This document shows positions 1 through 64,000 of a stretch of DNA of 64,000 nucleotides, piece after piece. The stretch covers positions 89,128-153,127 of the forward strand of contig JAZDLW010000021.1 in assembly GCA_043801595.1 (NCBI GenBank), given 5' to 3'. Origin of the DNA: Candidatus Aenigmatarchaeota archaeon (GTDB lineage Archaea > Aenigmatarchaeota > Aenigmatarchaeia > JACPZZ01). The notes beneath the pieces are model-generated. The model had not been told where the DNA came from. It was given only the letters and a program-made list of their open reading frames with translations, and ran no database searches. How positions within the stretch are numbered: position 1 is the stretch's first letter; the number at the start of each line of letters is the position of its first letter. The position numbers and the translations under genes were made by a program.

Positions 1-936
1 TGCCGTTATCGCCTCTTCCTGACTCATTTTTACAATAATGCTGTCGAGCGGTATTTTGTTGCGTACTGCGATGTTTTCTATCTGCGCCCTTTCAACGCCT
101 ATGCCGCCCATTGCAACGCCGACGCCTTCAGCAACGCTTCCGGTCTGTTCGCCTTCAAGTTTCGCAGCCGCGTCAATGGTAACGATCCTCTTGACCCTGT
201 ATTTGCCAAGGACTTTCTCAGTCGCACGACCGAGTTTTCCGAGGCGACCGCCAGGGCCGAGCGCTTTCATCACAAGCATGTTCCTGCCTTTGTATGCTGT
301 CAATGCAACAACGGTGTCCGGTTCCAACAAACTTATTTTTTTATCGTTGATCAGCTTTGCGGCAATGTACGGCCCGATAGAATCTCCAACAGGCTGGCCT
401 GTTGCCAGATAACCTGTTCCTTTGTACATCGCTTTTGCAATCCGTTCTATCATAGGCAGCTGCATCTGCAAAATCATTGCGAGCTGTATGTTTTTCGTTT
501 TCTTGATTGTCACAAGGAAATGCTTGACGATCTTTGCAATCTGGTTCACGGACATTGCGCCCGCAACTCCCATCATTATGTTCGCGCGCTTTTCCTCGTC
601 GGTTCTCGGCGTTATCTCGGCGATCGTGTACTTTAATTTTTCTTCCTCGGCGTTCACGATGTGCTCTATTTTCGGAATAACGCCGTACGGGTCGAGCGTA
701 ACAGGCTCTATTGCAAAAAACTCGACCATCCTGTCAACCGCATTTCTCACCCTTTCCGACGGTTTCTCGGCTATCTGGCTAAGGACGATCTTTTTGGATT
801 TCTGGGACATGTCCTCGAGGTTTTTTACGCTCTGCTCAAGGCGCCAGATTATTTGCATAAGCGCCATTCGCGGATAGAAGAAAATCATGACTATCCAAAA
901 CAGCAATACCAAACCTGAAAACGGATCTTCTGCCAT
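1..936 (-). CDS. Conserved archaeal protein (possibly DUF1512-like) with an N-terminal TM helix; the 3' part runs off the window edge
   Basis: Hand translation of the minus strand gives a continuous ORF from an ATG at 934-936 (alternative ATGs at 888 and 858) down to position 1. It has a hydrophobic N-terminus (GLVLLFWIVMIFFYP) and the motifs GPGGRLGKLGR and GVGVAMGGIGVERAQIEN. It is absent from the ORF track because it is truncated by the window edge. The family assignment is tentative. Confidence 0.5.
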   Translation of the reverse strand, partial: MAEDPFSGLVLLFWIVMIFFYPRMALMQIIWRLEQSVKNLEDMSQKSKKIVLSQIAEKPSERVRNAVDRMVEFFAIEPVTLDPYGVIPKIEHIVNAEEEKLKYTIAEITPRTDEEKRANIMMGVAGAMSVNQIAKIVKHFLVTIKKTKNIQLAMILQMQLPMIERIAKAMYKGTGYLATGQPVGDSIGPYIAAKLINDKKISLLEPDTVVALTAYKGRNMLVMKALGPGGRLGKLGRATEKVLGKYRVKRIVTIDAAAKLEGEQTGSVAEGVGVAMGGIGVERAQIENIAVRNKIPLDSIIVKMSQEEAITA

Positions 937-1009
937 TCTTACCCTGCCACACTGTGGAACAGTATGCCGGCGAAATCTATGCCGCGCTCTAAGTATACTT
1001 TTTATACTT

Positions 1010-1702
1010 TTAATTCTTTTTAAGCTTTTCAAGCATTTTTCGCAGCGCTCCGGCAAGCGTGTACAGCTCATTTCTTGACAATAAAGAACGTTCAACCATG
1101 TTACCGAACACCTTGACTGTTGTTTTTTTCCTTTTTTCGGAGCAACTGGAGCTTACCAGCAAACGCGAAAAGAATTTGTAAAGCACCTCTTTCTCCTTTT
1201 TTGACGGCTGCCGCCTTTGCAACGGACTGCGGTTAAACAATTCGTAGAGAACTATCGCAACGGCGTTTGCGATATTAAGAGCAGGATTTTCTTTGTCCGT
1301 AGGTATTGTGACGACAAGGTCGCACTGCAACAGCTCCTCGTTTTTAAGGCCGGAGCTTTCCCGTCCAAAGAGTATTGATACACTGCCATTAAAGTTTCCT
1401 ATGTTTTTTGCGAAATCCTTTGGCGATGCAGCTGCGCGCAGCAGATTTTTTTCCGTTGCTATCTTGCCTGTCGTGCCTACGACAAGATCAGAGCCTGCAA
1501 CCGCTTTTTTGATGCTTGAAAACGTCTTCATTTTTTTCAGTACCGTCGCGCCTCTCATCGAACGCTGCACGGAGATGTCCGTCACCTTTGCAACGGGATT
1601 GACTAAAACCAGGTCGTCAACGCAAAAATTGTTCATTGCGCGTGCTACGTAACCTATGTTCTCCTCGCCTTCCACTCCAACTAAAACCACGCGAACCCTC
1701 AT
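1010..1702 (-). CDS. SpoU/TrmH-family RNA 2'-O-methyltransferase
   Basis: The N-terminus LVGVEGEENIGYVARAMNNFCVDDLVLV and the C-terminal SPOUT-like motifs (ILFGRESSGL, VTIPT) are typical of TrmH/TrmJ-class methyltransferases. Confidence 0.75.
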   Translation of the reverse strand: MRVRVVLVGVEGEENIGYVARAMNNFCVDDLVLVNPVAKVTDISVQRSMRGATVLKKMKTFSSIKKAVAGSDLVVGTTGKIATEKNLLRAAASPKDFAKNIGNFNGSVSILFGRESSGLKNEELLQCDLVVTIPTDKENPALNIANAVAIVLYELFNRSPLQRRQPSKKEKEVLYKFFSRLLVSSSCSEKRKKTTVKVFGNMVERSLLSRNELYTLAGALRKMLEKLKKN

Positions 1703-1771
1703 TTGACTCCTATTTTTATTCGCATATCAAGCTTCTAAGTTTTATAATGTCGCACGCCATGAATAATCAAT

Positions 1772-2443
1772 ATGGCCGATGCAAAGGACATCGTAGCGAT
1801 CGTGATAAGCTTAATAATCCTTGCGTTTGCTGTCGAAAATATACCCACGTTGAAAAGTTCTGCGGGCAGCCTATTTACATTGTTCTCGATAACGCTGCCG
1901 GAAATAAGCCCGCACACGTCGACATTCCCCATTTCAATGGACGCGGGCGTTGCATCGCAGCCGATTAGCATAAACGCGGATTCGATACAAATTCTGGAAG
2001 TGAACTCGAAAAACGTATCGCTCGTTTTCGATGATCGGCAGATAATCGTCAATCCTTCCGTGCTCGAAGACATAGTCATCTCATCATACTCTGGAAAGAT
2101 TTCATCTTTCACAATAAACGGTTCGCTACGCCTTGACGGAAACGCAAAAGGCATAGCTTCGAACCTCGTGACAATAACATCGCAAAGAAGCGTTACTGTT
2201 ACCGGTAACATATCGTTCGGAACAGTCAAGCTTTCCGGCGTGTCTGGCGGTACCATTTCAGTGAGCAACGCTGTTGGAAGCGCAGTTTACAACAAAACGA
2301 ACACTGTTTCGCTACTCGGAGACAATGTGAAAATAGACAAGTTCAACGGGGATATTTCAATCGGGTCGTACGGCGTGATTCTTGACGGCACTGCATCTTA
2401 CTTTGAAATAAAGAGTGCTGGCAAAACTGTGCAGATCGGATAA
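1772..2443 (+). CDS. Hypothetical membrane-anchored protein (N-terminal TM helix, beta-rich ectodomain)
   Basis: At 223 aa it is longer and less compositionally odd than the overlapping antisense ORF at 1735..2268. It has an N-terminal TM segment (IVAIVISLIILAFAV). Confidence 0.45.
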   Translation: MADAKDIVAIVISLIILAFAVENIPTLKSSAGSLFTLFSITLPEISPHTSTFPISMDAGVASQPISINADSIQILEVNSKNVSLVFDDRQIIVNPSVLEDIVISSYSGKISSFTINGSLRLDGNAKGIASNLVTITSQRSVTVTGNISFGTVKLSGVSGGTISVSNAVGSAVYNKTNTVSLLGDNVKIDKFNGDISIGSYGVILDGTASYFEIKSAGKTVQIG

Positions 2444-2445
2444 AA

Positions 2446-2808
2446 TTATTGTTCCGGTATTTCCACTTCATCACTGTTTTTCTTCGGTTTTCTGTGCTGC
2501 TTTCTTTGCTTTTCCTTTTTCTCTTGGTGCAAAAGCCCGGCTGCTGCCCAAATCATGTCAACGGCCTTTTTTACAAACATGTAGATTATGTAAAAGACAG
2601 ATCCCAGTATTCCGAAGATAAGTATGCTGTCGAAGTTCAGGTTGTTGTAAAATCCGAAATAATTCAAAACGACCGGAAATGCCATTGATATCAGCGCGAT
2701 AACTGCGACCTTCAATAAAACGCGGATCACGGCATAAGTTGCTATAATGAAGAATGCGAATATCAACAGAAGCGCTATAGTCGATTCGTTGAAACCTGGC
2801 AATGGCAT
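2446..2808 (-). CDS. Small multi-TM membrane protein with a Lys-rich C-terminal tail
   Basis: Three hydrophobic helices followed by QEKKEKQRKQHRKPKK. Confidence 0.45.
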   Translation of the reverse strand: MPLPGFNESTIALLLIFAFFIIATYAVIRVLLKVAVIALISMAFPVVLNYFGFYNNLNFDSILIFGILGSVFYIIYMFVKKAVDMIWAAAGLLHQEKKEKQRKQHRKPKKNSDEVEIPEQ

Positions 2809-3001
2809 AAAACAAGTTGGTGTGGATGCAATATTAATATTACGCTTTTTGGGACAGCTAAATCATACGCTTATAGGCTAGCGGAATGGATTTGTCAAAT
2901 AGGGCAGGCAGTTCTCTCGCTCCTTCGGCTGTACCCAACTAAACCAGGATAACCCGCGCCAGTCGCGCTTTTAACTCCTAAAAATTTACTCATATTAAGG
3001 C

Positions 3002-3661
3002 ATGATAGACTTCAACAAGATGGTAACCAACCATATTGAACGAGAGCATCGTCCGAAACAGATCGGACGGTATTATCCGTCAGAAGTCGGCGGCTGCTTG
3101 AGAAAAACGTGGTATTCTTACAAGTATCCCAAGCAAGTTGATCCAGAATTAATGAAAATATTCGAACTCGGCAACATAATGCACGGTTTCGTCGTAGAGG
3201 TTTTAAAAAGCGAGAAGAATCAAGAGGTTGAACTGCTAAAATCCGAATTCCCGCTTAAAATCGAGGAAAAAGACTTCACGATCTCTGGGCGAGTAGACGA
3301 TCTGATACTCGTCAAAGCCAGCGGAAAGAACGTTTTAGTCGAGGTAAAATCGACAAAAGACATCAAATTCGTCAAAAAAGCGCAGCCGAGCCATGAGATG
3401 CAACTGGTTTTCTACATGCACGCGTCGGGCGTACATAACGGTGTTATTCTCTATGTAGACAAATCGAACCTTCAAAGCAAGACGTTTGAAGTCCCGTACA
3501 CAAAGGAGAAGGCGGATGAAATTTTAGATAGATTCAAGCTGTTGAACGATTCTTTAGTTAACAATAACATGCCCGAGGCAGAAGCGACCAAAACCAAGGA
3601 AACAACGTGGATGTGCAAGTACTGCGAATACGCGGATAAATGCAAGAAAGGGGAAGGATAA
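3002..3661 (+). CDS. Cas4-like / DUF83 PD-(D/E)XK nuclease with a 4Fe-4S cysteine set (standalone, no CRISPR array)
   Basis: N-terminal CLRKTWY (compare Cas4 CPRKxWY). RecB motifs RVDDL...VEVKSTK and QLVFYMH. C-terminal C-x2-C-x5-C (CKYCEYADKC). Confidence 0.75.
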   Translation: MIDFNKMVTNHIEREHRPKQIGRYYPSEVGGCLRKTWYSYKYPKQVDPELMKIFELGNIMHGFVVEVLKSEKNQEVELLKSEFPLKIEEKDFTISGRVDDLILVKASGKNVLVEVKSTKDIKFVKKAQPSHEMQLVFYMHASGVHNGVILYVDKSNLQSKTFEVPYTKEKADEILDRFKLLNDSLVNNNMPEAEATKTKETTWMCKYCEYADKCKKGEG

Positions 3662-3748
3662 AGAAGGCGGGGATGTTTAGGGATTTGTATATAAACTAAA
3701 ATTGGTTGATGCGTACAAGTTTTTATACGATTTAAATTAACAATAATT

Positions 3749-6700
3749 ATGGATTTGTTTGTAAAAGATGTAATTGATAGGTTTAGTCAAGGTTTAACAT
3801 TAGACGGTGAGAAGCGTATTTTTGAAGATGGGAAGGAATTATCTTCCGATTTTCTAAAAGAACGTGCTAAACCAGAATCCTATACAATAGAACTAATTAT
3901 ACGAAAAATATTCGATAAATTAGAAGTAGATATATTACCAGAAAAACAAATAGAAGTTTTGGATTTGGAACTAAATGAAAAATTACGAAATGTTGATTTC
4001 AGAATAAAGTCTAAAAATCTAAAAATTTTAGTAGAAGCAAAGCCTGTAAATTCCGATCTAAAAACCGATTCTTCTTCAGGCGCTGTAAATCAAATAAAAG
4101 GGTTATTCAAAATGACAGAAGTTAGCAATAATTACGATTTTGGAATAGCGACAGATGGATTGAAATGGATATTCATAGATAATTCTGGAAAGAAAACGGA
4201 AGAGATTGATATACGAGATAGTTTCGATAGACTAAAAGAGTTAATTTTAGGAAAAGAAAAAGTTATTTCAAGAGAAACCGAAGAAGAAATTTCTAAAAAA
4301 TTTTATGATTGGTACAATGCGTTGTTACATGGAGGTAAATACAAGAATCATCTAAACATAACAAAAAATATCTCAAAAAAATATTGTTTGGTAGAGAATA
4401 TTTTATCTGCGCCAATTGTGGAGGAAAGAGAACAAATTGCGCAGACAATAATGGATCGTTTGATTTTCATAAAATTTTTACAGTCGAAGGGTATAATAAA
4501 CTTTGATGTGTTAAACTATTTGTCGAACTTAGAAGAAAAGAGTCTTAATGATACGTTAAGACAATTGTTTTTCAACGTCCTTAACACCGAAAAAGGAAAA
4601 CGTGAAGAAATAGATCATAAATTGAATAATATACCATATCTTAATGGAAGTTTATTTGTAAGAACCGAAGAAGAGCTTAAAAATCCTGATTATAGGATAA
4701 GGGCTTATATATTAAAAGAAATTATAACGTTTTTAGATTCATTCAAGTTTATACACGTTGAACGATTATCAAACCAGAAAACTTTGGATCCCGAGATTCT
4801 AGGTTACATATTCGAGCAAGCGATGACAGCTTCCGATCGGCACGGAACGGGAGCTTATTATACTTCAAAAGAAATAACCAATTACATATCACAAAATACA
4901 ATTTATCCGATAATAGTTAAACGTGCAAATGAATATTTAAGAAAAATAGGGTACAAAGAAGGAGAGTTAATAAAAACTATAGATGACTTGTTCGATAAAA
5001 TTAATCCTCCGTCAATAAAGAACATAATGACTGAGGTCGTATATAATTTAAAAGTATGCGATAATTCTTGTGGTTCTGGTGCATTTTTACTTGCTGTTGG
5101 AGAAATTCTGTTTAATTTGTGGAAACGGGCTAAGGAAATAGTAAATCTTCCGATGCCTGATTATTGGTTCAAGAAAGAAATTATTAAAAATTGTATTTAT
5201 GGTGTTGATAAAAACCCAAATGCGATAGAAATAGCAAAATTGAGGTTGTGGTTGTGGATAGTTGATTCGTATAGTCCGGAAAAATTTGAGCCGTTACCGA
5301 ATATAGAATATAACGTGCGTTGTGGAAACAGCCTGATTGGTTATATTAGCATAGAAAAATTTGAGCAGAATAAGACAGATCTTAACGATTATGGAGATAC
5401 TTTAACTGAAAGATCTTTGTATAAAACATTGGCGCGAAGAGCGGATTTAATAAGAAGATATAAGTCGTTATCAGGCGATGGTGCAAAGTTATTGAAAAGC
5501 GAGTTAAATCGTATAGATGATGGTATTAAACGACTTCTAGATAATAAACTATTTCTAGAAATTCAAAAGGAAATCAAAAATGTGAAGTTCGAAGACATTA
5601 GAAGACTCAGAGCATTTCACTGGGGATTTGAATTTGGAAATGTTTTTAAAGATAACAACTCTGAGAGAGGTTTCGATGCAATGGTAGGTAATCCACCATA
5701 CCTAGAATCCAGAAGTCCTCAATTTACAGATGAAATGAAGGATATGATACAATACAGTGTTAAAAAAGAATTTCCTGAGGAAAACAATCTGATTGGAAGA
5801 GGTTGTGATTTGCTTGTATATTTTTATATTAGAGGATTAAGCATAATTAAAAGCGATGGATTTATATCGTTCATCACACAAAATTCATGGCTAGATACTG
5901 ATTATGGAAAGATGTTTCAACGCTTCATTTCTAATAACACCAATGTTAAGGCTATTGTTGATAGCGATTTCAAATATTTCAGTAATGCCAATATCAATAC
6001 AGTAGTAACATTTTTTGTAGGTAATAAAAAGTGTGTGGACAGTAAAAATAAAACTTTATTTTTAAATTACCACATTCGATTTGGAGAAATTAATTATATG
6101 CTACCTGTTATTTCTGACGATATGGAACAACCAAAAAAAATATCCATAAAAATCTTTGATCAATCTGAATTGAAAAATACCGAATTTAAGTGGGGACTTT
6201 TGCTTTTTTCAGATAATAGATTTTTAGAGATTTTGAGTATAATGAATAAGAAAGGTAAGAAATTGGATGATTTAGGATATGGTTGTGGTCAGGGACTTAA
6301 CATAACTAAGGATCACTTAATTGATATGAATAAAATGAAAGAATTGGGTATAAATTCGAAATCAATGGTTCCAATAATGTCATCAGAAGATGGTGCACCT
6401 TACAATCTTTCCAAGACACAATTTTATTTAATAAATAAAGATAAGTTAAGTTCTGATAAACTGCAACAAATTAAAAATCAAAGTATAAAAATTTTAGATA
6501 AAATTTATTCAACAAGATTGCGACCAAACCTCATACTTCCAAGAGGAATAGGCAGGCATTTCTGTTGTATGAACGAAGTAAATGCATTTACTACGAGTAT
6601 GGTAGAAATATATGTTAAGTCAAACGATTATGATAAATCTGTAAGATTATGGACTTTTTTAAATTCTTCTTTATTATGGTTGCTGAGGGAGATCTCTGGA

Positions 6701-6988
6701 AGAAAGAATCTTGGTGGAGGAATGTTGAAGGCAGAAGCTACGGATTTAAAGAATTTTGAGTTGTATTTTGATTTAGATGTTAAGAAATGCAAAGAAATTT
6801 ATAGTATGACGATGGGGAAAGAAGCCGAGCCAGCATTATTGGAGATTGGCACAACGGCACACAAGATGATCGATAAAATGGTTTTTGATTATTTAGGTTT
6901 AAATAACAATCAGCGAAGTTATGTAATTGAAAAATTAAAAGATGTCGTAACTAGAAGAGAAAGAAGATCCTCGAAGGTAAGTGTTTAG
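3749..6988 (+). CDS. Type IIG restriction-modification fusion enzyme (N-terminal PD-(D/E)XK endonuclease plus gamma-class N6-adenine methyltransferase plus C-terminal TRD)
   Basis: The N-terminus carries D..x13..E-A-K (VDFRI...ILVEAKP). Methyltransferase motif I is VCDNSCGSGAFLLAVG and motif IV is NPPY (MVGNPPYLE). The 1,079-aa size and architecture resemble MmeI/Eco57I-type enzymes. The coding sequence is very AT-rich. Confidence 0.7.
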   Translation: MDLFVKDVIDRFSQGLTLDGEKRIFEDGKELSSDFLKERAKPESYTIELIIRKIFDKLEVDILPEKQIEVLDLELNEKLRNVDFRIKSKNLKILVEAKPVNSDLKTDSSSGAVNQIKGLFKMTEVSNNYDFGIATDGLKWIFIDNSGKKTEEIDIRDSFDRLKELILGKEKVISRETEEEISKKFYDWYNALLHGGKYKNHLNITKNISKKYCLVENILSAPIVEEREQIAQTIMDRLIFIKFLQSKGIINFDVLNYLSNLEEKSLNDTLRQLFFNVLNTEKGKREEIDHKLNNIPYLNGSLFVRTEEELKNPDYRIRAYILKEIITFLDSFKFIHVERLSNQKTLDPEILGYIFEQAMTASDRHGTGAYYTSKEITNYISQNTIYPIIVKRANEYLRKIGYKEGELIKTIDDLFDKINPPSIKNIMTEVVYNLKVCDNSCGSGAFLLAVGEILFNLWKRAKEIVNLPMPDYWFKKEIIKNCIYGVDKNPNAIEIAKLRLWLWIVDSYSPEKFEPLPNIEYNVRCGNSLIGYISIEKFEQNKTDLNDYGDTLTERSLYKTLARRADLIRRYKSLSGDGAKLLKSELNRIDDGIKRLLDNKLFLEIQKEIKNVKFEDIRRLRAFHWGFEFGNVFKDNNSERGFDAMVGNPPYLESRSPQFTDEMKDMIQYSVKKEFPEENNLIGRGCDLLVYFYIRGLSIIKSDGFISFITQNSWLDTDYGKMFQRFISNNTNVKAIVDSDFKYFSNANINTVVTFFVGNKKCVDSKNKTLFLNYHIRFGEINYMLPVISDDMEQPKKISIKIFDQSELKNTEFKWGLLLFSDNRFLEILSIMNKKGKKLDDLGYGCGQGLNITKDHLIDMNKMKELGINSKSMVPIMSSEDGAPYNLSKTQFYLINKDKLSSDKLQQIKNQSIKILDKIYSTRLRPNLILPRGIGRHFCCMNEVNAFTTSMVEIYVKSNDYDKSVRLWTFLNSSLLWLLREISGRKNLGGGMLKAEATDLKNFELYFDLDVKKCKEIYSMTMGKEAEPALLEIGTTAHKMIDKMVFDYLGLNNNQRSYVIEKLKDVVTRRERRSSKVSV

Positions 6989-7031
6989 ATATAATCTTCT
7001 CAATAATTTATCAATTTAAAATTTAATTTAG

Positions 7032-7337
7032 GTGAATTTGATGGATACTATAAGGGTCTCATGCCCCTTTTGCAATAAAGAAATATCAGTTTACTATAAA
7101 CCATCAATCTTTCAGGCTGATAAATCACATAGTGCCGCCGCCGGAACCAAAACCTCCTTTTTCAAAACCAAAGAAAAATACGAAGTCCTTGAAGATTGCC
7201 CTAATTGTCATAAATCTAAGAAAGAAATCCAGAAAGCTCTTGAACAAGGCGTTTCTAAACCCAAATCCAAGGAAGAACTGAAAAGGCAACTTGAGGAGTT
7301 GGGATTGATGAAAAAATTTGGCGGAGAAACTGAATAA
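7032..7337 (+). CDS. Small Zn-ribbon protein; looks like a truncated paralog of the 7964 gene
   Basis: Has CPFC...CPNC. The N-terminus (SCPFCNKEISVYYKP) matches the 7964 protein (VCPECHSV...YYKP). The C-terminal tail (KRQLEELGLMKKF) matches out-of-frame sequence 3' of the 7964 stop. Confidence 0.5.
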   Translation: MNLMDTIRVSCPFCNKEISVYYKPSIFQADKSHSAAAGTKTSFFKTKEKYEVLEDCPNCHKSKKEIQKALEQGVSKPKSKEELKRQLEELGLMKKFGGETE

Positions 7338-7472
7338 TATAAAAAACTAAGGATATAGTCAAATTAAAAATATTTTAAATTTACCTAGCAAGCTATCACA
7401 CTGTTCCTAAACAGTGCCCGTTAAAGCCGTAATAAAACAGACTATTTATGTGAGCATAGCCACATTTTTGAT

Positions 7473-7967
7473 ATGACCGTTCAAAAAGACGCGCTTTTGC
7501 TTCTTGCAGCCCTTAAGAAAGACCATAAAATATGGGCAATTTCACCATGCGGTCACGAATACCGCCTTTCTGACAGTGAACTATTTTATGGGTCAGAACT
7601 TACTCCAAAAGCAAAAGAGTTTTTAGACTTGCAAAATGAAGGAATCAAGCAATTGAAAAAAGAAGCCAAAGATTTCAAATACAAACTAACAGAAGGTTTT
7701 ACAAAAAAGAGCGTTGAAGTCAAGATAGGGAAGACAATAGAAAAGATTGTTCCTGTTCTGCCAGGATTTCCATACAATCCTTTGGATTGCAGGTCGCTTT
7801 TTGACCCCATCGACTATACAGTGTTTGTTGGTGCATCCAAAGATTCTGTATCTCACATAGATTTTGTTGATATCAAAACAGGTAATGCCAGATTGAGTCC
7901 TGTCCAAAAAACTATACGTGATGTAGTTTTGGATGGCAAAGTCAATATTAGAGTAGTGAACAGATGA
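7473..7967 (+). CDS. Uncharacterised protein, paralog of the 7964 gene (N-terminal Cys/His motif, coiled coil, C-terminal PD-(D/E)XK-like core)
   Basis: Shares SPCGHEYRLSD / CPECHSVNRLSD, RxxFDP(I/V)(D/E)(Y/F)xVF and (D/E)xK (DIK / ENK) with the next ORF. Its stop overlaps the next start by 4 nt. Confidence 0.55.
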   Translation: MTVQKDALLLLAALKKDHKIWAISPCGHEYRLSDSELFYGSELTPKAKEFLDLQNEGIKQLKKEAKDFKYKLTEGFTKKSVEVKIGKTIEKIVPVLPGFPYNPLDCRSLFDPIDYTVFVGASKDSVSHIDFVDIKTGNARLSPVQKTIRDVVLDGKVNIRVVNR

Positions 7968-8479
7968 ATGACTTTCTCCTCTTTTTGCATGAAAACAGAC
8001 ATATTTTTAGTGTATGCCCCGAATGTCACTCTGTTAACCGTTTAAGTGATTTGCAACTTTCCGAAAAAGGATATTACAAGCCAGATTGGCTTGATGGATT
8101 GCAAGTAGAACAACAACGACTAGGAGACAAAATCGCCAAACTTGATGAAAAGAAGAAAGATCTTCAAAGAGTTGCAAAAGAGAAGGCAGAACGAATCGAA
8201 TTGCCAAAGGTACTCAATCGTCTAGCTCCGTTTTTTACAAAACATAAAATTGATCCAAGAGATGTTAGAACCATATTTGACCCAGTAGAGTTCCTAGTCT
8301 TCCAAGGGATGAATTCTCCAGAAGGCGTTGATAGTGTCACACTCCTGCATCTTGGCGAGAATAAACACCTAATCAAATCGATTGAAGACACAATTGCCAA
8401 AAAAGATTTTGGATGGAACACCATTCAAGTTAAAGATGATGGAAGCGTCAGTGAAGACCCACTTAAAATCAAGATTTGA
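7964..8479 (+). CDS. Uncharacterised protein, paralog of the 7473 gene; its C-terminal tail appears frameshifted
   Basis: See 7473. Sequence 8467-8520 in the +2 frame encodes LKKQLEELGLTERFESK, homologous to the C-terminus of the 7032 protein. Confidence 0.55.
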   Translation: MNDFLLFLHENRHIFSVCPECHSVNRLSDLQLSEKGYYKPDWLDGLQVEQQRLGDKIAKLDEKKKDLQRVAKEKAERIELPKVLNRLAPFFTKHKIDPRDVRTIFDPVEFLVFQGMNSPEGVDSVTLLHLGENKHLIKSIEDTIAKKDFGWNTIQVKDDGSVSEDPLKIKI

Positions 8480-8586
8480 AGAAGCAGTTGGAAGAACTGG
8501 GGTTGACGGAACGGTTTGAAAGTAAGTAGAAAGTATAATTTATGATTTATTATATTTATTATAAAATGCACAAATATGATTCGCGA

Positions 8587-9054
8587 TTAATTGAATAAAT
8601 TAGATCTTATAATTTTGTCCCTAGTAGCTACTATTTGCTGCTCATCGTACCAAGGTTTCAAAGATTTTACAATGCCGATTAAACTGTCGTCAGAAAGAGG
8701 GATCGACCTATCTGTGTGCAAAAACAGTATAGAGCCAAACAGTTCTACTTTACTAGGATCTGAAACCTCACTGGAAAAATAATCTTTAATCTTATCGATT
8801 TTTTCTTTATCTTGATCTGAAAAATTATATTCTTGAGGCTGCTTATTACCTTGATAAAATCCGAAAGCATCCTTCGCCAATGAGGATGAATAAGGACCTC
8901 TTAAATGCCAATCAAAATCGTATCCTAGCTTTATACCAGCACTCTGCAAAATACAGGTCAATTTTTGTATAGTTAACCTGTCATCATAATTGTTTATATT
9001 GAATGACCTACTAGCTATATCCTCCAACGCATGGAAAAGATCCATTGAGATCAT
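8587..9054 (-). CDS. Panacea-domain (DUF4065, SocA/PanA-like) protein; candidate antitoxin or defence-associated partner
   Basis: LTIQKLTCILQSAGIKLGYDFDWHLRGPYSSSLAKDAF fits the DUF4065 signature (QKL...W..GP...L). It is likely co-transcribed with the 9110..9835 gene. Confidence 0.5.
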   Translation of the reverse strand: MISMDLFHALEDIASRSFNINNYDDRLTIQKLTCILQSAGIKLGYDFDWHLRGPYSSSLAKDAFGFYQGNKQPQEYNFSDQDKEKIDKIKDYFSSEVSDPSKVELFGSILFLHTDRSIPLSDDSLIGIVKSLKPWYDEQQIVATRDKIIRSNLFN

Positions 9055-9109
9055 TCTACCTATTTAATAATTATCTGCGCCATATATAAGGGTTTCTAGT
9101 CCACCCTTC

Positions 9110-9835
9110 CTATTCAGTTTTTTGGTACTGGGAGTTCTTTACTATACTATCAATCAGAGCCTCTATCACATCTAGATTTTTATCAATATCTTTTCCTGCA
9201 TTTTTCAAATGGTTAGTTTCTTGACAAAAATCGTAAAGGGCTCTAAGACTTGTCAATAGATCACCGTCATTAAGTACTATGGGCTCTTTTAGAAAATGTT
9301 CTATGGTAAATAACTGGAAATCGGAATTTCTTTCTTTACTCCTCAGAAATCCCACATGCTCAGAAATCGAATTTATCTCATATCTTAGACCAGTAAACAT
9401 ACTTTCCGTTTTTACCTTTTGTTTCCTTTCTTCCAGCTTTTTAGTTTCATCGGCTAATTTTTTAAAAGCCCGTCCTGCACCACGCAAAGCCCAAACCATT
9501 TCACTTAAATCATCTTCTCTAACGAGATCGAGATCAGTGTTATCGAAAATGCGATCGTCTGGAAGTTTAACATCTTTTATAAAATATAATTTGTCATCTT
9601 CATTCGCTTTATCGACCAAAATTTTAATCCCTTTGTACAAAGAATCTGCCTTATCAGATTCGCAGATAACTTTTACTTCGGACTTATCTTTGACATTTTC
9701 TATTCGTGCATTGATACCCAATGATGTTGCGACTTTCTTTATATCCTCTCTTAAATCAGTTCCTTGAACGTCACTTTCTGATTCGCCAACGACTATAATT
9801 TTCTTGTACTCGATCATAGACAAAGATAATTCCAA
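9110..9835 (-). CDS. Uncharacterised 241-aa protein (N-terminal alpha/beta region IIVVGESESD, C-terminal helical region); candidate toxin/effector partner of the Panacea-like gene
   Basis: Unambiguous ORF in the AT-rich island, immediately upstream and same-strand of the DUF4065-like gene. I recognise no family. Confidence 0.5.
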   Translation of the reverse strand: MELSLSMIEYKKIIVVGESESDVQGTDLREDIKKVATSLGINARIENVKDKSEVKVICESDKADSLYKGIKILVDKANEDDKLYFIKDVKLPDDRIFDNTDLDLVREDDLSEMVWALRGAGRAFKKLADETKKLEERKQKVKTESMFTGLRYEINSISEHVGFLRSKERNSDFQLFTIEHFLKEPIVLNDGDLLTSLRALYDFCQETNHLKNAGKDIDKNLDVIEALIDSIVKNSQYQKTE

Positions 9836-9885
9836 TCAAACCCTTAAATAACCTATTTATATCAAAATCCTCTAAACACTACACC

Positions 9886-11160
9886 TCATCCGATCTCCTT
9901 GAATCCCGTATATTTTATTAGGGGCCTCGGAACTTTTATATATCCGTCAGCCGACTGGAAGTTCTCCATTATCGCGACCAATACGCGGTCCGTGACCGCT
10001 GTCGAGTTAAGCGTATGCACGAATGACGATGGCGCAGCGCCTTCCTTCTCGCGCAACTTGATATTCAACCGTCGGGCCTGGTAATCCGTACAATTTGAGC
10101 ATGAAACGATTTCCCGATACTTCTGCTGCACTGGCATCCACGCTTCCACATCGTATTTCTTCGCAGCCACTGTTCCGATATCGCCGGTGCATATGTTTAC
10201 GACGCGGTACGGAATCTTCAGCGACTTTGTGATAGCCTCCGCATTATCAATAAGCTTCTCGTGCCACGCCCATGAATCAACGGGGTCGCAGATAACGATC
10301 TGCTCAACCTTTCCGAATTGATGCACACGAAAGATTCCTTTCGTGTCCTTGCCGTGCGAACCGGCCTCTTTGCGGAAGTTCACGCTGAAACCGGCGTATG
10401 TCAGCGGAAGATTTTCCTTAATTATCGTTTCATCCATGTGCATCGCTGTTAATGGGTGTTCTGAAGTGGCGATCATATGCAGATCCTCGCCTTCAACCTT
10501 GTACAGAACGTCGTTGAAGTCAGCGAGATCGACGACGCCCCTGTACGCATCGGTCTTCATCATGTACGGCGGCAATACGAGAGTGAATTTCTTTTTTGCC
10601 AGAAAGTCTATTGCGTATCTCATCAACGACATTTCCAATAACGCAAGTTTCCCTTTTATGAAATAAAATCTTGCGCCGGATATTTTGGCCGCGCGCTCAA
10701 TGTCTATCATACCGAGTTTTATTCCGAGGTCGATATGATCCTTCGCTTCAAATTTTTGTTGCTTGATGTTTCCCCATTTGCGGACAACGACGTTATCAGC
10801 GTCGCTTGCGCCGACCGGCACGGATTCATGCAGTATGTTTGGAATCCGCATCAGCGCGCCTTGCACTTCTGCCCTGAGTTCGCCGGCCTGCTGATCCAAT
10901 AACCTTATAGATTCTGAGACGCCGACCATTTCCCTGATCTTCGTTTTCGCGTCTGCACCCTTCCTTTTTATTTCCGCTATCTCCGTTGTAACAGTGTTCC
11001 TCTTGTTCTTCAGCGAATCGGCCTGCTGCATTAACTCGCGCAACTTCTGGTCGTTGCGTATTATCTGTTCCAGCAGTTTAAGCTTGTCAGTATCATTGCG
11101 CTTCTTAAGATCATTTCTTATCAAATCAGGATTTTCACGAATCAATCTTATGTCAAGCAT
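9886..11160 (-). CDS. serS: Seryl-tRNA synthetase
   Basis: N-terminal coiled coil (MLDIRLIRENPDLIRNDLKKRN...). Class II motifs FRKEAGSHGKDTKGIFRVHQF and C-terminal GYIKVP. Confidence 0.9.
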   Translation of the reverse strand: MLDIRLIRENPDLIRNDLKKRNDTDKLKLLEQIIRNDQKLRELMQQADSLKNKRNTVTTEIAEIKRKGADAKTKIREMVGVSESIRLLDQQAGELRAEVQGALMRIPNILHESVPVGASDADNVVVRKWGNIKQQKFEAKDHIDLGIKLGMIDIERAAKISGARFYFIKGKLALLEMSLMRYAIDFLAKKKFTLVLPPYMMKTDAYRGVVDLADFNDVLYKVEGEDLHMIATSEHPLTAMHMDETIIKENLPLTYAGFSVNFRKEAGSHGKDTKGIFRVHQFGKVEQIVICDPVDSWAWHEKLIDNAEAITKSLKIPYRVVNICTGDIGTVAAKKYDVEAWMPVQQKYREIVSCSNCTDYQARRLNIKLREKEGAAPSSFVHTLNSTAVTDRVLVAIMENFQSADGYIKVPRPLIKYTGFKEIG

Positions 11161-11164
11161 AGCG

Positions 11165-12265
11165 TCATCTCGTTATATCAGACTCCGAAAACATTTCAAG
11201 TAATTTTTTGTTCGCCGGCTTCTCGAAATGCCTCCTGACCGGCTCGAGTATTGTTGCCAACGACTCGGAAACCGCGTTTTTCAAGTCAACGGGATGGAGT
11301 TTTCCATCCGCATAATGTGCCTCCAAGTCAGCATAGCTACTGAAGGAAACGTCCCCGCCGAATTTTTCGGGGCGACTTATATCCAAATTTTTTGACTTGT
11401 TGAATATTATGTATTTGCAGATTTCCATAATCGGGTTTCCGCCTACGGTTTTTTCCGGACAAAAGGAGGCGGCTATCTTTTCTTTGATAACATCGGGCGA
11501 ATCGTGAACGAATATGCTGGCTTTCGGTATTGATTTTGACATTTTGCTGGCGATTTCGCCATCATCCGAACCCATTTTCTTTGGGCCCTGCAAACCCATG
11601 AGCAGATGATGATGGATAGCAACTGGTTTGTACCATTTTAATTTCTCGCCCGCCTCCCTGCTGAGCAGCGTAACCTTGCGCTGGTCGAACCCGAGCTGGC
11701 AGATGTCAGCACCCATATGGAACGGATCCGCAGCCTGCATTGCCGGATACAATAATTGCGCGGCGTACTGCATATCTTTCTGCTGCCGCCCCATTATCGC
11801 GCTGCACCTTACCATCCTGTCTATTGTCGTGATCTTCGATATGGCAACAACTTTTTTCCAGTATTCCGGGTCCTTTACGTGATCCGAAGCCCAAACTATT
11901 TCGGTTTTTTTATCATCGATGCCGCAGGCCTTCCACACCTCGATAAGGTAATCGCCGGCTTTCTGTATTTTTTCGAGGTCTCCGCCGAGCTTGTTGTTTA
12001 TCAGCGCGAACCAGTCCGCAACGTAAAGTTTGAAACGGATTCCCGCGTCCATCAGAATTTGCAGCTGTATGGCGCGCATTAAACCCGAACCCAAATGCGC
12101 ATAACCTGACGGTTCAAAGCCGTCGTATGCGACCGGATGAGTTTTAGTTTCGAAAAGCGCCCTGAGTTCGCTTTCGGTCACGATTTCCTCGCCGACTTTT
12201 TTAACCAGTTCGATACGCGTTTCCAAGTCCACTTTAACCCTCTCGTATATCCATAATCTTCGCAT
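11165..12265 (-). CDS. tyrS: Tyrosyl-tRNA synthetase (archaeal type)
   Basis: Has GFEPSG...HLG, KMSKS (ASKMSKS) and a close match to M. jannaschii TyrRS (RPEKFGGD, LHPVDLKNAV, ILEPVRRHF). Confidence 0.9.
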   Translation of the reverse strand: MRRLWIYERVKVDLETRIELVKKVGEEIVTESELRALFETKTHPVAYDGFEPSGYAHLGSGLMRAIQLQILMDAGIRFKLYVADWFALINNKLGGDLEKIQKAGDYLIEVWKACGIDDKKTEIVWASDHVKDPEYWKKVVAISKITTIDRMVRCSAIMGRQQKDMQYAAQLLYPAMQAADPFHMGADICQLGFDQRKVTLLSREAGEKLKWYKPVAIHHHLLMGLQGPKKMGSDDGEIASKMSKSIPKASIFVHDSPDVIKEKIAASFCPEKTVGGNPIMEICKYIIFNKSKNLDISRPEKFGGDVSFSSYADLEAHYADGKLHPVDLKNAVSESLATILEPVRRHFEKPANKKLLEMFSESDITR

Positions 12266-12713
12266 TCAGAAACTTTAATATATCGTCGACTCTCATCTCG
12301 ATGCCGTACGAAACGTCGCCGGAACCGAAATTGATTTTCTGGAAGTTTTTTATTGATGAATCGCAAACCAAAGGCAAATTTATCGATAGCGGGCAGACCT
12401 CGCCCGGTTGTAATTTCAACCTCTCTTTCAATTCTTTGGCCTTTGCCATTCTTAGTTTGCTTATGCCGAGAGACTTTTCCAATTTACTTACATCAAGGCG
12501 ATCGCGTCCGCAAAGGAAGGCTGCGAAGAAATCTTTTTCATCCGTTACTACGAGTGTTTTCCAGATTTCCTTCGGGTCGCCTTTAAAGACTTTCTCAACA
12601 TCCCTGCTGGATATTGCGCTCGTGTTCAGATCAAGAATATTAAAACCGATTCTCTTTTCTTTCAGCATTGCTGACAAAATCATAAGCCTGTGATTCATGG
12701 AATTTCCTTGCAA
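12234..12713 (-). CDS. YbaK/ProX-type aminoacyl-tRNA deacylase
   Basis: About 159 aa with YbaK-like motifs (KTLVVTD, LQPGEVCPL, INFGSGD). Confidence 0.6.
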   Translation of the reverse strand: MQGNSMNHRLMILSAMLKEKRIGFNILDLNTSAISSRDVEKVFKGDPKEIWKTLVVTDEKDFFAAFLCGRDRLDVSKLEKSLGISKLRMAKAKELKERLKLQPGEVCPLSINLPLVCDSSIKNFQKINFGSGDVSYGIEMRVDDILKFLNAKIMDIREG

Positions 12714-12716
12714 ACG

Positions 12717-13466
12717 TCAACGATCGCTTTTAGATTTGAAAAAAACGTAAGACGACGCTATTGACGCTAATCCAAGCACGATTAACACAACTCCTATGGT
12801 CATCTCCGCGTCCATGAACGGTTTTATGCCCGCTCCGATGGCATTGGCGACCATCTGCATAGTGGCCGCGTCTATACCGCTCACCTGTTGGTTGAGCAGC
12901 GAAGGAAGAATCGCATTTGTACCGAAAACGAGCAAAGCCATTGACAATCCGACCCAGAAAATATTAACTCCCAGCAGTTTCAGTATTCCTTTTGGATCAG
13001 CAACGAGCATCAGCATCAATATGACAGCAACCATTGTCAGTGCGAACGAAGCTACGAAAACGTTGCTTATTGCAGCATCAAGCTCGCTGACTTTCATGTT
13101 GATGCTGGGAATGGTGTAATTGTAAACGAGCGGCAGCGTGCTCGGCAATAAAATGTTCTGCACAAAATAATCCTTGCCTTTCGAACCGACATTGACGCAA
13201 CTATCAGCGTCTGCGTACTGCGTGCAGGCACTGCCCAATACCAGTTTTTCGCAATCGCCATACGCCATGGCGGTTTGTTTTCCGCAGGCGTCCTGCAGCG
13301 CCTTGTCAAACGCCCCGCTCGCAATGCTGCCGACCATGCCGCCCACTACGTTTTTCGCACCGATGTTTTGAAGGATAAACGCGTTTACCGCAATCGGAGC
13401 AGAGACGAGAAAAAGTATTGACAGAATCGTTATGATGATTTTTTTAGGAAGCTCTTTTGACGCCAA
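12717..13466 (-). CDS. Hypothetical membrane protein with a Cys-rich extracytoplasmic segment
   Basis: N-terminal TM helix, central Cys-rich region and C-terminal multi-TM region. Confidence 0.55.
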   Translation of the reverse strand: MASKELPKKIIITILSILFLVSAPIAVNAFILQNIGAKNVVGGMVGSIASGAFDKALQDACGKQTAMAYGDCEKLVLGSACTQYADADSCVNVGSKGKDYFVQNILLPSTLPLVYNYTIPSINMKVSELDAAISNVFVASFALTMVAVILMLMLVADPKGILKLLGVNIFWVGLSMALLVFGTNAILPSLLNQQVSGIDAATMQMVANAIGAGIKPFMDAEMTIGVVLIVLGLASIASSYVFFKSKSDR

Positions 13467-13568
13467 ACTACAGACCTCTTCTTTATGATTTGAAAAGATT
13501 GGTATTAAAATACAGATTTTGCTTAAGCCCTTGAAAAAGGCTTATCCGATTAAATTTTTTAGAAAACA

Positions 13569-13668
13569 ACGGAAACCAATTGGTTTCAACGAAAAACCGA
13601 AGTTTTTCGTGCATGGGAAAACTCGGTTTCCCCATGCCGTGCATAGGAAATTCTAATGATTTCCTATG
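13569..13668. repeat. Intergenic tandem-hairpin repeat, locus A (four consecutive stem-loops)
   Basis: GAAACCAATTGGTTTC palindrome; CGAAAAAC-cgaa-GTTTTTCG; GCATGGGAAAAC-tcg-GTTTCCCCATGC; CATAGGAAA-n9-TTTCCTATG. It abuts the 3' end of the minus-strand tRNA. Confidence 0.7.
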
Positions 13669-13676
13669 AAGTTTAA

Positions 13677-13771
13677 ATGCGGCGGCCGGGATTTGAACCC
13701 GGGTTGTGAGCTTGGAAGGCTCGCGTTTCCTGGACTTAAAAAAGTCTCTTACCAGGCTGGACCACCGCCGC
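13677..13771 (-). tRNA. tRNA, probably Gly (UCC), carrying a roughly 19-22 nt insertion at a non-canonical position between the D-arm and the anticodon stem
   Basis: Acceptor stem GCGGCGG/CCGCCGC. T-arm CCGGG-UUCAAAU-CCCGG. Anticodon hairpin GAGC-CUUCCAA-GCUC. Total length about 95 nt. The 6-nt GUCCAG is directly repeated around the insertion. Confidence 0.55.
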
Positions 13772-13882
13772 AATTTCTGGTTGAAACAGACATTGTCTGT
13801 TTCTATCTGCTTATGCGCCAGCCAGCAACTGCATCCATTTCGATCTATTTACTATCCTTTTCTTTTTAAGAATTGATTGTTT

Positions 13883-14311
13883 TTATCCTCGATAACCCGC
13901 TTTCTCAGCGAGTTTTTTCCTAACTTCTTCCATTTCCTCTTCACCGGCCTGTTTTTTCGGCCAGCCGAACATTATGCCGTCATCCTTGAATCGCGGAATA
14001 AGATGAAAATGCAGATGCGGAATGACCTGCCCGGCAACAGAGCCGTTTGCCTGAAATACGTTCAACCCATCGGCGTTCATGGTTTCGCGCATTACGGAGG
14101 ATAATTTTCTTATAACCTTTGAAAGGTTGAAAAGGTCGTCTTCGGGTATGCTTATTATTGTCGGGTAATGGTTTTTCGGAATTATCAACGCATGCCCGAC
14201 ATTGGCCGGATTGATGTCCAGGAACGCGAGAACGGATTCATCCTCGTAAACCTTTTTCGAGGGTATTTCGCCTGCAATGATCTTGCAGAAAATGCAGTTC
14301 GGGTCCCTCAT
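13883..14311 (-). CDS. HIT-family (histidine triad) nucleotide hydrolase
   Basis: CIFCKI...HLHFHLIP, an HxHxHxx motif. Confidence 0.9.
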   Translation of the reverse strand: MRDPNCIFCKIIAGEIPSKKVYEDESVLAFLDINPANVGHALIIPKNHYPTIISIPEDDLFNLSKVIRKLSSVMRETMNADGLNVFQANGSVAGQVIPHLHFHLIPRFKDDGIMFGWPKKQAGEEEMEEVRKKLAEKAGYRG

Positions 14312-14360
14312 TTCAAAGCCTCTTACTCAGTTTTTTGGCCGGATATGCTAAAATAATAAA

Positions 14361-14523
14361 TGGGATTGCAGGGATTTGAACCCTGATTGGCTGGTATCTT
14401 CAAAATCATCGGCTTGCGCCTCGTATCTCCAACAATAGACCGAAACAGATGCAATTTTGTATGGCATCTGTTTCTGTTTGCCGCTCTGGAGCCAGCTGTC
14501 TTACCTGATTAGACCACAATCCC
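14361..14523 (-). tRNA. tRNA-Trp (CCA) with a roughly 90-nt intron at the canonical 37/38 position
   Basis: 5' exon GGGAUUG-UG-GUC..GAC-A-GCUGG-CUCCAG, 3' exon A-CCAGC-CAAU-CAGGG-UUCAAAU-CCCUG-CAAUCCC-A. The intron contains an 8-bp hairpin (ACAGAUGC/GCAUCUGU) and a GAUGA element. Confidence 0.75.
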
Positions 14524-14569
14524 TTAGAATAAAATTAATGACCGCTCTGCTTTTAATAAGATGCTATGT

Positions 14570-15004
14570 TCAGCGGACAACGATGTCCACGCTGAAAGAT
14601 TGCAACGTGGCGTTTTCCCACGGCCTGTGGTAAACCAAGGTCAGTGTTGTCTTGCCTGCACTGATTCCCCGGAAGTGAAATGTTTGCGTTCCGGGAGCAC
14701 CGACCAGTTCCGGGTTTTGTTCCGGCTGGCTGAATCCCGCTTTTCCAGTCTGCGACAGGATCAGGGGCGAATATCCGGTTATATCCCAAGTATAACCCGT
14801 GGAAGGGTTCGATTCCAATCCCAACAGAAAAGACTGGCCACTTGAAATTTCGATGCTTTTGTTGTTATCGGCGCCTGTCAAAACGATTTCATTAGGAATG
14901 AAAAAACTCGCAGCTATTGCAACAACCGCAATTATGGCAGCAGTTTTTACGCCGGTCGACGTTTTTGTCATAACAACAATTTTGCGAACTGCGTTAAAAA
15001 ACAT
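14570..15004 (-). CDS. Chagasin-family (I42) cysteine-protease inhibitor-like protein with signal peptide/anchor
   Basis: The NPSTGYTWDI motif (compare chagasin NPTTGY.W) and the beta-rich C-terminus. The start is set at an internal Met because the ORF-track start at 15046 overlaps tRNA-Thr. Confidence 0.6.
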   Translation of the reverse strand: MFFNAVRKIVVMTKTSTGVKTAAIIAVVAIAASFFIPNEIVLTGADNNKSIEISSGQSFLLGLESNPSTGYTWDITGYSPLILSQTGKAGFSQPEQNPELVGAPGTQTFHFRGISAGKTTLTLVYHRPWENATLQSFSVDIVVR

Positions 15005-15020
15005 GCTATTTTGTTTGGAA

Positions 15021-15092
15021 AAGCCCCAAGTGAGGATTGAACTCACGACCTACAGTTTACGAAACTGTCGCTCTACCACTGAGCTATTGAGG
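15021..15092 (-). tRNA. tRNA-Thr (CGU)
   Basis: GCCUCAA-UA-GCUCAGUGGUAGAGCG-A-CAGUU-UUCGUAA-ACUGU-AGGUC-GUGAG-UUCAAUC-CUCAC-UUGGGGC-U. Confidence 0.85.
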
Positions 15093-15209
15093 CAATTGTT
15101 GGTTTGCATACATCACGGATGTATGTCGATTTACCACTCATTTCTTATTACGATATTCTTTCCTTTTAATTCCTGTCATCTTTAAATTGTTCCTAAGATA
15201 ACCAAAATC

Positions 15210-15656
15210 ATGAAAATCGAGGAGAAGGACGTTAAACCCAAGTTAAGCAATGGTTGGCTAAAAGCCTGGGTAATGATCGAGTCGCTGGCAGTAAAACAAG
15301 AAATATCAAAGCAATCGCTGGAAGAGCTCTCAAAAATCATTGACAAGGAACAGGAACTCGGCATTATAAAAAAGGAGTTCAAGGAGAGCACGAAGGTCGA
15401 AAATCCGTTACCCAATATTCCGGAAGCTTATTCGACAATACTGGAGCTCGAAATTTTAGCGAAAAACTACGGTTCACTTGTCAGGTTTGTCATGAACTAC
15501 GGTCCGTCGGCAATAGAGATACTGGAACCGAAAAGCATTGACATAGAGCTCGGAGAAGCCCAAAATGTGCTGTCGGAGATAGCAAACATGATACACAGGT
15601 TTGCGCAGGCGGGAGTAGGCGGTATTATACTTTCAAAGGGCGGAAATCAGGGCTAA
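15210..15656 (+). CDS. Hypothetical protein
   Basis: Clean 148-aa ORF. I recognise no family. Confidence 0.45.
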   Translation: MKIEEKDVKPKLSNGWLKAWVMIESLAVKQEISKQSLEELSKIIDKEQELGIIKKEFKESTKVENPLPNIPEAYSTILELEILAKNYGSLVRFVMNYGPSAIEILEPKSIDIELGEAQNVLSEIANMIHRFAQAGVGGIILSKGGNQG

Positions 15657-15718
15657 ATTATCCAATTGTTCCCGTACCAACCAGCAGTGAAACGTTTCAG
15701 ATAAGCTTTCTTCAAACA

Positions 15719-15767
15719 ACGGAAACCAATATGGTTTCCGTGCACAGGAAACGTCGCGTTTCCTGTG
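15719..15767. repeat. Intergenic tandem-hairpin repeat, locus B
   Basis: ACGGAAACC-aatat-GGTTTCCGT followed by CACAGGAAACG-tcg-CGTTTCCTGTG, then gaaagcttaagcaaa. Confidence 0.7.
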
Positions 15768-15831
15768 AGAAAGCTTAAGCAAAGAATTTCTTTAAAAAGC
15801 AGCTTTAAATTTCCTGTTTAGCATCAAGAGT

Positions 15832-16851
15832 ATGATGAGACTGCGCCCAGTCATTGCTCTACTGGCTATATGTCTGCTCGTAATTCCTTACAGCGGATTA
15901 GCCGCGGGAATACAGTTTTACGAGATAACTACTGACATACTTGAGAACGGGCTTGCAAAGAACGAAGTGAAAATCGCTTTTGATGTGCAGCAACCCGGAA
16001 AGATAGATTACCCGATCATAGGCGACGTAACGGATTTTTCATGGGCGGCAAACTTTAACGCAACGTGCGATCTTGCAAAACAAGGGGCGACTTCGATAAT
16101 AAGCTGCGATCTGGCCGGTGTAAATAAAACGCACAGGAGCCTGTCGCTTAATTACACAGCATCCGGATTTGTGAGGCAACTTGAAAAAGACAGATGGATT
16201 TACAGGTATGATTTTCAGAGCTCTGTCCCTGTTACAACGCTCTCTATCGTGGTCAGGCTGCCCGAAGGAAAAGGTCTTATTACCAGCGAAGACGGCATAA
16301 TTTCGGGGGGCTTGCTGCCTTACGCGCCTTCTTATGGGGATACGAGAACGGACGGAAGAAGAATACTCATTGATTGGGCCAGAAACAACTTTACCGCAGG
16401 CGATTCGTTGAGTGTGTCTGCTGTGTACGAAAATATCCAAATAAACGCGTTAACAACGTTTTTACCACTGTTTCTGACTATAGTTATCATACTAATATCC
16501 ACTACTGTTTACTTTTACCTAAAGAAGACCAAAGTGATAGTCAGAACTGAGGAAACGCTGGATTCCGTACTTCTTATACTTAAACCTGACGAAAGAAAGG
16601 TTATTGACTGCTTATTGAGCGAAAACGGGGAGAAAATGCAAAGAAAGATTGTGCACGAAACAAATTTCTCAAAAGCAAAGGTTTCGAGACTTATTTCGGA
16701 TTTAAAGCGCAGAGGTATCATATATGTAGAGGAAAGAGGGCGAACCAATCGAATATTCTTGAAAATAAAGCCAAAGGAACCTTTTGGAACAATTAAACCC
16801 TCTACGGAGGCTAATAACGAGGCAAATAGGAATGATACTCCCAAGAGCTAG
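15832..16851 (+). CDS. Membrane-anchored protein: signal peptide, ectodomain, single TM helix, cytoplasmic winged-helix (MarR/TrmB-like) DNA-binding domain
   Basis: N-terminal signal peptide, TM helix LFLTIVIILISTTVYFYL, and C-terminal ...RKVIDCLLSENGEKMQRKIVHETNFSKAKVSRLISDLKRRGIIYVEERGR (HTH/wHTH-like). Confidence 0.5.
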   Translation: MMRLRPVIALLAICLLVIPYSGLAAGIQFYEITTDILENGLAKNEVKIAFDVQQPGKIDYPIIGDVTDFSWAANFNATCDLAKQGATSIISCDLAGVNKTHRSLSLNYTASGFVRQLEKDRWIYRYDFQSSVPVTTLSIVVRLPEGKGLITSEDGIISGGLLPYAPSYGDTRTDGRRILIDWARNNFTAGDSLSVSAVYENIQINALTTFLPLFLTIVIILISTTVYFYLKKTKVIVRTEETLDSVLLILKPDERKVIDCLLSENGEKMQRKIVHETNFSKAKVSRLISDLKRRGIIYVEERGRTNRIFLKIKPKEPFGTIKPSTEANNEANRNDTPKS

Positions 16852-17119
16852 AATTGTTCCACGATTGTTTCATGGAGTTTATTTATAACATCCCCGTTAA
16901 TCTATTGTTAGAAGCTGAATCTGGCCTGCCGTATACACGGGCTGGAGCGTGTTTGCGGGCAACCGCAACCGCGTCAGTAAACTATAGCATCGGAAAACAA
17001 AGGGGGAGGTTAGGCTTGGTTAATACCTATTTCTCAACCCTGACCCGTCTTTTGTTGATCTATGCCTGTAATTTACGTTTGGCGTGTAAGCCGAAATAAA
17101 CACGGCGTACAGATAAAAA

Positions 17120-17125
17120 GGAGGG
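17120..17125 (+). promoter_or_regulatory. Shine-Dalgarno-like GGAGGG, 7 nt upstream of the S-layer-like gene ATG, at the end of a long 5' leader
   Basis: aaaaaGGAGGGaaaataaATG. Confidence 0.45.
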
Positions 17126-17132
17126 AAAATAA

Positions 17133-19511
17133 ATGCAAATGAAAAAGGCAATTGCAATCGGTATGGGAACACTCCTAGCAGGAGCTTCTCTGGCCTTTGC
17201 AGGCGCAGCAGTAACTGACCTAACTAAGGTCTTTCCTTCTACCGGTACTAGCGACTTGGTAGCGTCGAATACGCTTATTGTCGTTGGCGCTGGTGTAGAT
17301 TCCACAGACACAGTAGCTGGTGTGGATGTAGCAGGAAGATTGGGAAGTACATCGACTACGACCCAGACTTTGACTACAACAGGCAGCAACGTGGACGGAA
17401 TCGAAAAGGACGGTGTGAATATTTGTATAAGCACCACAGCAGCAAGCTGTATCTTGAGTACCGCGGCCGGCACAGGCAGCGCGTTCCCAAGCGGTGTAGT
17501 TATGACAAATACGCATTACTCCGGACTGAAGAAAGGGACCATATCGTGGGACAGTAATGACTACGACTACAAGGAGCAAGCAGACCTTAGCGGAGTGACA
17601 ATGAGTCACGACGTGACAACAGACAAAGTGAACGGAACCGAGACAATGGTAGTTGAAAGCGGAGACCTAATATATAACTACGTTTTTGACAAGGCATTGA
17701 ATATCTCGAGTAAGAGCACAAAGGGCACAATTGCGAACCCGGAGTACACGTACCCGGTTAACGTAAAGCTCTTGGGCAAGACGTTCACCATTGTGGGTGT
17801 TGGTGCATCTTCAATCAAAGCCCTTGCGGGTGAGAGCGGAGAGATCAGCGCTACGACAGGTCTGACATCTGGCGCATACACAATATACGCCACACAAGGT
17901 GTAAGTGATTCGTGGGCAAAGATCGTTGTAAAAGACGCATCTGGTACTGAAGTTGCATCGAAATCGATCAGCTCGGCCAGCAGCTACGACTTTTCGGCAC
18001 AAGGCATAACAGTCAAAGTGACCGGAGTCAGAGCTATAGGCACGACCGGTGAGATCTCTGGTGTTGACGTAGTACTCGGCCCAACAGGCTCTGTTGAGAA
18101 AGAATACGACTCGACAGCTGATGTCACAAGCACTGGAACTGCAAGCGACTTATTCCCAGGTTCAACGGATTGGGGAATACAGACAACAGGTTTGAGTACC
18201 GGAACATATCCGGGCATTCCTAAGAGTGCAAAAATCCAGGTAGTTTACAAACCAAGCTCGACGCAATACCTGAAAGCGGGAGACAAGGTTACGTTCCCGA
18301 ACAGCTATGCTGAACTCGGATTTGAAGGGTTCAACACAGAAAAGTTCTCGACCATAACTGTCAAACCTTTCGGTGGAACTTCGACCTATGATGCCAACTC
18401 GACAGCTGATATTGTGGGAAGCGACCAATATGGTTTGGAAATAGCCTCGGATGTCTCGGGCTCAATAGTGAGCTTGGCAGGCAACAGCTATGATAAGGCA
18501 TATGTCTTGTTCAACAGGACTATGACTACGGCCACAGCTGGATATGGTACGCCATTCTGGATTGGTTTCTATGATAAGACCAGTAGCAAGATATTGGTCA
18601 ATAGAACCAGTGTAGACCTTGGTAACCTAGGCTTGATGGAAACGGCAAAAACGAACGTAACAACCGCAGAGTACGGACACGGCATATTGACCGCGTCGAA
18701 CTCGACATACACCTATCCGTTTAAGATAACTTACGGCGGATCCGGTGATGCGGATTGGTACCTGAACGTTACGTTGAACTTCACCAACGGAATTCAATCC
18801 GTTAAGGTGGGAAGTGTTCCAACAACGTTCTTTGACGTAACAGCCGATTTCCGAAACAAGACTGCAGGCCTTACCACAGCTGCACCTCAATTTAGATTGG
18901 GTGCGACCGCGGCAAGCGCAGAGGACAGCGAAATTTTGGCAACAACCAACGGACAGACAAACCAGCCTGTAGGCAAGAAGACACAGGACATCGTATCGGA
19001 CAGTGAGACTATCTTAGTCAACACTAACACGAACGGTGGATCGGACAGCTTTGTCTTCAAAGTACCTTCGAAGAGATTAGCTGCGAAGGTCTACTTTGGT
19101 AAGATAGGCGCGACGAGCGGTACGAGCACGTACCAGGCAGCTGTGCCAGTAACAACGCCTTTGGGCAAGTTGACGTCTGACTACACTGACGCAACCATAA
19201 AGACAACCGGCAAGAATTTGATCTTGGTCGGTGGTCCTTGTGCAAACAAGTTTGTCGGAACATTGATGAATGTAACCGGCAGCGACTGCTTGGACAAGTG
19301 GTTTGCGGAAGTTGGAGTGACGACTCTGGCAGGTGCAAAAGACAAGGCATTGATCAAGGTAGTCAATGACGCCTTTGAAACAGGCAAGGCAGCGATAATA
19401 GTTGCCGGAACTGACGCAAAGGACACCAGAAATGCAGCAGCGAAATTAATCGCTGACGGCCTGACTGGATCGAAGCTTGTGTACAGCACTGCCACAGCTG
19501 GCAGCCAATAA
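17133..19511 (+). CDS. S-layer/surface glycoprotein-like secreted protein (792 aa, many N-x-S/T sequons)
   Basis: Signal peptide (MQMKKAIAIGMGTLLAGASLAFAGAA), a Thr/Ser/Gly-rich beta-rich body, strong ribosome-binding site and a compound hairpin terminator downstream. Confidence 0.6.
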   Translation: MQMKKAIAIGMGTLLAGASLAFAGAAVTDLTKVFPSTGTSDLVASNTLIVVGAGVDSTDTVAGVDVAGRLGSTSTTTQTLTTTGSNVDGIEKDGVNICISTTAASCILSTAAGTGSAFPSGVVMTNTHYSGLKKGTISWDSNDYDYKEQADLSGVTMSHDVTTDKVNGTETMVVESGDLIYNYVFDKALNISSKSTKGTIANPEYTYPVNVKLLGKTFTIVGVGASSIKALAGESGEISATTGLTSGAYTIYATQGVSDSWAKIVVKDASGTEVASKSISSASSYDFSAQGITVKVTGVRAIGTTGEISGVDVVLGPTGSVEKEYDSTADVTSTGTASDLFPGSTDWGIQTTGLSTGTYPGIPKSAKIQVVYKPSSTQYLKAGDKVTFPNSYAELGFEGFNTEKFSTITVKPFGGTSTYDANSTADIVGSDQYGLEIASDVSGSIVSLAGNSYDKAYVLFNRTMTTATAGYGTPFWIGFYDKTSSKILVNRTSVDLGNLGLMETAKTNVTTAEYGHGILTASNSTYTYPFKITYGGSGDADWYLNVTLNFTNGIQSVKVGSVPTTFFDVTADFRNKTAGLTTAAPQFRLGATAASAEDSEILATTNGQTNQPVGKKTQDIVSDSETILVNTNTNGGSDSFVFKVPSKRLAAKVYFGKIGATSGTSTYQAAVPVTTPLGKLTSDYTDATIKTTGKNLILVGGPCANKFVGTLMNVTGSDCLDKWFAEVGVTTLAGAKDKALIKVVNDAFETGKAAIIVAGTDAKDTRNAAAKLIADGLTGSKLVYSTATAGSQ

Positions 19512-19534
19512 AATCGACAACATTTAGTTTAAAC

Positions 19535-19596
19535 GGAGTCGGGTTGAGTCGAAAGACGCATACCAATGGTATGCGTCAATCTGCTCGCCCGACTCC
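19535..19596. terminator. Compound hairpin 3' of the S-layer-like gene, containing an ACGCATACC-WWT-GGTATGCGT palindrome
   Basis: Outer stem GGAGTCGGG/CCCGACTCC. Inner perfect palindrome GACGCATACCAATGGTATGCGTC at 19555..19577. Followed by an AT-rich stretch. Confidence 0.5.
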
Positions 19597-19912
19597 AATT
19601 TCTAATTTTTTTGCTGCTTAGTTGAAAAACTCTGCTAAACTCTTTTAACAAAATAGATTTTACAACTCGGTATTTCGCAAAACTCTAATCTACGTCATCT
19701 TACCGGGATTAACTCGATATAAAATAGAATATCAGCTATTTCTTGAAATACCAGGCGAACAGGAGCAAAATAACCGCCAAAAGAATAAGCCACGAATATA
19801 TGTTCCAATCGATCATTGCTGAAAAAAGCAATATCATAATAGATATAGATGTTAATGCGCCGCTTTTGGAAAGCTTCTTCACGATTGACGTTGAATTTAC
19901 GGCTTAATAATG

Positions 19913-20335
19913 CTATAACTTTCCAATGTCCTCTTTCCAGATTTTAGGATTCTTTTTTATGAAATCCGCCATCAATCGCTTGCACTCATCCAAATCCATA
20001 TCAGCGACTTTAACGCCGCGCGATTCCATGAATTTCCGTGCAGCCGTGAGGTTTTTAGATTCTCCGACAACAACTTTTTTTATCCCGAACTGGACTACTG
20101 CGCCGGCGCAGAGGTAACACGGCATTAATGTCGAATACAGCGTCGTGTTCCTGTACGTCCCGATACGGCCTGCGTTGCGCAGACAGTCTATTTCAGCATG
20201 TATTACGGGATCGTTCTCCTGTATGCGTTTGTTGCGCCCGCTGCCGATTATTTTTCCTTTTCTGACCAGAACCGAACCGATGGGTATCCCGCCTTCGCGC
20301 AGCCCTTTGCGCGCCTCCGCGATTGCTGCTGTCAT
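19913..20335 (-). CDS. Cytosine deaminase (Fcy1-like CDA-fold zinc deaminase)
   Basis: HAEIDCL...PCYLCAGA zinc motifs. The C-terminus ECKRLMADFIKKNPKIWKEDIGKL closely matches yeast Fcy1 (CKKIMKQFIDERPQDWFEDIGE). The start is set at the internal MTAAIAEARKG to avoid overlapping the upstream paralog. Confidence 0.75.
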   Translation of the reverse strand: MTAAIAEARKGLREGGIPIGSVLVRKGKIIGSGRNKRIQENDPVIHAEIDCLRNAGRIGTYRNTTLYSTLMPCYLCAGAVVQFGIKKVVVGESKNLTAARKFMESRGVKVADMDLDECKRLMADFIKKNPKIWKEDIGKL

Positions 20336-20346
20336 GAATTTATCTT

Positions 20347-20799
20347 TCAATACAGCACCCTTCCTTTCATCCTTCTCCATTTTGCAAACTCGACCAGGCA
20401 TTCGTTCCTATGCATTTGCTCTGACGGAATACCGGAACCGCGCACAATGGAATATATTTTTTTATCCCGAAACCCGATTTTCGCAGCGTCGGCTGCGGTA
20501 CAACCGTGATAAAATTTATTTATGTTTGCCCAACATATCGCCGCCAAGCACATCGGACACGGTTCGCATGTCGTGTATATCACACAACCAGACAGGTCGA
20601 ATGTTTTTAATTTTTTCGCGGCGTTTCTTATCGCATTGATTTCGGCGTGCGCAGTCGGATCGTTTGTTTTGACAACTTCGTTATGAGCCGTTGAAATTAT
20701 TTTTCCATTATGCACAATTACTGCGCCGAACGGACCGCCGTGATTCAACTTAACGCCTTTGCGCGCCTCGGTTATGGCCGCGAATATGAATTTATTCAT
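20347..20799 (-). CDS. Guanine deaminase (GuaD-type CDA-fold)
   Basis: GGPFGAVIV..G.II...N.V....DPTAHAE..AIR and CEPCPMCL.AI.WA...DAA..GF.D..IY align closely with B. subtilis GuaD. Confidence 0.75.
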   Translation of the reverse strand: MNKFIFAAITEARKGVKLNHGGPFGAVIVHNGKIISTAHNEVVKTNDPTAHAEINAIRNAAKKLKTFDLSGCVIYTTCEPCPMCLAAICWANINKFYHGCTAADAAKIGFRDKKIYSIVRGSGIPSEQMHRNECLVEFAKWRRMKGRVLY

Positions 20800-22195
20800 G
20801 CTGTTTCTCCACTCTGAATATCAGGCATTTCTGGTTCTGTGTGATATTAACTAACAATGTCGTACAATCTTTTGTCTGGTTCAGGAATGCGGATTCCAAT
20901 GGCTGATACCAGCCCGACGAATAATAGATTGTGTAATTTGCCCCGCTATCAATCATGTTTTTACAAGAGAAATCTTCCGAATTCCATGGCAACTGGATAA
21001 AATTGCGTTTCAGGAAATACGAAAAGTACGGCGACATGGTAGTTGACATTGTCTGGTTCGGCAGTTTTTTTATCTCGTCAGCGCATTTGTACATCATATC
21101 CTCGTATTGACGCGGGATCGCTGCGACAACCACAAATGAAATGACAAATAATACCGCAATTATAACTGCAGCGGCTTTTCCGGGGTAGTCGTTTTTCCAC
21201 AACCGTTTTCCGGCGAAAATTTTTCCGAATATCTCGGACAACTTCAACAACCCGACAGCCTCGAGGATTATCGCGGAGTAGGACAATATTCCGAGAAACC
21301 TGTCTTCCTTGTGTGCAACAATATGCAACACTGTTAATGCGATGATTATCGCAACAAAATTGAATTTCAGGAATTCATAGTGCTTTGATTTCCTTATTCC
21401 GATAAACGCAAACGGTATCAGCAATCCCTGGACACCAAGGAACAAAGGAAGCACGGATGCGTAAAACAACAAACTGGTCGGAGGTGATAAACCTATGTTC
21501 GAGAACTGCGGCCATAATGGATTTCCAAACTGGATGTAATTCACAGCGAGCCATGGCGACATTACTGTTAATCCCGCCAATGCGACGATATACAGTTTCC
21601 GGTCGTATAAAACTTTTGTTCCGCGCTTGATTGCAAGGAATGCTAACACGACAATCCCGAGATAAGCCATGAAATGCTTTGACATCATTGCGAGTGCGAT
21701 GGAAACTCCGGACAGTGCCAACCATCTTGTTGAATCATTCTTGTACCCTATGTAAAACGACGCGACGCTTATTGCACCGAAAAGAATTGCAAGATCTTCG
21801 GTGAGCACGCGAGACGAATACAGTATTGAAAATATGTCCGTTGCTATAAGCGCGCTAGTGGCGAACGCAACTTTATTGTCCGTCGCCTTTTTTGTAAGAG
21901 CATAAACGACCGGTATTACAGATATGCTTACCAGCAAAACGAATATACGCGACGATAAAAACGAAAATCCGAACAACGACTCCCACAAAAACAGCGAAAA
22001 TGGCAGCAGCGGCGGACGGAAAGCCTCGAAAAAATAATTGTTGCCTGCGTAGGCGTCGGCCATTGCCATGTAAACAGTCTCGTCCCACCATACGGACGAC
22101 TGCTTTGAAAAGTAGAATATTCTTAGGGATGCGCCAAGGATAATTACCGCAACCAGTATTGCAATCGTCCTGTTATTCATTTGTACCCCTTGCAA
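20792..22195 (-). CDS. GT-C fold glycosyltransferase, ArnT/PMT-like (polyprenol-phosphate-sugar dependent)
   Basis: About 11 TM helices. The first extracytoplasmic loop carries the DE motif (WWDETVY) typical of the GT39/GT83 families. Confidence 0.65.
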   Translation of the reverse strand: MQGVQMNNRTIAILVAVIILGASLRIFYFSKQSSVWWDETVYMAMADAYAGNNYFFEAFRPPLLPFSLFLWESLFGFSFLSSRIFVLLVSISVIPVVYALTKKATDNKVAFATSALIATDIFSILYSSRVLTEDLAILFGAISVASFYIGYKNDSTRWLALSGVSIALAMMSKHFMAYLGIVVLAFLAIKRGTKVLYDRKLYIVALAGLTVMSPWLAVNYIQFGNPLWPQFSNIGLSPPTSLLFYASVLPLFLGVQGLLIPFAFIGIRKSKHYEFLKFNFVAIIIALTVLHIVAHKEDRFLGILSYSAIILEAVGLLKLSEIFGKIFAGKRLWKNDYPGKAAAVIIAVLFVISFVVVAAIPRQYEDMMYKCADEIKKLPNQTMSTTMSPYFSYFLKRNFIQLPWNSEDFSCKNMIDSGANYTIYYSSGWYQPLESAFLNQTKDCTTLLVNITQNQKCLIFRVEKQHE

Positions 22196-22884
22196 ACGCT
22201 GAACGTCTCGTTATAATTCGGGCAAACCGCAGATAATATCTCATTCATTGTCATGAATTTTCCGTAGGTTATTCCGTCGATTACAAGCGACGGGAAATCG
22301 TATATCTTGTACTGCGCGCGCAGTATGTCTATCATCGACTCTTCCAGTTGGGAATCAATTGAGAAGACAAGAAGGCTGTCGCCCAGATTCTGCTTTAGCT
22401 GTTCCAGAATGTATCCTTCATCATTGCATTTGCTGCAGTCCTTGTTGTTGAAGTAAAGCACGCTAACCGAGTCGGAACCGCACATCTCCTTGCTTTTTTC
22501 CGCTAGCAGCCAGTAGCGCAGGTTTGCGATCGTATACTTCCTCTTCAATACTATGTAATCCGGATTCGACGTATCGCCGGAAGATTCGTAACCTTCGATC
22601 TTCTTGAGCGTCGGTCCGAGGGTCTTGAGGTTGCTTTCCAGTGTTCGGGATATCACAATACAGCTTTCGTTTTTAGGCACGCTTTCGAGGTAAGAAAACT
22701 GGAATTGCAGGCTGCTAAAATCAGCTTCCTGCTGTCGGCTTAACTGCTCGAGTTCGAGTATCTTCCTCTCGCTCATCATTGTTCCGAGAACGAAACCAAG
22801 CACGAATATTGCCGCGGTTATGAATGCCGCCGCTAAATATTTGTCCTTTTTTATGCCGCGGTTGATAACTGCCATCCTTAACAA
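22177..22884 (-). CDS. Hypothetical membrane-anchored protein (single N-terminal TM helix)
   Basis: Clean ORF in the glycosylation block with a hydrophobic N-terminal segment (AAAFITAAIFVLGFVLGTMM). Confidence 0.45.
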   Translation of the reverse strand: MLRMAVINRGIKKDKYLAAAFITAAIFVLGFVLGTMMSERKILELEQLSRQQEADFSSLQFQFSYLESVPKNESCIVISRTLESNLKTLGPTLKKIEGYESSGDTSNPDYIVLKRKYTIANLRYWLLAEKSKEMCGSDSVSVLYFNNKDCSKCNDEGYILEQLKQNLGDSLLVFSIDSQLEESMIDILRAQYKIYDFPSLVIDGITYGKFMTMNEILSAVCPNYNETFSVCKGYK

Positions 22885-22907
22885 TTCCGTAAATAACCGA
22901 TATATAG

Positions 22908-24158
22908 TTACCAGTCGTGCTTGTCCTTCAGGACCAAATCGATTGTCGAGATTATGTATATGAAGCTAAGAAAAATGTAGTAAACGAAAATAAATACAGC
23001 CATCGGGATCGCTTCCGTGAAACTCATCCGTTCGCTTGTGGTCTTATGAGACCTCACGAGAATGAAGAGCGTTATTGCCGCGAACGCCCATATCACAAAC
23101 AGCTTGTAGAAATCCGTGAAAAACACGAAGTTGCTGACAAATTCGGAAACGTTGAAAAACGAACCGATGTTAAAATAGAAGCCCGCAATATAGATGTGCC
23201 TCAATACCTGCAATGCGGGCAGGAATACGTAAATGCCAAAAAATATTGTCATAAAAAAACAAGACAACAACCCGAACAGCACGTTTGGCATCAGAAAATA
23301 ACCGAAATCGCCGTAACGGCGATCAAGCATGATAGACCTGTATTTGTTGAATGTTAACCACGAACCTTTGCACCACCTTTTTCTCTGGTAATAAAGGTCA
23401 CGGAGGCTTTTCGGAGCAACCGTGTACACGTCACCCCTGTCGCTTTGCACTATCCGGTAATTGTATTTTTGCATCCTGTAAGCTATTTCCTGGTCTTCGA
23501 CAATGGAGCTTTCGTCGAATTTTCCGATCTTTCGCAGTACGTCGGTCCTGTATACGCTGAACGGGCCGGGCGTCACGTTTATCGCGTTTATGTGGCTTAA
23601 AATTCTTTTAACGTAAACCGCGAGCAGGTATTCGACCTTCTGGACTTTTTGGAGAGTCGTTCTCGGTTTGTCGACTTTCATTATCGGCGTGACCGCGGAT
23701 ATGTTTTTTTCAGAAAAATTTACAAGCATCTCCTTGAGCGAGTTTCTCGAAACGTAGGAATCCGCGTCCAAACACGCGACAAACTCGCCTTTCGCGCGGT
23801 CAAGGGCAAAATTAAGGGCCGCACCCTTGCCTTTCCGATTTTGTTTCAGGATTTTTATCCTTTTGTCCCGTATTTTCCTGACAACGCTTTCCGTATTGTC
23901 CGTTGAACCGTCATTGACGACTATGACCTCAAGCTTGTTTTTCGGATAATCCATATTTAGTGCCGACCGCACAACCTTGCTGATTGTGTGCGCCTCGTTA
24001 AACGCGGGGACTATGACGGAAACCATTGGCCAGACCGCGAATTTGCGCGGATAAAAATGGAACCTGGTTTCCCCGCTTTCGAACAATGTCAACATCAAAA
24101 ATACTGTCAGGTACAGAAGCGAGAAATAAAATACCGCAAATAATATATCCATTATCAA
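22908..24158 (-). CDS. Membrane GT2 processive glycosyltransferase (NodC/IcaA/chitin-synthase-like)
   Basis: VIVPAFNEA, DADS, QRKRW motif, and flanking TM helices. Confidence 0.75.
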   Translation of the reverse strand: MIMDILFAVFYFSLLYLTVFLMLTLFESGETRFHFYPRKFAVWPMVSVIVPAFNEAHTISKVVRSALNMDYPKNKLEVIVVNDGSTDNTESVVRKIRDKRIKILKQNRKGKGAALNFALDRAKGEFVACLDADSYVSRNSLKEMLVNFSEKNISAVTPIMKVDKPRTTLQKVQKVEYLLAVYVKRILSHINAINVTPGPFSVYRTDVLRKIGKFDESSIVEDQEIAYRMQKYNYRIVQSDRGDVYTVAPKSLRDLYYQRKRWCKGSWLTFNKYRSIMLDRRYGDFGYFLMPNVLFGLLSCFFMTIFFGIYVFLPALQVLRHIYIAGFYFNIGSFFNVSEFVSNFVFFTDFYKLFVIWAFAAITLFILVRSHKTTSERMSFTEAIPMAVFIFVYYIFLSFIYIISTIDLVLKDKHDW

Positions 24159-24178
24159 CCGATCACCGCTAAACCATA

Positions 24179-24889
24179 CTAGGCGCCTGTCTTATTTAAT
24201 TTTATAAATTTGTAGAGCAACAGGCTGAAAACGTGCCTGAGATAATTCGTATATTCCCTTGCGTTAAGTTTTGTTTTTCCGGCTTTCCTGTTCATGAAGA
24301 CGTACGGGACTTCTACGATCTTCTTGTACCTGCCTTTTACTATGATTTCGAGCCCGATCTTGTAGCCTATCGGGTCCAACGAAACGCCTTTGATAACTCC
24401 GCGCCTCAAAACAAAAAAACCGGACATTGGATCGCGCACGCTGGTAAGAGGGAGCGCCATTGTTGTTGCTCCGAGCGACGTTATTCTCCGGATTATTGGC
24501 CAGCCTTCTATGCCGCCCCCGCGAACATAACGGCTTCCGATAACAACGTCCGCTCCTTTCTTGATTTCCGCAACCATGCGTGGAAGCGTCTGGACAGGAT
24601 GGCTGAAATCGGCGTCCATTACGCCAAGCACATCGCCCTTGGCCGCTCCGAAACCGGCGATAACCGCGGAAGACAGACCAAGCTTTCCACTGCGCTCTAT
24701 GACAACGAGATTTTTCTGCTTTTTTGCAAGCCCTTTGCAAAGTTTTCCCGTATTATCGGGTGAATTGTCGTCAACGATTATTATCTCGGCCTTAATGGAA
24801 TTTTTCCTGAAAACGTGGTTAAGATCCTTTATTAGCAACCCTATGTTTTCCCTTTCATTGTACGTCGGGATAACCAAACTAAACAGCAT
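24179..24889 (-). CDS. Dolichol/polyprenol-phosphate mannosyl (hexosyl) transferase, DPM1-like GT2
   Basis: LVIPTYNERENI, VDDNSPDNT, MDADFSH; about 236 aa. Confidence 0.75.
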   Translation of the reverse strand: MLFSLVIPTYNERENIGLLIKDLNHVFRKNSIKAEIIIVDDNSPDNTGKLCKGLAKKQKNLVVIERSGKLGLSSAVIAGFGAAKGDVLGVMDADFSHPVQTLPRMVAEIKKGADVVIGSRYVRGGGIEGWPIIRRITSLGATTMALPLTSVRDPMSGFFVLRRGVIKGVSLDPIGYKIGLEIIVKGRYKKIVEVPYVFMNRKAGKTKLNAREYTNYLRHVFSLLLYKFIKLNKTGA

Positions 24890-24898
24890 AAAACCGCC

Positions 24899-25576
24899 TT
24901 AGACAAACCCAAGCGCTTCGTCAGCCCGCACTATTTCGTGTATTGTCGTTTCGGTTCCGGTAACCATTCCGCTGGAATTGCATATTCCAACAGCGCCTAC
25001 CCACGGCGATCCCAAACCAAGAGTTCCGGGCATTGATTTGACCTTGAGAACGCTTTCTATCAGCGATTTTTCGTTTTCCCTTATTCCGGGGTGCAACAGC
25101 ACACCGCGTTTGTTTGCAAGACACGCGGATCCTGTTAACGGTGTTGCGGACGCAGAGACGGATATAGCTTCAACGCCAAGACATTCTCTTATGGCGTTTT
25201 TTTGCTTGATCGTGAAGATAGGCGATATTGCAGCACCATTGTCGTTTGCGACAATAAGATTTCCAAGCGCGTTGTATCTGGAATTCAGCGCGCATACGTT
25301 AATTCCGAGTTCTTTCTCAAGAAAACGCTTCTCTTCGTCCTCTATTAATCCGGATACGACAATGCCGTTGCTGTTTCCTGCAATAAAGATCCCGACAAAA
25401 TTCGTGTAGCCTACTGATGCCCTATGCACGTCCACGCCCAGCACACTGGCAATATCAGCGTGCTGTTTTTCAGTGACTATGTTCGGAACTAGGCAAAACT
25501 TCTCGGTTGCGACGCAGAACAAACCTATGTTACCGTCGCCCCTGATTTTCAACCGCAATGTGTGTCCGTCTTTCAT
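24899..25576 (-). CDS. eif6: Translation initiation factor 6 (aIF6)
   Basis: Fivefold pseudo-repeat pattern. C-terminus GSPWVGAVGICNSSGMVTGTETTIHEIVRADEALGF matches aIF6. Confidence 0.8.
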   Translation of the reverse strand: MKDGHTLRLKIRGDGNIGLFCVATEKFCLVPNIVTEKQHADIASVLGVDVHRASVGYTNFVGIFIAGNSNGIVVSGLIEDEEKRFLEKELGINVCALNSRYNALGNLIVANDNGAAISPIFTIKQKNAIRECLGVEAISVSASATPLTGSACLANKRGVLLHPGIRENEKSLIESVLKVKSMPGTLGLGSPWVGAVGICNSSGMVTGTETTIHEIVRADEALGFV

Positions 25577-25671
25577 TTTAAAACAAGTAATGTATGAAAT
25601 TTAAGAGTATTAAATAAGCTTTTCAGAAAAGCTTAAGCAAAAGATGATTGAAAAATTTAATCAAGAAACGA

Positions 25672-26082
25672 TCAGGCCTTGCTTTCGGCAACGGCTTTCT
25701 TCTCTGCAATATTCTTTTGCGCCTCCGGTTTCGCCTCGGTTTTCTTTGCAGCGGTTTCTTTTGGCGCTTCAACTTTTGCAGCCGCCTTTTCAACCTTAGT
25801 TCTAGCTGCCTTCTTTTCGGCATATTTGGAAGTGTCCACGAGATCGGCAAAAACTCTATCGCCCTCTTTCCTGACTTTTATCCTTATCTTCGCAGGCGGA
25901 TGCGAAACGCCACGTGACCATACGAACTCGTTTATTTCCGGGCTTATCACAACATCGTCCGCTCTGAGCATTTTAGAAACGAATGTCCTTATGCTCTTGA
26001 CAGCAGCCGGCGATTTCCTGCGCCTGCTGGTTTTCGAAAAAACCCTGCGAAGGGGAATATTGTAAACTTTTTCATCTGTCAT
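25672..26082 (-). CDS. rpl31e: Ribosomal protein eL31 with a Lys/Ala-rich C-terminal extension
   Basis: YNIPLRR...AVKSIRTFV...EFVWSRGV..PPAKIRIKV. The start is chosen at MTDEK, which forms an ATGA overlap with the eL39 stop. Confidence 0.8.
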   Translation of the reverse strand: MTDEKVYNIPLRRVFSKTSRRRKSPAAVKSIRTFVSKMLRADDVVISPEINEFVWSRGVSHPPAKIRIKVRKEGDRVFADLVDTSKYAEKKAARTKVEKAAAKVEAPKETAAKKTEAKPEAQKNIAEKKAVAESKA

Positions 26083-26233
26083 AGCTTGATGTGGCTCCTT
26101 CTCCATTTCTTTATCTTGTCAACTTTTATTCTTCTTGATCGCGCACGCTTTAATCCGAATTTGCGTATGTCTGCCCATCTGGGAGCTGTGGATATTCGGC
26201 CGATTCGCGCCAATTTCCTTTTTTTGCTTATTC
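26079..26233 (-). CDS. rpl39e: Ribosomal protein eL39 (GTG start; missing from the ORF track)
   Basis: Hand translation gives (M)VNRISKKRKLARIGRISTAPRWADIRKFGLKRARSRRIKVDKIKKWRRSHIKL. It has the eL39 pattern KK.RLA...P.W....G.R...RR.WRR.KL and the conserved position between PDCD5-like and eL31. Confidence 0.65.
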
Positions 26234-26247
26234 TGTTAACCACAACA

Positions 26248-26496
26248 TCATGCCCGTCTGATCTTGAATTCCTTTTTCTGCGTTACCCTGTCAAGTATCT
26301 GCTTTAACTGCTCGTCGTTTATTTCCGTTTTTATCTGTCCGGCCTGAAACAGCTGGACCATATACGCTTCCAGCTGAGTTGCGAGCTCCGGTTTTACTGC
26401 CCGCACCCTTGCAAAGCGCTCATACGCTTCCTTTGTCAGTATGCGCGAAAGTATCGCCTTTCTCGAGGCCGCTTCGGAGTCGTTGTTTTCGGCCAT
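26248..26496 (-). CDS. PDCD5/TFAR19-like dsDNA-binding protein
   Basis: EAASRKAILSRILTKEAYERFARVRAVKPELATQLEAYMVQLFQAGQI; conserved neighbour of eS19/eL39. Confidence 0.65.
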   Translation of the reverse strand: MAENNDSEAASRKAILSRILTKEAYERFARVRAVKPELATQLEAYMVQLFQAGQIKTEINDEQLKQILDRVTQKKEFKIRRA

Positions 26497-26505
26497 TACT
26501 ATCGC

Positions 26506-26919
26506 CTAAACCGTTTTTGCAACGCTTTCAATGAACTTCTGTCCTTTAGGCGTTATGGTCCGGCCCTTTTTCGGCTTCTCGGTTTTCTTGACCATTCCGC
26601 TTTTTTCGAGCTGTTGCAATATTTTCCTGATTATCGAACCCGATCCCCTGTATGTCCTTTCACGCGCTGTGCCGCGCTTTTTGCGCGACCCGTAGACTGT
26701 TCTTAATCGCGATGTGCCGCCTGGTCCGTCTATGTATATTCTTCGCAGTATTGACGCTGTGCGAACGAACCACCAGTTTTGGTCATCTGGATTTCGCACT
26801 TTCGCAGCGCCTGTTTTGACGAATTTGCTCCATTGCGGAGGTTCAAATTCCTTTGACTCGCTAAGCTTTACAGATACGGCATTTACCAGTTTTTGAGGAT
26901 CTTTGCTTCTCGCGTCCAT
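26506..26919 (-). CDS. rps19e: Ribosomal protein eS19
   Basis: WWFVRTASILRRIYIDGPGG..RLRTVYGSRKKRG...SGSIIRKILQQLEKSGMVKK. Confidence 0.85.
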   Translation of the reverse strand: MDARSKDPQKLVNAVSVKLSESKEFEPPQWSKFVKTGAAKVRNPDDQNWWFVRTASILRRIYIDGPGGTSRLRTVYGSRKKRGTARERTYRGSGSIIRKILQQLEKSGMVKKTEKPKKGRTITPKGQKFIESVAKTV

Positions 26920-27007
26920 TGTGGCACCACTCCATTATTCTATGGTTAATAATATATATGGTTTCCCTTGTAATTCGCGGATTGAACTTAAAAATGCATA
27001 TGGGCGG

Positions 27008-27322
27008 TCATTTTTTCCTATACGGAGTGCGGATAATGTTGCTGCATTTGCGACATTTCATAACAACCGCTTTTTTTGACGCACGCGTGCGCACTGTCGC
27101 ATTGTCGCCGGCAACCATAAACGAACCGCATTTTTTGCAGTACATTCTTTTTAGCGGTTTCGGAATCCCAACTTTGTAATGCATGGCGATTTTTCTGGCG
27201 ATTTCTACGTAGCGGTCTTCCATGCCAGTTCCTTTTTTTCTCGCTTCTGCGGCAAGCTCGAATAAACGTTCAATGCGCTCAGTAGCAATGTCTTTCTGCC
27301 ACGCAGGTTTTGTCCGCCGCAT
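27008..27322 (-). CDS. rnp4: RNase P protein subunit Rpp21 (Rpr2)
   Basis: IATERIERLFELA...RYVEIARKIAMHYKVGIPKPLKRMYCKKCGSFMVAGDNATVR...KCRKC. Confidence 0.85.
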   Translation of the reverse strand: MRRTKPAWQKDIATERIERLFELAAEARKKGTGMEDRYVEIARKIAMHYKVGIPKPLKRMYCKKCGSFMVAGDNATVRTRASKKAVVMKCRKCSNIIRTPYRKK

Positions 27323-27364
27323 AAGAATTATTCGGCAGTCCGATTAAATAATACGACCAACAGC

Positions 27365-27928
27365 TTACTCTGTTGAAAGCTCGAGCGTCAGCTTGCTGTT
27401 TTCAAAAAAAGAATCCGACAACGAATAACCTTCAGGCACGGTTATTATTTTGAAATACGTCGCGCCCTTGGCGGACGCTTTTATTTCCAGCGATTCCTCA
27501 AGCTCCTCGACGCTTATATCCTTTTCCTTTATGCCCGGAAGCTCGACCTCAACGATTATCTTGCTGCCAAGATTTTTAATTATTGTTCGCGGTTCGGCCA
27601 ATCTGGCCGAAGAAACCTTCATGACTGCTGGCTTTTGCGCTGCCACATACTTTGCGGGCTTTTTCTCCGCGCTGTCACCGAAAGTACGCACTTCCACATC
27701 CGGCTCGCCGGAAGGGTTCCCGATAATGTTTATGCTGAAGCCGTGTACATTCTCCGGTTCGGCGCCGGACTCCCTATCATCAAATCCGTGTTTCATCATT
27801 TGTTTTGTTATGTTGTTCAATATCTTCCCGAAATTCATAAACACGTCTTCGTTGCCGGTTTCGGCGCCGCATTCGGGGCAGAACTTCCAGTTCTTTTTCA
27901 GCTCGCTTCCGCAATTTCGGCAGATCAT
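27365..27928 (-). CDS. Zn-ribbon fused to an Hsp20/alpha-crystallin-like domain
   Basis: N-terminal CRNC...CPEC. C-terminal IIVEVELPGIKEKDISVEELEESLEIKASAKGATYFKIITVPEG resembles the ACD beta6-beta9 region. Confidence 0.5.
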   Translation of the reverse strand: MICRNCGSELKKNWKFCPECGAETGNEDVFMNFGKILNNITKQMMKHGFDDRESGAEPENVHGFSINIIGNPSGEPDVEVRTFGDSAEKKPAKYVAAQKPAVMKVSSARLAEPRTIIKNLGSKIIVEVELPGIKEKDISVEELEESLEIKASAKGATYFKIITVPEGYSLSDSFFENSKLTLELSTE

Positions 27929-27978
27929 AAATATCAACAACTAAGACACGTAATATCTGAAATAAATATCCGTAGGAT

Positions 27979-28410
27979 CTAAAACTCTATTGTTATGCTT
28001 ATCTTCTGGCGCGGGCTTTTCAACATGCGAACGAGCTCGCGGTCAAGATCGTTCGCGGATTTGTTCGCATGAACAGCCAATGTCCTGTCGTCGATGAAAC
28101 CTGACCTTCTTACCACAATGTCCTTTGTGTTTTTGAGCGTCAGATCAGGGTGGCCGTAAGCTATGATCGTGTCCGAAACTTCGCCGGACTTTATCCTTAT
28201 TATTAATTTTCTCCCTTCCTTGGCCGCTTTTTTCAGGCCATCGGAAAGGTCCGAACACGCCTTGTCCGACTTCACCCCGACAATGCAATGTCCTTCCCAA
28301 TCCATGTCCTTGTCTTTTGTGAACTCGAAGGTTGTATCGTGCTTTGAAGTGATGCAGTTGTGCCCGTATGCGCTTATGCGTTCAATCATACGATAAATAC
28401 GCTCAGGCAC
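27979..28410 (-). CDS. Conserved archaeal hypothetical protein (DUF371-like)
   Basis: The 143-aa ORF has a pattern (AYGHNCITSKHDTTFEFTKD, CIVGVKSDKACSDL) reminiscent of DUF371. The family call is tentative. Confidence 0.45.
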   Translation of the reverse strand: MPERIYRMIERISAYGHNCITSKHDTTFEFTKDKDMDWEGHCIVGVKSDKACSDLSDGLKKAAKEGRKLIIRIKSGEVSDTIIAYGHPDLTLKNTKDIVVRRSGFIDDRTLAVHANKSANDLDRELVRMLKSPRQKISITIEF

Positions 28411-28425
28411 GCTATTAAAATATCG

Positions 28426-29208
28426 CTAGCATGCTTTTCGCGCAAAAGTTATGTATCCGGTGTGCGCGAGCATTGTCGTGTTCGGACGCGAAAAATCGCG
28501 GGTTATCTTATAGTCGCGCACCATGCATTCGATTGTCCTTATCCGCATGAAATCTTCCTTTTCAATCGCCTCGGTTGCAGCCTTGACCTGCTCTATGTAC
28601 GGGCTATAGACAACGAGCCAACCGCCGCTCTTCAGTGATTTGTACGCATTAGGGACAACCTTCTCGGAACCGAGCATGTCCAAAATTACGACATCGATGT
28701 CCTTTTCCTTCACACCTTTCATTATATCCTTATTCTTCATCTCCACCCATTTCGACAGGCCAGAGTCGTTGATGTTCTTTTTAGCCGATTCAAAAAAATC
28801 CTTTCTCAATTCGTAAGTGAAGATCTTGCCGTCGGGCTTTACCAAATTCGCCATGAATGTTGTAAGAAACGCAGAGCCTGTGCCCGCCTCGAGCAAACGA
28901 TAACCCGAAGATATGCCCGTGTGGCCTGCTATTATCGAACAGTCCTTTAGCGATATTATCTGCGGCAGCCTTGCCAGCCGCTTCTCGAGAAAATCGTTTA
29001 TGTTCGGACGAAGTGCAATAAACGCCTCGCCCTTTGAAGATTTGATCTTTGCGCCGAACTTTTTCCCGACAAGTTTTGAAAGGTTTATCGTTCCATGGTT
29101 TGTGTGGAACATTCCCAAACTGACGTTTACGAGAAACTCATTCTTGCCGCACAGCAGCACCCTATCCGAAGCACCTATTACGCTCGTAACATCACCCGTT
29201 AAAAACAA
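28426..29208 (-). CDS. trmI: tRNA (adenine57/58-N1)-methyltransferase TrmI (Gcd14 family)
   Basis: LEAGTGSAFLT...VKPDGKIFTYELRKDF, VVILD, and the N-terminal beta-barrel region typical of TrmI. Confidence 0.8.
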   Translation of the reverse strand: MFLTGDVTSVIGASDRVLLCGKNEFLVNVSLGMFHTNHGTINLSKLVGKKFGAKIKSSKGEAFIALRPNINDFLEKRLARLPQIISLKDCSIIAGHTGISSGYRLLEAGTGSAFLTTFMANLVKPDGKIFTYELRKDFFESAKKNINDSGLSKWVEMKNKDIMKGVKEKDIDVVILDMLGSEKVVPNAYKSLKSGGWLVVYSPYIEQVKAATEAIEKEDFMRIRTIECMVRDYKITRDFSRPNTTMLAHTGYITFARKAC

Positions 29209-29223
29209 AGACGATTGTCTTAT

Positions 29224-29991
29224 TCATGCGCCGAACCTGCGCTGGCGCATATTAAAATCTTTTATCGCCGCAACCAGGTCGTTTTTCGAGAATTCCGGCC
29301 ACGATTTTTTGATAAAACATAATTCGGAATACGCGGATTGGAACAGCAAAAAGTTGCTGAGTCGTTTTTCACCGCCGGTTCTTATTATCAGTTCCGGGTC
29401 GCTTGCCTGAGGATTATAAAAATTCTCTCGCAACGTGCTTTCGCTTATTTCCGACGGCTCTATTGCGCCGGCCTTGACCTGCGCTGCTATATTTTTCACT
29501 GCGTCGACAATTTCCGTCCTGCTGCCGTACGCTATTGCAAAATTTGCCTCGAAACCGTTGTAATCCTTGGTAAGCTCCTCGACTTTTGCCAGAAGCATCC
29601 TCAATTTTTTCGGGAGTGTTTCCGTTTTGCCTATGATTTTTACCCGGACTTTTCTCGCGTGCACATTGTGATGTTTATTACTGATAACGTCGCAGGCGAC
29701 CTTTTCCATGAGCTTGTACAAATACTCCAGCTCTATCCTGGGCCGGCCTGCTATGTTTTCCAGGGAAAGCGTGTACAATGTCACGGTTTTTATGCCGAGA
29801 TCGGCACACCATCCCAAGACTTCGTCAACTTTCTTCTGGCCCCACTCATGTCCTTTCCATGGTTCCAACATCAACCGCTTTGCAAAACGCCTGTTGCCGT
29901 CCATTATAATCCCGAGATGGCGTACAGACTGCTCTTTCAGAGCCGTATATTCCACATTTTCCGATTCGTTCAGTGTCCGCATTTCGTGCAC
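29224..29991 (-). CDS. uppS: cis-prenyltransferase (undecaprenyl/dolichyl diphosphate synthase)
   Basis: HLGIIMDGNRRFAK, YTLSLEN, and AIAYGSRTEIVDA motifs. Confidence 0.9.
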   Translation of the reverse strand: MHEMRTLNESENVEYTALKEQSVRHLGIIMDGNRRFAKRLMLEPWKGHEWGQKKVDEVLGWCADLGIKTVTLYTLSLENIAGRPRIELEYLYKLMEKVACDVISNKHHNVHARKVRVKIIGKTETLPKKLRMLLAKVEELTKDYNGFEANFAIAYGSRTEIVDAVKNIAAQVKAGAIEPSEISESTLRENFYNPQASDPELIIRTGGEKRLSNFLLFQSAYSELCFIKKSWPEFSKNDLVAAIKDFNMRQRRFGA

Positions 29992-30046
29992 GCTTGATTA
30001 TATTAAAATCCGGCTATTAAAATATTGTTACCCGGTTTTTAAGCGA

Positions 30047-32062
30047 TTATTTGCTTGTAAATATATACCTCAGAACGAGTATCGCGGCTATTGCAAGGAT
30101 TATTCCCACAACCACAATGCCCCTGTTGCCGCTGCCGGATGGCAATGTCGTGGTTGTCGCGATGGTTGTTGTGGTTGTCGTCGGTCCCACGATGCTTGCT
30201 GTGAAATCTATGCTGGCCGGTATCCCCTTTTCGGATATTGCTATCACGGTTGTGCTGTAGTTTCCCAATCTTGTGCCAAATGGCGGAGCGATGAACAGAT
30301 AAATCTTTCCGGTTTCATTCGGAGCCAACGTGATGTTGCCTACGCCCACGGATATCCATGACGGCCCTATAGCCTGAAGCATGTAATTCAGCGTTTTTAT
30401 GCCCGTGTTCCTTAACTGAATCTCCTGCAGGTTCCTGTCCAAAGGATTTATCGATTTTTCAACATCCTTTGGTGTGAATGAACTGCCGTAGCATGATTTA
30501 GGATCCGAAACGACCAGCGCAGCGGTTGATTTTAATTCCACGTTATCGGATTTCGCGGCTATTGCAATGCCGTATATGCCGCTCTCATTGCTGTAGTTGG
30601 CAACAAAGTCCACGCTCTTGTTGGCGTTGGGCTGCAGCAAAAGATTGTTCGCGATCATTTTGCCGGCTGCGAACAACGCAAATGTCTCGGTTTTTAATCC
30701 GGTGTTTTTAAGCACAAGCGTGAAGCTAGCCCTGTCCGGCGCGCAGACATTAAGCGATGGCGGTATGACCTGCATCTCGGCGCTGTGGCACACAGGGACA
30801 TTAAGCGTAAATTTCGCATCTTTTTTCAGGGAGCCTGCTGCGACGCTCACAGTTGCATCATAAGTCTTGTTTTCAGCGAACCCTGTCGTATTGATCGTGA
30901 GATGAATATCAACGGAATTTCCGGGCACCAGCGTAACCTTGCTCACATCCAGACCGCCCAGATTCGACGTGAGATTGTACGTATCGGTTATTGTGCCAAG
31001 GTTCCTGACATTTACCGGGAAAACAAACGTCTCGCCCTTGCATACCGAACCCGACGCCAATGCCGACGTAATGCCTATTGCACCGCACTCGGTCACGTTC
31101 GATTCGGCGGATATTTTCTTTACAAAATCGCTGCCCACCGATTTAACACCGATGCCAAGCTTGAATTTTTCAACAGTGTCATGCGTATATATGATTTTGA
31201 ATGTTTCATTTTCCGAAGCATTGATGGCCAGCTGCGTCTGCTCAGAGCCTGCGCTTATCAAATACACATCGGGTTTTGTGCCAGTGTTCTTTACAACAAG
31301 TTCGAATGACGACGGACTTCTAATGCATGCCGGAATAACAGGATTTACGAACGCGTCAAACGTAAAACACTCCTTTACGTTCACGTCCATCGATGCTTCT
31401 GCTGCTGCGAACGAATCAGGCGATGTTGCAAAGAACCTGATTTTATTTGCCGAGACATTGGCGTAATATGTTTCGAAATTGACAATGGCAGACTGTCCGG
31501 CTGCGAGTTTCAATGTGGGATTATCAAATTTTCCAGCAGCGTCCGAAGATAGATTAAACGTTTCGGTCACACGACCGATGTTTTTAACTACGATTGTTGT
31601 GGAGAATTTGTCGCGCGCGCATGTTTTTGCGGAGCCCTGGGCAGCCAGCGAAACGGCATTGCAGGCTAGTACATCCACGTTGATCTTGGCCGCCAAATTA
31701 TCCGCCGAAGACAATGAGTTTGCTTTTATCGTAACACCGTACTTTTGGACAATTGTATCGTTGAAGGGATTGAAAAAAACAGAACACAGCGCCGACTCGC
31801 CAGATGCGAGAACAACCTCGTCGTTGCTTATGCTTCCTTTGTTGCATCCTGCGAACGTTGTTAAATCAGCGTCGGAAGTAAGCTTGTATGTGTCTGTCAC
31901 AGGTCCGACGTTCGTTATCCTAACGAGCTGGTTCGTGAAAGATAATTTACAAACGCCCATATCACTGATCGTGGGCTCTACGCTGACGCGGCTTGCCTGG
32001 GCTTGCACGGAAAATACTACAAAAAACAGGAAAGAAGCTGCGAATAAAAACTCTCTCCTCAT
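30047..32062 (-). CDS. Secreted cell-surface protein with repeated beta-sandwich domains, a C-terminal poly-Thr stalk and a TM anchor
   Basis: Signal peptide, repeated about 100-aa modules (NTG/NIG..T.TY.L motifs), C-terminal PTTTTTTIATTTTLPSGSG followed by a hydrophobic helix and a basic tail. Confidence 0.6.
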   Translation of the reverse strand: MRREFLFAASFLFFVVFSVQAQASRVSVEPTISDMGVCKLSFTNQLVRITNVGPVTDTYKLTSDADLTTFAGCNKGSISNDEVVLASGESALCSVFFNPFNDTIVQKYGVTIKANSLSSADNLAAKINVDVLACNAVSLAAQGSAKTCARDKFSTTIVVKNIGRVTETFNLSSDAAGKFDNPTLKLAAGQSAIVNFETYYANVSANKIRFFATSPDSFAAAEASMDVNVKECFTFDAFVNPVIPACIRSPSSFELVVKNTGTKPDVYLISAGSEQTQLAINASENETFKIIYTHDTVEKFKLGIGVKSVGSDFVKKISAESNVTECGAIGITSALASGSVCKGETFVFPVNVRNLGTITDTYNLTSNLGGLDVSKVTLVPGNSVDIHLTINTTGFAENKTYDATVSVAAGSLKKDAKFTLNVPVCHSAEMQVIPPSLNVCAPDRASFTLVLKNTGLKTETFALFAAGKMIANNLLLQPNANKSVDFVANYSNESGIYGIAIAAKSDNVELKSTAALVVSDPKSCYGSSFTPKDVEKSINPLDRNLQEIQLRNTGIKTLNYMLQAIGPSWISVGVGNITLAPNETGKIYLFIAPPFGTRLGNYSTTVIAISEKGIPASIDFTASIVGPTTTTTTIATTTTLPSGSGNRGIVVVGIILAIAAILVLRYIFTSK

Positions 32063-32141
32063 TCAAGCACCTACCATTAGGAATTGCCTAAAGCTTAAAT
32101 AGCTATTCGCCTGAAACGACAGGAAAAGCCTTTGATTGGTT

Positions 32142-33368
32142 TCAGAATTTGTTTTTAGACGTTTCTATCTCTTTCTTGACGCTTTCGAGGTAGCTTTTGC
32201 CTCCGACACCGGCTTCAAGTTTTATTTCTTTGGAAAAAAGCAGTAGCAGCAGGAATACGATTGCAGCGAATGCAACGCCCGCATTAGCCTCTTTCGCGGA
32301 AGCCTGTCCGGCTTGCGATATCGCGCCGAGCGTCACGTTCTTTTCGGACTTTACGCCGTCTTCTGTGCGCACAATCAATGTATAGAATCCCGCGGAAGCG
32401 GGCGAAACGTACACGAATTTTATTCCGTTTGTCATTACAAAACTTGACGGCTCTAGCCAGCTGTCGGGAACACCGCTGATAGAAATCTTTGTTTCATCAT
32501 CGCCCTGATAATAGACTGCGAGCAATGCGCTCTCTCCGATCCGCACGTCTATATTTTTCGGGTAGATTTCAAGATTAGATTTTTTAACCGGCTTAACCAA
32601 CTGAAAAATCTGAACTTCGGATGACGTTTGCCTATTACAGCTTTCTGAGCGTGCAACAAGCTGATACGTTCCAGCGTTTGGCGCATCAAGAGAAGCGCGC
32701 CAATAACCAAATTCATTCGAATACGCTTTTACTGACGATCCTCCCAAAGAAACTATTATCGGAGATACGATGCCCTCGGCATTCATTTGCTTGAGATATC
32801 CCTCGACCAAAACCTTTTCGTTGCTGTACACGGCATTCGGTGCTGCCATGTTCATTGTTATCTGGTCGCAGAAAGATTGCGGGCATTTCGCGATTGTACG
32901 CGATACGAACGCTCCCTGAATTCCGGGTGTTGTATATTCTATGACTATATTGCGGCCTGCGCAGATGCTGCTCGACACAGCGCACGCGATGTTTTTTGAG
33001 GAATGCGCTGCAAGTTCAAACGATGGCGCAGAATCGCATGAGAACTGCACGCAGTCCTTTGTGCCTATTGCGCAATAAAGAACGTTTATTCCCAATGTTG
33101 CGGCGCTGTCTCCTATATTCGATGCGGCGATCGTAAGATTATGCTTCACCTTTCCGCCTTCTGCGTACGAGCCGGCGAAAACCGACGATACCAGGCTGTT
33201 GAACGGGTAGTCCGTATAAGAATAATTCTGCGATCCTACCGCTGTCTGCGCAACCGTGCTTGAAGGAAAGATCGGAGATACGGAAGAACTGTAATCCTGC
33301 GCATAGACTGTTATCGGCAGTACGATAAACGCCAATAACGACAACAAGCACGCTTTGTACAATGACAT
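32142..33368 (-). CDS. Secreted cell-surface protein with a C-terminal TM anchor
   Basis: Signal peptide (LLSLLAFIVLPITVYA), Cys-containing ectodomain, and C-terminal AFAAIVFLLLLLF anchor. Confidence 0.55.
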   Translation of the reverse strand: MSLYKACLLSLLAFIVLPITVYAQDYSSSVSPIFPSSTVAQTAVGSQNYSYTDYPFNSLVSSVFAGSYAEGGKVKHNLTIAASNIGDSAATLGINVLYCAIGTKDCVQFSCDSAPSFELAAHSSKNIACAVSSSICAGRNIVIEYTTPGIQGAFVSRTIAKCPQSFCDQITMNMAAPNAVYSNEKVLVEGYLKQMNAEGIVSPIIVSLGGSSVKAYSNEFGYWRASLDAPNAGTYQLVARSESCNRQTSSEVQIFQLVKPVKKSNLEIYPKNIDVRIGESALLAVYYQGDDETKISISGVPDSWLEPSSFVMTNGIKFVYVSPASAGFYTLIVRTEDGVKSEKNVTLGAISQAGQASAKEANAGVAFAAIVFLLLLLFSKEIKLEAGVGGKSYLESVKKEIETSKNKF

Positions 33369-33463
33369 GACAACAAAGAGTAAATCATCGGTTAGTTATT
33401 TAAGCCGCGAATTAGGTCCCGCTTTTTAAAGGCTGGCGGCGATTTGCTGAAATACTGTGCTTG

Positions 33464-33859
33464 TTAAAAAGTCGGGTATTTTTCCGACTTCTGCTTGTAT
33501 TCCGCGAATAACTTTTCAACCGAGCGCCGGTCTATGCGCTTCCCGAAACACTTATGTGGCACAAGCCCGCCGGAAAAGCCTTTGGGAATGTGCATTAACT
33601 CGTGAATCAGTGTCTTCTCCTTTTCTTCGGATCCGAGCGAGTCGAAATGTTCGGATATCACTTCTATCACATAATGCGCCTTTATCCCCAGCGCCTTTTG
33701 CCATATGCGCGGCATTGACCAGATGCGCGCGATCGAACGGCCTTTTGACCCGTGACTTCGCATGCAGAACAACCGTGCGGTGTCTATTGCGTCTATCCCA
33801 AGTGTGCGCACTATTTTATCAACAGAATTCTTGATGTCTGGGGCTTCCTCGAATTTCAT
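33464..33859 (-). CDS. Putative zinc metallopeptidase (HExxH; SprT/DUF45-like)
   Basis: HELMH motif in a roughly 130-aa protein. Confidence 0.5.
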   Translation of the reverse strand: MKFEEAPDIKNSVDKIVRTLGIDAIDTARLFCMRSHGSKGRSIARIWSMPRIWQKALGIKAHYVIEVISEHFDSLGSEEKEKTLIHELMHIPKGFSGGLVPHKCFGKRIDRRSVEKLFAEYKQKSEKYPTF

Positions 33860-33882
33860 GCTACGTTACTTCTGTTTGAAAA

Positions 33883-35946
33883 ATGCTTAAATACAACGCC
33901 GGCTTAATGTTCTTAGTCGTGATTACGTTTGATGACAAGATTCCCAAAAGAGTGAACAGTTCTTTGTTAGACAAATCTGTAAAAGGCGCTGTCATCACTT
34001 CTGCATTGCCTTATGCGAACGGCGAAATACACCTGGGCCACATAACGTCAACATACCTTCCGGCAGACATACTCGCGCGCTACTTTCGGGCAAAAGGGCG
34101 GAAAGTGCTGTTCCTCTGTGCGTCGGACGATTATGGAACTCCAATCCTGATAAGGGCCGAACAGGAGCGGAAAAAACCGGAAGACTACGTGAAATTCTGG
34201 AACGAAAAAGACAAAAAGGATTTCGAAAAATTGGGAATCTCATTCGATCTGTTTTACCGGACAAGCTCGCCGGAAAACATCAAGCTTGCGCAGCATTTTT
34301 TCGACCTGCTGAATAAAAAAGGTTTCATATTCAAACAGGTTGTATCGCAACCGTACTGCGAGTACGACAAAAAATTCCTGCCGGATCGCTACGTAAAAGG
34401 AACATGTCCGTTCTGCGGGGTCGAAGAACAATATTCCGACGGCTGCGAAAAATGCGGGCGCGTTTTCGAGGCGGGCGAGATAAAGAACGAGCACTGCGCG
34501 CTATGCGGGCGGAAACCAATCTACAAAAAAAGCGAGCATTATTTCCTCAGACTGTCGTCCTTCTCAAAAGAACTTAAAAACTGGCTGGTTAATAACAAAA
34601 ATTTGCAGGAGGAGGTTAAAAATTACGTCCTGAACTGGGTTGAGAACGGGCTGAAAGAATGGGACATAACGCGCGACATAAGCTGGGGCGTGCCCATCCC
34701 CGGCGAGGATAAGGTTTTCTACGGCTGGTTCGACAATGCAATCGGATACGCGTCGACGGCGATAAAATTCTTCGGCGACGAGCGCAAAGCGCGCGAATTC
34801 TGGAACTCCTCGGACATCTACCACTTCATCGGAAAAGACATAATATATCACCATTACCTTTTCATGACTGCGATACGCCTCATAACGAACGAGTTCAAGG
34901 CGCCGGACTTTATACCGACGCGCGGACACCTGTTGCTGGTCGGCAAGAAGTTTTCAAAAAGCAGGGAATGGTACATATCGCTTAGCGATTTTCTGGGCGA
35001 GTTTCCGCCGGATTATCTGCGATATTATCTCTCATCCATAACAACGTACTCGCAGCAGGACACCAGCTTTGACTGGAGGGAATTCCAGGCGAAAATAAAC
35101 AACGAACTCGTAGGCAACGTGGGAAATTTCGCAAACAGGACGCTGACGTTCATTGATTCCAGATTCGGCGGGAAAATACCCGAACCTGAAAAGAAATTAA
35201 GCGCGGAATCGGAAAAAAGAAAACAGGATATCACTGAAAAAATAAAAACCGTCCACAAGCTCGTCGGGGAGGAAATTTCATCAAACCACTTCGACCGCGC
35301 GTTAAAGAAAATATTCGAATTCTCGAGCTGTTGCAATACGTATTTCCAGAGCGAAGAGCCGTGGAAAAGCAAGGACAACAAAACCTGCATTTACGTGTGC
35401 GCGAACGCATGCCGGACGATTGCGATTCTAATCGAGCCTTTCCTGCCTTTTTCTTCGGAAAAAATATACGGTATGCTTGGCGTAAAAGGCGGCCAAAGCT
35501 GGGATTCGGCCGCGAAACTGGAAATAAAACCCGGCCACAAAATTGGAAATGTTGAAATACTGTTCAAGAAAGTTGAGGACGACGCAATAAAATCGAGAAT
35601 AGAAAAACTGGGAGGTGCAAAAGAGATGGTCGATATCGAAGAATTCGAAAAAATCGAGATAAAAACCGGCAGGGTAATTTCGGCGGAAAAAATTGAGAAA
35701 TCCGAGAAACTGCTTAAGCTGATGATCGATCTTGGAACTGAAAAAAAACAATGTGTATCCGGCATTGCGAAATTCTACAATTTGAATGGGCTAATCGGAA
35801 AGAACGTTGTGGTTGTTACGAACTTAAAACCGGTAAAGATGATGGGCGTAGAATCGCAGTGCATGCTCCTGATCGCGGAGAAGAACGGGAAACTGTCGCT
35901 GTTAACAACAGAGACGGATGTGGAAACCGGCGCAGATGTTGGCTGA
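33883..35946 (+). CDS. metG: Methionyl-tRNA synthetase with a C-terminal EMAP/Trbp111-like tRNA-binding domain
   Basis: HIGH reads HLGH. The Zn knuckle has CPFCG..CEKCG. KMSKS reads KFSKS. The C-terminal KIEIKTGRVISAEKI domain matches EMAP/Trbp111. The true start may lie downstream of the annotated ATG. Confidence 0.9.
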   Translation: MLKYNAGLMFLVVITFDDKIPKRVNSSLLDKSVKGAVITSALPYANGEIHLGHITSTYLPADILARYFRAKGRKVLFLCASDDYGTPILIRAEQERKKPEDYVKFWNEKDKKDFEKLGISFDLFYRTSSPENIKLAQHFFDLLNKKGFIFKQVVSQPYCEYDKKFLPDRYVKGTCPFCGVEEQYSDGCEKCGRVFEAGEIKNEHCALCGRKPIYKKSEHYFLRLSSFSKELKNWLVNNKNLQEEVKNYVLNWVENGLKEWDITRDISWGVPIPGEDKVFYGWFDNAIGYASTAIKFFGDERKAREFWNSSDIYHFIGKDIIYHHYLFMTAIRLITNEFKAPDFIPTRGHLLLVGKKFSKSREWYISLSDFLGEFPPDYLRYYLSSITTYSQQDTSFDWREFQAKINNELVGNVGNFANRTLTFIDSRFGGKIPEPEKKLSAESEKRKQDITEKIKTVHKLVGEEISSNHFDRALKKIFEFSSCCNTYFQSEEPWKSKDNKTCIYVCANACRTIAILIEPFLPFSSEKIYGMLGVKGGQSWDSAAKLEIKPGHKIGNVEILFKKVEDDAIKSRIEKLGGAKEMVDIEEFEKIEIKTGRVISAEKIEKSEKLLKLMIDLGTEKKQCVSGIAKFYNLNGLIGKNVVVVTNLKPVKMMGVESQCMLLIAEKNGKLSLLTTETDVETGADVG

Positions 35947-35955
35947 CCGCAATAT

Positions 35956-36366
35956 TTACTTTTTCACGTAATTCGTGCCTGTGTGGCCGCATTTTGCGCA
36001 TGTATACAATGTGTTGCCTGTTACAGGGCTTGCCATAGACTTCATGCTGGAACCGCATTTCGGGCAGCCGAACTCCGACGACGAGATGATGCCACCGGAC
36101 AGGACTGATAACATACTCTCTGTTCTCTTTGCGGGCTGTTCAACCTCTTTCGGCGCTTCATCAAGCTCTTCGATGACAACCTCGTCATCGCGGTTTTGCA
36201 AAGGTTTGGAAGGTACTTTATCCATATCAAGACCGGTCTTAAGATCGCCTACGACCTTGAATGATGCGTCAAAAAACGTGCCGCAGCCCTTGCACAACAA
36301 TATAACAACGGGCGTTGACTGAACCAACTCAACTTTCGTAGAACAATTCGGGCATTGTTGTGTCAT
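35956..36366 (-). CDS. Double Zn-ribbon protein
   Basis: CPNC...CKGC at the N-terminus and CPKC...CAKC at the C-terminus, separated by an acidic linker. Confidence 0.5.
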   Translation of the reverse strand: MTQQCPNCSTKVELVQSTPVVILLCKGCGTFFDASFKVVGDLKTGLDMDKVPSKPLQNRDDEVVIEELDEAPKEVEQPAKRTESMLSVLSGGIISSSEFGCPKCGSSMKSMASPVTGNTLYTCAKCGHTGTNYVKK

Positions 36367-36460
36367 TCCATCACTAAATCTATGTTCCTAATTTCCTTAT
36401 ATTTATGCGGCACTCGCCGATACTACAAAATTAAAAGGAACGGAAACTAGTTTAGTTGAG

Positions 36461-37030
36461 GTGCTGGCAATGATAAAAACCAGAAAAAAACTGGCTGAAT
36501 ACTGGGACGGGCTCATTTCGAAGAGGATACCACCGTTCGCAACGTTCGGGAAGATTGAAGATGAAATAAAGGAACACTTGGGTTTCCTGAACTGGACAGC
36601 GAAGCGAATCGTATTGCCGCTGGCTGTTTTTTACCTGCTGATGAGTTTCGTGCTTCAGACCAGAATTCTCGGATCGCTGTTCCTGTCGTTGCTGGTGTTC
36701 TTATACAGCAATTTTTTGCCGGATGTGGGTTATCTGGTAAAAAAAACCAAGAAAAAGAGAGATGATTGGGGATGGCAGGAAAAGTATTCCCTGTTGTTTT
36801 TCGCACCCGTTGTTTTATATTATGTAATCGCAGGCAGGGCAAAGCCACTCTACTCCGTTGAAGACAAGCCATTCCATAATGCCAAAACTGTGCTGGTATA
36901 CGGCTTATTTCTCTTAGCACTGGGGTATGTTCTTTGGGGCGAATTGATTAAGGCTGCGATGCTGGCGACATTCGGCATGCTCGGATTCTGCGTACACTTG
37001 CTTGTTGACAGGAAGTTCAGGATAAGCTAA
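36461..37030 (+). CDS. Hypothetical polytopic membrane protein
   Basis: Four or five hydrophobic helices. Confidence 0.45.
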   Translation: MLAMIKTRKKLAEYWDGLISKRIPPFATFGKIEDEIKEHLGFLNWTAKRIVLPLAVFYLLMSFVLQTRILGSLFLSLLVFLYSNFLPDVGYLVKKTKKKRDDWGWQEKYSLLFFAPVVLYYVIAGRAKPLYSVEDKPFHNAKTVLVYGLFLLALGYVLWGELIKAAMLATFGMLGFCVHLLVDRKFRIS

Positions 37031-37069
37031 ATGAATTTTTGGCGTGTTTACAAACCTATTTTCTTTTGC

Positions 37070-37144
37070 ATGGGCACGCTCGGATTTGAACCGAGGACCT
37101 TTCGATTATCAGTCGAACGCTCTTACCAAGCTGAGCTACGCGCC
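37070..37144 (-). tRNA. tRNA-Ile (GAU)
   Basis: GGGCGCG-UA-GCUCAGCUUGGUAAGAGCG-U-UCGAC-UGAUAAU-CGAAA-GGUC-CUCGG-UUCAAAU-CCGAG-CGUGCCC-A. Confidence 0.85.
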
Positions 37145-37154
37145 CGTTTCAACT

Positions 37155-37177
37155 AGACACGCATCCGGGATGCGTGT
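37155..37177. repeat. Palindromic hairpin of the ACGCAT family, in the tRNA-Ala/tRNA-Ile spacer
   Basis: GACACGCATCC-ggg-ATGCGTGTC. Confidence 0.55.
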
Positions 37178-37287
37178 CAGTCTACCTCTCCCTTACAGGT
37201 CTATCCTTCCTTAATACACGTTTTGTATATACAAAACCAAAATCATTTTGGGGTTTCAAAAGACCTTTTTATAAAAGGGCTTTTGTG

Positions 37288-37407
37288 TGGACCGGTCGGG
37301 ATTCGAACCCGAAGCCTCGACGTCTCTCGAATTTCTTTTGATTAACCTTTTCCTTTTGAAAGAAAAGGTTATGCGAACGTCGCGATCTACCGTTGATCTA
37401 CCGGCCC
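37288..37407 (-). tRNA. tRNA-Ala (CGC) with a roughly 47-nt canonical-position intron
   Basis: Carries the G3:U70 identity pair. 5' exon ...G-CGACG-UUCGCA; 3' exon A-CGUCG-AGGCU-UCGGG-UUCGAAU-CCCGA-CCGGUCC-A. The intron holds a 9-bp hairpin AACCUUUUC/GAAAAGGUU. Confidence 0.75.
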
Positions 37408-37418
37408 AAACGCTGACT

Positions 37419-37501
37419 GACGCATACCATTGGTATGCGTCTAGTTACCACGCACACCATGTATGAATCTAGCTGTCACAACGCATACCCGAGGTACGCG
37501 T
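37419..37501. repeat. Two ACGCATACC-family palindromes upstream of the minus-strand tRNA-Ala
   Basis: GACGCATACCATTGGTATGCGTC at 37419..37441, and ACGCATACC-cgag-GTACGCGT at 37481..37501. Confidence 0.55.
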
Positions 37502-37538
37502 CAATCGATTACTTCCTTTTTGTTCTTCTTATTAATTT

Positions 37539-38366
37539 ATGAATTATATCGTTTATGTGAATGATATGGCAAAACTCACCTTCTTGGGAACCGGTGGCGG
37601 AAGGTTTTGCATGGCCACCCAAACGCGCGCAACCGGCGGATTCCGGTTGGAAATGGACGGAACAAACTTTCACATTGATCCCGGGCCTGGTGCGCTTGTA
37701 AGGGCAAAACAATACAATGTGGATGTCAAGAACACTGACGTTATCATGCTATCGCACGTGCATATCGACCATTCAAACGATTGTAATGCCATCATAGACG
37801 CAATGACAGAAGGCACGAAAGGCCAAAAAGGCATGCTCGTCGGCAATATTTCTTCGATCAAAGGCTACGACAACAACAGCCCGGCAGTGCTGAAAATCTA
37901 CCTGAAAACACTGGAAAGCGTCAACGTGCTGAAGGCGGACGAAACGATAAACCTAAAAAACATAATTGTCAGGGCAACACCCACCAAGCACTCAGACCCT
38001 ACGGCAATCGGGTTCAGGATAGAAGGCTCAAAGGTGATATCGTACACTTCGGATACGGAATACTTTCCGGAACTGAAAAAATATCATAAAAACGCCGACG
38101 TACTGGTAATAAACACGCTGCGACCAGATAATGACGAGTGGCCGCTTCACATGAACACGGATGACGCAATAAAACTTATAGTAGATGCGGAGCCGAAACT
38201 TTGCATCTTTCAACACTTCGGAATGAAGATGATAAGTGCTGGTCCTGAAAAACAGGCCAGAAAGGCGAGCAAGGAAACCGGCGTAAAGGTAATCGCCGCA
38301 GAAGACGGAATGAAAATAGACCTTGACAGGATTGACGCATCGTTGAGCAAGTACATACGCAAATAA
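37539..38366 (+). CDS. Metallo-beta-lactamase-fold hydrolase (RNase Z/ElaC-related superfamily)
   Basis: LTFLGTGGG...HIDPGPG...SHVHIDHSND (HxHxDH). The start is likely at the internal MAKLTF. Confidence 0.55.
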   Translation: MNYIVYVNDMAKLTFLGTGGGRFCMATQTRATGGFRLEMDGTNFHIDPGPGALVRAKQYNVDVKNTDVIMLSHVHIDHSNDCNAIIDAMTEGTKGQKGMLVGNISSIKGYDNNSPAVLKIYLKTLESVNVLKADETINLKNIIVRATPTKHSDPTAIGFRIEGSKVISYTSDTEYFPELKKYHKNADVLVINTLRPDNDEWPLHMNTDDAIKLIVDAEPKLCIFQHFGMKMISAGPEKQARKASKETGVKVIAAEDGMKIDLDRIDASLSKYIRK

Positions 38367-38371
38367 TTTCA

Positions 38372-38439
38372 ACGAAAAACCGAAGTTTTCAACGAAAAGC
38401 TTCGGCTTTTCGTGCATAGGAAAATGTAATTTTCCTATG
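38372..38439. repeat. Intergenic tandem-hairpin repeat, locus C
   Basis: CGAAAAAC-cgaa-GTTTTC (imperfect); ACGAAAAGC-ttcg-GCTTTTCGT; CATAGGAAAA-tgtaa-TTTTCCTATG. Confidence 0.7.
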
Positions 38440-38497
38440 TCGTAAGCGCTGTTTCAAATATTTAACAAGAGGATAAGTTACAAAGAAAGGCGATTCG

Positions 38498-40918
38498 ATG
38501 GACATTCCCAAAAGATACGACCCAAACGTCTCAGGAAAAAAGTGGCAGGACTACTGGAAAGAGAAAGGCGTTTACAGCTTTGACAAGAACAATACCGAAA
38601 AAACTTTTGTAATAGACACGCCGCCGCCTTTCACGTCTGGCGTGCCGCATATGGGGCACGTATTGTGGTGGACTTGGAACGACATAATCGCAAGATTCAA
38701 ACGAATGAATGGCTTCAACGTCCTTCTCCCGCAGGGCTGGGACTGCCACGGCTTGCCGACAGAGTTGAAAGTCGAGAAGGACTACAAGATCAAAAAAGCC
38801 GACAAAGTAAAGTTTATCGAAGCGTGCAAAGAATGGACAAGGACTTGCATCGACAGTATGAAAAAATACATGACCGATATAGGATATTCGGCAGACTGGA
38901 ATTACGAATATACCACCGATTCTCCGGAATATGTCAGTTTTGTCCAAAAAACGCTTGTCAACCTTTTCAATAAAAATCTGATCGAACGCGTCGAGCATCC
39001 GATAATGTGGTGCACCAAATGCGCAACGACCCTCGCCAAAGCTGAGGTTGGCTATGTCGAGCGTGACGGTGTATTATATTATATAAAACTCGGCACAGAG
39101 AACGGAGGGAAAATAACCATAGCGACGACAAGACCAGAGATGATGGCAGCCTGTATTGCGATTTTCGTGAATCCTGGCGATGAAGCGTACAAAGATTTTA
39201 TAGGAAAAAGCGCAAAGATCCCAATCTTCGGGCAGGAGGTCAAGATTATGGCCAATCCGGATGTTGATATGGAGTTTGGAACAGGAGCCGTATACCTTTG
39301 CACATACGGGGATGAAATGGATATAAAATGGCAGAAAAAATACAACCTGCCCGCAATAAACCTGATAAACCAATACGGAAAACTCAACAGCAACGCAAAA
39401 CAGTTCGAAGGCATGAAAATTACTGATGCGAGAATAAAGATTATCGAAGAACTGGGAATGCTCGGCCTTGTGGAAAAGGAGGAGAAATTCAAACATAACG
39501 TGCTCTCGCACACGGAAAGGACAGCGTGCCTTAACCCGATAGAATTCATACCAATGAAACAATGGTCGATAAAGGTAAAAGAAAGTTCGGACGCAATATT
39601 GAAACTATCCGACGAGATTGACTGGCACCCCGATCATATGAAAATAAGGCTCGAAAACTGGGTAAAATCAATGGATTGGGACTGGATATTCTCGCGGCAA
39701 CGGGTCTATGGAACGCCGATACCTTTTTGGTATTGCACAAAATGCGACAAAATATATCCCACTGAAACGTTTCCAGTAGATACGTCGCTGGAAAAATACA
39801 AGACAGACAAATGCGAGTGCGGCGGGGACATTTCAGGCGAAAAAGACGTGTGCGATGGCTGGGTTGATTCCTCGATAACGCCTCTGATAGTATCCGGTTA
39901 CTGGAAAAACGATAAAATCTACGAAAAACTTTATCCGTGCGACCTGAGACAACAGGGACACGACATAATCAGGACATGGGCTTACTACACAACGCTGAGA
40001 TGTTTTTTTGAAACGGGCAAAAAACCGTGGAATAGCATACTGATAAACAGCCTTATACTGGGGCCGGATGGCCGGGAGATGCACAAATCACTTGGCAACG
40101 TTGTTCTACCGGATGACGTATTGTTAAAGCACGGCGCTGACACTCTGCGAACAGGACTTGTGATGCTCGGCCTGTATTCAGGAGATGCTGCGTTTAACTG
40201 GCAGAACATGGAGTTTGCGTACAAATTCTCGACAAAATTCTGGAACGTGTTCCGTTTTTTCGTGTCGAACGCGGAAGGCTTCGAAAAATCGGAGATAACA
40301 TCGCAGATGGACAAATGGATACTCTCGAAAATGAACAGGAGTATAAAAGAGATAACCGAGAATATGGAAAATTTCCAGTTTGCGTACGCATTCGAACTTT
40401 TGCACGATTTCATATGGCACGAGATTGCGGACAACTATCTGGAATTCGTAAAGTACAGGCTTTACAACAACATCGAAAAATCGTCGGCGCAGACAACGCT
40501 TTGCCTTATAATGTTAAACATGATAAAGATGCTCGCGCCATTCATGCCGCATATAACGGAAGAAATGTACCAGCTGTACTTCAGGAATTTTGAAGGCGCG
40601 GAAAGCGTGCACAAGCTGGCATGGCCAATCGTCGACGAAAAAGTAATAGACGAAAATGTGGAAAAGTCGGGTGAGATGGCAAAATCCATCATATCGGCAA
40701 TAAGAAAATTCAAGACTTCGAACTCGATGCCGCTGAACGCCGAAATAAAGCAGCTAATAATCGAGTGCGAAGAATCAGATCTGGTTCACGTCGCAAAGAT
40801 GCTAAAAGACATAAAAGGTGTCATGAACATAAAGGACGTGAGACTCGGAACAATACTCGAAGGCGAAAAAATAATAAATGTGGAAGAAATAAAATCCAGG
40901 CTACTTGTTATTGTTTAA
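38498..40918 (+). CDS. valS: Class I aminoacyl-tRNA synthetase of the Val/Ile/Leu family, most likely valyl-tRNA synthetase
   Basis: PPPFTSGVPHMGHVL (HIGH reads HMGH), GWDCHGLP, the editing domain, and MHKSLGN (KMSKS-like). Confidence 0.7.
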   Translation: MDIPKRYDPNVSGKKWQDYWKEKGVYSFDKNNTEKTFVIDTPPPFTSGVPHMGHVLWWTWNDIIARFKRMNGFNVLLPQGWDCHGLPTELKVEKDYKIKKADKVKFIEACKEWTRTCIDSMKKYMTDIGYSADWNYEYTTDSPEYVSFVQKTLVNLFNKNLIERVEHPIMWCTKCATTLAKAEVGYVERDGVLYYIKLGTENGGKITIATTRPEMMAACIAIFVNPGDEAYKDFIGKSAKIPIFGQEVKIMANPDVDMEFGTGAVYLCTYGDEMDIKWQKKYNLPAINLINQYGKLNSNAKQFEGMKITDARIKIIEELGMLGLVEKEEKFKHNVLSHTERTACLNPIEFIPMKQWSIKVKESSDAILKLSDEIDWHPDHMKIRLENWVKSMDWDWIFSRQRVYGTPIPFWYCTKCDKIYPTETFPVDTSLEKYKTDKCECGGDISGEKDVCDGWVDSSITPLIVSGYWKNDKIYEKLYPCDLRQQGHDIIRTWAYYTTLRCFFETGKKPWNSILINSLILGPDGREMHKSLGNVVLPDDVLLKHGADTLRTGLVMLGLYSGDAAFNWQNMEFAYKFSTKFWNVFRFFVSNAEGFEKSEITSQMDKWILSKMNRSIKEITENMENFQFAYAFELLHDFIWHEIADNYLEFVKYRLYNNIEKSSAQTTLCLIMLNMIKMLAPFMPHITEEMYQLYFRNFEGAESVHKLAWPIVDEKVIDENVEKSGEMAKSIISAIRKFKTSNSMPLNAEIKQLIIECEESDLVHVAKMLKDIKGVMNIKDVRLGTILEGEKIINVEEIKSRLLVIV

Positions 40919-41347
40919 ATCCCGTATCCTTGTTGAAGACAGCTTCTTGTTGTCATCGCCGTAGACGGTTTCGACTTTCAGAATATCCATTTTCTGCATT
41001 CCCAACGCAGAACGCCTTTCGTTGATCTCCATGGCGCGCACAAGAGTTTCCTCGCTCACGACGATCGCCTCGAAATCCCTCCTGAGTAATGCTTTACCGT
41101 AATAATCGGATATCGGGACTATTTCGTACCTGTTTTCGAAACCGGAAGAATTGAGATAATCAGCCAGTTGTTTGCGCCTCTCCTCGTATTGATGGACTTT
41201 TCCGTGTTTAAGATTTGCCAGCGAGTCTGTCGTAAGACCTATATGCACAAACTCCGCTGATGCAAAAGCCATTGACAAAACGGCCTTGTGTCCCTGATGC
41301 ATCGGAACGTCAAAGGTTCCGCCAAGGCATGCGATCCTGTACTTCAC
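40901..41347 (-). CDS. Archaeal phosphopantetheine adenylyltransferase (cytidylyltransferase-like)
   Basis: CLGGTFDVPMHQGHKAVL is the GGTFD..H.GH nucleotidyltransferase motif; about 148 aa. Confidence 0.75.
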   Translation of the reverse strand: MKYRIACLGGTFDVPMHQGHKAVLSMAFASAEFVHIGLTTDSLANLKHGKVHQYEERRKQLADYLNSSGFENRYEIVPISDYYGKALLRRDFEAIVVSEETLVRAMEINERRSALGMQKMDILKVETVYGDDNKKLSSTRIRDLNNNK

Positions 41348-41404
41348 ATTCTTCTATTCAGAATACTTATTTATTAAACAAGCTTTTCAAAAAGAGAATG
41401 GAAA

Positions 41405-42619
41405 ATGGTCGATGAAACAAAAGTTATAGAACTGAAGAAACTGATACGTTTCCTTAAAAAGATCAGAGGAAGACATACAGAACTCGTTACAGTTTACGTC
41501 CCGACAGGATACAGCCTCCTCGAGATAATAAACCAGCTCAAAGCTGAGGGTTCGACAACGCAGAACATAAAATCAAAATCGACCAGAAACAACGTACTGT
41601 CCGCATTAGACAAGATTATCCAACATTTGAGGATTTACAGGGAGACCCCAGAACACGGTTTGGCAATATTCGCCGGGAATGTTTCCGAGAGCGAGGGTGC
41701 GCCGAAAATAGACATATGGGCGATCGAGCCGCCGGGGAAGGTCTACAATAAACTTTACTGGTGTGACCAGCAATTCGTTGTCGAACCGCTGGAAGAGATG
41801 ATAAAAGACAAGGAAATTTACGGATTAATCACGGTTGACAAATCCGAGGCTACGGTTGGGTATTTAATCGGCAAAAAAATAGTCGTGTTCAAACACACAG
41901 ATTCCATAGTTCCGAGCAAAACCGCAGCCGGAGGATGGTCGCAAGCGCGCTATTCGCGCATACGCGCCGGATTGTTAAACGACTTTCTCAAGGAGGTCTC
42001 CGATATCGCGACGCAGGCTTTCCTCGGCAAAAAAGAATTGATCGGTGTAATACTGGGCGGGCCAGGGCCTGTTAAAGACGATTTCTACAAGGACGGGTAT
42101 CTTCATTACGAGCTTCAGAAAAAAGTAATGGGAGTTGTCGACATATCTTACACAAACGAGCCGGGATTGTACGAACTCGTCAACAGGGCAGATAAAATCC
42201 TTTCGCAGGCGGCTGTCACAAAAGAAATAGAACTGCTCAAAGGTTTCCTGACCGAACTGCAGAAAGACTCGGGTCTCGCGGTCTATGGCTGGACGAAGAC
42301 CAATGCCGCGCTACAAGCTGGCATGCTGCAAAAATTGATAATATCCGAAGATTTTGACTGGATAAGAACGAAATTAAAGTGCGGCAGCTGCGGAAGCGAG
42401 GACACGCGCGATTTCAAGCCGACGGAAAAACAGTTTTGCCCAAACTGCAAAATGGAAATGAGGACCGTTAACACGGAAGATCTTATAGACGTTGCTGTGG
42501 ATATCGCAGAACAATTCGGAACCGCGTTCTACATTGTCTCGTCGAGTACAAGAGAAGGCGCACAATTCAAGGAGCTTGGGGGAATAGGCGGAATACTCAG
42601 GTACAAAATGACTTTCTAA
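41405..42619 (+). CDS. prf1: Peptide chain release factor aRF1 orthologue with a GGW motif in place of GGQ and a CxxC...CxxC mini-domain
   Basis: NIKS (TTQNIKSKSTRN) and YxCxxxF (YWCDQQF) are intact. Domain 2 aligns with eRF1 without gaps, but GGQSALRFARLR is GGWSQARYSRIR here (codon TGG at 41936-41938). The C-terminus GGIGGILRY matches eRF1. Confidence 0.8.
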   Translation: MVDETKVIELKKLIRFLKKIRGRHTELVTVYVPTGYSLLEIINQLKAEGSTTQNIKSKSTRNNVLSALDKIIQHLRIYRETPEHGLAIFAGNVSESEGAPKIDIWAIEPPGKVYNKLYWCDQQFVVEPLEEMIKDKEIYGLITVDKSEATVGYLIGKKIVVFKHTDSIVPSKTAAGGWSQARYSRIRAGLLNDFLKEVSDIATQAFLGKKELIGVILGGPGPVKDDFYKDGYLHYELQKKVMGVVDISYTNEPGLYELVNRADKILSQAAVTKEIELLKGFLTELQKDSGLAVYGWTKTNAALQAGMLQKLIISEDFDWIRTKLKCGSCGSEDTRDFKPTEKQFCPNCKMEMRTVNTEDLIDVAVDIAEQFGTAFYIVSSSTREGAQFKELGGIGGILRYKMTF

Positions 42620-42627
42620 AAACCGAT

Positions 42628-43212
42628 TCATCGCTTGTACGACAAGCGCTCATCAAAGAATCTGACAGAAACAAGCGTTTCAATATTATACGATTTGTTG
42701 TCAAGCTCTGTCAATAAGGCCGAGTAATACGCAGGAAGTCCGTCGCGTTTGCCTGAAAATTTCACGCCGTTCCTTTCGCGGCCCTCGGAAAATCTCCTCA
42801 AAAGCTGTTCTTTAGTCCCATAGCCGAGATTTTGGAGCGTCTCCAAGGATTTTCCGTTATCTACAGCCGCGCATTCGAACACTGTTCTGCGATCCTTTAC
42901 CAAGAACCAAAATCCCCTGATGTCGCCGTAATTGGGCGTCGAACCATTATCGAAAGGTGTGTTTGACTCATGAATAAGTTCGGGACGGGTTGAGTCGATT
43001 GCAAATAAACCGGAAGTTACGCAGCCCAAAACATTGTTGGAATTGTTTTCTATGTACGCTCCCAGTTCAGCGGTTGCGTCGGAAACGCCGTGCATGGAGA
43101 TGTGCTGGTGGTAAGATCTCATTGCACGGATTACGCGCGAATATCTTGTCAGATAATCAGATACCATATTCCTGGCATCCATAATGCACGTAACGCCAGT
43201 TTCATGAAACAT
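42628..43212 (-). CDS. Hypothetical protein (His-rich N-terminal region)
   Basis: Clean 194-aa ORF with a His-rich stretch (HQHISMH). I recognise no family. Confidence 0.45.
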   Translation of the reverse strand: MFHETGVTCIMDARNMVSDYLTRYSRVIRAMRSYHQHISMHGVSDATAELGAYIENNSNNVLGCVTSGLFAIDSTRPELIHESNTPFDNGSTPNYGDIRGFWFLVKDRRTVFECAAVDNGKSLETLQNLGYGTKEQLLRRFSEGRERNGVKFSGKRDGLPAYYSALLTELDNKSYNIETLVSVRFFDERLSYKR

Positions 43213-43248
43213 AACAACTTATTAAGTGGGTAAAAGATTAAAATGCGT

Positions 43249-43710
43249 TTATTGCTTTTTCGTCAAGTCTTCTACATTATCGGCGGCGTTGCGGAGCGCG
43301 ATTGAAAATCCCGGCTCCGAACCCATAACTACTGTCTGCTTGCCACGTTTTTTCGCTTTCTGGATTATCGGAAGAAAGTCCGTGTCCCTTGTAACAATGA
43401 TTATCACGTCTATGTCCTTGTTGTACACAGCCTCCATCGCATCGGCGGCCATGTACACGTCTATATCCTGGTCCTTCTCAACGCCCAAAGCAATGAGCGG
43501 CTCGAAACCCTGACTCGACACTGCTTCGATCAGCTTCTGCGACGCGAACTGGTTAAGAAACACCTTGCCCGAGATTAAGCGACCGTACTTCTTTGCACGC
43601 TCACGAACCTCTTTTAGGTCGATGTTAAACTCCTTTCGTATCATGTTCGGGCCGTCTATGAAAACGGCCACGTTTTTCCTTGAACCGCCAAATATTTTCG
43701 GAAACGCCAA
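43249..43710 (-). CDS. NYN/LabA-like domain protein (putative RNase)
   Basis: VAVFIDGPNM, DVYMAADAMEA, IIVTRDTDFLPI. Confidence 0.7.
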   Translation of the reverse strand: MAFPKIFGGSRKNVAVFIDGPNMIRKEFNIDLKEVRERAKKYGRLISGKVFLNQFASQKLIEAVSSQGFEPLIALGVEKDQDIDVYMAADAMEAVYNKDIDVIIIVTRDTDFLPIIQKAKKRGKQTVVMGSEPGFSIALRNAADNVEDLTKKQ

Positions 43711-43765
43711 AATCCCGCCCGAATTATAATGTGTATAATCGGTTAAATACCGATGCCGGCAGCTT

Positions 43766-44539
43766 TTATACCGTTTTCGGCCTGATGGGCAGATTAAACG
43801 CCTTTATCGCGTTTTCAGTGGTAATACGGTCGACTTCGTCGAATTCTACGCCCCGCGCAGATGCGATCGACTCAATGACATATTTCACGTTCTGAGGAAT
43901 GTTAGTCTCGCCATGCGACGGACTAAGGAACGGCGAATCCGTTTCCGTTAGGATCAGTTCTATAGGAACCTCTTTAGCGAGGCGAACGTGCTTTTTAGAC
44001 CTCACAATCAGCGTTGGTATTGAAACGAACCACTTGTTGACTACAACCGTGTCTACCAACTGCGGCGACCCGAAACAGTGCAATATGACATCCTTTGCGC
44101 CCTGCTCCTCCAGAATCTTTGCAGCCTCGCCGTTGTCTTCTCGGGCGTGTATCACCAGTGGTTTCCTTATTTCCTTCGCAAGCTCTATAAAAACGGCGAA
44201 CACGTCTCTGCACTTTTTTCTATCAGCGTCCATTTTAACGTGAAAATTGTCTATGCCGACCTCTCCTACTGCAACGATATTGTCCCTGTTCGACCGTACA
44301 AAGTTCGCGTAATCGTCGATCTGTTTTTCGTCCAGATTTATGATATCTTCCGGATGCAGGCCTAAGCACGAAAAAACAAATCCGGGATACTTTCTTGCAA
44401 GCGCCAACGATTTTTCCGAGTTTTCTATGGACGGCGCGCTGTCTATGATCGCGGTCATCGTCTTTTTCGATTCTTCGACGATCCTGTCGCGTTTGTTGTC
44501 AAAGTCTGGAAAAGACAGATGGCAATGAGCGTCGATCAT
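43766..44539 (-). CDS. tatD: TatD-family metal-dependent hydrolase/DNase
   Basis: IDAHCHL...GLHP...GEVGID...HAR...HCFG...ETDSPFL. Confidence 0.9.
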   Translation of the reverse strand: MIDAHCHLSFPDFDNKRDRIVEESKKTMTAIIDSAPSIENSEKSLALARKYPGFVFSCLGLHPEDIINLDEKQIDDYANFVRSNRDNIVAVGEVGIDNFHVKMDADRKKCRDVFAVFIELAKEIRKPLVIHAREDNGEAAKILEEQGAKDVILHCFGSPQLVDTVVVNKWFVSIPTLIVRSKKHVRLAKEVPIELILTETDSPFLSPSHGETNIPQNVKYVIESIASARGVEFDEVDRITTENAIKAFNLPIRPKTV

Positions 44540-44543
44540 ATTT

Positions 44544-45146
44544 TCAATCCTGATCCATTTTTACGGATAACATTACCCTGTAACCGCTGTGCCTGTTTAT
44601 ATCGGTTTCATTGCCGAATTTTTCTCTCATTCGTTTTGCTATTGATTTTGCACCCTGGTTTGTCCTTGCAACCAAAAACAGCTTTCCGCCTTTTGCGAGA
44701 TGCGATTTTGCGCCTTCGATTATCTTAATCGTGATATTTTTTCCAGCCCTTATTGGCGGATTGCATACGACTTTGTCGAATCCAGCGCCTTTTACATTTT
44801 CGTAAAGGTCGCTTTCGATAACCGAGATGTTGTCCAGGTTGTTGAGTTTCACGTTTGTTTTCGAAAATTCAACAGCCCGCTCGTTGACATCGGTCATAAT
44901 CACGCTGTCGGCCTGTTTTGCAAACACTATGCCGATGACACCGTAACCGCAGCCGATGTCTAGAATTTTGTCGCCTTTGTTAATACGGACCGATTCTACC
45001 AAAAGCATCGTGCCTTTATCCACACGATCCTTTGAAAAGATGCCACTGGTTGTCGCGAATTTGTATGTTGCGCCGTTGATCAGCGCAGTGATAATCTTAA
45101 CAGGGCCTTTCGAGCATGGCGATTTTGTAAAGTAGTGCTCAGGCAT
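44544..45146 (-). CDS. Small-domain class I SAM methyltransferase (MJ0882/RsmC-like)
   Basis: ILDIGCGYGVIG (motif I) and VVCNPPI (motif IV). Confidence 0.7.
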   Translation of the reverse strand: MPEHYFTKSPCSKGPVKIITALINGATYKFATTSGIFSKDRVDKGTMLLVESVRINKGDKILDIGCGYGVIGIVFAKQADSVIMTDVNERAVEFSKTNVKLNNLDNISVIESDLYENVKGAGFDKVVCNPPIRAGKNITIKIIEGAKSHLAKGGKLFLVARTNQGAKSIAKRMREKFGNETDINRHSGYRVMLSVKMDQD

Positions 45147-45184
45147 AACGAATATTTATCACTCCCGCGATTAATTAGTTACTT

Positions 45185-48100
45185 ATGAAAAACACGGCTG
45201 TAATTGCCGGACTGCTGTCGCTTCTTCTCATTGCAACCGCTGCGTACGCAAATGTGAACGAAAATAAAGCACTGCAAAAAATGGAGCGCGGGCTTGTTGC
45301 GAAACTTGCAGAACCGGGCGAGGAAAACGAAAAGGTCATAGTGTGGATCGAACCGGGAAAGATGAACGCGGCAATTGCGGCGAGTTTCGGGAATGTAAAA
45401 CAGGAGTTTTCGATAATACCCGCGATTGCGATGGATGTTCCTAAATCGAAATTAAAAAGTCTCGCTTCGCTCGGATTTGTCAAGAAAATATCAATAGACC
45501 ACAAGATTTTCGCATTAAGGAACAACGCGATACCGATCACAGCATCAGATGTTGCAATGAATACGTACGGGTATAACGGGACGAACATCAAAATCGCGAT
45601 AATAGACACGGGAATTTACAATCATTCGGAATTCCAGACCCCGAACAGGATAGTGCTACAGAAATGCTTTACGTTGGGGGCGTGCCCGCCGAATAATGCG
45701 AACACGAGCAACAACGCAACCGATGATTACGGGCACGGAACGCACGTTGCAGGCATAGCTGCGGGCGAAGGATCCGCATCGTACGGACGAGGTTCTGCCC
45801 CGAATGCCACGATAATAGCTATAAAGGTGCTCGATTCGTCCGGAAGCGGATGGGACAGTGATGTCATATCCGGAATGCAATTCGCAGTCGACAACGGCGC
45901 GAACATAATTTCGATGAGTCTGGGTGCCTATATCACAGGCGATTGCTACGATGATTCAGGCACGTCTTTGGCTGTGGACAATGCCACAAACATGGGTGTT
46001 GTTGTAGTAATTGCGGCTGGCAACAATGGAACTTTTTCATCCTCGATAGCAGCACCGGGTTGCGCGAAAACAGCCATAACCGTCGGCGCGACTGCTAAAA
46101 CTGATGCGATAGCGTCGTACAGCTCGATCGGGCCGACAAACGATAACCGCACAAAACCGGACATAGTGGTAACCGGAGGTTCGGGTGCGACATGTCCGGG
46201 AACGATGATAATATCAACTTATCCGACAAACCTCGCATCAAGCGGTTATGTCTGCGAATCCGGAACCTCGATGGCAACGCCGCTCGTGTCCGGAATCGCG
46301 GCAATGCTGATGGAAAAATACAACGCAACGCACGGATACATGCCAGTGCCGGGGCTTGTAAAGGCGATTCTGCTCAATTCTGTTAACACATCAGGAATGT
46401 CAACGGACGGCTATACGCAGCGCAATAACGTATACGGCGCGGGCAGATTAGATGCTTATGGTGTCCTGAACAATTCCGACAATGCAAATAATTATTCGAT
46501 AACCCAAAATGCGCAAAACGTTCATAGGATACACGTTTCTTCGTCCTCGTTAAAGGTAACGCTCGTATGGATGGAAAATTCCACGACAAGAAACAACCTT
46601 GACCTGATTGTCGGTAATGGTACGAACAATTTCACAAATCCGACCGATGCAAACGATACTGTTGAACAGGTTTTTCTGCAAAACATAAACAACGGAACGT
46701 GGAACGTATACGTGAAAGGAACTTCGGTAGCGGGAACGCAGGAATATTTCATTGCGTATCCGTCAACCGCAATATTTCCCAGTTTTTCCAGCAACAATAC
46801 GGGAAAAAATTCTGGAATGCAATACGCGCCAAATGAAAATTACAGTTTCGGAATAAATGTCAACGGATCATTATCTGTTGACGAGGTTTCAGCTGTGATT
46901 TTTCAATTGAACAGTACAAACTACACGAAAAATTCCGCAGATCCTGTGTATAACAACAGCGCCGGAAATTTCTGGATAAACCTGACCGATCTATCCGCAG
47001 GCGCATACTCGTACCAGTGGTTTGCCAACAGCACGCAAAACAACTGGAACGCGACAAGCCCGCTGATATTCGTGATAGCAAAGAATTATTCAGCAAACCT
47101 GATCAATCTGACAATAAACAACACCAACAACGACGTTTCATCGCCCTACGATTATATGCTAAATATAACCGCATGGAAAAATTTCACCGAGGGAAACCTT
47201 ACATTGTACAGGAATGGTTCGATAGTAGGAACATCGGGAATAAACCAACCGAATGAAACAGTGTCGCTGGGCGGCGGCGTTTACAATTACACTGTTGTTC
47301 TCGAAGAAACACAAAACTACTCGTTCGTAAATATAACCAGAATGTTGACGGTTACGCAAACTCCGACAGGCATAACGCTTCTCCTTAACGGAAGCGCGGG
47401 AAATTACACGTATGATATCCGCACAACAGCCAACTTCACTGCGATTGTAAATATTTCGGGAAAGAACGTCACGCTGACATCGAATATGAGCGGATGGGTT
47501 GACCAGAACAATGTAAATATCACAGAAAACTTGACCATTTTAAACCAGATCGGAATATTCAACATAACCGCGTATTTCGCGGGTGACCAGAACTACTCCT
47601 ACTCATCACAAACGCTCTTCGCAACAGTTGTTGATGCGAACGCCCCAACGATACATGCGAATTATACCTCGCTCGACAGCGGAATAGAATATTATCCCGG
47701 ACGATTTTATACATTCAATGTAAGCGTGCAGGACAACAACGTTGTATCCGCCGTGATATTGCAATTAAATTCCACAAACCGCACAGCATACCTCTATGAA
47801 GGCTCCATGTCCGAAGGAAACTGGTCGGCAAATGTAACGGATATTGCCGCGAGTGAAACAGGTTATCCAATCGTCTGGTACGCAAACGACACTTCAAATA
47901 ACTGGAACAGGACGGATGTATGGTATTACGTCATAAACAAAAATTCTTCCGCGTATACAGTTATAGCAGCGAACAATACAACAATAGAAATTCCGCGGTC
48001 ATGGTCTGTTAATTCGACATCACCTATCAGCGCGAAAATAGAGACGAGATTGTATTCCAACGAATCTGGAAGTATGCTTCTTTTAAACAGCTCTACCGGA

Positions 48101-49387
48101 ACGAACAGATATTCGGGCAGCGCATTTCCGCCGAACATTGTGAACATATCGTCCAATTCGTCGTCGAATGAAAATTATACAGCCAACTCGACGCTAGAAA
48201 GCACGGTCATCAGGTTCGTTGACACGGCGAACCCCGCATTGGCAGAAGGATTGGTGCTGCCGCGAACGGTTGAAACACAGAATAACATAACAATGCTGAT
48301 CGTCGCTGACGATTACAGTGCAATTTTGGCAGTTGCGAACATATACAACTCGACCAATTCGAGCATCGCAAGATTCGGTCTTTATTACGTGACGAATACC
48401 ACGGCAAACGTTTCTTACCTAAACCGTACCACATGGTTATATTCGTTCAACGTAACATCGATGCCGACAGGCAACTTTTTCGCAAACGTTTCTCTAACCG
48501 ATGTCTGGGGCAACGCAGCAAACTATTCACTGGGAAACTTCACAGTAACAAACGGGTCTGCGGGAACAATGTACAGCAATTCCTCAATTCAAATCAGGAA
48601 TAACATAGAAGTGGATCTTTTGTCAGCGATGAACGTGTCGCTCAATATAAGTTCGACTTCAAACTCAGGCCAAGATGCGATCGCGCTGGCTACATATTTC
48701 ACGAACCCGTCGAACCAGAACAACAACGCTGTTACGATAAACAAGTTTACGGAAATTTCAGTCGGAGGTTTGTTGAATTACACACTAAACTGGGTCGTTA
48801 TACGAATAAATTATAATTCTTCGGATATTCAGTCGGGATACGGCGAAAACAACCTGAGAATATATTACAACCACCCAAATGGAACATGGATCGTGTACGA
48901 CGGCACGCTGCTCGGCGGCGTCAACACGACCGAAAAATATGTGTGGGCAAACTCCACACATTTCAGCCTTTACGGCGTGTTCGTAATGCCTACATGTTCG
49001 GACAGTATACAGAACCAAGGAGAAACGGGTGTAGATTGCGGCGGACCCTGTTCGGCGTGCGCCTCCACTCCGCCCGCAAATACGCCAGGCAGTATCGGAG
49101 GTTCAACCGCAACGACAACTACGACTACAACGACGACAACTATTGCAACGACTACCACAACTTCGACCACAACGACTACCACGACAATGACTGCGACTAC
49201 GATCACAACACAAAATAAAACCGCCGACACGATCGAAAGCGAACCAGCGAAAAAACAGGACAACGACTTTGTGATTGTTGTGTTGTTGTCTCTGATAGCG
49301 ATAATTACCGCTGCCGTGATTTACAAAAACAGGAAAAGATTAGGCTACATCCTGTACAATATCAAAAAGAATTCAAGCCTGGAATAA
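45185..49387 (+). CDS. Giant subtilisin-like (S8) serine protease: signal peptide, I9 propeptide, catalytic domain, long N-glycosylation-rich repeat region, poly-Thr stalk and TM anchor
   Basis: Catalytic triad contexts AIIDTGI (Asp), HGTHVAGIAAG (His), GTSMATP (Ser). The C-terminus TTTTTTTTTIATTTTTSTTTTTT is followed by a hydrophobic helix and KNRKR. Confidence 0.9.
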   Translation: MKNTAVIAGLLSLLLIATAAYANVNENKALQKMERGLVAKLAEPGEENEKVIVWIEPGKMNAAIAASFGNVKQEFSIIPAIAMDVPKSKLKSLASLGFVKKISIDHKIFALRNNAIPITASDVAMNTYGYNGTNIKIAIIDTGIYNHSEFQTPNRIVLQKCFTLGACPPNNANTSNNATDDYGHGTHVAGIAAGEGSASYGRGSAPNATIIAIKVLDSSGSGWDSDVISGMQFAVDNGANIISMSLGAYITGDCYDDSGTSLAVDNATNMGVVVVIAAGNNGTFSSSIAAPGCAKTAITVGATAKTDAIASYSSIGPTNDNRTKPDIVVTGGSGATCPGTMIISTYPTNLASSGYVCESGTSMATPLVSGIAAMLMEKYNATHGYMPVPGLVKAILLNSVNTSGMSTDGYTQRNNVYGAGRLDAYGVLNNSDNANNYSITQNAQNVHRIHVSSSSLKVTLVWMENSTTRNNLDLIVGNGTNNFTNPTDANDTVEQVFLQNINNGTWNVYVKGTSVAGTQEYFIAYPSTAIFPSFSSNNTGKNSGMQYAPNENYSFGINVNGSLSVDEVSAVIFQLNSTNYTKNSADPVYNNSAGNFWINLTDLSAGAYSYQWFANSTQNNWNATSPLIFVIAKNYSANLINLTINNTNNDVSSPYDYMLNITAWKNFTEGNLTLYRNGSIVGTSGINQPNETVSLGGGVYNYTVVLEETQNYSFVNITRMLTVTQTPTGITLLLNGSAGNYTYDIRTTANFTAIVNISGKNVTLTSNMSGWVDQNNVNITENLTILNQIGIFNITAYFAGDQNYSYSSQTLFATVVDANAPTIHANYTSLDSGIEYYPGRFYTFNVSVQDNNVVSAVILQLNSTNRTAYLYEGSMSEGNWSANVTDIAASETGYPIVWYANDTSNNWNRTDVWYYVINKNSSAYTVIAANNTTIEIPRSWSVNSTSPISAKIETRLYSNESGSMLLLNSSTGTNRYSGSAFPPNIVNISSNSSSNENYTANSTLESTVIRFVDTANPALAEGLVLPRTVETQNNITMLIVADDYSAILAVANIYNSTNSSIARFGLYYVTNTTANVSYLNRTTWLYSFNVTSMPTGNFFANVSLTDVWGNAANYSLGNFTVTNGSAGTMYSNSSIQIRNNIEVDLLSAMNVSLNISSTSNSGQDAIALATYFTNPSNQNNNAVTINKFTEISVGGLLNYTLNWVVIRINYNSSDIQSGYGENNLRIYYNHPNGTWIVYDGTLLGGVNTTEKYVWANSTHFSLYGVFVMPTCSDSIQNQGETGVDCGGPCSACASTPPANTPGSIGGSTATTTTTTTTTTIATTTTTSTTTTTTTMTATTITTQNKTADTIESEPAKKQDNDFVIVVLLSLIAIITAAVIYKNRKRLGYILYNIKKNSSLE

Positions 49388-49404
49388 ATCAATACATCGC
49401 TACA

Positions 49405-50841
49405 CTAAGGTCCAATCGGCTCCAGATATTTTTTCATTGTTTTCGCAACAGCAGGAATGCTTTCCACGATCATTCCTCTCAGCGCGTATTGTTGCGAAAG
49501 GTTTTCGAAAAGTGCGGATATTTCCGTCTGATTGAAATCCAACTTCCCGATTCTCCTCGTTTCCTGCTCGTACTTCTTCATGAAATCTCCGAGACTGTTC
49601 GCCTGCTCTTCAAAGAGCGCGGAATACTCGCATGGATAAATGGAATTCACGCTGTCAACGATTTTTTGCGGCAGTGATTTGAACCTTTTACGCAGGCCGT
49701 TCAACCTTCCGATATATTCGCGCCTCAATTCCATCGACATCGAATCATATTTTCCGCACTCCGCGGCTTTTGCGATGTCGCCGAAACTTTGCGAGAGTTC
49801 CCTGTCATCCGACGTCGGTTTGAAATCTTCAAAAAGAACGCTCAGCGCAGTCCTTCCAGTCAAGTCACTTTCTATCCCGCTTATCGCGTCCCTCTTTGCC
49901 GGATAGTGGAGATTCGCGAATTCCGCGCAGTTTCCCCATATGGCAATCCCGTCCTTGTCCTTTGCGACATACGGTAGGATTCCCCAAAAAAGCAATTGGT
50001 CGTCGATGTAACGTATCCTTCCCGGCATCGGACCCTTGAACGTCATATCCGGCAGAAGTTCGCCGGCGAATGCGTAATTGCCGCCGCCGTAATAGGTTTT
50101 CATTGTCTTGAACATCGGGGATTTGCCGGTTTCCGTGAGAAGAACTTTTCCGGTTTTCGAATCGTCATAGTATGTCGCCTTCGGATCCAGCGAATACCCT
50201 TTCAGCATTTCCACCCTCTTTGAAATCGAAGAAGGCGATACACCCGGGGTTTGTACGGTTCTCTCTATCTCGGGCAGCATTGTTTCAAGGAATCCAAGAT
50301 GCTCGAGCCAGAGATAATACCCGACCACGGATTTCACCGGCTTTGTCGCATCGCCGGAAATGAAAACTTCCCTGTTCGCAAGAATTTCTTCTCTTATTTC
50401 CGGCATTGTCTTTCCGACCGCATTGCTGACATTTCCCACATAACCGACCGGGAGCACGTGGTCATCGTCGATTGTAAAAACAACGTCCGGTACTTTCATT
50501 CCAAGCGCCCCGCGCGCCATCAGCGCCCAGTAGCCGACCTGCCTTCCCAAGCCGTAGCCTTTATTCATCAAAACCCCACGCAAAGCGGGTTCTCCGGTCA
50601 CTTTGAGTGTTTCGTTGGAAATATCCTCCCAGTCGCTTTCCGAAAGATAGACACACTCACGGTTGTGGCTGCGCAATATTTCCTTTTCCTTGGCAGCGTT
50701 TTCGATGTTGCTCGCACTCGAAACCACGATCAGCGAATCTTCGGGTATGTCGCTTTCATGCAGAAGCCTTTGTATATTCTCAGGTCTGTTGAATGTCGGA
50801 ATCACTATTGCTGTTCTTTTCGCTGGCATGGTTACCACCAA
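49405..50841 (-). CDS. Putative GT-A-type glycosyltransferase-like protein
   Basis: N-terminus AIVIPTFNRPENI and a DDD motif (VVFTIDDDHV). The family is uncertain. Confidence 0.45.
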   Translation of the reverse strand: MVVTMPAKRTAIVIPTFNRPENIQRLLHESDIPEDSLIVVSSASNIENAAKEKEILRSHNRECVYLSESDWEDISNETLKVTGEPALRGVLMNKGYGLGRQVGYWALMARGALGMKVPDVVFTIDDDHVLPVGYVGNVSNAVGKTMPEIREEILANREVFISGDATKPVKSVVGYYLWLEHLGFLETMLPEIERTVQTPGVSPSSISKRVEMLKGYSLDPKATYYDDSKTGKVLLTETGKSPMFKTMKTYYGGGNYAFAGELLPDMTFKGPMPGRIRYIDDQLLFWGILPYVAKDKDGIAIWGNCAEFANLHYPAKRDAISGIESDLTGRTALSVLFEDFKPTSDDRELSQSFGDIAKAAECGKYDSMSMELRREYIGRLNGLRKRFKSLPQKIVDSVNSIYPCEYSALFEEQANSLGDFMKKYEQETRRIGKLDFNQTEISALFENLSQQYALRGMIVESIPAVAKTMKKYLEPIGP

Positions 50842-50999
50842 CAGATATCATCGACAGACTTAAATACCTGTCTTGAAAGAGTAAACGATTCTTTTCCCGA
50901 TAAATTTGCGTTCGCCGTAAATACAAAAAGAAATGTCCTTTCCAGTGATACTCCAGATTTCTGTGTCCACCGCCATAGCTATTAGAAGTGACAATAAAA

Positions 51000-51383
51000 T
51001 TATTGCTTGACGAGGACCGCATTAACCATGCCGCTCTTGGTCGGACGCGACGTAACTTTCGCCTTTCCGAGCTCCGTGTTTATGGTTGCACCCTTGGTTA
51101 TCACGTTTCTTCGTACAAAGTGCGGATTTGCGGGATTTTCCACAACCGTTAAAATCTTCACTTTCTTCGTCTTTCCTGTAGCAGGGTCTGTAACGTTTGC
51201 CTGATTATCCGATAACAGTATGATGTTCAAAAATCCGCCCAATGACCTGTACACTTTTTTCGCAGGTTCGCCAAGCTTTGTCAATAAAGGCTCGCGTCTT
51301 CTGTTGCGCTTGACCTTTTTACCAAGCCTGTTTAACTTCCCACCAGTTGGTTTTCTGTTCGATCTAAGATTCCATTTTGCCAT
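51000..51383 (-). CDS. rps8e: Ribosomal protein eS8
   Basis: KPTGGK...RRREP...ILTVVENPANPHFVRRNVITKGATINTELGKAKVTSRPTKSGMVNAVLV. The start is set at the internal MAKWN. Confidence 0.8.
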   Translation of the reverse strand: MAKWNLRSNRKPTGGKLNRLGKKVKRNRRREPLLTKLGEPAKKVYRSLGGFLNIILLSDNQANVTDPATGKTKKVKILTVVENPANPHFVRRNVITKGATINTELGKAKVTSRPTKSGMVNAVLVKQ

Positions 51384-51477
51384 AATCAGTCTCAACCATA
51401 ATTTGGACATCGAATATTAATATAACTTAAAGGCGTTATTTGCAAACAGATTTATAAGTATCGCTACTTTATATTAC

Positions 51478-51726
51478 ATGGGGATTTTGAACATGGGAGA
51501 GAATGACACAAGCAGACCTTTCACAGAACTTGACCAGGCAAAAGGCAAACGGGTAATACTCAAATTAAAGGGCGGCGAAGAGATCAACGGTATTTTGAAG
51601 TCTTTCGACCAGCATCTGAACATATGGCTCGAGGATGCTGATGAGAACTCGGCGCAAACAAACAGAAAACTGGGCGATGTTTTGGTGAGGGGAGACAACA
51701 TAATTCTGATATCGCCTTCCAAGTAA
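51478..51726 (+). CDS. Sm-like archaeal protein (SmAP/LSm)
   Basis: VILKLKGGEEINGILKSFDQHLNIWLEDA...VLVRGDNIILI. Confidence 0.9.
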   Translation: MGILNMGENDTSRPFTELDQAKGKRVILKLKGGEEINGILKSFDQHLNIWLEDADENSAQTNRKLGDVLVRGDNIILISPSK

Positions 51727-51747
51727 TTCTACGGCGAGTTGTAACAA

Positions 51748-51933
51748 ATGACAAAGGGAACATCATCTTTCGGAAAACACAATAAGAAAACGCACATGGT
51801 ATGCCGCCGCTGCGGAAGATACGCATACCACCTCCAAAAGAGTAAATGCGCGGCATGCGGTTTCGGGCGTTCTCCGAAAATACGCGATTACGCATGGAGA
51901 AGAAAAACCGTTAACAGGAAGAGAAAGCTCTAG
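51748..51933 (+). CDS. rpl37e: Ribosomal protein eL37
   Basis: [38 protein letters not shown]. Confidence 0.9.
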
Positions 51934-52006
51934 TTTTTTGATCCAGCGTCAATACGAATTTTGATAACAGCGTTCCGATAGATTTTTAACCTACGGCTCT
52001 ATAGAT

Positions 52007-52112
52007 GGTAGATAGGGCCCATAGCTCAATCTGGTAGAGCACCTGACTCTTAAACGAATCAAATGATTCGCTGGGATATCAGGGTGTTGCGAGTTCAAAT
52101 CTCGCTGGGCCC
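52007..52112 (+). tRNA. tRNA-Lys (CUU) with a roughly 25-nt canonical-position intron
   Basis: GGGCCCA-UA-GCUC..GAGC-A-CCUGA-CUCUUA|intron|A-UCAGG-GUGUU-GCGAG-UUCAAAU-CUCGC-UGGGCCC-A. The intron hairpin is CGAAUC/GAUUCG. Confidence 0.8.
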
Positions 52113-52157
52113 ACTCTGCTTTCCTGCCGAAGGCTATTAATAACTAACTGTCAAATT

Positions 52158-52487
52158 GTGTTTTACGATAACATGTTCAATTACAACGTAGCCGGTGTGA
52201 GATGGGGATTCACGTTCCTCAGAGGCGCGTCTTATTTGTCGGAAGCAGACAAATTTGGTCTGATGACGCATGCAACGGAAATGTACCTGAGACAGGAAGA
52301 CGAGAGACCCGTGAAATCCAACCATTATACCGGAAGGATAACAACACAAAGAAAATACGAGATTCTGGGAACATTCGGCGGGATACATTTCGACGCAGAA
52401 CTGGAAACGGAACGCGGAAAAGACAGGATGTCGTTCCTTGTAAGCGAGCAGACCAAAGGAAGAAGATTCGATTTTTCGGCAAACTAA
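52158..52487 (+). CDS. Hypothetical protein
   Basis: Preferred over the R/C/S-rich antisense ORF at 52137..52718. Confidence 0.4.
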   Translation: MFYDNMFNYNVAGVRWGFTFLRGASYLSEADKFGLMTHATEMYLRQEDERPVKSNHYTGRITTQRKYEILGTFGGIHFDAELETERGKDRMSFLVSEQTKGRRFDFSAN

Positions 52488-52945
52488 ACGAACACGACCT
52501 TTTTCTTCTTGATAAGAAGCGCGACTACTATCGCGACAGCTATCACAACGTAAGCTATCTGCGCCTCGTAGCAAGTCAGCGTTGCTATAAACTTTCCGAC
52601 GGGATTCTGCGATAATATGCAAGTAGCGCCAAGCTGGCAGCTTCCGAATACGATCAGGTTGTAAATTGACAATGCCGAATATGCCATGCTTCCGAAGAAT
52701 GCCACTGTGAATATCCACGAGAGTGTTTTAAAGTGTTTGTAAACAAATCTCGCCAACGACCCGGATCGTCCCATCAGTCTTGCGACAATTTTCGATTTTA
52801 TTTTTTCGTCCAGCTTTGTAACGCAAGGGCGCAGAGTAATCATGCGAAAAACGCATTCGAACGCCTCCTTGGCAAGGCGCCTGTAAGGTACGGACCATAT
52901 GCCGAGTATGCTGAAAACGACCAAAGCGACTATGCACAAAACCAT
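52484..52945 (-). CDS. Hypothetical membrane protein
   Basis: Four hydrophobic helices. Contiguous with the cysteine desulfurase gene. Confidence 0.45.
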   Translation of the reverse strand: MVLCIVALVVFSILGIWSVPYRRLAKEAFECVFRMITLRPCVTKLDEKIKSKIVARLMGRSGSLARFVYKHFKTLSWIFTVAFFGSMAYSALSIYNLIVFGSCQLGATCILSQNPVGKFIATLTCYEAQIAYVVIAVAIVVALLIKKKKVVFV

Positions 52946-54160
52946 TTACTTCGCCAACCTGCTTATTTTTTCCAGATTCTCAACTAAAACTCTTGCATCG
53001 TCTTTTGTGTTATAAAGGTACAACGATGAACGAACGCAGCCTTTGATTTTGTGCGCGTTGAACCATGAATGAACGCAGTGCTGGCCGGAGCGAACCATTA
53101 TATTTGCGGATTCGTTGAGCATAACCGCAATATCATGAAAATCCATTCCGCTGATATTAAACGACGTTATTCCACCGCGTAATTCGGAATCGGAAGGCCC
53201 GATAATACTCGAACCGTTTATCCCCTTTATCCCCTCGTATATGATTTCGTTAATTTCCAGTTCGTGACTCGAAATGTTTTTCATGCCGACCTTGCGCAGA
53301 TATTCCGCAGCCGCAGCAAAGCCGATCGCACCCGCATAATTTTGCAGGCCAGCCTCGAATTTTTCCGGCGGGTCAAGAAGCGTAAACGAATCGTAAGTAG
53401 AGTTTTTTACAGTGTCGCCGCCTATCATGAAAGGGTCCATCTTTTCCAAAAGATCATATTTGCCGTAAAGAACGCCCATACCCGAAGGACCGAGCATCTT
53501 GTGCCCGGAGAACGCGATAAAATCAACATCCATTTTTTTGACGTCTATCGATTTGTGAGGAACGGATTGGGCGCAGTCAAGCATAACCAATGCGCCATGG
53601 TCGTGAGCGAGTTTTATGATTTTTTCAGCGGGTATTGTATAACCGTCAAGGTTGGATGTGTGGACCATTGAAACCAGTTTCACATTATCGTCCATTGTAT
53701 TTTCGAAATTCTCCATGTTAAAAGTCATATCAGTGTTGGAGAACACGATCTCGTGGCGGATTCCGCGCCTTTTTGATAAGAGTTGCCACGGCAAAAGATT
53801 TGAATTGTGCTCCTTGTCCGTTGTAAGAACGATATCGCCTTTGGCCAGGTTGAGCGAGTTTGCAACAAGATTTATGCCCTCGGTCGTGTTTCTTGTGAAA
53901 ATTATTTCCCCGCTCCTTTTTGCATTTATGAATTTTGCAATTGTATCACGCGCGTTGTTGTATTTTTCCGTAACTTCTGCACCGAAAGCGTGTACGCTCC
54001 TGCCAGCGCACGCAGGATATTTTTCATAATACTCGTCCATGGTATCGATGACTTGTTTTGGGCGGAGAGTCGTACATGCACTGTCAAGATATATCACAGG
54101 CTTTCCGCGAATCTTCTGGTTGAGAGAAGGAAAATCCGCGATTATGTTTTTCGTGTTCAT
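52946..54160 (-). CDS. Cysteine desulfurase (SufS/NifS class V aminotransferase)
   Basis: PLP lysine context SGHKMLGPSGMGVLYG, the N-terminal YLD.A.T.LRP region, and a C-terminal active-site Cys region. Confidence 0.85.
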   Translation of the reverse strand: MNTKNIIADFPSLNQKIRGKPVIYLDSACTTLRPKQVIDTMDEYYEKYPACAGRSVHAFGAEVTEKYNNARDTIAKFINAKRSGEIIFTRNTTEGINLVANSLNLAKGDIVLTTDKEHNSNLLPWQLLSKRRGIRHEIVFSNTDMTFNMENFENTMDDNVKLVSMVHTSNLDGYTIPAEKIIKLAHDHGALVMLDCAQSVPHKSIDVKKMDVDFIAFSGHKMLGPSGMGVLYGKYDLLEKMDPFMIGGDTVKNSTYDSFTLLDPPEKFEAGLQNYAGAIGFAAAAEYLRKVGMKNISSHELEINEIIYEGIKGINGSSIIGPSDSELRGGITSFNISGMDFHDIAVMLNESANIMVRSGQHCVHSWFNAHKIKGCVRSSLYLYNTKDDARVLVENLEKISRLAK

Positions 54161-54306
54161 GCTGTTCTGTAATAGTTTGGATTTTAAATATAAAACGTTA
54201 GACAGGTTGACCGCATTGAAGATGATAGGCTAATCCCGAAGGCGACAATGTCCGCTGTTTAACATATTTAAGACCGGCCGATCAAATCTTTGAATAGGGG
54301 TTCTGA

Positions 54307-56934
54307 ATGAATAACTCCACGAAACCGCGGACGTTTTTACTCGTTGTTCTGTTTGTGTTTATTTTAGCGTCTTCTTTTACCTTTGCGCAGAACCAAACCA
54401 CGACAACCTCAACAACGACAACCAGTACTACTACAGAGCCGACAACAACGACGACTACCACACCCACTACAACAACTACGACGCCGACGACAACGACAAC
54501 CAGCACGACTACAATTGCACCAACAACTACGACGACAACGACTACTACTACGACCACGTTAGACAAAACCTCTCCGATTATAGGAAAAGTATCGCCCGTG
54601 GCTGTGACCCATAAAAAACAGGCGACATTTATTACCATCGCATCCGATAATGTCGGGGTTTCTTCGTGCACTTTTGAAATCGAGACCAGAGCCACAGCTG
54701 TCAAACTCTCTTTCGCAGCCGCATACTCTAACGGTGCAGCCAGCTATGTGCATCCTGGCTTGCAGGCGGGTACATATTCCGCGTACTTCACTTGCAAAGA
54801 CACTGCCGGAAACAATGCATCTGGGGAGACAACCGCAATAACCAGTGAAAAATCACAGCTGAAAGCCGCGCTTACACTAGAAAAAGAAAACTTCTACCCA
54901 AAGGACAGCGTGGAATCCAGAATAAAAGTTACCGATGTGGACGGCAAGATAATCACCGATGCAACGATAGAGGCGTCCATGGCTGGGCCCACGAACAAAG
55001 GCCGCCAGTATTTCTATTATTCTACGCTCTGTGACTGCTACAAGGCTTGGACGTGGTTCAGCGAAAGCGACTCGTTGGGAGATTACGAACTGAAAATTAC
55101 CGTGAAACACAGCGATTATGACAATGCCACCCTGTCCAAGACTGTGAAACTGCTAAAGCCTGTTTTAAATCTTGTGATGAAAAGTGACAAGACCGAGTAC
55201 AACCCCAGCGATTCCATACAACTGGAGATTGCAGCTACTGACAAAGAAGGCAATTCTGTAACCGATGCCTATCTGACAGGTGATATAAGGGACGCATCCA
55301 CAGGGGCTTTGGTTTCCACGATCTACCCATGGAAAAAGGAGTCCAAATATGTCTATTCATACTGGGTGAGCGCTGACAGTCTTGGCAAGAGTTTAATCAT
55401 AACCGTTCAGGCCAGCTGGAAAGAGCAAAAATCCAATTCAACTTTAACGATTTCTATTACAAAAAGAGGCCTTAATGCGGACGTTGTTTTGGAAAAGGAT
55501 GTTTTGATACCGGGTGACAATCTGAACGGCAAGGTCAAGGTGTTTGACAAGGACGGCAACACAATATCTGATGCGATTGTGAGCGCCGAGCTGTACGATG
55601 AAAACGGGAATTACCAGAGATACATAAGCGCCAAGTATGAAGACGGTTTCTATTATCTGGATCCGTACAAAATCCAGGAATGGGCCCAAATGGGAGAATA
55701 CAAGCTCAAGATGAAGATATCGAAAGGCACCGAATCCATAACAGTGGAAAAGAAGATTACAATACAAAAGGAAAAGCTGAACGTAGAGATAAATTTCGAC
55801 GAGCCCAGTTACAGGCCGGGTGACAGGATGTACCTGCAGATCTTGGTTACGAAACCGGACGGTTCCGTTGTCCAAGACGCGTTTGTAAGCGGAAACATAT
55901 TTCCATTGAACCAAGAAACTAGAAAAATAGAAGGATACGAGGGTACACCTCAGGTCTGCAGATTATATGTGTCGCCAAAAGGGCCTATCTACTACAAAGG
56001 TGACTTTGTGCAGAAATATTATGTTGAAGACGTGTACATATCCGACTGGTGTCCGACAGGCAAATATGTTTTGGAATTAAGCGTTGGCAAAGGCGGCTAT
56101 GCTGATGCCAAGATAACAAAGGAGTTTGATGTCAACCTCGGAAGCATAAGCTTGGAATCCGGCTTCAAGATATCCACGCAAGGCGGCAAGTCCAACCTTG
56201 ACATTTATGCGGAAGCGAAAGACAGCAAAGGGAAGATTGTGCAAAACGCCGAGATAAAAGGCTTCCTGCACCCCCTGAATGGGACAGGCTGTTTGAAAGA
56301 GTTGCAATTCTGGTTTGACACATCGTTGAGCAGGCACAGGAGCAGTACGTTCTTATCCAAGTCCGAATGCCCGGAAGGGGATTACACGCTTGAGTTGAAG
56401 GCTTCTTCCAGATCGTTTGAAACTGCCAATATCACCAAAGTGGTCGAAATAAAATACGAAAAGGGTTATGAACACGATGTGTTTGTGCCTGCCGCTTCCG
56501 GGACTCCTGCAGGAGCGTGCAAGGAAGTTTCCTGCGGGCCTAACTGCGTCCAAACCGTTTGCGGAACTCCTACACCAACAATCAGCGAACCAAAAGTCGT
56601 TGATAAAGCGTGCCTGCAGAAATGCGAAAACACTGTTAATGACCTAGAGAAGGAAAGCCTCGGCCAGTCTTCGACATCATTAGAGAACTGCATCCAGTCA
56701 TGCTATGTGACAAAGCAAACTGAGGCAACAATAAAACCGTCTGACATCGAGGCAATGAAATCCAAGCTGGAACAAATTCAAATAGACGTGTCCGAGACAA
56801 AAGAGAAAGTCGGCGCCATAGAAAATTTGCTAAAAGCAATACTCGCTTTCGTAAGGTCGTTCTTAGGCAGCACTTTCCTTACGGCAGCGCCCAGCTCAGG
56901 CATAACAGTGAATACGACCGCTGCGATCGGGTAA
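54307..56934 (+). CDS. Secreted cell-surface protein: signal peptide, 80-aa poly-Thr/Pro linker, repeated Ig-like domains, Cys-rich region, coiled coil and a hydrophobic C-terminus
   Basis: TTTSTTTTSTTTEPTTTTTTTPTTTTTTPTTTTTS... near the N-terminus. Repeated KVxDxDGKxIxDAxI modules. Confidence 0.65.
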   Translation: MNNSTKPRTFLLVVLFVFILASSFTFAQNQTTTTSTTTTSTTTEPTTTTTTTPTTTTTTPTTTTTSTTTIAPTTTTTTTTTTTTLDKTSPIIGKVSPVAVTHKKQATFITIASDNVGVSSCTFEIETRATAVKLSFAAAYSNGAASYVHPGLQAGTYSAYFTCKDTAGNNASGETTAITSEKSQLKAALTLEKENFYPKDSVESRIKVTDVDGKIITDATIEASMAGPTNKGRQYFYYSTLCDCYKAWTWFSESDSLGDYELKITVKHSDYDNATLSKTVKLLKPVLNLVMKSDKTEYNPSDSIQLEIAATDKEGNSVTDAYLTGDIRDASTGALVSTIYPWKKESKYVYSYWVSADSLGKSLIITVQASWKEQKSNSTLTISITKRGLNADVVLEKDVLIPGDNLNGKVKVFDKDGNTISDAIVSAELYDENGNYQRYISAKYEDGFYYLDPYKIQEWAQMGEYKLKMKISKGTESITVEKKITIQKEKLNVEINFDEPSYRPGDRMYLQILVTKPDGSVVQDAFVSGNIFPLNQETRKIEGYEGTPQVCRLYVSPKGPIYYKGDFVQKYYVEDVYISDWCPTGKYVLELSVGKGGYADAKITKEFDVNLGSISLESGFKISTQGGKSNLDIYAEAKDSKGKIVQNAEIKGFLHPLNGTGCLKELQFWFDTSLSRHRSSTFLSKSECPEGDYTLELKASSRSFETANITKVVEIKYEKGYEHDVFVPAASGTPAGACKEVSCGPNCVQTVCGTPTPTISEPKVVDKACLQKCENTVNDLEKESLGQSSTSLENCIQSCYVTKQTEATIKPSDIEAMKSKLEQIQIDVSETKEKVGAIENLLKAILAFVRSFLGSTFLTAAPSSGITVNTTAAIG

Positions 56935-56947
56935 AAGGTCGGCAAAA

Positions 56948-58348
56948 TCAGAGTTTCTTCGTCATATACGCGCCTTCTAATTCGTATCCTAGTTTCCTGT
57001 AATACTCACGCGCACCGACGCCTGAAATCACTGCGATTTTTTTCATGCCGTGCTCTTTTGATATTTTCTCTGCCTCCTGTAAAAGTTTTTTTCCGTATCC
57101 GCGGTGCTGGAACTGGTCCGACGACGACACAGAACCGATGCCGGCTTCTTTTCCGAAAACGTGCATCTCCCTTACGAGCGACGTGTTTTGCGTTATTTCG
57201 GGCCGGAAAGGTTTTGACGGAATCCGCAATCTCAACAAACCGAGCAGGATATCGTTTTTATCCTCAAAACTGAGGAATATTTCGTTTCCTCCGGACGCGT
57301 CGTAATCCAACCTTTCCATTTTTACAGATGCTTCGTCCACCTTTTTTCCATTGAGCAGGTTATAACCGACTTCCCTGCACCTGATGCAAACGCATTTCGT
57401 TCCGTTTTTATTCATCGCTGCCTTTATCGCATCCCGAAGATGCGAATACTTTGTCCCGCCGACTACATATTCTGCAGGTATGTCGCGCATTATACGCGAA
57501 ATTCGCGCATAACGCGGGATGTTCAATTTTATTTTAGTGATCAGCCCGACCAGTTCGTCATTAGTGTAAGCGTAATGCTCGCCCTTATCATACCATTTCT
57601 TTAACTCCGTATTGTCGAGCACAAGACACGGATATATTTTAACACCATCCGGGCGGAACCTGCTGTCCGAAAAGAGTTTCTTGAACATCTCAAGATCTTT
57701 TTCAAGATCCGATCCGGGCAGGTTGCACATGTAATGATAATACACCTTGAAACCCGAATCTTTCAACAATTTTGTGGACCTGACAACGTCCTCAACAGTG
57801 TGGCCGCGCTTTGTCAACATATAGCTTTCGTCGTCCGGAAGCTGTACGCCGATCTCAACCCTGGTCGCTCCGAAATCGAGCATCTGGTTTATCTGGCGCT
57901 CGTAAGCCCAGTCGGGCCTTGTCTCAAGGCAGAGTGCGACACAGCGGTTAGCTGCGGTTTCATTGGCTTTTTTCGCATCCTCGAGCGTTTTCGAAACAAA
58001 ACCGTTAATGCCGTCGTAACAACCTTTGACAAAATCATATCTGTATTGCACGGGCGCTGCCATGAATGTACCGCCCATTATTATGAGTTCTATTTTATCC
58101 GCGATGTGTTTCATTGCAACAAGCGCCTTCAGGCGCGACCGAACCTGCACGTACGGATCGTAATTTAATTTTGCCGCACGCATCACAACCGGTGATTTAG
58201 GAAGATAACTCTTCGGCGTCGGTATTTCTTTGTCAACGCCGCCCGGGCAGTAAACGCAGCGGCCGGGACATTGCAGAGGCTTTGTCATCACTGCGACTAC
58301 CGTGACTCCGGATATTGTACGAACGCGTTTCTTTACAACCGACTCCAT
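56948..58348 (-). CDS. elp3: Elp3 homologue (radical-SAM plus GNAT; tRNA U34 modification)
   Basis: Radical-SAM CxxxCxxC (CPGRCVYCPGG). C-terminal GNAT region RGYGKKLLQEAEKISKEHGMKKIAVISGVGAREYYRKLGYELEGAYM. The start is set at MESVVKK (ATG at 58348). Confidence 0.85.
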   Translation of the reverse strand: MESVVKKRVRTISGVTVVAVMTKPLQCPGRCVYCPGGVDKEIPTPKSYLPKSPVVMRAAKLNYDPYVQVRSRLKALVAMKHIADKIELIIMGGTFMAAPVQYRYDFVKGCYDGINGFVSKTLEDAKKANETAANRCVALCLETRPDWAYERQINQMLDFGATRVEIGVQLPDDESYMLTKRGHTVEDVVRSTKLLKDSGFKVYYHYMCNLPGSDLEKDLEMFKKLFSDSRFRPDGVKIYPCLVLDNTELKKWYDKGEHYAYTNDELVGLITKIKLNIPRYARISRIMRDIPAEYVVGGTKYSHLRDAIKAAMNKNGTKCVCIRCREVGYNLLNGKKVDEASVKMERLDYDASGGNEIFLSFEDKNDILLGLLRLRIPSKPFRPEITQNTSLVREMHVFGKEAGIGSVSSSDQFQHRGYGKKLLQEAEKISKEHGMKKIAVISGVGAREYYRKLGYELEGAYMTKKL

Positions 58349-58381
58349 GGGATTAAATAAGCATCCAAAATAAGATAAAGT

Positions 58382-59050
58382 ATGCAGCCAACAGACGCGA
58401 ATGTCGAACATGTATATGATGAAATAGCCGAAGGCTATTACCACGCCCACCAAAACCCGCGAATCATAGACGTTGAAAAATACGCCAAATTGTGGGGACA
58501 CGGAAAGCTGCTTGACATAGGCTGCGGCGCAGGCGCAAACACGATCGCTTTCGCAAAGCAAGGTTTTGACTGTGTCGGGATTGACTTCAGCAGCAAACAG
58601 CTTTTCTGGGCTTCAAAGAACATGAAAAAAAACAATGTTAATTTTCCGATAATCAAAGCGAACTGTCTTAGCCTACCATTCCGCGATAACACATTCGATT
58701 TTGTAGTCTCCACCGCCGTGTTTCACCACTTCGATTCGGAGGAAAAGAGGACAAAAGCGCTGAAAGAGGCTTACCGTGTTTTAAGGCCGAACGGTGTTGC
58801 GCTGATAACCGCGTGGAATAAAAAACAGAGAAGGTTTATTCTGGGCCCTAGGGACATTTACGTGCCGTGGAAGATCGGGGATAAAATACATCAACGGTAC
58901 TATCACCTGTTCACATACGGTGAAATGAAGAAACTCGCTGAAAAGGCGGGGTTTAAATCAATAACGCTGTTCCCGGAATACCAGTTCAAACTTCCGATTT
59001 TCAAGACGTTTTCAAGAAACGTCTGCATGACCGCCATAAAAGAGATTTAA
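58382..59050 (+). CDS. Class I SAM-dependent methyltransferase (substrate unknown)
   Basis: LLDIGCGAGANT (motif I) and an acidic residue after beta2 (GIDFS). Confidence 0.75.
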   Translation: MQPTDANVEHVYDEIAEGYYHAHQNPRIIDVEKYAKLWGHGKLLDIGCGAGANTIAFAKQGFDCVGIDFSSKQLFWASKNMKKNNVNFPIIKANCLSLPFRDNTFDFVVSTAVFHHFDSEEKRTKALKEAYRVLRPNGVALITAWNKKQRRFILGPRDIYVPWKIGDKIHQRYYHLFTYGEMKKLAEKAGFKSITLFPEYQFKLPIFKTFSRNVCMTAIKEI

Positions 59051-59068
59051 ATAAACTTTCTTAGAACA

Positions 59069-59194
59069 ACGTAAAGCGAAGCTTTACGTGCAAAGGAAAC
59101 GCATCGTTTCCTTTGAGAAAGTTTAATCAAATAAGCTTTTAGTACAACGGAAAGCAAAGCTTTCCGTGCATAGGAAATTCGAAAATTTCCTATG
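59069..59194. repeat. Intergenic tandem-hairpin repeat, locus D (two complete units)
   Basis: ACGTAAAGC-gaa-GCTTTACGT; CAAAGGAAACG-cat-CGTTTCCTTTG; ACGGAAAGC-aaa-GCTTTCCGT; CATAGGAAATT-cgaaa-AATTTCCTATG, then gaaagcttaagcaaaacg directly abutting tRNA-Met. Confidence 0.7.
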
Positions 59195-59202
59195 AAAGCT
59201 TA

Positions 59203-59325
59203 AGCAAAACGTGCCTTGGTGGCTCATCGGTAGAGCGTCCGACTCATAAGTTCATTATGAGTGACGAGCCTTAACGGCTGTGAAGTGGTATCGGAAGGTA
59301 GCGAGTTCAATTCTCGCCCAAGGCA
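59203..59325 (+). tRNA. tRNA with a CAU anticodon (elongator Met or Ile2) and a roughly 41-nt canonical-position intron
   Basis: GCCUUGG-UG-GCUC..GAGC-G-UCCGA-CUCAUA|intron|A-UCGGA-AGGUA-GCGAG-UUCAAUU-CUCGC-CCAAGGC-A. It is not an initiator tRNA: it lacks the three G-C pairs in the anticodon stem. Confidence 0.75.
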
Positions 59326-59367
59326 ATAATAGTTAAGTTAAAAAACAGATTATCAGTAGGTGTTTTA

Positions 59368-60498
59368 TTGTTCGAGTGTCTTTTCAGGGATTTTCCGCCT
59401 TATCCGATAGAGATAGCCAGCGCGAAAGACGGCTGCCTTATTGACAAGAACGGCAAAAAATACCTGGACTTTATGATGGGCTGGTGTGTTGGAAATTCCG
59501 GCTGGAATAAAAAAGAAATTCTGCGGGCTACGAAGTCCTTTAAAGGTCCTGTTTATGTCAGTCCAACATACAAGTACCAACGATGGGAGGATCTCGCAAA
59601 AAGACTGGTGTCGCTTTTGCCCAAAAAACAAGGTACATGTTTCCGTGCAACAGGCGGGACTGAGGCTGTCGAGATAGCGTTAAAAATATCAAAGTCTTAT
59701 AACCGAAGAAAAAAATTCATGGCTTTTAACGACGCATATCACGGTCAATCGTTCGCGTGCATGGCACTGGTAGGCCTGCATGAAAATAAATTCGGGCCTT
59801 ATCCCGACTTCTATATCAGGTTAAACACAGCAGACTGGGAAAAAACAACCGACGTCGCTGTAAAAAGCATAAAGAAAGGCGACATTTGCGCGTTCATAGC
59901 AGAACCGATAATCTGCAATCTTGGTGTCATTGTTCCGCCGAAATCGTTTTTCCGGTCTGTAAGAGAGGCTTGCGATGAGACGGACACAGTGCTAATAATG
60001 GACGAAGTCGCTACAGGTTTCGGAAGGACGGGGAAATGGTTTGGTTTCGAGCATTACGACATCCAGCCGGATATAATAACAATGGCCAAGGGCCTTAGTT
60101 CCGGTTATGCGGCAATCGGCGCGACTGTTGCGGTTCCGAAAGTCGCAGAGTCAATGCGCTTCGGCTTCAGCAACTACTCGACATTCGGCTGGCATCCTCT
60201 CAGTGTCGAAGTGTCAATAGCAAATATAGATTATATGCAAAAGAACAGGCTTGTTGAAAAATCGGATAATAGCGGCCGATATTTGATGAAAAGATTATCT
60301 GAATTTTGTTCACCGGATGGTAAAGGTTTGTGCGTGGGTTTTGATACGGGAAACAATAAAATTAAAAGAGACTGCAGGAACGATGGATTGTTAATCGACG
60401 ATTTTGACAGCCGCGTTGTTTTGTTTCCCGCACTCGACGTAAGCAAAGAACAGATCGACCGCGCGGTTGGGATAATAAAAAAACATTACGGAAGTTAG
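59368..60498 (+). CDS. Class III pyridoxal-phosphate aminotransferase (ArgD/GabT-like)
   Basis: DEVATGFGRTG, TMAKGLSSG (PLP-Lys), and a Gly-rich loop. The apparent start is TTG; no in-frame ATG or GTG lies upstream. Confidence 0.7.
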   Translation: MFECLFRDFPPYPIEIASAKDGCLIDKNGKKYLDFMMGWCVGNSGWNKKEILRATKSFKGPVYVSPTYKYQRWEDLAKRLVSLLPKKQGTCFRATGGTEAVEIALKISKSYNRRKKFMAFNDAYHGQSFACMALVGLHENKFGPYPDFYIRLNTADWEKTTDVAVKSIKKGDICAFIAEPIICNLGVIVPPKSFFRSVREACDETDTVLIMDEVATGFGRTGKWFGFEHYDIQPDIITMAKGLSSGYAAIGATVAVPKVAESMRFGFSNYSTFGWHPLSVEVSIANIDYMQKNRLVEKSDNSGRYLMKRLSEFCSPDGKGLCVGFDTGNNKIKRDCRNDGLLIDDFDSRVVLFPALDVSKEQIDRAVGIIKKHYGS

Positions 60499-60950
60499 AT
60501 TTTTATTTTTCCAGAATTAAAAAGTTCGAAAGCCTTGACGGCTATATGTTTAACATCCGTGGATATGTGTTTCTGATCCAACTCTTCGGAAGATACCCAC
60601 ATAAAATCTTTTAGTTCTGATTTATTTACTTCCAACTGTTCCTGATTTATTGGCCTGCACAGATAAAATAAACAGCAGTGGTCGTGATCGCCAACGCTGT
60701 GCACATTGACATAAAACGGAACTGCCAGCTGTTTCTTGATATTGCCCTCGGAGGCAACTGCGACCTTGTTCAAGATCTCTATTTTCAAATTCAATTCCTC
60801 TGCAAATTCCCTTTCCAGCGCTTCGTCCGGCGTTTCGTTTTCATTGATGTGCCCTCCGGGCGGCAGCCACTTGTCCAATTTCCTGTGGTGAATAAGAAGT
60901 ATCTTGTTGTTGTGAATCAGAAACCCGCCAACTACCAATTCGGTCTTCAT
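60495..60950 (-). CDS. NUDIX hydrolase
   Basis: The Nudix box is GGHINENETPDEALEREFAEELNL. Confidence 0.9.
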   Translation of the reverse strand: MKTELVVGGFLIHNNKILLIHHRKLDKWLPPGGHINENETPDEALEREFAEELNLKIEILNKVAVASEGNIKKQLAVPFYVNVHSVGDHDHCCLFYLCRPINQEQLEVNKSELKDFMWVSSEELDQKHISTDVKHIAVKAFELFNSGKIKI

Positions 60951-61054
60951 AATAAACGAGACGGATTCTATGTTTATAAAAACCGTGTAAAAATAGAATA
61001 CATAAAGAAGGTGATCGAATATTTTAATAAGGGAGTTTTATTTAGCGGGGATGG

Positions 61055-61606
61055 ATGACGATGAAAACTATAATCTGCCTCGTAGGAATGCCGGGTGCTG
61101 GAAAGGGCGAAGTTGGAAAAATACTGCAGACCAAAGGCATATCGGTAACAACGATGAGTTCTGTTCCCAAAGCCGAGGTTCGAAAACGCGGGCTTGAGAT
61201 GAACAGCAAAAATCTTGATGCTGTCGCGTTTTCGCTTAGAAAAGAATTCGGCAAAGACATAGTAGCGAAACGTGTGGCAGGGATGCTGGCGGGCGTGAAA
61301 CCTGATGTCGTGTGCGTTGACGGCGTACGGAACATAGAAGAAATCGATGTTTTGAAAAAGGCGGGGAATGTGAAGATAGTAGCGATAAGCGCGCCCGTTG
61401 ATATGCGGTTCCGCAGGCAGATAGAAAGAAAAGACGACCGGGATCCGAAAAACATGGAAGAATTCGAGCTGAGAGATGTCAGGTCGCGTGAATTCGGCAT
61501 GGAAAAGGTGATAATTATCGCCGACTACAAAATAACCAATAACGGAACGATAAAAGACCTGAAAACAAAGGTCGAGAAGATCCTAACAGACATTGGTCAT
61601 GTTTGA
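61055..61606 (+). CDS. P-loop nucleotide kinase of the archaeal UPF0200 / dephospho-CoA-kinase-like family
   Basis: Walker A LVGMPGAGKG; overall collinear with UPF0200 proteins. Confidence 0.65.
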   Translation: MTMKTIICLVGMPGAGKGEVGKILQTKGISVTTMSSVPKAEVRKRGLEMNSKNLDAVAFSLRKEFGKDIVAKRVAGMLAGVKPDVVCVDGVRNIEEIDVLKKAGNVKIVAISAPVDMRFRRQIERKDDRDPKNMEEFELRDVRSREFGMEKVIIIADYKITNNGTIKDLKTKVEKILTDIGHV

Positions 61607-62089
61607 AGCCAAGCTGTTGCTTATTGCAAACTTGTTTCTGTAACGCAATGTGAACGCAGCCATGTCGCTGGGCCTCGAATCGGCCTCGTAATACAGCGTA
61701 TTGTCGGAAAACAGCAGCTTTGCAGTGTATATCCCGTCTTTGATCGCGTCTATTTTCGCATAAACCAGCTTGATGTTGAAAGCGCTAAAGGTCTCAAATA
61801 CAAGATCGTGCGTCAAAGGACGCGAAAACATGTCGTTTGCCAGAACCTCTCTGATAGAAAACGCCTGATCGCTCGTTATGCCCATGCGTATTCCCTGGCA
61901 ACCATTTGAAAGGTATAATACAGGACCTGGTTCGTATCTCAGGTTTATGTTGTCCATTTCGGTTGTATCCTGCGTAAAATCGAAAATGGTTTTTGCCGAG
62001 GCGTAACCCCTTACGAGCAGGACAGCTGCTATGACAACCAGCGCCACGAACAAAACAAACGCATTGCTGTTCCGTTTCTTGCCAAGCAT
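61583..62089 (-). CDS. Bifunctional nuclease (BFN/DUF151) family protein with an N-terminal TM anchor
   Basis: GIRMGITSDQAFSIRE...RPLTHDL...DSRPSDMAAFTLR matches DUF151. Confidence 0.65.
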   Translation of the reverse strand: MLGKKRNSNAFVLFVALVVIAAVLLVRGYASAKTIFDFTQDTTEMDNINLRYEPGPVLYLSNGCQGIRMGITSDQAFSIREVLANDMFSRPLTHDLVFETFSAFNIKLVYAKIDAIKDGIYTAKLLFSDNTLYYEADSRPSDMAAFTLRYRNKFAISNSLASNMTNVC

Positions 62090-62162
62090 AACAATAAATT
62101 AAGACTGCGAAGAGATATTTATGCTTAACAGGCTTTTTTACAAAAGCTTGGTCGAAAAAAAC

Positions 62163-62236
62163 GCCTCCGTAGCTCAATTCGGCAGAGCGAGTGCTTTGTA
62201 AGCACTAGGTTGCGGGTTCAAATCCCACCGGAGGCT
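62163..62236 (+). tRNA. tRNA-Thr (UGU)
   Basis: GCCUCCG-UA-GCUCAAUUCGGCAGAGCG-AGUGC-UUUGUAA-GCACU-AGGUU-GCGGG-UUCAAAU-CCCAC-CGGAGGC-U. Confidence 0.85.
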
Positions 62237-62283
62237 TCGGTTTATAACGTTTAAAAAAATAAATTATATCCGAGTGATAAGAA

Positions 62284-62580
62284 ATGGACGCTTTGTACTT
62301 TATACTAAGGCCGGAATTCCGAGAAATCGAAACCGCGTTTCTAAAAGACGACATTATATCGAGGCAGTCGCTCACATTCCGCACTGCAGCGAATTACGGC
62401 ATAAAGGACGACGGCATGCTGATACGCGTTTCCGGATCCGAGGACGGCCTAGAGAAAGCGAAGGAAACTGTCGGCAACAAGGGAAAACTGATTGAAGGCG
62501 CCGAAAAGGAAAGGATATTGAAGCAGATTTCCGAAGAGGAAGACGCGGTATCGCAGGGATTCGGCGCGATTTTTGAGTGA
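62284..62580 (+). CDS. Hypothetical protein (98 aa)
   Basis: Compact ORF whose stop overlaps the next ATG (ATGA). I recognise no family. Confidence 0.4.
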   Translation: MDALYFILRPEFREIETAFLKDDIISRQSLTFRTAANYGIKDDGMLIRVSGSEDGLEKAKETVGNKGKLIEGAEKERILKQISEEEDAVSQGFGAIFE

Positions 62581-63581
62581 TGTTGGTGAAACGGCTCGCA
62601 AAACTGTGGAAAATCATTGAAAAAAACAACGCGGACATAGACTCCATATTTCTTCCGAATTCTCCTGATGAGAACTTCGGTTATATGACCGGACTTGAAG
62701 GCGGGTTCGAGGGTTGCTTTGCAATACTGCGAAAGCGCAAAATTGATGTTTTTGTCAACGAACTGGAGTACGAAGGCGCGAAAAAATATGTTGCCAACCC
62801 GAAGATCGTGCATAAAAGATCTGAAAGGCTGGAAATAATCAAGAACGCGGCAACAGGTTCGAAAATCGGCGTTGTTGCCGATAAACTTTCTTACGCCTCT
62901 GCAAAGAGACTGGAATATCTTGGAATAAAACTCGTTGACGTTTCGAAATTCTTCGACGAATGCAGGATGATAAAGGACAACGACGAGATAAAAAAAATCG
63001 ACAGGGCTGTCGAAATTACGAAGAACGCGCTCGAAACAATAGAAACGCTTCCGAGCAATGAAAGTGAACTTGCGGCAAAGATAGAATACGAATTCCGGAA
63101 AAGCGGCTGCACGACCGCTTTTCCTACGATATGCGCCGCTGATAAAAATTCCGCTGTTCCGCACTATTCGACAGGCTTTGACAGGATAAACGGCATGGTG
63201 TTGGTGGATTTCGGCGCACGCTTCCAAGGCTATTGCGCCGACATAACGCGCTGCATATTCAAAAAAAGGACGGCATGGTTCGGTGAAACGGAAAAAAAGG
63301 TGTTAAAAGCGCACGATAAATGCGTTGACATTGCACGAAACAGCGGGACTGGTTTCGAAATGCAGAAATCCGCGCAAGCAATACTCGGAAAGAGATTCAT
63401 GCATTCCATAGGGCATTTTTTGGGGCGCGACGTGCATGAAAATTCTTTAAGCAATTTCAAAAAACCGTTCGAGCCGGGAATGGTTTTCACAATAGAACCG
63501 GGCCTTTATGACATAAGACACGGCGGCATAAGGATCGAAAACGATTTTCTAGTTACGAAAAACGGCGTGAAAGAATTTTAA
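62577..63581 (+). CDS. M24-family Xaa-Pro aminopeptidase/prolidase
   Basis: HSIGHFLGRDVHE, GMVFTIEPG, and GIRIENDFLVT (pita-bread fold metal ligands). Confidence 0.85.
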   Translation: MMLVKRLAKLWKIIEKNNADIDSIFLPNSPDENFGYMTGLEGGFEGCFAILRKRKIDVFVNELEYEGAKKYVANPKIVHKRSERLEIIKNAATGSKIGVVADKLSYASAKRLEYLGIKLVDVSKFFDECRMIKDNDEIKKIDRAVEITKNALETIETLPSNESELAAKIEYEFRKSGCTTAFPTICAADKNSAVPHYSTGFDRINGMVLVDFGARFQGYCADITRCIFKKRTAWFGETEKKVLKAHDKCVDIARNSGTGFEMQKSAQAILGKRFMHSIGHFLGRDVHENSLSNFKKPFEPGMVFTIEPGLYDIRHGGIRIENDFLVTKNGVKEF

Positions 63582-64000
63582 TCTTTCGGCAGTTTTTTCA
63601 GCCCGTGCCACCACGACGTAGAATCCATTGATTCAAGTTTTTCCGCAAGAATTTTCGCGCTTTTTGTTTTCAGTATCACTCTCGTGTTTTCCATCCAGTT
63701 GGACAATGACGAATGACCCAATTCGATATACTCCTTGGCTTGTGCAAAAACCTCCAGCAAATCGGCGTCCCTGGCTACGACAGCTTCTGTTGTTTTTCTC
63801 TGGTTATACTCCCTGATTATCTCCAGAAATTCGTTGTCAATGCTTAAGATGTCCTCAAACGCCTTTTCTTCGCCGCTTCCCTTTTCTATGTACCTGTCGT
63901 TTACGCGGTTCATGTCGCCGATCCTTGTTTCGGCGAGGTCGTGCATTATGCACATTTTCAGTACCTTGTTTTCATCAACATCCTCCATTTTTGCAAGGAA
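63578..64000 (-). CDS. HD-domain phosphohydrolase (YfbR-like); the N-terminus probably lies beyond the window edge
   Basis: HDLAETRIGD and DADLLE motifs. The first His of the HD motif is expected upstream of 64000. Confidence 0.7.
   Translation of the reverse strand, partial: FLAKMEDVDENKVLKMCIMHDLAETRIGDMNRVNDRYIEKGSGEEKAFEDILSIDNEFLEIIREYNQRKTTEAVVARDADLLEVFAQAKEYIELGHSSLSNWMENTRVILKTKSAKILAEKLESMDSTSWWHGLKKLPKD

Follow-up and report, generated by a model that had tools for sequence, protein, structure and literature searches.

A conserved DPANN gene unit of a synthase-type GT2, a thioredoxin-fold membrane protein and a GT-C enzyme: a possible cell-surface glycan operon in Aenigmatarchaeota

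The closest described counterparts of the locus analysed here are extracytoplasmic post-polymerisation systems such as GtrA/GtrB/GtrC, the Citrobacter ORF12/14/15 pentofuranose system and mycobacterial Rv3805c-Rv3808c (AftB/UbiA/PAP2/GlfT2), in which polyprenyl phosphate is loaded with a sugar in the cytoplasm and a GT-C enzyme then transfers the sugar, outside, to a pre-made glycan; three-component glycan-decoration systems of this kind are described in PMC11127046. In the AglD/AglR/AglS route of Haloferax and the Agl22/Agl23 route of Haloarcula, a DPM1-like GT2 charges Dol-P, and a PMT-like multi-span protein uses the sugar outside to finish S-layer glycans. In synthase-dependent systems (BcsA-BcsB, PgaC-PgaD, NodC and the hyaluronan and chitin synthases), TM helices flank a GT-A domain that carries D, DxD, (T/V)ED and QRxRW motifs, and an adjacent gene encodes a single-pass partner with an outward domain.

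The present locus lies in a window of 64,000 nucleotides from an Aenigmatarchaeota archaeon, and consists of four minus-strand genes at 24889..20792, arranged as a co-directional run with intergenic gaps of at most 30 nt: DPMS, a Dol-P-Man synthase-type GT2; GT2syn, a membrane-embedded synthase-type GT2; X, a thioredoxin-fold membrane protein; and a GT-C glycosyltransferase. An earlier sequence-only reading had placed three genes in this interval; the elements that it named are all found where it had located them, on the minus strand, but X, between GT2syn and GT-C, had been overlooked. The TTG starts are a product of ORF calling. GT2syn was called from 24158 (416 aa) and has 414 aa when counted from the ATG at 24152. 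The GT-C frame was called as 22195..20792, and its length of 462 aa is counted from the ATG at 22180, while residue numbers follow the ORF numbering; X was called as 22884..22177 and has 232-235 aa depending on the start.

The interpretation preferred here, tentatively and with slightly less than even confidence, is that the interval represents, in Aenigmatarchaeota, a DPANN-wide operon that builds a cell-surface glycan. The host is a tiny symbiotic archaeon, and the locus has the appearance of a machine for coating its cell surface with sugar. GT2syn would polymerise a beta-linked glycan from nucleotide sugar at the cytoplasmic face and probably thread it outward through its own TM channel, and GT-C, at the outer face, would take single sugars from a polyprenyl-monophosphate donor and attach them to an extracytoplasmic acceptor. 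This acceptor would most simply be the GT2syn product, whether free, lipid-linked or protein-linked, so that the reaction would be a post-polymerisation mannosylation. Such a system would differ from the Gtr and Rv3805c-type systems in that its backbone is made by a membrane-embedded QxxRW synthase rather than by a Wzy- or ABC-dependent pathway, in its obligate thioredoxin-like subunit, and in its archaeal hosts, which have dolichol-type carriers; there is also no flippase gene of the GtrA, MATE, SMR or Wzx type in the operon. It would differ from the haloarchaeal Agl routes, for which neither a synthase-type GT2 nor a thioredoxin-like partner has been described.

The organisation of related loci bears directly on which genes belong together. 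A genome scan gave 57 species loci, which were combined with metagenome loci into 58 non-redundant loci; the labels on their records are Aenigmat-, Nanohal-, Woese- and Nanoarchaeia. The order GT2syn-X-GT-C is found in every one of these DPANN loci, and GT2syn lies directly upstream of X in 57/57 loci in which clustering detected X, the 58th being the cut locus L002. A DPMS ortholog lies directly upstream of this module in the window and in eight further Aenigmatarchaeota loci, and the adjacency is restricted to this lineage; the conserved unit is GT2syn-X-GT-C, rather than DPMS and GT-C. In 28 Woesearchaeota-type loci GT-C is instead adjoined by a UbiA protein resembling decaprenyl-phosphate phosphoribosyltransferase (216-220 bits on the model for that enzyme versus 39 bits on that for DGGGP synthase), accompanied in 16 of the 28 by a PAP2 phosphatase, and the DPMS and UbiA donor genes never occur together in any of these loci. 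The gene that supplies the lipid-linked sugar thus varies by lineage. With UbiA and PAP2 beside GT-C and a GT2, the Woesearchaeota cluster resembles mycobacterial Rv3805c-3808c, and its gene set is that of known extracytoplasmic glycan-decoration systems. Since GT2syn and X are obligate partners, while DPMS is replaced elsewhere by a phosphoribosyl-lipid pathway, glycan decoration fits these observations better than the mannosylation of Ser/Thr residues.

In the Aenigmatarchaeota the donor would be Dol-P-Man. DPMS (24179..24889, minus strand, 236 aa) matches over residues 3-226 the catalytic domain of the P. furiosus Dol-P-Man synthase, PfDPMS (5mlz, chain residues 25-249), at 2.3e-63; its match to ArnC, at 2e-15, is far weaker, and its Pfam Glycos_transf_2 match is at 2.3e-34. 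The residues DADFSHPV 92-99, SRY 119-121, R134/135, S138 and K177 occupy positions of metal, GDP and Dol-P contacts as defined for PfDPMS in PMC12992685, and the protein that the sequence-only reading had called DPM1-like is a very good Dol-P-Man synthase homologue in which the Dol-P-binding residues are kept. No TM helix is predicted in DPMS, which consists of the catalytic domain alone, without the membrane domain of PfDPMS, and in this it differs from the haloarchaeal enzymes; catalysis by PfDPMS does not need its TM domain. The homology suggests that DPMS supplies a lipid-linked mannose donor, and its specificity for mannose is likewise probable, although some DPMS-like enzymes are specific for other sugars, AepG being an example (PMC9943897). 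The carrier may come from the cis-prenyltransferase, which was correctly named in the earlier reading and is encoded outside the operon at 29991..29224 on the minus strand (Pfam Prenyltransf, 1.9e-71); this gene keeps its relative position in loci L001, L010, L011 and L016.

GT2syn (22908..24152, minus strand, 414 aa) is best matched among NCBIfam models by PgaC/IcaA (PgaC_IcaA, 6.4e-49, under the equivalog cutoff). Its predicted TM segments (5-23, 293-311, 350-368 and 388-406) place one helix at the N-terminus and three or more at the C-terminus, and it contains DAD131, ED221 and QRKRW258, which align with the TED and QRGRW (QxxRW) motifs of BcsA. Among 57 sequences linked to the module, the residues D83GSxD87, D131xD133, E221D222 and Q258RxRW262 are kept in 97% or more. 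These motifs and the topology suggest an enzyme of the PgaC/NodC/BcsA kind that polymerises and exports a glycan. GT21-type lipid glycosyltransferases also have the QxxRW signature, however, so processivity and export are only putative. The locus differs from synthase-dependent systems in having no PilZ domain, no deacetylase and an obligately linked GT-C enzyme. GT2syn also has a Pfam Glyco_transf_21 match (6e-10), which can be read as the mark of a different pathway, in which a GT2syn of the GT21 or MGlcDG-synthase kind glycosylates an archaeol-type lipid and GT-C extends the head group outside with mannose, like PimE/Mpt or PIG-B. DPANN archaea depend on scavenged lipids and could conceivably remodel them, and the motifs that GT-C shares with GT22, the family of PIG-B, are also consistent with such a pathway. 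It is nevertheless judged decidedly unlikely, since the best family of GT2syn is a polymer synthase, its homologues include proteins with chitin-synthase Pfam matches, lipid acceptors have no direct support, and X is left without a role.

GT-C (20792..22180, minus strand, 462 aa) has the features that had been noted from its sequence, namely the motif WWDETVY at ORF residues 36-42 in the first outer loop, about 11 TM helices and no MIR domain. Its Pfam matches are PMT_2 (2.5e-20, 73.7 bits), Glyco_transf_22 (1.5e-10, 41.3 bits) and PMT (7e-9, 36.0 bits), and its AlphaFold model (pLDDT 85) has about 11 TM helices followed by a C-terminal alpha/beta domain. In a Foldseek search, which bears out the GT-C fold, ArnT ranks first (TM 0.70), ALG12 (TM 0.66, rmsd 5.7), ALG9 and STT3/AglB also match, and the Pmt1/2/4 structures rank below ArnT, ALG12, ALG9 and STT3. 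GT-C shares with GT39 PMT and GT83 ArnT the GT-C fold, an acidic first-outer-loop motif and a predicted polyprenyl-monophosphate sugar donor. A GT39 PMT identity is nevertheless ruled out, as PMT_4TMC and MIR occur in 0/49 family members and the PF02366 match is weak; an ArnT identity is unsupported by sequence, the solved ArnT and PMT structures giving no sequence-level match to GT-C even with the family profile, and the partner GT2 is DPMS-like rather than ArnC-like.

The resemblance to GT22 (ALG9, ALG12, PIG-B/Gpi10 and Smp3), a family that had been thought to be eukaryote-only (PMC4973528), extends to size (about 460-480 aa), fold, the spacing of a base and two Arg residues, and the sequence HKEDRF at residues 295-300, which corresponds to the GT22 'HKEXRF short motif' of PMC3906172. 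The strict HKExRF form is restricted to Aenigmatarchaeota, other lineages having [HRN]K[EDQ]xR[FY], and the GT22 Pfam score exceeds the gathering threshold in 28/49 family members. Identity to GT22 enzymes is only about 13%, though, and PMT_2 outscores GT22, so that GT-C is, sequence-wise, intermediate between PMT_2 and GT22. D38, Y42, R60 and R299 do not vary over the 49 sequences, and K296 hardly does. The Asp/Arg/Arg trio is spaced like E35/R67/R312 of ALG12 (PMC13503287), an equivalence drawn from position and conservation, under which catalysis would follow the ALG12 pattern, with D38 serving as the base and R60 and R299 holding the leaving phosphate. The proposal that GT-C is a PMT/ArnT-type enzyme therefore stands as far as its fold and invariant residues, which suit an outer-face enzyme using polyprenyl-monophosphate sugars, and fails as an assignment to either family. 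Because these features fit, and because DPMS keeps its Dol-P contacts, the pairing of the two proteins is sensible, and GT-C is a probable extracytoplasmic mannosyltransferase.

The lack of any other flippase in the operon invites the suggestion that the GT-C-like protein is itself no transferase but a flippase of the Agl23 kind, which would translocate Dol-P-sugar or lipid-linked glycan. Haloarcula Agl23 moves lipid-linked glycan in proteoliposomes (PMC11182771), and GT-C has a weak NCBIfam Agl23 match (3.3e-9). Its score of 36 bits is far under the cutoff of 126, however, and the invariant first-outer-loop Asp and two Arg residues form the catalytic pattern of GT-C transferases, which makes a flippase highly improbable.

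X (22177..22875, minus strand, 232 aa) is previously undescribed and has no Pfam family; searches of Pfam and NCBIfam gave zero matches. Its stop codon TGA (22179..22177) overlaps the GT-C ATG (22180..22178) as ATGA, through which X is translationally coupled to GT-C. The AF2 model (pLDDT 79) is that of an N-in, single-pass protein that has a stalk of three helices and, on the extracytoplasmic side, a thioredoxin-fold domain. The best Foldseek matches are thioredoxins without exception, their target-normalised TM reaching 0.81. C150xxC153, cis-Pro198 and two more Cys pairs are all invariant in 19 homologues, and clustering of the family at 50% identity (E<=1e-10) gives 923 clusters, all of about 210-250 aa. 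In the preferred reading of a surface-glycan operon X would be an accessory subunit, speculatively one that acts in redox chemistry or folding or holds the acceptor, and might form a complex with the other proteins of the unit. It is unrelated to BcsB or PgaD, and we know of no polysaccharide synthase system that uses a thioredoxin-fold partner. The precedent is Ost3/Ost6 (TUSC3/MagT1) with STT3, in which a membrane-anchored CxxC thioredoxin-fold subunit on the non-cytoplasmic side stands beside a protein-glycosylating GT-C enzyme, and X to this extent points toward a protein acceptor. The resemblance is a functional analogy only: in Ost3/6 the thioredoxin domain is N-terminal and four TM helices come after it, while X has one N-terminal TM helix and a helical stalk, and the GT-C enzyme here is not STT3.

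Protein substrates are also hinted at by the surroundings of the module, since GT-C is followed, at a distance of 0.1-5 kb, by an S-layer gene ortholog in the loci of Aenigmatarchaeota and Nanohalarchaeota (this gene is absent from this position in Woesearchaeota loci), and since 11 Woesearchaeota-type loci contain an AglB-PPIase fusion inside the extended cluster. One way in which a protein could be the acceptor is that GT-C adds a terminal mannose to a protein-bound N-glycan, part of whose lipid-linked form GT2syn may build, as in Haloferax, where AglD loads mannose onto Dol-P and AglS passes it to a protein-bound tetrasaccharide (PMC3871713). The AglB genes of those 11 loci, the membership of GT22-like motifs in mannosylators of N-glycan precursors, and the 86 N-X-S/T sequons of the S8 protease and 11 of the S-layer protein of the window are consistent with this route, which is still considered unlikely: the window contains no AglB gene, N-glycan assembly is not known to involve a QxxRW synthase that has a TM domain of its own, and X would have no role.

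The sequence-only reading had proposed a protein O-mannosylation system, while fairly allowing that modification of S-layer glycans or lipids was equally possible. According to that proposal GT-C puts mannose from Dol-P-Man directly on Ser/Thr of secreted proteins such as those with poly-Thr stalks and the S-layer protein, with X holding Cys-containing substrates or keeping them unfolded, as Ost3/6 does for STT3, and GT2syn serving another step. The DPMS/GT-C pairing on which it was built is sensible, and the DE-type motif, the PMT and PMT_2 matches, the coupling of a CxxC thioredoxin-fold protein to GT-C, the three secreted poly-Thr proteins of the window, the neighbouring S-layer genes and the AglB-PPIase fusions all fit; Haloarcula, too, uses Dol-P-hexose outside the cell for O-glycan synthesis, according to PMC11182771, which cites Lu 2020. 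The proposal nevertheless appears rather unlikely, because the GT39 hallmarks are missing throughout the family, the Pmt structures rank low, the obligate partner GT2syn is given no role and DPMS is adjacent only in Aenigmatarchaeota. The domain of X, moreover, resembles classical thioredoxins, with no Ost3/6 or TUSC3 structure among its top 50 Foldseek matches. The 28 loci with a DPPR-synthase-like donor pathway, linked with PAP2, also stand against it; this pathway serves glycan side chains, and no modification of Ser/Thr by it is known to us.

The poly-Thr tracts themselves are real. Tracts far beyond chance occur in three secreted proteins of the window, each a candidate acceptor: an MG2-domain protein of 875 aa (54307..56934, plus strand; N-terminal poly-Thr at 31-84, 12 T in 12 residues), the S8 protease of 1400 aa (45185..49387, plus strand; poly-Thr at 1310-1334, 11 T in 12 residues, directly before a C-terminal TM anchor), and an Ig/Fn3-like protein of 671 aa (30047..32062, minus strand; a short Thr tract, 10 T in 12 residues, before a C-terminal TM anchor). 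At least four such proteins had been claimed, and a fourth could only be the S-layer protein (17133..19511, plus strand, 792 aa; S_layer_C, Pfam 1.7e-17), which has 8 T in 12 residues, and which, as a candidate acceptor or simply a neighbour, is encoded convergently with the four-gene operon.

The operon examined here, from the metagenome-assembled genome of a Candidatus Aenigmatarchaeota archaeon (DPANN), consists of four co-directional open reading frames on the minus strand, which are separated by gaps of no more than 30 nt and lie downstream of a block of ribosomal-protein and eIF6 genes. In order, these encode DPMS, a small GT2 of the Dol-P-Man synthase type (236 aa, 24889..24179); GT2syn, a synthase-type GT2 (416 aa, or 414 aa from its ATG, 24158..22908); X, a small membrane protein (235 aa, or 232 aa from its ATG, 22884..22177); and GT-C, the multi-span enzyme that bears the motif WWDETVY (467 aa, or 462 aa from its ATG, 22195..20792). 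The stop codon of X overlaps the ATG of GT-C in the tetranucleotide ATGA at 22180..22177, and an overlap of 8 nt joins the stop of GT-C to the start of a gene of the cytidine-deaminase family. The operon genes bear generic names in NCBI, where a protein 100% identical to GT-C is entered as “glycosyltransferase family 39 protein”. The sequence-only reading had recognized a DPMS-like GT2, a processive-type GT2 and a WWDETVY-bearing GT-C at this place, along with a cis-prenyltransferase in the window; it had not mentioned X. The present analysis bears out each of these observations, the cis-prenyltransferase included. Two tandem genes of the cytidine/deoxycytidylate-deaminase family (TadA-like, 150 and 162 aa, 19913-20799, minus strand) follow GT-C, and this neighbour is not conserved in the related loci.

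The conservation of the operon was evaluated in 58 non-redundant loci, which were collected by homologue look-ups and by a scan with a profile of X, using one genome per GTDB species, and which were analysed by local phmmer, BLAST clustering and Pfam/NCBIfam; the few distant GT-C enzymes that phmmer missed when run with the window GT-C alone were recovered by position. Wherever X is found, GT2syn lies directly upstream of it and a GT-C of the PMT_2 type lies directly downstream, and the stop codon of one gene often overlaps the start codon of the next. The loci that carry this three-gene module are titled in their records as Aenigmatarchaeota, Nanohalarchaeota, Woesearchaeota or Nanoarchaeia. 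Some twenty GTDB-representative MAGs (between L015 and L063 in our locus labels) that carry the module are titled “(uncultured) Methanosarcinales archaeon”; the neighbours of the module in these loci are mostly of the Woesearchaeota type, at least one of the loci (L015) has the double GT-C that is typical of Nanohalarchaeota, and their Methanosarcinales labels look doubtful.

DPMS is outside this constant core. Besides the window, only eight loci, all from Aenigmatarchaeota, have a true DPMS ortholog directly upstream of the core, with eIF6 before it, while in 28 loci of the Woesearchaeota type a UbiA-family gene adjoins GT-C in place of DPMS. The product of this gene scores 216-220 bits on the model for decaprenyl-phosphate phosphoribosyltransferase (cutoff 234); its assignment as a DGGGP synthase was rejected, the corresponding score being 39 bits. 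A PAP2 phosphatase is also present in 16 loci. The pattern is that of a constant core combined with interchangeable enzymes which load a sugar on polyprenyl phosphate, and it is like that of the known extracytoplasmic glycan-decoration systems, in which polyprenyl-phosphate sugar loading is coupled with a GT-C enzyme. These systems include GtrA/B/C, a pentofuranose system of Citrobacter and the mycobacterial arabinogalactan genes, the last of which group GT-C enzymes with a GT2, a PAP2 phosphatase and a phosphoribosyltransferase of the UbiA type (PMC11127046). The Gtr-type three-component system has a dedicated small flippase, whereas neither the operon nor the conserved neighbourhood of the module contains a GtrA, MATE or SMR protein. 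The individual enzyme classes of the module are already known; no description of the trio, of the X family or of the lineage-dependent donor swap was found in the literature searched, the incomplete coverage of which makes this weak evidence of novelty.

The assignment of a putative mannose donor in the window depends on DPMS, which scores 2.3e-63 against the catalytic domain of PfDPMS, the Dol-P-Man synthase of Pyrococcus furiosus (5mlz), as against only 1e-15 to 1e-12 for ArnC and GtrB-type enzymes (ArnC 2e-15). Type-III Dol-P-Man synthases are marked by the motif DADxQHPP and by the Dol-P contacts R117, R131, S135 and K178, to which PfDPMS adds a TM domain of four helices at its C-terminus (N248, N277 and F338), a domain that catalysis reportedly does not require and that may serve to flip the product (PMC12992685). 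Most of the marker residues of PfDPMS are kept in the window enzyme (DADFSHPV at 92-99, in which S replaces Q and V replaces the second P; SRY at 119-121; R134/135; S138; K177), while the four-helix TM domain is missing. Because it ends at residue 236 with zero predicted TM segments, DPMS is a catalytic-domain-only enzyme and not one of type III.

GT2syn has the motif set and the flanking TM helices expected of the processive synthases (BcsA/PgaC/NodC/HAS): a TM segment is predicted at the N-terminus and three or more at the C-terminus, and its motifs D, DxD, VED and QRKRW align with the TED and QRGRW of BcsA. Its best family match in NCBIfam is PgaC_IcaA (6e-49, 167 bits against an equivalog cutoff of 422), and no equivalog-level match to a characterized synthase was found there. 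The function which we favour for the module, and which we hold to be nearly though not quite an even prospect, is the decoration of the GT2syn product by GT-C. GT2syn would make a backbone glycan and export it, and GT-C would decorate this backbone outside the cell, the decorating sugar being mannose from Dol-P-Man in the Aenigmatarchaeota and probably a pentofuranose in the Woesearchaeota. The swap of donor supply between Dol-P-Man and a phosphoribosyl-lipid pathway predicts that the composition of the surface glycan is specific to the lineage.

The GT-C fold is confirmed by an AlphaFold model (pLDDT 85) with about 11 TM helices and a C-terminal alpha/beta domain, and without a large loop domain between TM helices. 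Foldseek returned ArnT (TM 0.70, 13% identity), then ALG12 (0.66, with the lowest rmsd), ALG9 and STT3/AglB/PglB, with Pmt structures ranking lower and all of the fold matches lying at 10-15% identity. The acidic motif WWDETVY, a feature of the GT39 type, occupies residues 36-42 in the first extracytoplasmic loop. Among 49 GT-C enzymes of the module, D38, Y42, R60, G163, a Tyr, R299 and one Cys are invariant and K296 is nearly so, while E39 is replaced by Ser in most of the Woesearchaeota members. The window enzyme matches the Pfam families PMT_2 (73.7 bits), Glyco_transf_22 and PMT, and the same three families are matched by 46, 28 and 35 of the 49 enzymes, respectively. PMT_4TMC (PF16192), the C-terminal four-TM domain of eukaryotic and bacterial PMTs, is found neither in the window enzyme (E<=0.01) nor in any of the 49 (E<=0.001), and the Pfam scans also detected none of the MIR domains that lie in the large luminal loop of eukaryotic PMTs. 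Assignment to the GT39 PMTs was rejected because these two domains are missing, although the acidic motif and the fold are present. Assignment to the GT83 ArnT type was likewise rejected: the likeness is structural only, no NCBIfam ArnT model is matched, and the partner GT2 is DPMS-like rather than an ArnC-type Und-P-(formyl)aminoarabinose synthase. Searches of all PDB sequences by phmmer, by hmmsearch with a profile built on 13 family sequences, and with a fragment of 66 aa surrounding HKEDRF gave no GT-C match; ArnT was absent at E<=10, and what did match, such as antichymotrypsin, was due to chance. The Pfam and NCBIfam scans and these sequence searches are the reason for placing the family outside the GT39 PMTs and, by sequence, outside ArnT. 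A role like that of Agl23 as a flippase is very improbable, since GT-C scores 36.3 bits on the Agl23 model TIGR03663, for which the NCBIfam cutoff is 126.

The likeness of GT-C to GT22 enzymes extends further. On PF03901 (GT22) it scores 41.3 bits, above the gathering cutoff of 23.8 and over profile positions 79-385 of 414, with PMT_2 scoring higher. [quoted passage not shown] A strict HKExRF was rejected as a family-wide feature, since outside the Aenigmatarchaeota it is relaxed to [HRN]K[EDQ]xR[FY], the module-wide form, in which R is invariant and K is present in at least 90%. The structure of ALG12 assigns the role of catalytic base to E35 and the binding of the donor phosphate to two arginines, R67 of the first luminal loop and R312 of the TM9-10 loop (PMC13503287); D38, R60 and R299 of GT-C agree with these residues in spacing and conservation, and on these grounds may be their counterparts. 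In its sequence features, the GT-C family is intermediate between PMT-like and GT22-like enzymes, a position that bears on the origin of the eukaryotic luminal mannosyltransferases. ALG3/9/12 seem to be restricted to eukaryotes, with PMT-type enzymes as their closest relatives (Lombard, PMC4973528). The outward C-terminal domain of GT-C (20792-21100) contains the sequons NQT, NYT, NQT and NIT and four Cys that are kept in close homologues, and GT-C may itself be N-glycosylated and disulfide-bonded.

Protein X matches no Pfam or NCBIfam family model, so that the module holds a protein family without a Pfam model; when 1.84 billion representative proteins were searched with its profile, 923 clusters at 50% identity fell into this family (E<=1e-10, same size). 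Common to all homologues of X, which measure about 225-250 aa, are a TM helix at the N-terminus, the sequence motifs SLQ(F)Q and (N)LRYW, an invariant Pro198 and six invariant Cys, C150xxC153 among them. In the AlphaFold model (pLDDT 79) the TM helix leads through a three-helix stalk to a classical thioredoxin fold of order beta-alpha-beta-alpha-beta-beta-alpha, in which C150xxC153 starts helix 151-170 (thioredoxin helix 1) and P198, in the cis-Pro loop, precedes strand 199-202 (strand 3). The top 50 Foldseek matches are all thioredoxins or PDI domains (target-normalized TM <=0.81). By its modelled fold, CxxC and cis-Pro loop, X is assigned to the thioredoxin superfamily, and its thioredoxin domain is predicted to be outside the cell because positive residues precede the TM helix and the invariant Cys are paired.

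The presence of such a protein beside GT-C recalls Ost3/6 with STT3 in the eukaryotic oligosaccharyltransferase, where a thioredoxin-fold CxxC subunit stands beside a GT-C and acts on protein substrates; no Ost3/6 structure is among the top Foldseek matches of X, and we know of no description of a thioredoxin fold linked to a GT-C other than STT3. By analogy, this arrangement would favour direct mannosylation of protein Ser/Thr by GT-C, which we consider unlikely. A protein acceptor is also favoured by the S_layer_C gene just past GT-C in Aenigmat- and Nanohalarchaeota loci (this adjacency was rejected as a universal link, being confined to these and not seen in Woesearchaeota loci), and by a gene that follows the trio at a distance of a few kb in 11 Woesearchaeota-type loci (including L042:14015-17206) and encodes AglB(STT3) with a peptidyl-prolyl isomerase of the PPIC type fused to its C-terminus (about 1060 aa). 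The poly-Thr stalk proteins argue in the same direction: at least four had been claimed in the window, of which three secreted proteins do contain poly-Thr tracts and the S-layer protein has only a weaker Thr-rich patch. Three points speak against a protein acceptor: GT-C is obligately partnered with a synthase-type GT2, it lacks the hallmarks of GT39, and relatives have a phosphoribosyl-lipid donor pathway. The sequence-only hypothesis that a PMT/ArnT-like GT-C, supplied by DPMS, O-glycosylates the stalks, which was put forward with lipid or S-layer glycan modification as equal alternatives, retains its logic of donor and GT-C, but loses the membership in either family, and the acceptor now leans toward a glycan. 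A bolder form of the protein reading, which we regard as distinctly improbable, is that the trio is an undescribed three-subunit machine of DPANN archaea, in which X would capture Cys-containing secreted proteins and GT-C would O-glycosylate Ser/Thr-rich stalks or the S-layer protein. If so, GT-C would be both the long-sought archaeal O-glycosylation enzyme and a prokaryotic relative of ALG9/ALG12/PIG-B, which have been thought confined to eukaryotes. To our knowledge, the enzymes of archaeal O-glycosylation are still to be identified; the locus is a concrete candidate for this role, with glycan decoration the more likely function.

The nearest functional precedents in archaea are AglD/AglS of Haloferax, which add mannose from Dol-P-Man to the N-linked glycan outside the cell (PMC3871713), and Agl22/Agl23 of Haloarcula, with which Dol-P-hexose serves outside the cell for both N- and O-glycans (PMC11182771). 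The first of these suggests a further possibility, the finishing of N-glycans in the manner of AglS, which we judge quite unlikely; a route in which the product is a glycolipid or lipoglycan is rather improbable. Decoration of the GT2syn product remains the function we favour.

DPANN archaea are host-attached and have tiny genomes in which few biosynthetic pathways are kept. The module is kept in every recovered locus, across several DPANN phyla, and is therefore likely to be central to the cell surface and perhaps to host contact. Its surroundings vary with lineage. The GT-C of Nanohalarchaeota is a tandem double unit of 920-1090 aa, in which the PMT_2 stretch and the WWDE motif each occur twice (L015:5119-7890, L017:2780-6061, L018:5524-8355). 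In 31-32 Woesearchaeota-type loci (e.g. L061:5721-8653), the trio is directly preceded by genes for two multi-span paralogues, each about 490 aa long and with a soluble domain at its C-terminus. One gives weak PMT_2 matches and the other has no family; both are probably further GT-C enzymes. A 159-aa regulator of the HTH_3 (XRE) type lies within a few kb of the trio, mostly on the opposite strand, at L006:13422-13901 and in 23 other loci. In one Woesearchaeota locus (L005:7402-12555), the opposite strand by the trio carries a UbiA-type gene and genes for a 583-aa protein without an assigned family, a GT4 and a PMT_2 protein.

Elsewhere in the window, a low-GC island at 3002-8479 (31-36% GC, compared to 44-48% elsewhere) holds genes for a restriction-modification enzyme of the Eco57I/MmeI type (1079 aa), for a PD-(D/E)XK nuclease resembling Cas4, and for a tandem pair of endonucleases related to Holliday-junction resolvases; it is probably a horizontally acquired defence island. 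A secreted S8 protease of 1400 aa (45185-49387) combines 86 N-X-S/T sequons with a poly-Thr tract and a C-terminal TM anchor, which suggests very heavy N-glycosylation. It is followed by a 478-aa open reading frame on the minus strand (49405-50841) whose N-terminus, IPTFNRPENI, is GT2-like, yet which has no Pfam match at E<=0.01.

What the first reader, a model, noticed from the sequence alone, without database searches (positions are those of the whole stretch)
41930..41965. aRF1 orthologue lacks the universal GGQ: the motif reads GGW (Q to W)
The protein is unmistakably aRF1/eRF1. It has NIKS, YxCxxxF and a GGIGGILRY C-terminus, and domain 2 aligns with eRF1 without gaps. At the peptidyl-transferase-centre motif the sequence is AAGGWSQARYSRIR instead of GGQSALRFARLR. 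The Gln of GGQ is the catalytic, methylated residue required for peptidyl-tRNA hydrolysis in all class I release factors. A Trp there would either need an unprecedented mechanism or make this a non-hydrolysing, Pelota/Dom34-like A-site factor that kept stop-codon recognition motifs. The codon is TGG, which needs two substitutions from CAA or CAG, so a simple sequencing error is unlikely.
Basis: partly seen in the sequence, partly recalled or inferred. Interest (0 to 1): 0.85.

Follow-up and report, generated by a model that had tools for sequence, protein, structure and literature searches.

The report
Archaeal release factor with GGW motif
The protein that ends translation in this small-genome (DPANN) archaeon really does carry tryptophan where every described release factor has its catalytic glutamine, and whole lineages conserve this together with a new glutamine two residues later, so it looks like a second natural design of the catalytic loop rather than an error.

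Summary
ORF 41405-42619 (+) is a full aRF1: it passes the NCBIfam aRF1 model at 448 bits against a cutoff of 235, and it has NIKS, YxCxxxF, a zinc ribbon and GGIGGILRY. It reads G176-G177-W178 (TGG at 41936-41938) exactly where GGQ aligns.

It is not an error or a pseudogene. Of the 120 nearest homologues (Candidatus Aenigmatarchaeota), 101 have GGW, 16 GGM, 1 GGF and 3 GGQ. dN/dS against a 96%-identical relative is 0.06.

It is the orthologue, not a side copy. The gene order ValRS-aRF1-TatD (preceded by a metallo-beta-lactamase gene where the upstream region was read) holds GGQ-, GGM- or GGW-type genes in different lineages.

The change is coupled: GGQSS became GG[W/M/F]SQ. The same double change arose independently in a second clade whose nearest relatives include a protein named Candidatus Diapherotrites. 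These are the only two of 406 alignment columns that changed in parallel.

Best reading (inferred): this is still a peptide-releasing factor with a remodelled catalytic loop. No report of it appeared in the searchable literature.

Not tested: release activity, a second release factor elsewhere in the genome, and presence of the Gln methyltransferase Mtq2.

The parts
41405..42619 (+). aRF1 gene (404 aa plus stop), GGW-type
   Evidence: AF2 model has pLDDT 89.3; best PDB matches are aRF1 4af1 and eRF1 5lzt (TM 0.85).
41435..41803 (+). N (stop-codon recognition) domain, residues 11-133, with NIKS (41564-41575) and YWCDQQF (41756-41776)
   Evidence: Pfam eRF1_1. Motif positions. NIKS and YxCxxxF are nearly invariant across 95 aligned homologues.
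41819..42205 (+). M (catalytic) domain, residues 139-267
   Evidence: Pfam eRF1_2, E = 1.6e-33.
41912..41965 (+). Catalytic loop and start of helix: PSKTAAGGWSQARYSRIR (residues 170-187)
   Evidence: In the AF2 model the loop spans 167-177 and the helix begins at W178.
41930..41938 (+). GGW tripeptide (G176 G177 W178) in place of GGQ; the W codon TGG is at 41936-41938
41942..41944 (+). Q180 (CAA), the glutamine at +2 that co-occurs with loss of Gln at position 178
42218..42610 (+). C domain, residues 272-402, with zinc-ribbon insert (C326-C348, 42380-42448) and GGIGGILRY (42578-42604)
   Evidence: Pfam eRF1_3.
38498..40918 (+). Valyl-tRNA synthetase-like class I aaRS; conserved upstream neighbour used for the orthology test
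37539..38366 (+). Metallo-beta-lactamase-fold protein; conserved neighbour upstream of ValRS
43766..44539 (-). TatD-family hydrolase; conserved downstream neighbour used for the orthology test

Best explanation
This is the organism's orthologous class-I release factor aRF1. In this lineage the catalytic loop has been rebuilt from ...R-A-G-G-Q-S-S... to ...x-[K/A]-G-G-[W/M/F]-S-Q..., and the factor most likely still recognises all three stop codons and still triggers peptidyl-tRNA hydrolysis.

Shown here:
- Identity as aRF1.
- Conservation of GG[W/M/F] across a large Aenigmatarchaeota clade.
- Strong purifying selection.
- Positional orthology with GGQ-type genes.
- Independent recurrence of the same double change (Q to W at position 0, S to Q at +2) in a second clade whose nearest relatives include a Diapherotrites-named protein.
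- Normal use of TAA, TAG and TGA as stops.

Inferred:
- The two glycines still deliver the loop into the peptidyl-transferase centre.
- The backbone NH of residue 178, together with the rRNA, performs the chemistry, as proposed for the Gln backbone amide in bacterial RFs.
- The bulky hydrophobic side chain (Trp, Met or Phe) takes over the packing role that the N5-methyl-glutamine side chain plays against U2506, A2451 and A2452.
- Gln180 may supply the amide that helps order the water.
- Such a factor would not need methylation by Mtq2.
For: Identity and fold.

Conservation: 101 GGW, 16 GGM, 1 GGF and 3 GGQ among the 120 nearest homologues. Overall, 144 of 481 well-aligned aRF1 sequences are GG[W/M/F]. 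In 130 clade members K(-6), G(-2), G(-1), R(+4) and essentially S(+1) and R(+7) are invariant.

Selection: dN/dS = 0.059 at dS = 0.39 against L021. Synonymous changes flank an invariant TGG.

Orthology: ValRS - aRF1 - (0-3 genes) - TatD surrounds GGQ-type genes (L017, L018; L012 has only the TatD side), a GGM-type gene (L020) and GGW-type genes (window, L001, L006, L007, L009). The metallo-beta-lactamase gene lies upstream of ValRS in the window, L001, L006-L009 and the GGQ-type L018. No contig length is shared between 4.3 Mb of long GG[WMF] contigs, one of 1.1 Mb, and 1.5 Mb of long GGQ-family contigs.

Independent recurrence: P0163 plus 7 relatives all read GGWSQ[KR]RFER. Their nearest relatives read GGQSSVRFER. 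Clade bootstrap is 100/100, outside the Aenigmatarchaeota clade (87/100). An aRF1-TruD adjacency is shared.

Coupling: Q at +2 occurs in 20/106 GGQ representatives against 87/112 GGW, 19/20 GGM and 4/4 GFF-equivalent GGF. Counting lineages, 9 of 11 independent non-Q lineages have Q at +2, binomial P = 1e-5. Columns 178 and 180 are the only 2 of 406 that changed in parallel in both transitions.

Standard code: TAA 33, TGA 19, TAG 14, with 90% coding density. TGG encodes the conserved Trp of GWDCHGLP in ValRS.

Literature: the Gln side chain has a packing role, and its N5-methyl group contacts U2506, A2451 and A2452 (PMC5799190). The Gln backbone amide is proposed to catalyse hydrolysis (PMC6742477). 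A human eRF1 Gln mutant keeps partial activity (title of Seit-Nebi 2000 as cited in PMC2613156). The aVLRF1 and acVLRF1 families, predicted to be active, carry GGxSQ (PMC6514570).
Against: - There are no biochemical data; release activity is entirely inferred.
- The rest of the genome could not be searched, so a second hydrolysing factor (a GGQ paralogue, a bacterial-type RF or an aVLRF1) is not excluded.
- 25 of 130 clade members have lost Q at +2 (GGWSAN, GGWSAS), so Gln180 cannot be strictly essential.
- Trees are neighbour-joining only. Monophyly of the GG[WMF] group gets 17-34% bootstrap, so the number and direction of changes within Aenigmatarchaeota is unresolved.
- From memory, not checked here: substitutions of the GGQ glutamine are lethal or dominant-negative in vivo in yeast eRF1 and E. 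coli RFs.
- Presence or absence of Mtq2 and Trm112 is unknown.
Confidence: 0.68

Rival explanations
1. Side-chain-indifferent drift. The factor is a normal hydrolysing aRF1, but the residue after GG is simply not important in these ribosomes, for example after loss of the methyltransferase. Under this view W, M or F and Gln180 have no specific role.
For: Several different residues occupy the position: W, M and F, with rare E, A and S in single representatives. Some members lack Q at +2. The literature assigns catalysis to the backbone amide (PMC6742477).
Against: The replacement set is narrow (W, M, F) and stable over deep divergence. Q to W needs two nucleotide changes yet recurs at least twice, each time with S to Q at +2. 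The predicted one-step intermediates (Leu, Arg) do not appear among 481 sequences. Drift would not produce parallel double changes.
Confidence: 0.17
2. Non-hydrolysing stop-codon reader. The protein binds stop codons in the A site but does not release the peptide. It would act like Pelota or Balon in stalling, rescue or hibernation, while another enzyme encoded elsewhere performs release.
For: The canonical Gln is absent. Relatives that lack it (Dom34/Pelota, the bacterial hibernation factor Balon, most bacterial aRF1-like families) are non-catalytic (PMC6514570, PMC2613156; Balon structures appear among the fold matches). The whole genome was not searched.
Against: The gene sits in the same slot as GGQ-type aRF1 in sister lineages and in the second lineage. 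No co-resident copy is seen on long contigs or in the window. The loop is highly conserved in sequence, including both glycines, whereas the loops of non-catalytic relatives are described as degenerate and variable in length. Scores are far below the Pelota cutoff (66.6 against 177.65) and the Balon-like Rv2629 cutoff (19.8 against 320). All three stop codons end genes normally.
Confidence: 0.12
3. Artefact: a sequencing or assembly error, a pseudogene, or a non-standard reading of TGG.
For: None beyond the oddity of the motif.
Against: More than 140 distinct proteins from the NCBI, JGI, ENA and Logan assemblies share the motif. dN/dS is 0.059. The ORF is intact and full length. TGG encodes a conserved Trp in ValRS. 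Met (ATG) and Phe variants cannot be explained by a recoded TGG.
Confidence: 0.01

Closest known systems
Canonical archaeal/eukaryotic class-I release factor aRF1/eRF1 (TIGR03676; e.g. PDB 4af1, 5lzt)
   Same: Same three-domain fold. NIKS, YxCxxxF, a zinc-ribbon insert and the GILRY C-terminus are all present. The loop keeps G-G, S(+1), R(+4) and R(+7). The gene occupies the same genomic slot as GGQ-type orthologues.
   Different: The Gln of GGQ, described as universally conserved (PMC2613156, PMC6144793), is replaced by Trp (Met or Phe in relatives). Gln appears at +2, and the Arg at -4 is lost.
aVLRF1 / acVLRF1 (Vms1-like release factor families) with a GGxSQ motif (Burroughs and Aravind 2019, PMC6514570)
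   Same: Formally the same motif, GG-x-S-Q, in a homologous eRF1-type catalytic domain. This is a precedent for a predicted catalytic Gln two residues after the GG-x position.
   Different: Those families lack the Pelota-like C domain (aVLRF1) or the codon-recognition domain (acVLRF1), and they are thought to act in rescue. This protein has the complete aRF1 architecture and scores 50 bits against a cutoff of 125 for the acVLRF1 model.
Pelota/Dom34
   Same: Homologous M and C domains, and an A-site factor delivered by an EF1-alpha-type GTPase. It lacks the canonical Gln.
   Different: Pelota has an Sm-like N domain, no NIKS or YxCxxxF, and a truncated, poorly conserved loop (PMC2613156). This protein has all the stop-codon motifs and a conserved full-length loop. 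Its TIGR00111 score is 66.6 against a cutoff of 177.65.
Balon / bacterial aRF1-like hibernation factors
   Same: eRF1 fold without a catalytic Gln. They appear as weaker structural matches.
   Different: Those are bacterial, with 12-17% identity to this protein. This protein scores 19.8 bits against a cutoff of 320 for the Rv2629-family model.
Laboratory Gln mutants of the GGQ motif (human eRF1 Q185X, bacterial RF1/RF2)
   Same: They show that the side chain is not absolutely required for catalysis in vitro, that the backbone amide is the proposed catalytic group, and that the side chain and its methyl group mainly pack in the peptidyl-transferase centre (PMC5799190, PMC6742477; Seit-Nebi 2000 title cited in PMC2613156).
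   Different: Those are engineered, impaired variants. Here the substitution is natural, fixed in whole lineages, recurrent, and accompanied by a second-site change.

Membership tests
aRF1/eRF1 class-I release factor | Passes the curated equivalog model and has the three eRF1 domains | tested here: met
   TIGR03676 scores 448.5 bits (cutoff 234.7). Pfam eRF1_1, eRF1_2 and eRF1_3 are all above cutoff.
aRF1/eRF1 class-I release factor | Stop-codon recognition motifs NIKS and YxCxxxF | tested here: met
   NIKS at 54-57 and YWCDQQF at 118-124. Both are nearly invariant in 95 homologues.
aRF1/eRF1 class-I release factor | [quoted passage not shown] | tested here: not met
   The motif is GGW (G176 G177 W178), aligned without gaps to GGQ of 4af1 and human eRF1. 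Both glycines are retained; only the Gln is missing.
aRF1/eRF1 class-I release factor | eRF1 three-dimensional fold | tested here: met
   The AF2 model has pLDDT 89.3. Foldseek matches 4af1 at E = 6.7e-44 and 5lzt eRF1 at TM 0.85.
aRF1/eRF1 class-I release factor | Orthology: the same genomic slot as canonical aRF1, with a single copy | tested here: inconclusive
   Positional orthology is shown. There is no second copy in the window or on long contigs. No complete genome could be searched.
aRF1/eRF1 class-I release factor | Stop-codon-dependent peptidyl-tRNA hydrolysis on the ribosome | not testable with these tools
   This needs an in-vitro release assay.
Pelota/Dom34 | Passes the Pelota equivalog model; Sm-like N domain; no NIKS or YxCxxxF | tested here: not met
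   TIGR00111 scores 66.6 bits (cutoff 177.65), matching only the M and C domains. The N domain is eRF1_1 with NIKS and YxCxxxF.
aVLRF1/acVLRF1 | GGxSQ motif in the catalytic loop | tested here: met
   GGWSQ at residues 176-180. The family motif is as described in PMC6514570.
aVLRF1/acVLRF1 | Family model and architecture: no Pelota-type C domain, or no codon-recognition domain | tested here: not met
   NF041024 scores 50.4 bits (cutoff 125). The full three-domain aRF1 architecture is present.
Balon / Rv2629-type hibernation factor | Passes the family model | tested here: not met
   NF052289 scores 19.8 bits (cutoff 320).

The most novel reading that the evidence does not exclude
Nature has evolved, at least twice, a second working design of the release-factor active site, GG-[Trp/Met/Phe]-Ser-Gln. 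In it the glutamine regarded as universal, and its N5-methylation, are dispensable. An aromatic or hydrophobic residue anchors the loop in the A-site pocket of the peptidyl-transferase centre. The amide function is moved two residues along, or in the GGWSAN and GGWSAS members dropped altogether. If so, these archaea terminate every protein with a factor that textbooks would class as catalytically dead.
Probability: 0.55. Interest if true: 0.9.

Novelty: new variant of a known kind. Interest (0 to 1): 0.86.

Why it matters
GGQ is cited as the one motif shared by all class-I release factors in all three domains of life, and its glutamine is methylated by dedicated enzymes in all three (PMC6144793, PMC2613156). 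The exact role of that side chain has been argued for 25 years: water coordination, nucleophile exclusion or packing.

A natural, lineage-wide and convergently evolved replacement by Trp, Met or Phe, with a compensating Gln at +2, gives that debate a ready-made experimental system. The wild type, W178Q, Q180S and the double revertant can be compared directly.

It also bears on how function is called from sequence. Absence of the Gln is commonly used to label eRF1-fold proteins as non-catalytic. Finally, it may mark another way in which reduced DPANN genomes can dispense with a modification enzyme.

Tried and rejected
- **Sequencing error or pseudogene.** Rejected.
- **Stop-codon reassignment as a cause or consequence.** Rejected for the window. 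TAA, TGA and TAG all terminate ORFs, and coding density is 90% under the standard code.
- **Reassigned TGG.** Rejected.
- **A second aRF1 or Pelota in the window.** None found by tblastn.
- **Mtq2 near aRF1.** The methyltransferase at 44544-45146 (small-domain MTS family, PF05175) has NPPI rather than NPPY. It falls below the HemK2/MTQ2 cutoff (68 against 87 bits) and looks RsmC/MJ0882-like. No NPPY-type methyltransferase occurs in the 340 kb of window plus fetched loci. This says nothing about whole genomes.
- **Other coupled positions.** Tyr at +5 and Thr at -5 characterise the Aenigmatarchaeota GG[WMF] group but are not repeated in the second lineage. Only positions 178 and 180 change in parallel.
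- **Monophyly of the GG[WMF] group.** Not resolved by bootstrap neighbour-joining, at 17-34%.
- **Whole-genome paralogue test.** Impossible with flanks of 10 kb or less. The substitutes used were contig-length comparison and synteny.
- **Primary mutagenesis papers.** Shaw and Green 2007 and Seit-Nebi 2001 are not held in the library.
- **Literature searches.** Searches for GGW plus release factor, for GGQ or aRF1 plus DPANN, for GGQ plus five DPANN phylum names, and for Aenigmarchaeota plus release factor found no description of this variant.
Full report
**1. The observation**

The ORF at 41405-42619 (+) encodes a 404-residue protein. It matches all three Pfam eRF1 domains. It also matches the NCBIfam equivalog model for aRF1 (TIGR03676) at 448.5 bits against a cutoff of 234.7.

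phmmer alignments to solved structures run without a gap through the catalytic loop. They place G176-G177-W178 on the GGQ of Halobacterium aRF1 (4af1) and of human eRF1. The codons are GGA GGA TGG at 41930-41938, followed by TCG CAA for S179 and Q180.

- NIKS at residues 54-57
- YWCDQQF at 118-124
- a CxxC...CxxC zinc ribbon at 326-348
- GGIGGILRY at 392-400

An AlphaFold2 model built on a 95-sequence alignment is confident, with mean pLDDT 89.3. It puts the GG at the end of loop 167-177 and W178 as the first residue of the following helix. Its best structural matches are aRF1 and eRF1, including 5lzt at TM 0.85.

**2. It is real and conserved**

The 120 nearest proteins in a database of 5.8 billion sequences are 49-96% identical to the query. 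Where named, they come from Candidatus Aenigmarchaeota/Aenigmatarchaeota. At the aligned position 101 have GGW, 16 GGM, 1 GGF and only 3 GGQ.

In 130 members of the Aenigmatarchaeota group, K(-6), G(-2), G(-1) and R(+4) are invariant. S(+1) and R(+7) are nearly so.

Compared with a 96%-identical relative (L021), dN/dS is 0.059 at dS 0.39. In four relatives the TGG is invariant while the neighbouring Gly, Ser, Gln and Ala codons vary synonymously.

The window uses TAA (33), TGA (19) and TAG (14) as ORF ends, with 90% coding density under the standard code. TGG encodes the conserved Trp of the GWDCHGLP motif in the adjacent ValRS. Sequencing error, pseudogene and altered genetic code are therefore excluded.

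**3. Orthologue or side copy?**

This is the key question for function. A search with the nearest GGQ-type protein (P0041) found a large family of Aenigmatarchaeota aRF1. All 117 listed members are GGQ, and most read GGQSS.

In bootstrap neighbour-joining trees, with the motif columns masked, this family and the GG[W/M/F] group together form one clade (87/100). Their internal branching order is unresolved: monophyly of the non-Q group gets only 17-34/100.

Synteny argues against co-resident paralogues. The gene order ValRS - aRF1 - (0-3 genes) - TatD is found around all three types. The metallo-beta-lactamase gene precedes ValRS in the window, L001, L006-L009 and the GGQ-type L018.
- GGW-type: the window and its relatives L001, L006, L007, L009
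- GGM-type: L020
- GGQ-type: L017 and L018 in full; L012 shows only the aRF1-TatD side

The neighbours are homologous at 30-40% identity. The three kinds of gene therefore occupy the same slot in different lineages.

Two further observations agree with this. No contig length is shared between the long contigs carrying GG[W/M/F] genes and those carrying GGQ-family genes. The first set totals 4.3 Mb in contigs of at least 100 kb and includes one of 1,105,251 bp. The second totals 1.5 Mb. The 64-kb window holds no second aRF1 or Pelota.

A complete genome could not be searched with the tools available, so single-copy status is likely but not proven.

**4. The change is coupled and convergent**

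The GGQ-type sister family reads P-G-K-T-R-A-G-G-Q-S-S-A-R-F. The GG[W/M/F] group reads P-G-K-T-x-[K/A]-G-G-[W/M/F]-S-Q-A-R-Y.

A second, unrelated clade shows the same pattern. P0163 and seven relatives are 60-66% identical to each other, come from the NCBI, JGI, ENA and Logan assemblies, and get 100/100 bootstrap support. All read P-S-K-H-T-K-G-G-W-S-Q-[R/K]-R-F. Their nearest relatives, one of them named Candidatus Diapherotrites, read P-[G/S]-K-H-R-A-G-G-Q-S-S-V-R-F. In this lineage too, the GGW gene and its GGQ sister share a downstream neighbour, TruD.

Of 406 alignment columns, only two changed in parallel in both transitions: 178 (Q to W) and 180 (S to Q). The Arg at -4 is also lost both times.

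Among representatives clustered at 50% identity, Gln at +2 is found in:
- 20 of 106 GGQ proteins
- 87 of 112 GGW proteins
- 19 of 20 GGM proteins
- 4 of 4 GGF proteins

Further isolated non-Q representatives read GGWSQ (P0254, P0203, P0152), GGFSQ (P0146, P0154), GGASQ (P0251) and GGESQ (P0247). Only two do not fit, GGESA and GGSSA. Counting lineages rather than sequences, 9 of 11 non-Q lineages have Q at +2 against a 19% background, binomial P about 1e-5.

Most of these isolated cases are single sequences and should be treated with caution. Within the main clade, 25 sequences have secondarily become GGWSAN or GGWSAS, so Gln180 is favoured but not indispensable.

Q to W needs two nucleotide changes. 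Leu would be the obvious one-step hub connecting Q, W, M and F, and it is never seen among the 481 sequences. Together with the recurrence, this points to selection for a specific alternative loop rather than drift.

**5. How it probably works (inferred)**

- Published structures and kinetics assign catalysis in bacterial RFs to the backbone amide of the Gln (PMC6742477).
- They assign a packing role to its side chain. The N5-methyl group adds van der Waals contacts to U2506, A2451 and A2452 (PMC5799190).
- A human eRF1 Gln mutant was reported to keep part of its activity (title of Seit-Nebi 2000 as cited in PMC2613156).
- Both glycines, whose unusual backbone conformation is needed to enter the peptidyl-transferase centre, are retained in every member.

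The most economical reading is that the loop still enters the centre and the backbone NH of residue 178 still acts. A large hydrophobic side chain would replace methyl-glutamine as the packing element. Gln180 may then take over the hydrogen-bonding amide.

The resulting motif, GG-x-S-Q, is the same one that Burroughs and Aravind describe for the aVLRF1 and acVLRF1 families, which they predict to be active hydrolases (PMC6514570).

Gln180 sits in an S-Q-A-R context, not the G-Q-X3-R context preferred by the human methyltransferase HEMK2 (PMC10804810). Such a factor would therefore probably be unmethylated. Whether these genomes have lost Mtq2 could not be tested. The only nearby methyltransferase (44544-45146) has NPPI, not NPPY, and fails the Mtq2 model.

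**6. Rivals**

- *Non-hydrolysing, Pelota- or Balon-like reader of stop codons.* Not excluded. It is disfavoured by positional orthology, the strict conservation of the loop, scores far below the Pelota and Rv2629 cutoffs, and normal use of all three stop codons.
- *Pure drift at a position that does not matter.* Disfavoured by the narrow residue set and the parallel double change.
- *Artefact.* Refuted.

**7. Comparison with what is known, and novelty**

The literature describes GGQ as universally conserved in aRF1/eRF1 (PMC2613156) and across all class-I factors (PMC6144793, PMC5799190). Full-text searches of the held library found no paper combining GGW, GGQ and release factor. None paired GGQ with DPANN or with the DPANN phylum names searched, and none on aRF1 plus DPANN or Aenigmarchaeota plus release factor mentioned it. 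The library lacks most subscription-journal papers, so a prior report cannot be ruled out.

The protein meets every membership criterion for aRF1 that could be tested, except the Gln itself. I therefore file it as a new variant of a known kind: an aRF1 with an alternative catalytic motif. It is not a new family.

**8. Verdict**

The finding is real, conserved, recurrent and apparently undescribed. Its functional meaning is inferred, not shown. Confidence is high (above 0.9) that this is a conserved orthologous aRF1 with GG[W/M/F]SQ. Confidence is about 0.68 that it is still the hydrolysing release factor. Confidence in the specific division of labour proposed for Trp178 and Gln180 is lower, about 0.35-0.4.

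Noticed in passing
L007:4254-5585 (also L010:8525-10000; P0112; many proteins): Many archaeal aRF1 genes carry an intein inserted exactly between GG[Q/W/M/F] and the following Ser (GGW|C...HN|S). The L007 insert is 444 aa and contains intein-splicing, LAGLIDADG and HTH domains. 54 of 150 representatives clustered at 50% identity have an intein at this site, in both GGQ-type and GG[W/M/F]-type genes. The window's own gene has none. The one targeted full-text search (intein plus peptide chain release factor) returned no paper on it by title.
   Followed up: partly
window 44544-45146 (-): An MTS-family (small-domain, PF05175) SAM methyltransferase with a CNPPIRAGK motif lies three genes downstream of aRF1. 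The aRF1-NYN-TatD-MTS order is conserved in close relatives (L001, L005, L006, L007, L009). It is below the cutoffs for Mtq2/HemK2 and for RsmC, so its target is unknown.
   Followed up: partly
window 42628-43212 (-): A 194-aa ORF that begins 9 nt after the aRF1 stop on the opposite strand has no Pfam or NCBIfam match. It is conserved at 83% in L021 and about 30% in L007, and absent from other relatives where NYN directly follows aRF1.
   Followed up: no
window 14361-14523 (-), 52015-52113 (+), 59213-59325 (+); 13677-13772 (-): Rfam finds three tRNA matches of 99-163 nt that ARAGORN does not call; these are probably intron-containing archaeal tRNAs. ARAGORN calls a 96-nt tRNA-Thr(AGT) at 13677-13772 that Rfam does not list. 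Together with 15022-15093 (CGT) and 62163-62236 (TGT), the window holds several tRNA-Thr genes.
   Followed up: no
window 3749-6988 (+): A 1079-aa fused restriction-modification enzyme of the Eco57I/MmeI type with an NPPY motif at residue 647.
   Followed up: no
P0256: An aRF1 with GGE in place of GGQ (KHKAGGESARRFE) is deposited as WP_455278356.1 under the bacterium [Eubacterium] cellulosolvens. It is probably archaeal contamination of a rumen assembly. It may be another non-Q variant or a second paralogue.
   Followed up: no
window 45185-49387 (+), 54307-56934 (+), 17133-19511 (+), 30047-32062 (-): Several very large ORFs (671-1400 aa) begin with signal-peptide-like N-termini, as is often described for DPANN surface proteins. 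They were not annotated here.
   Followed up: no
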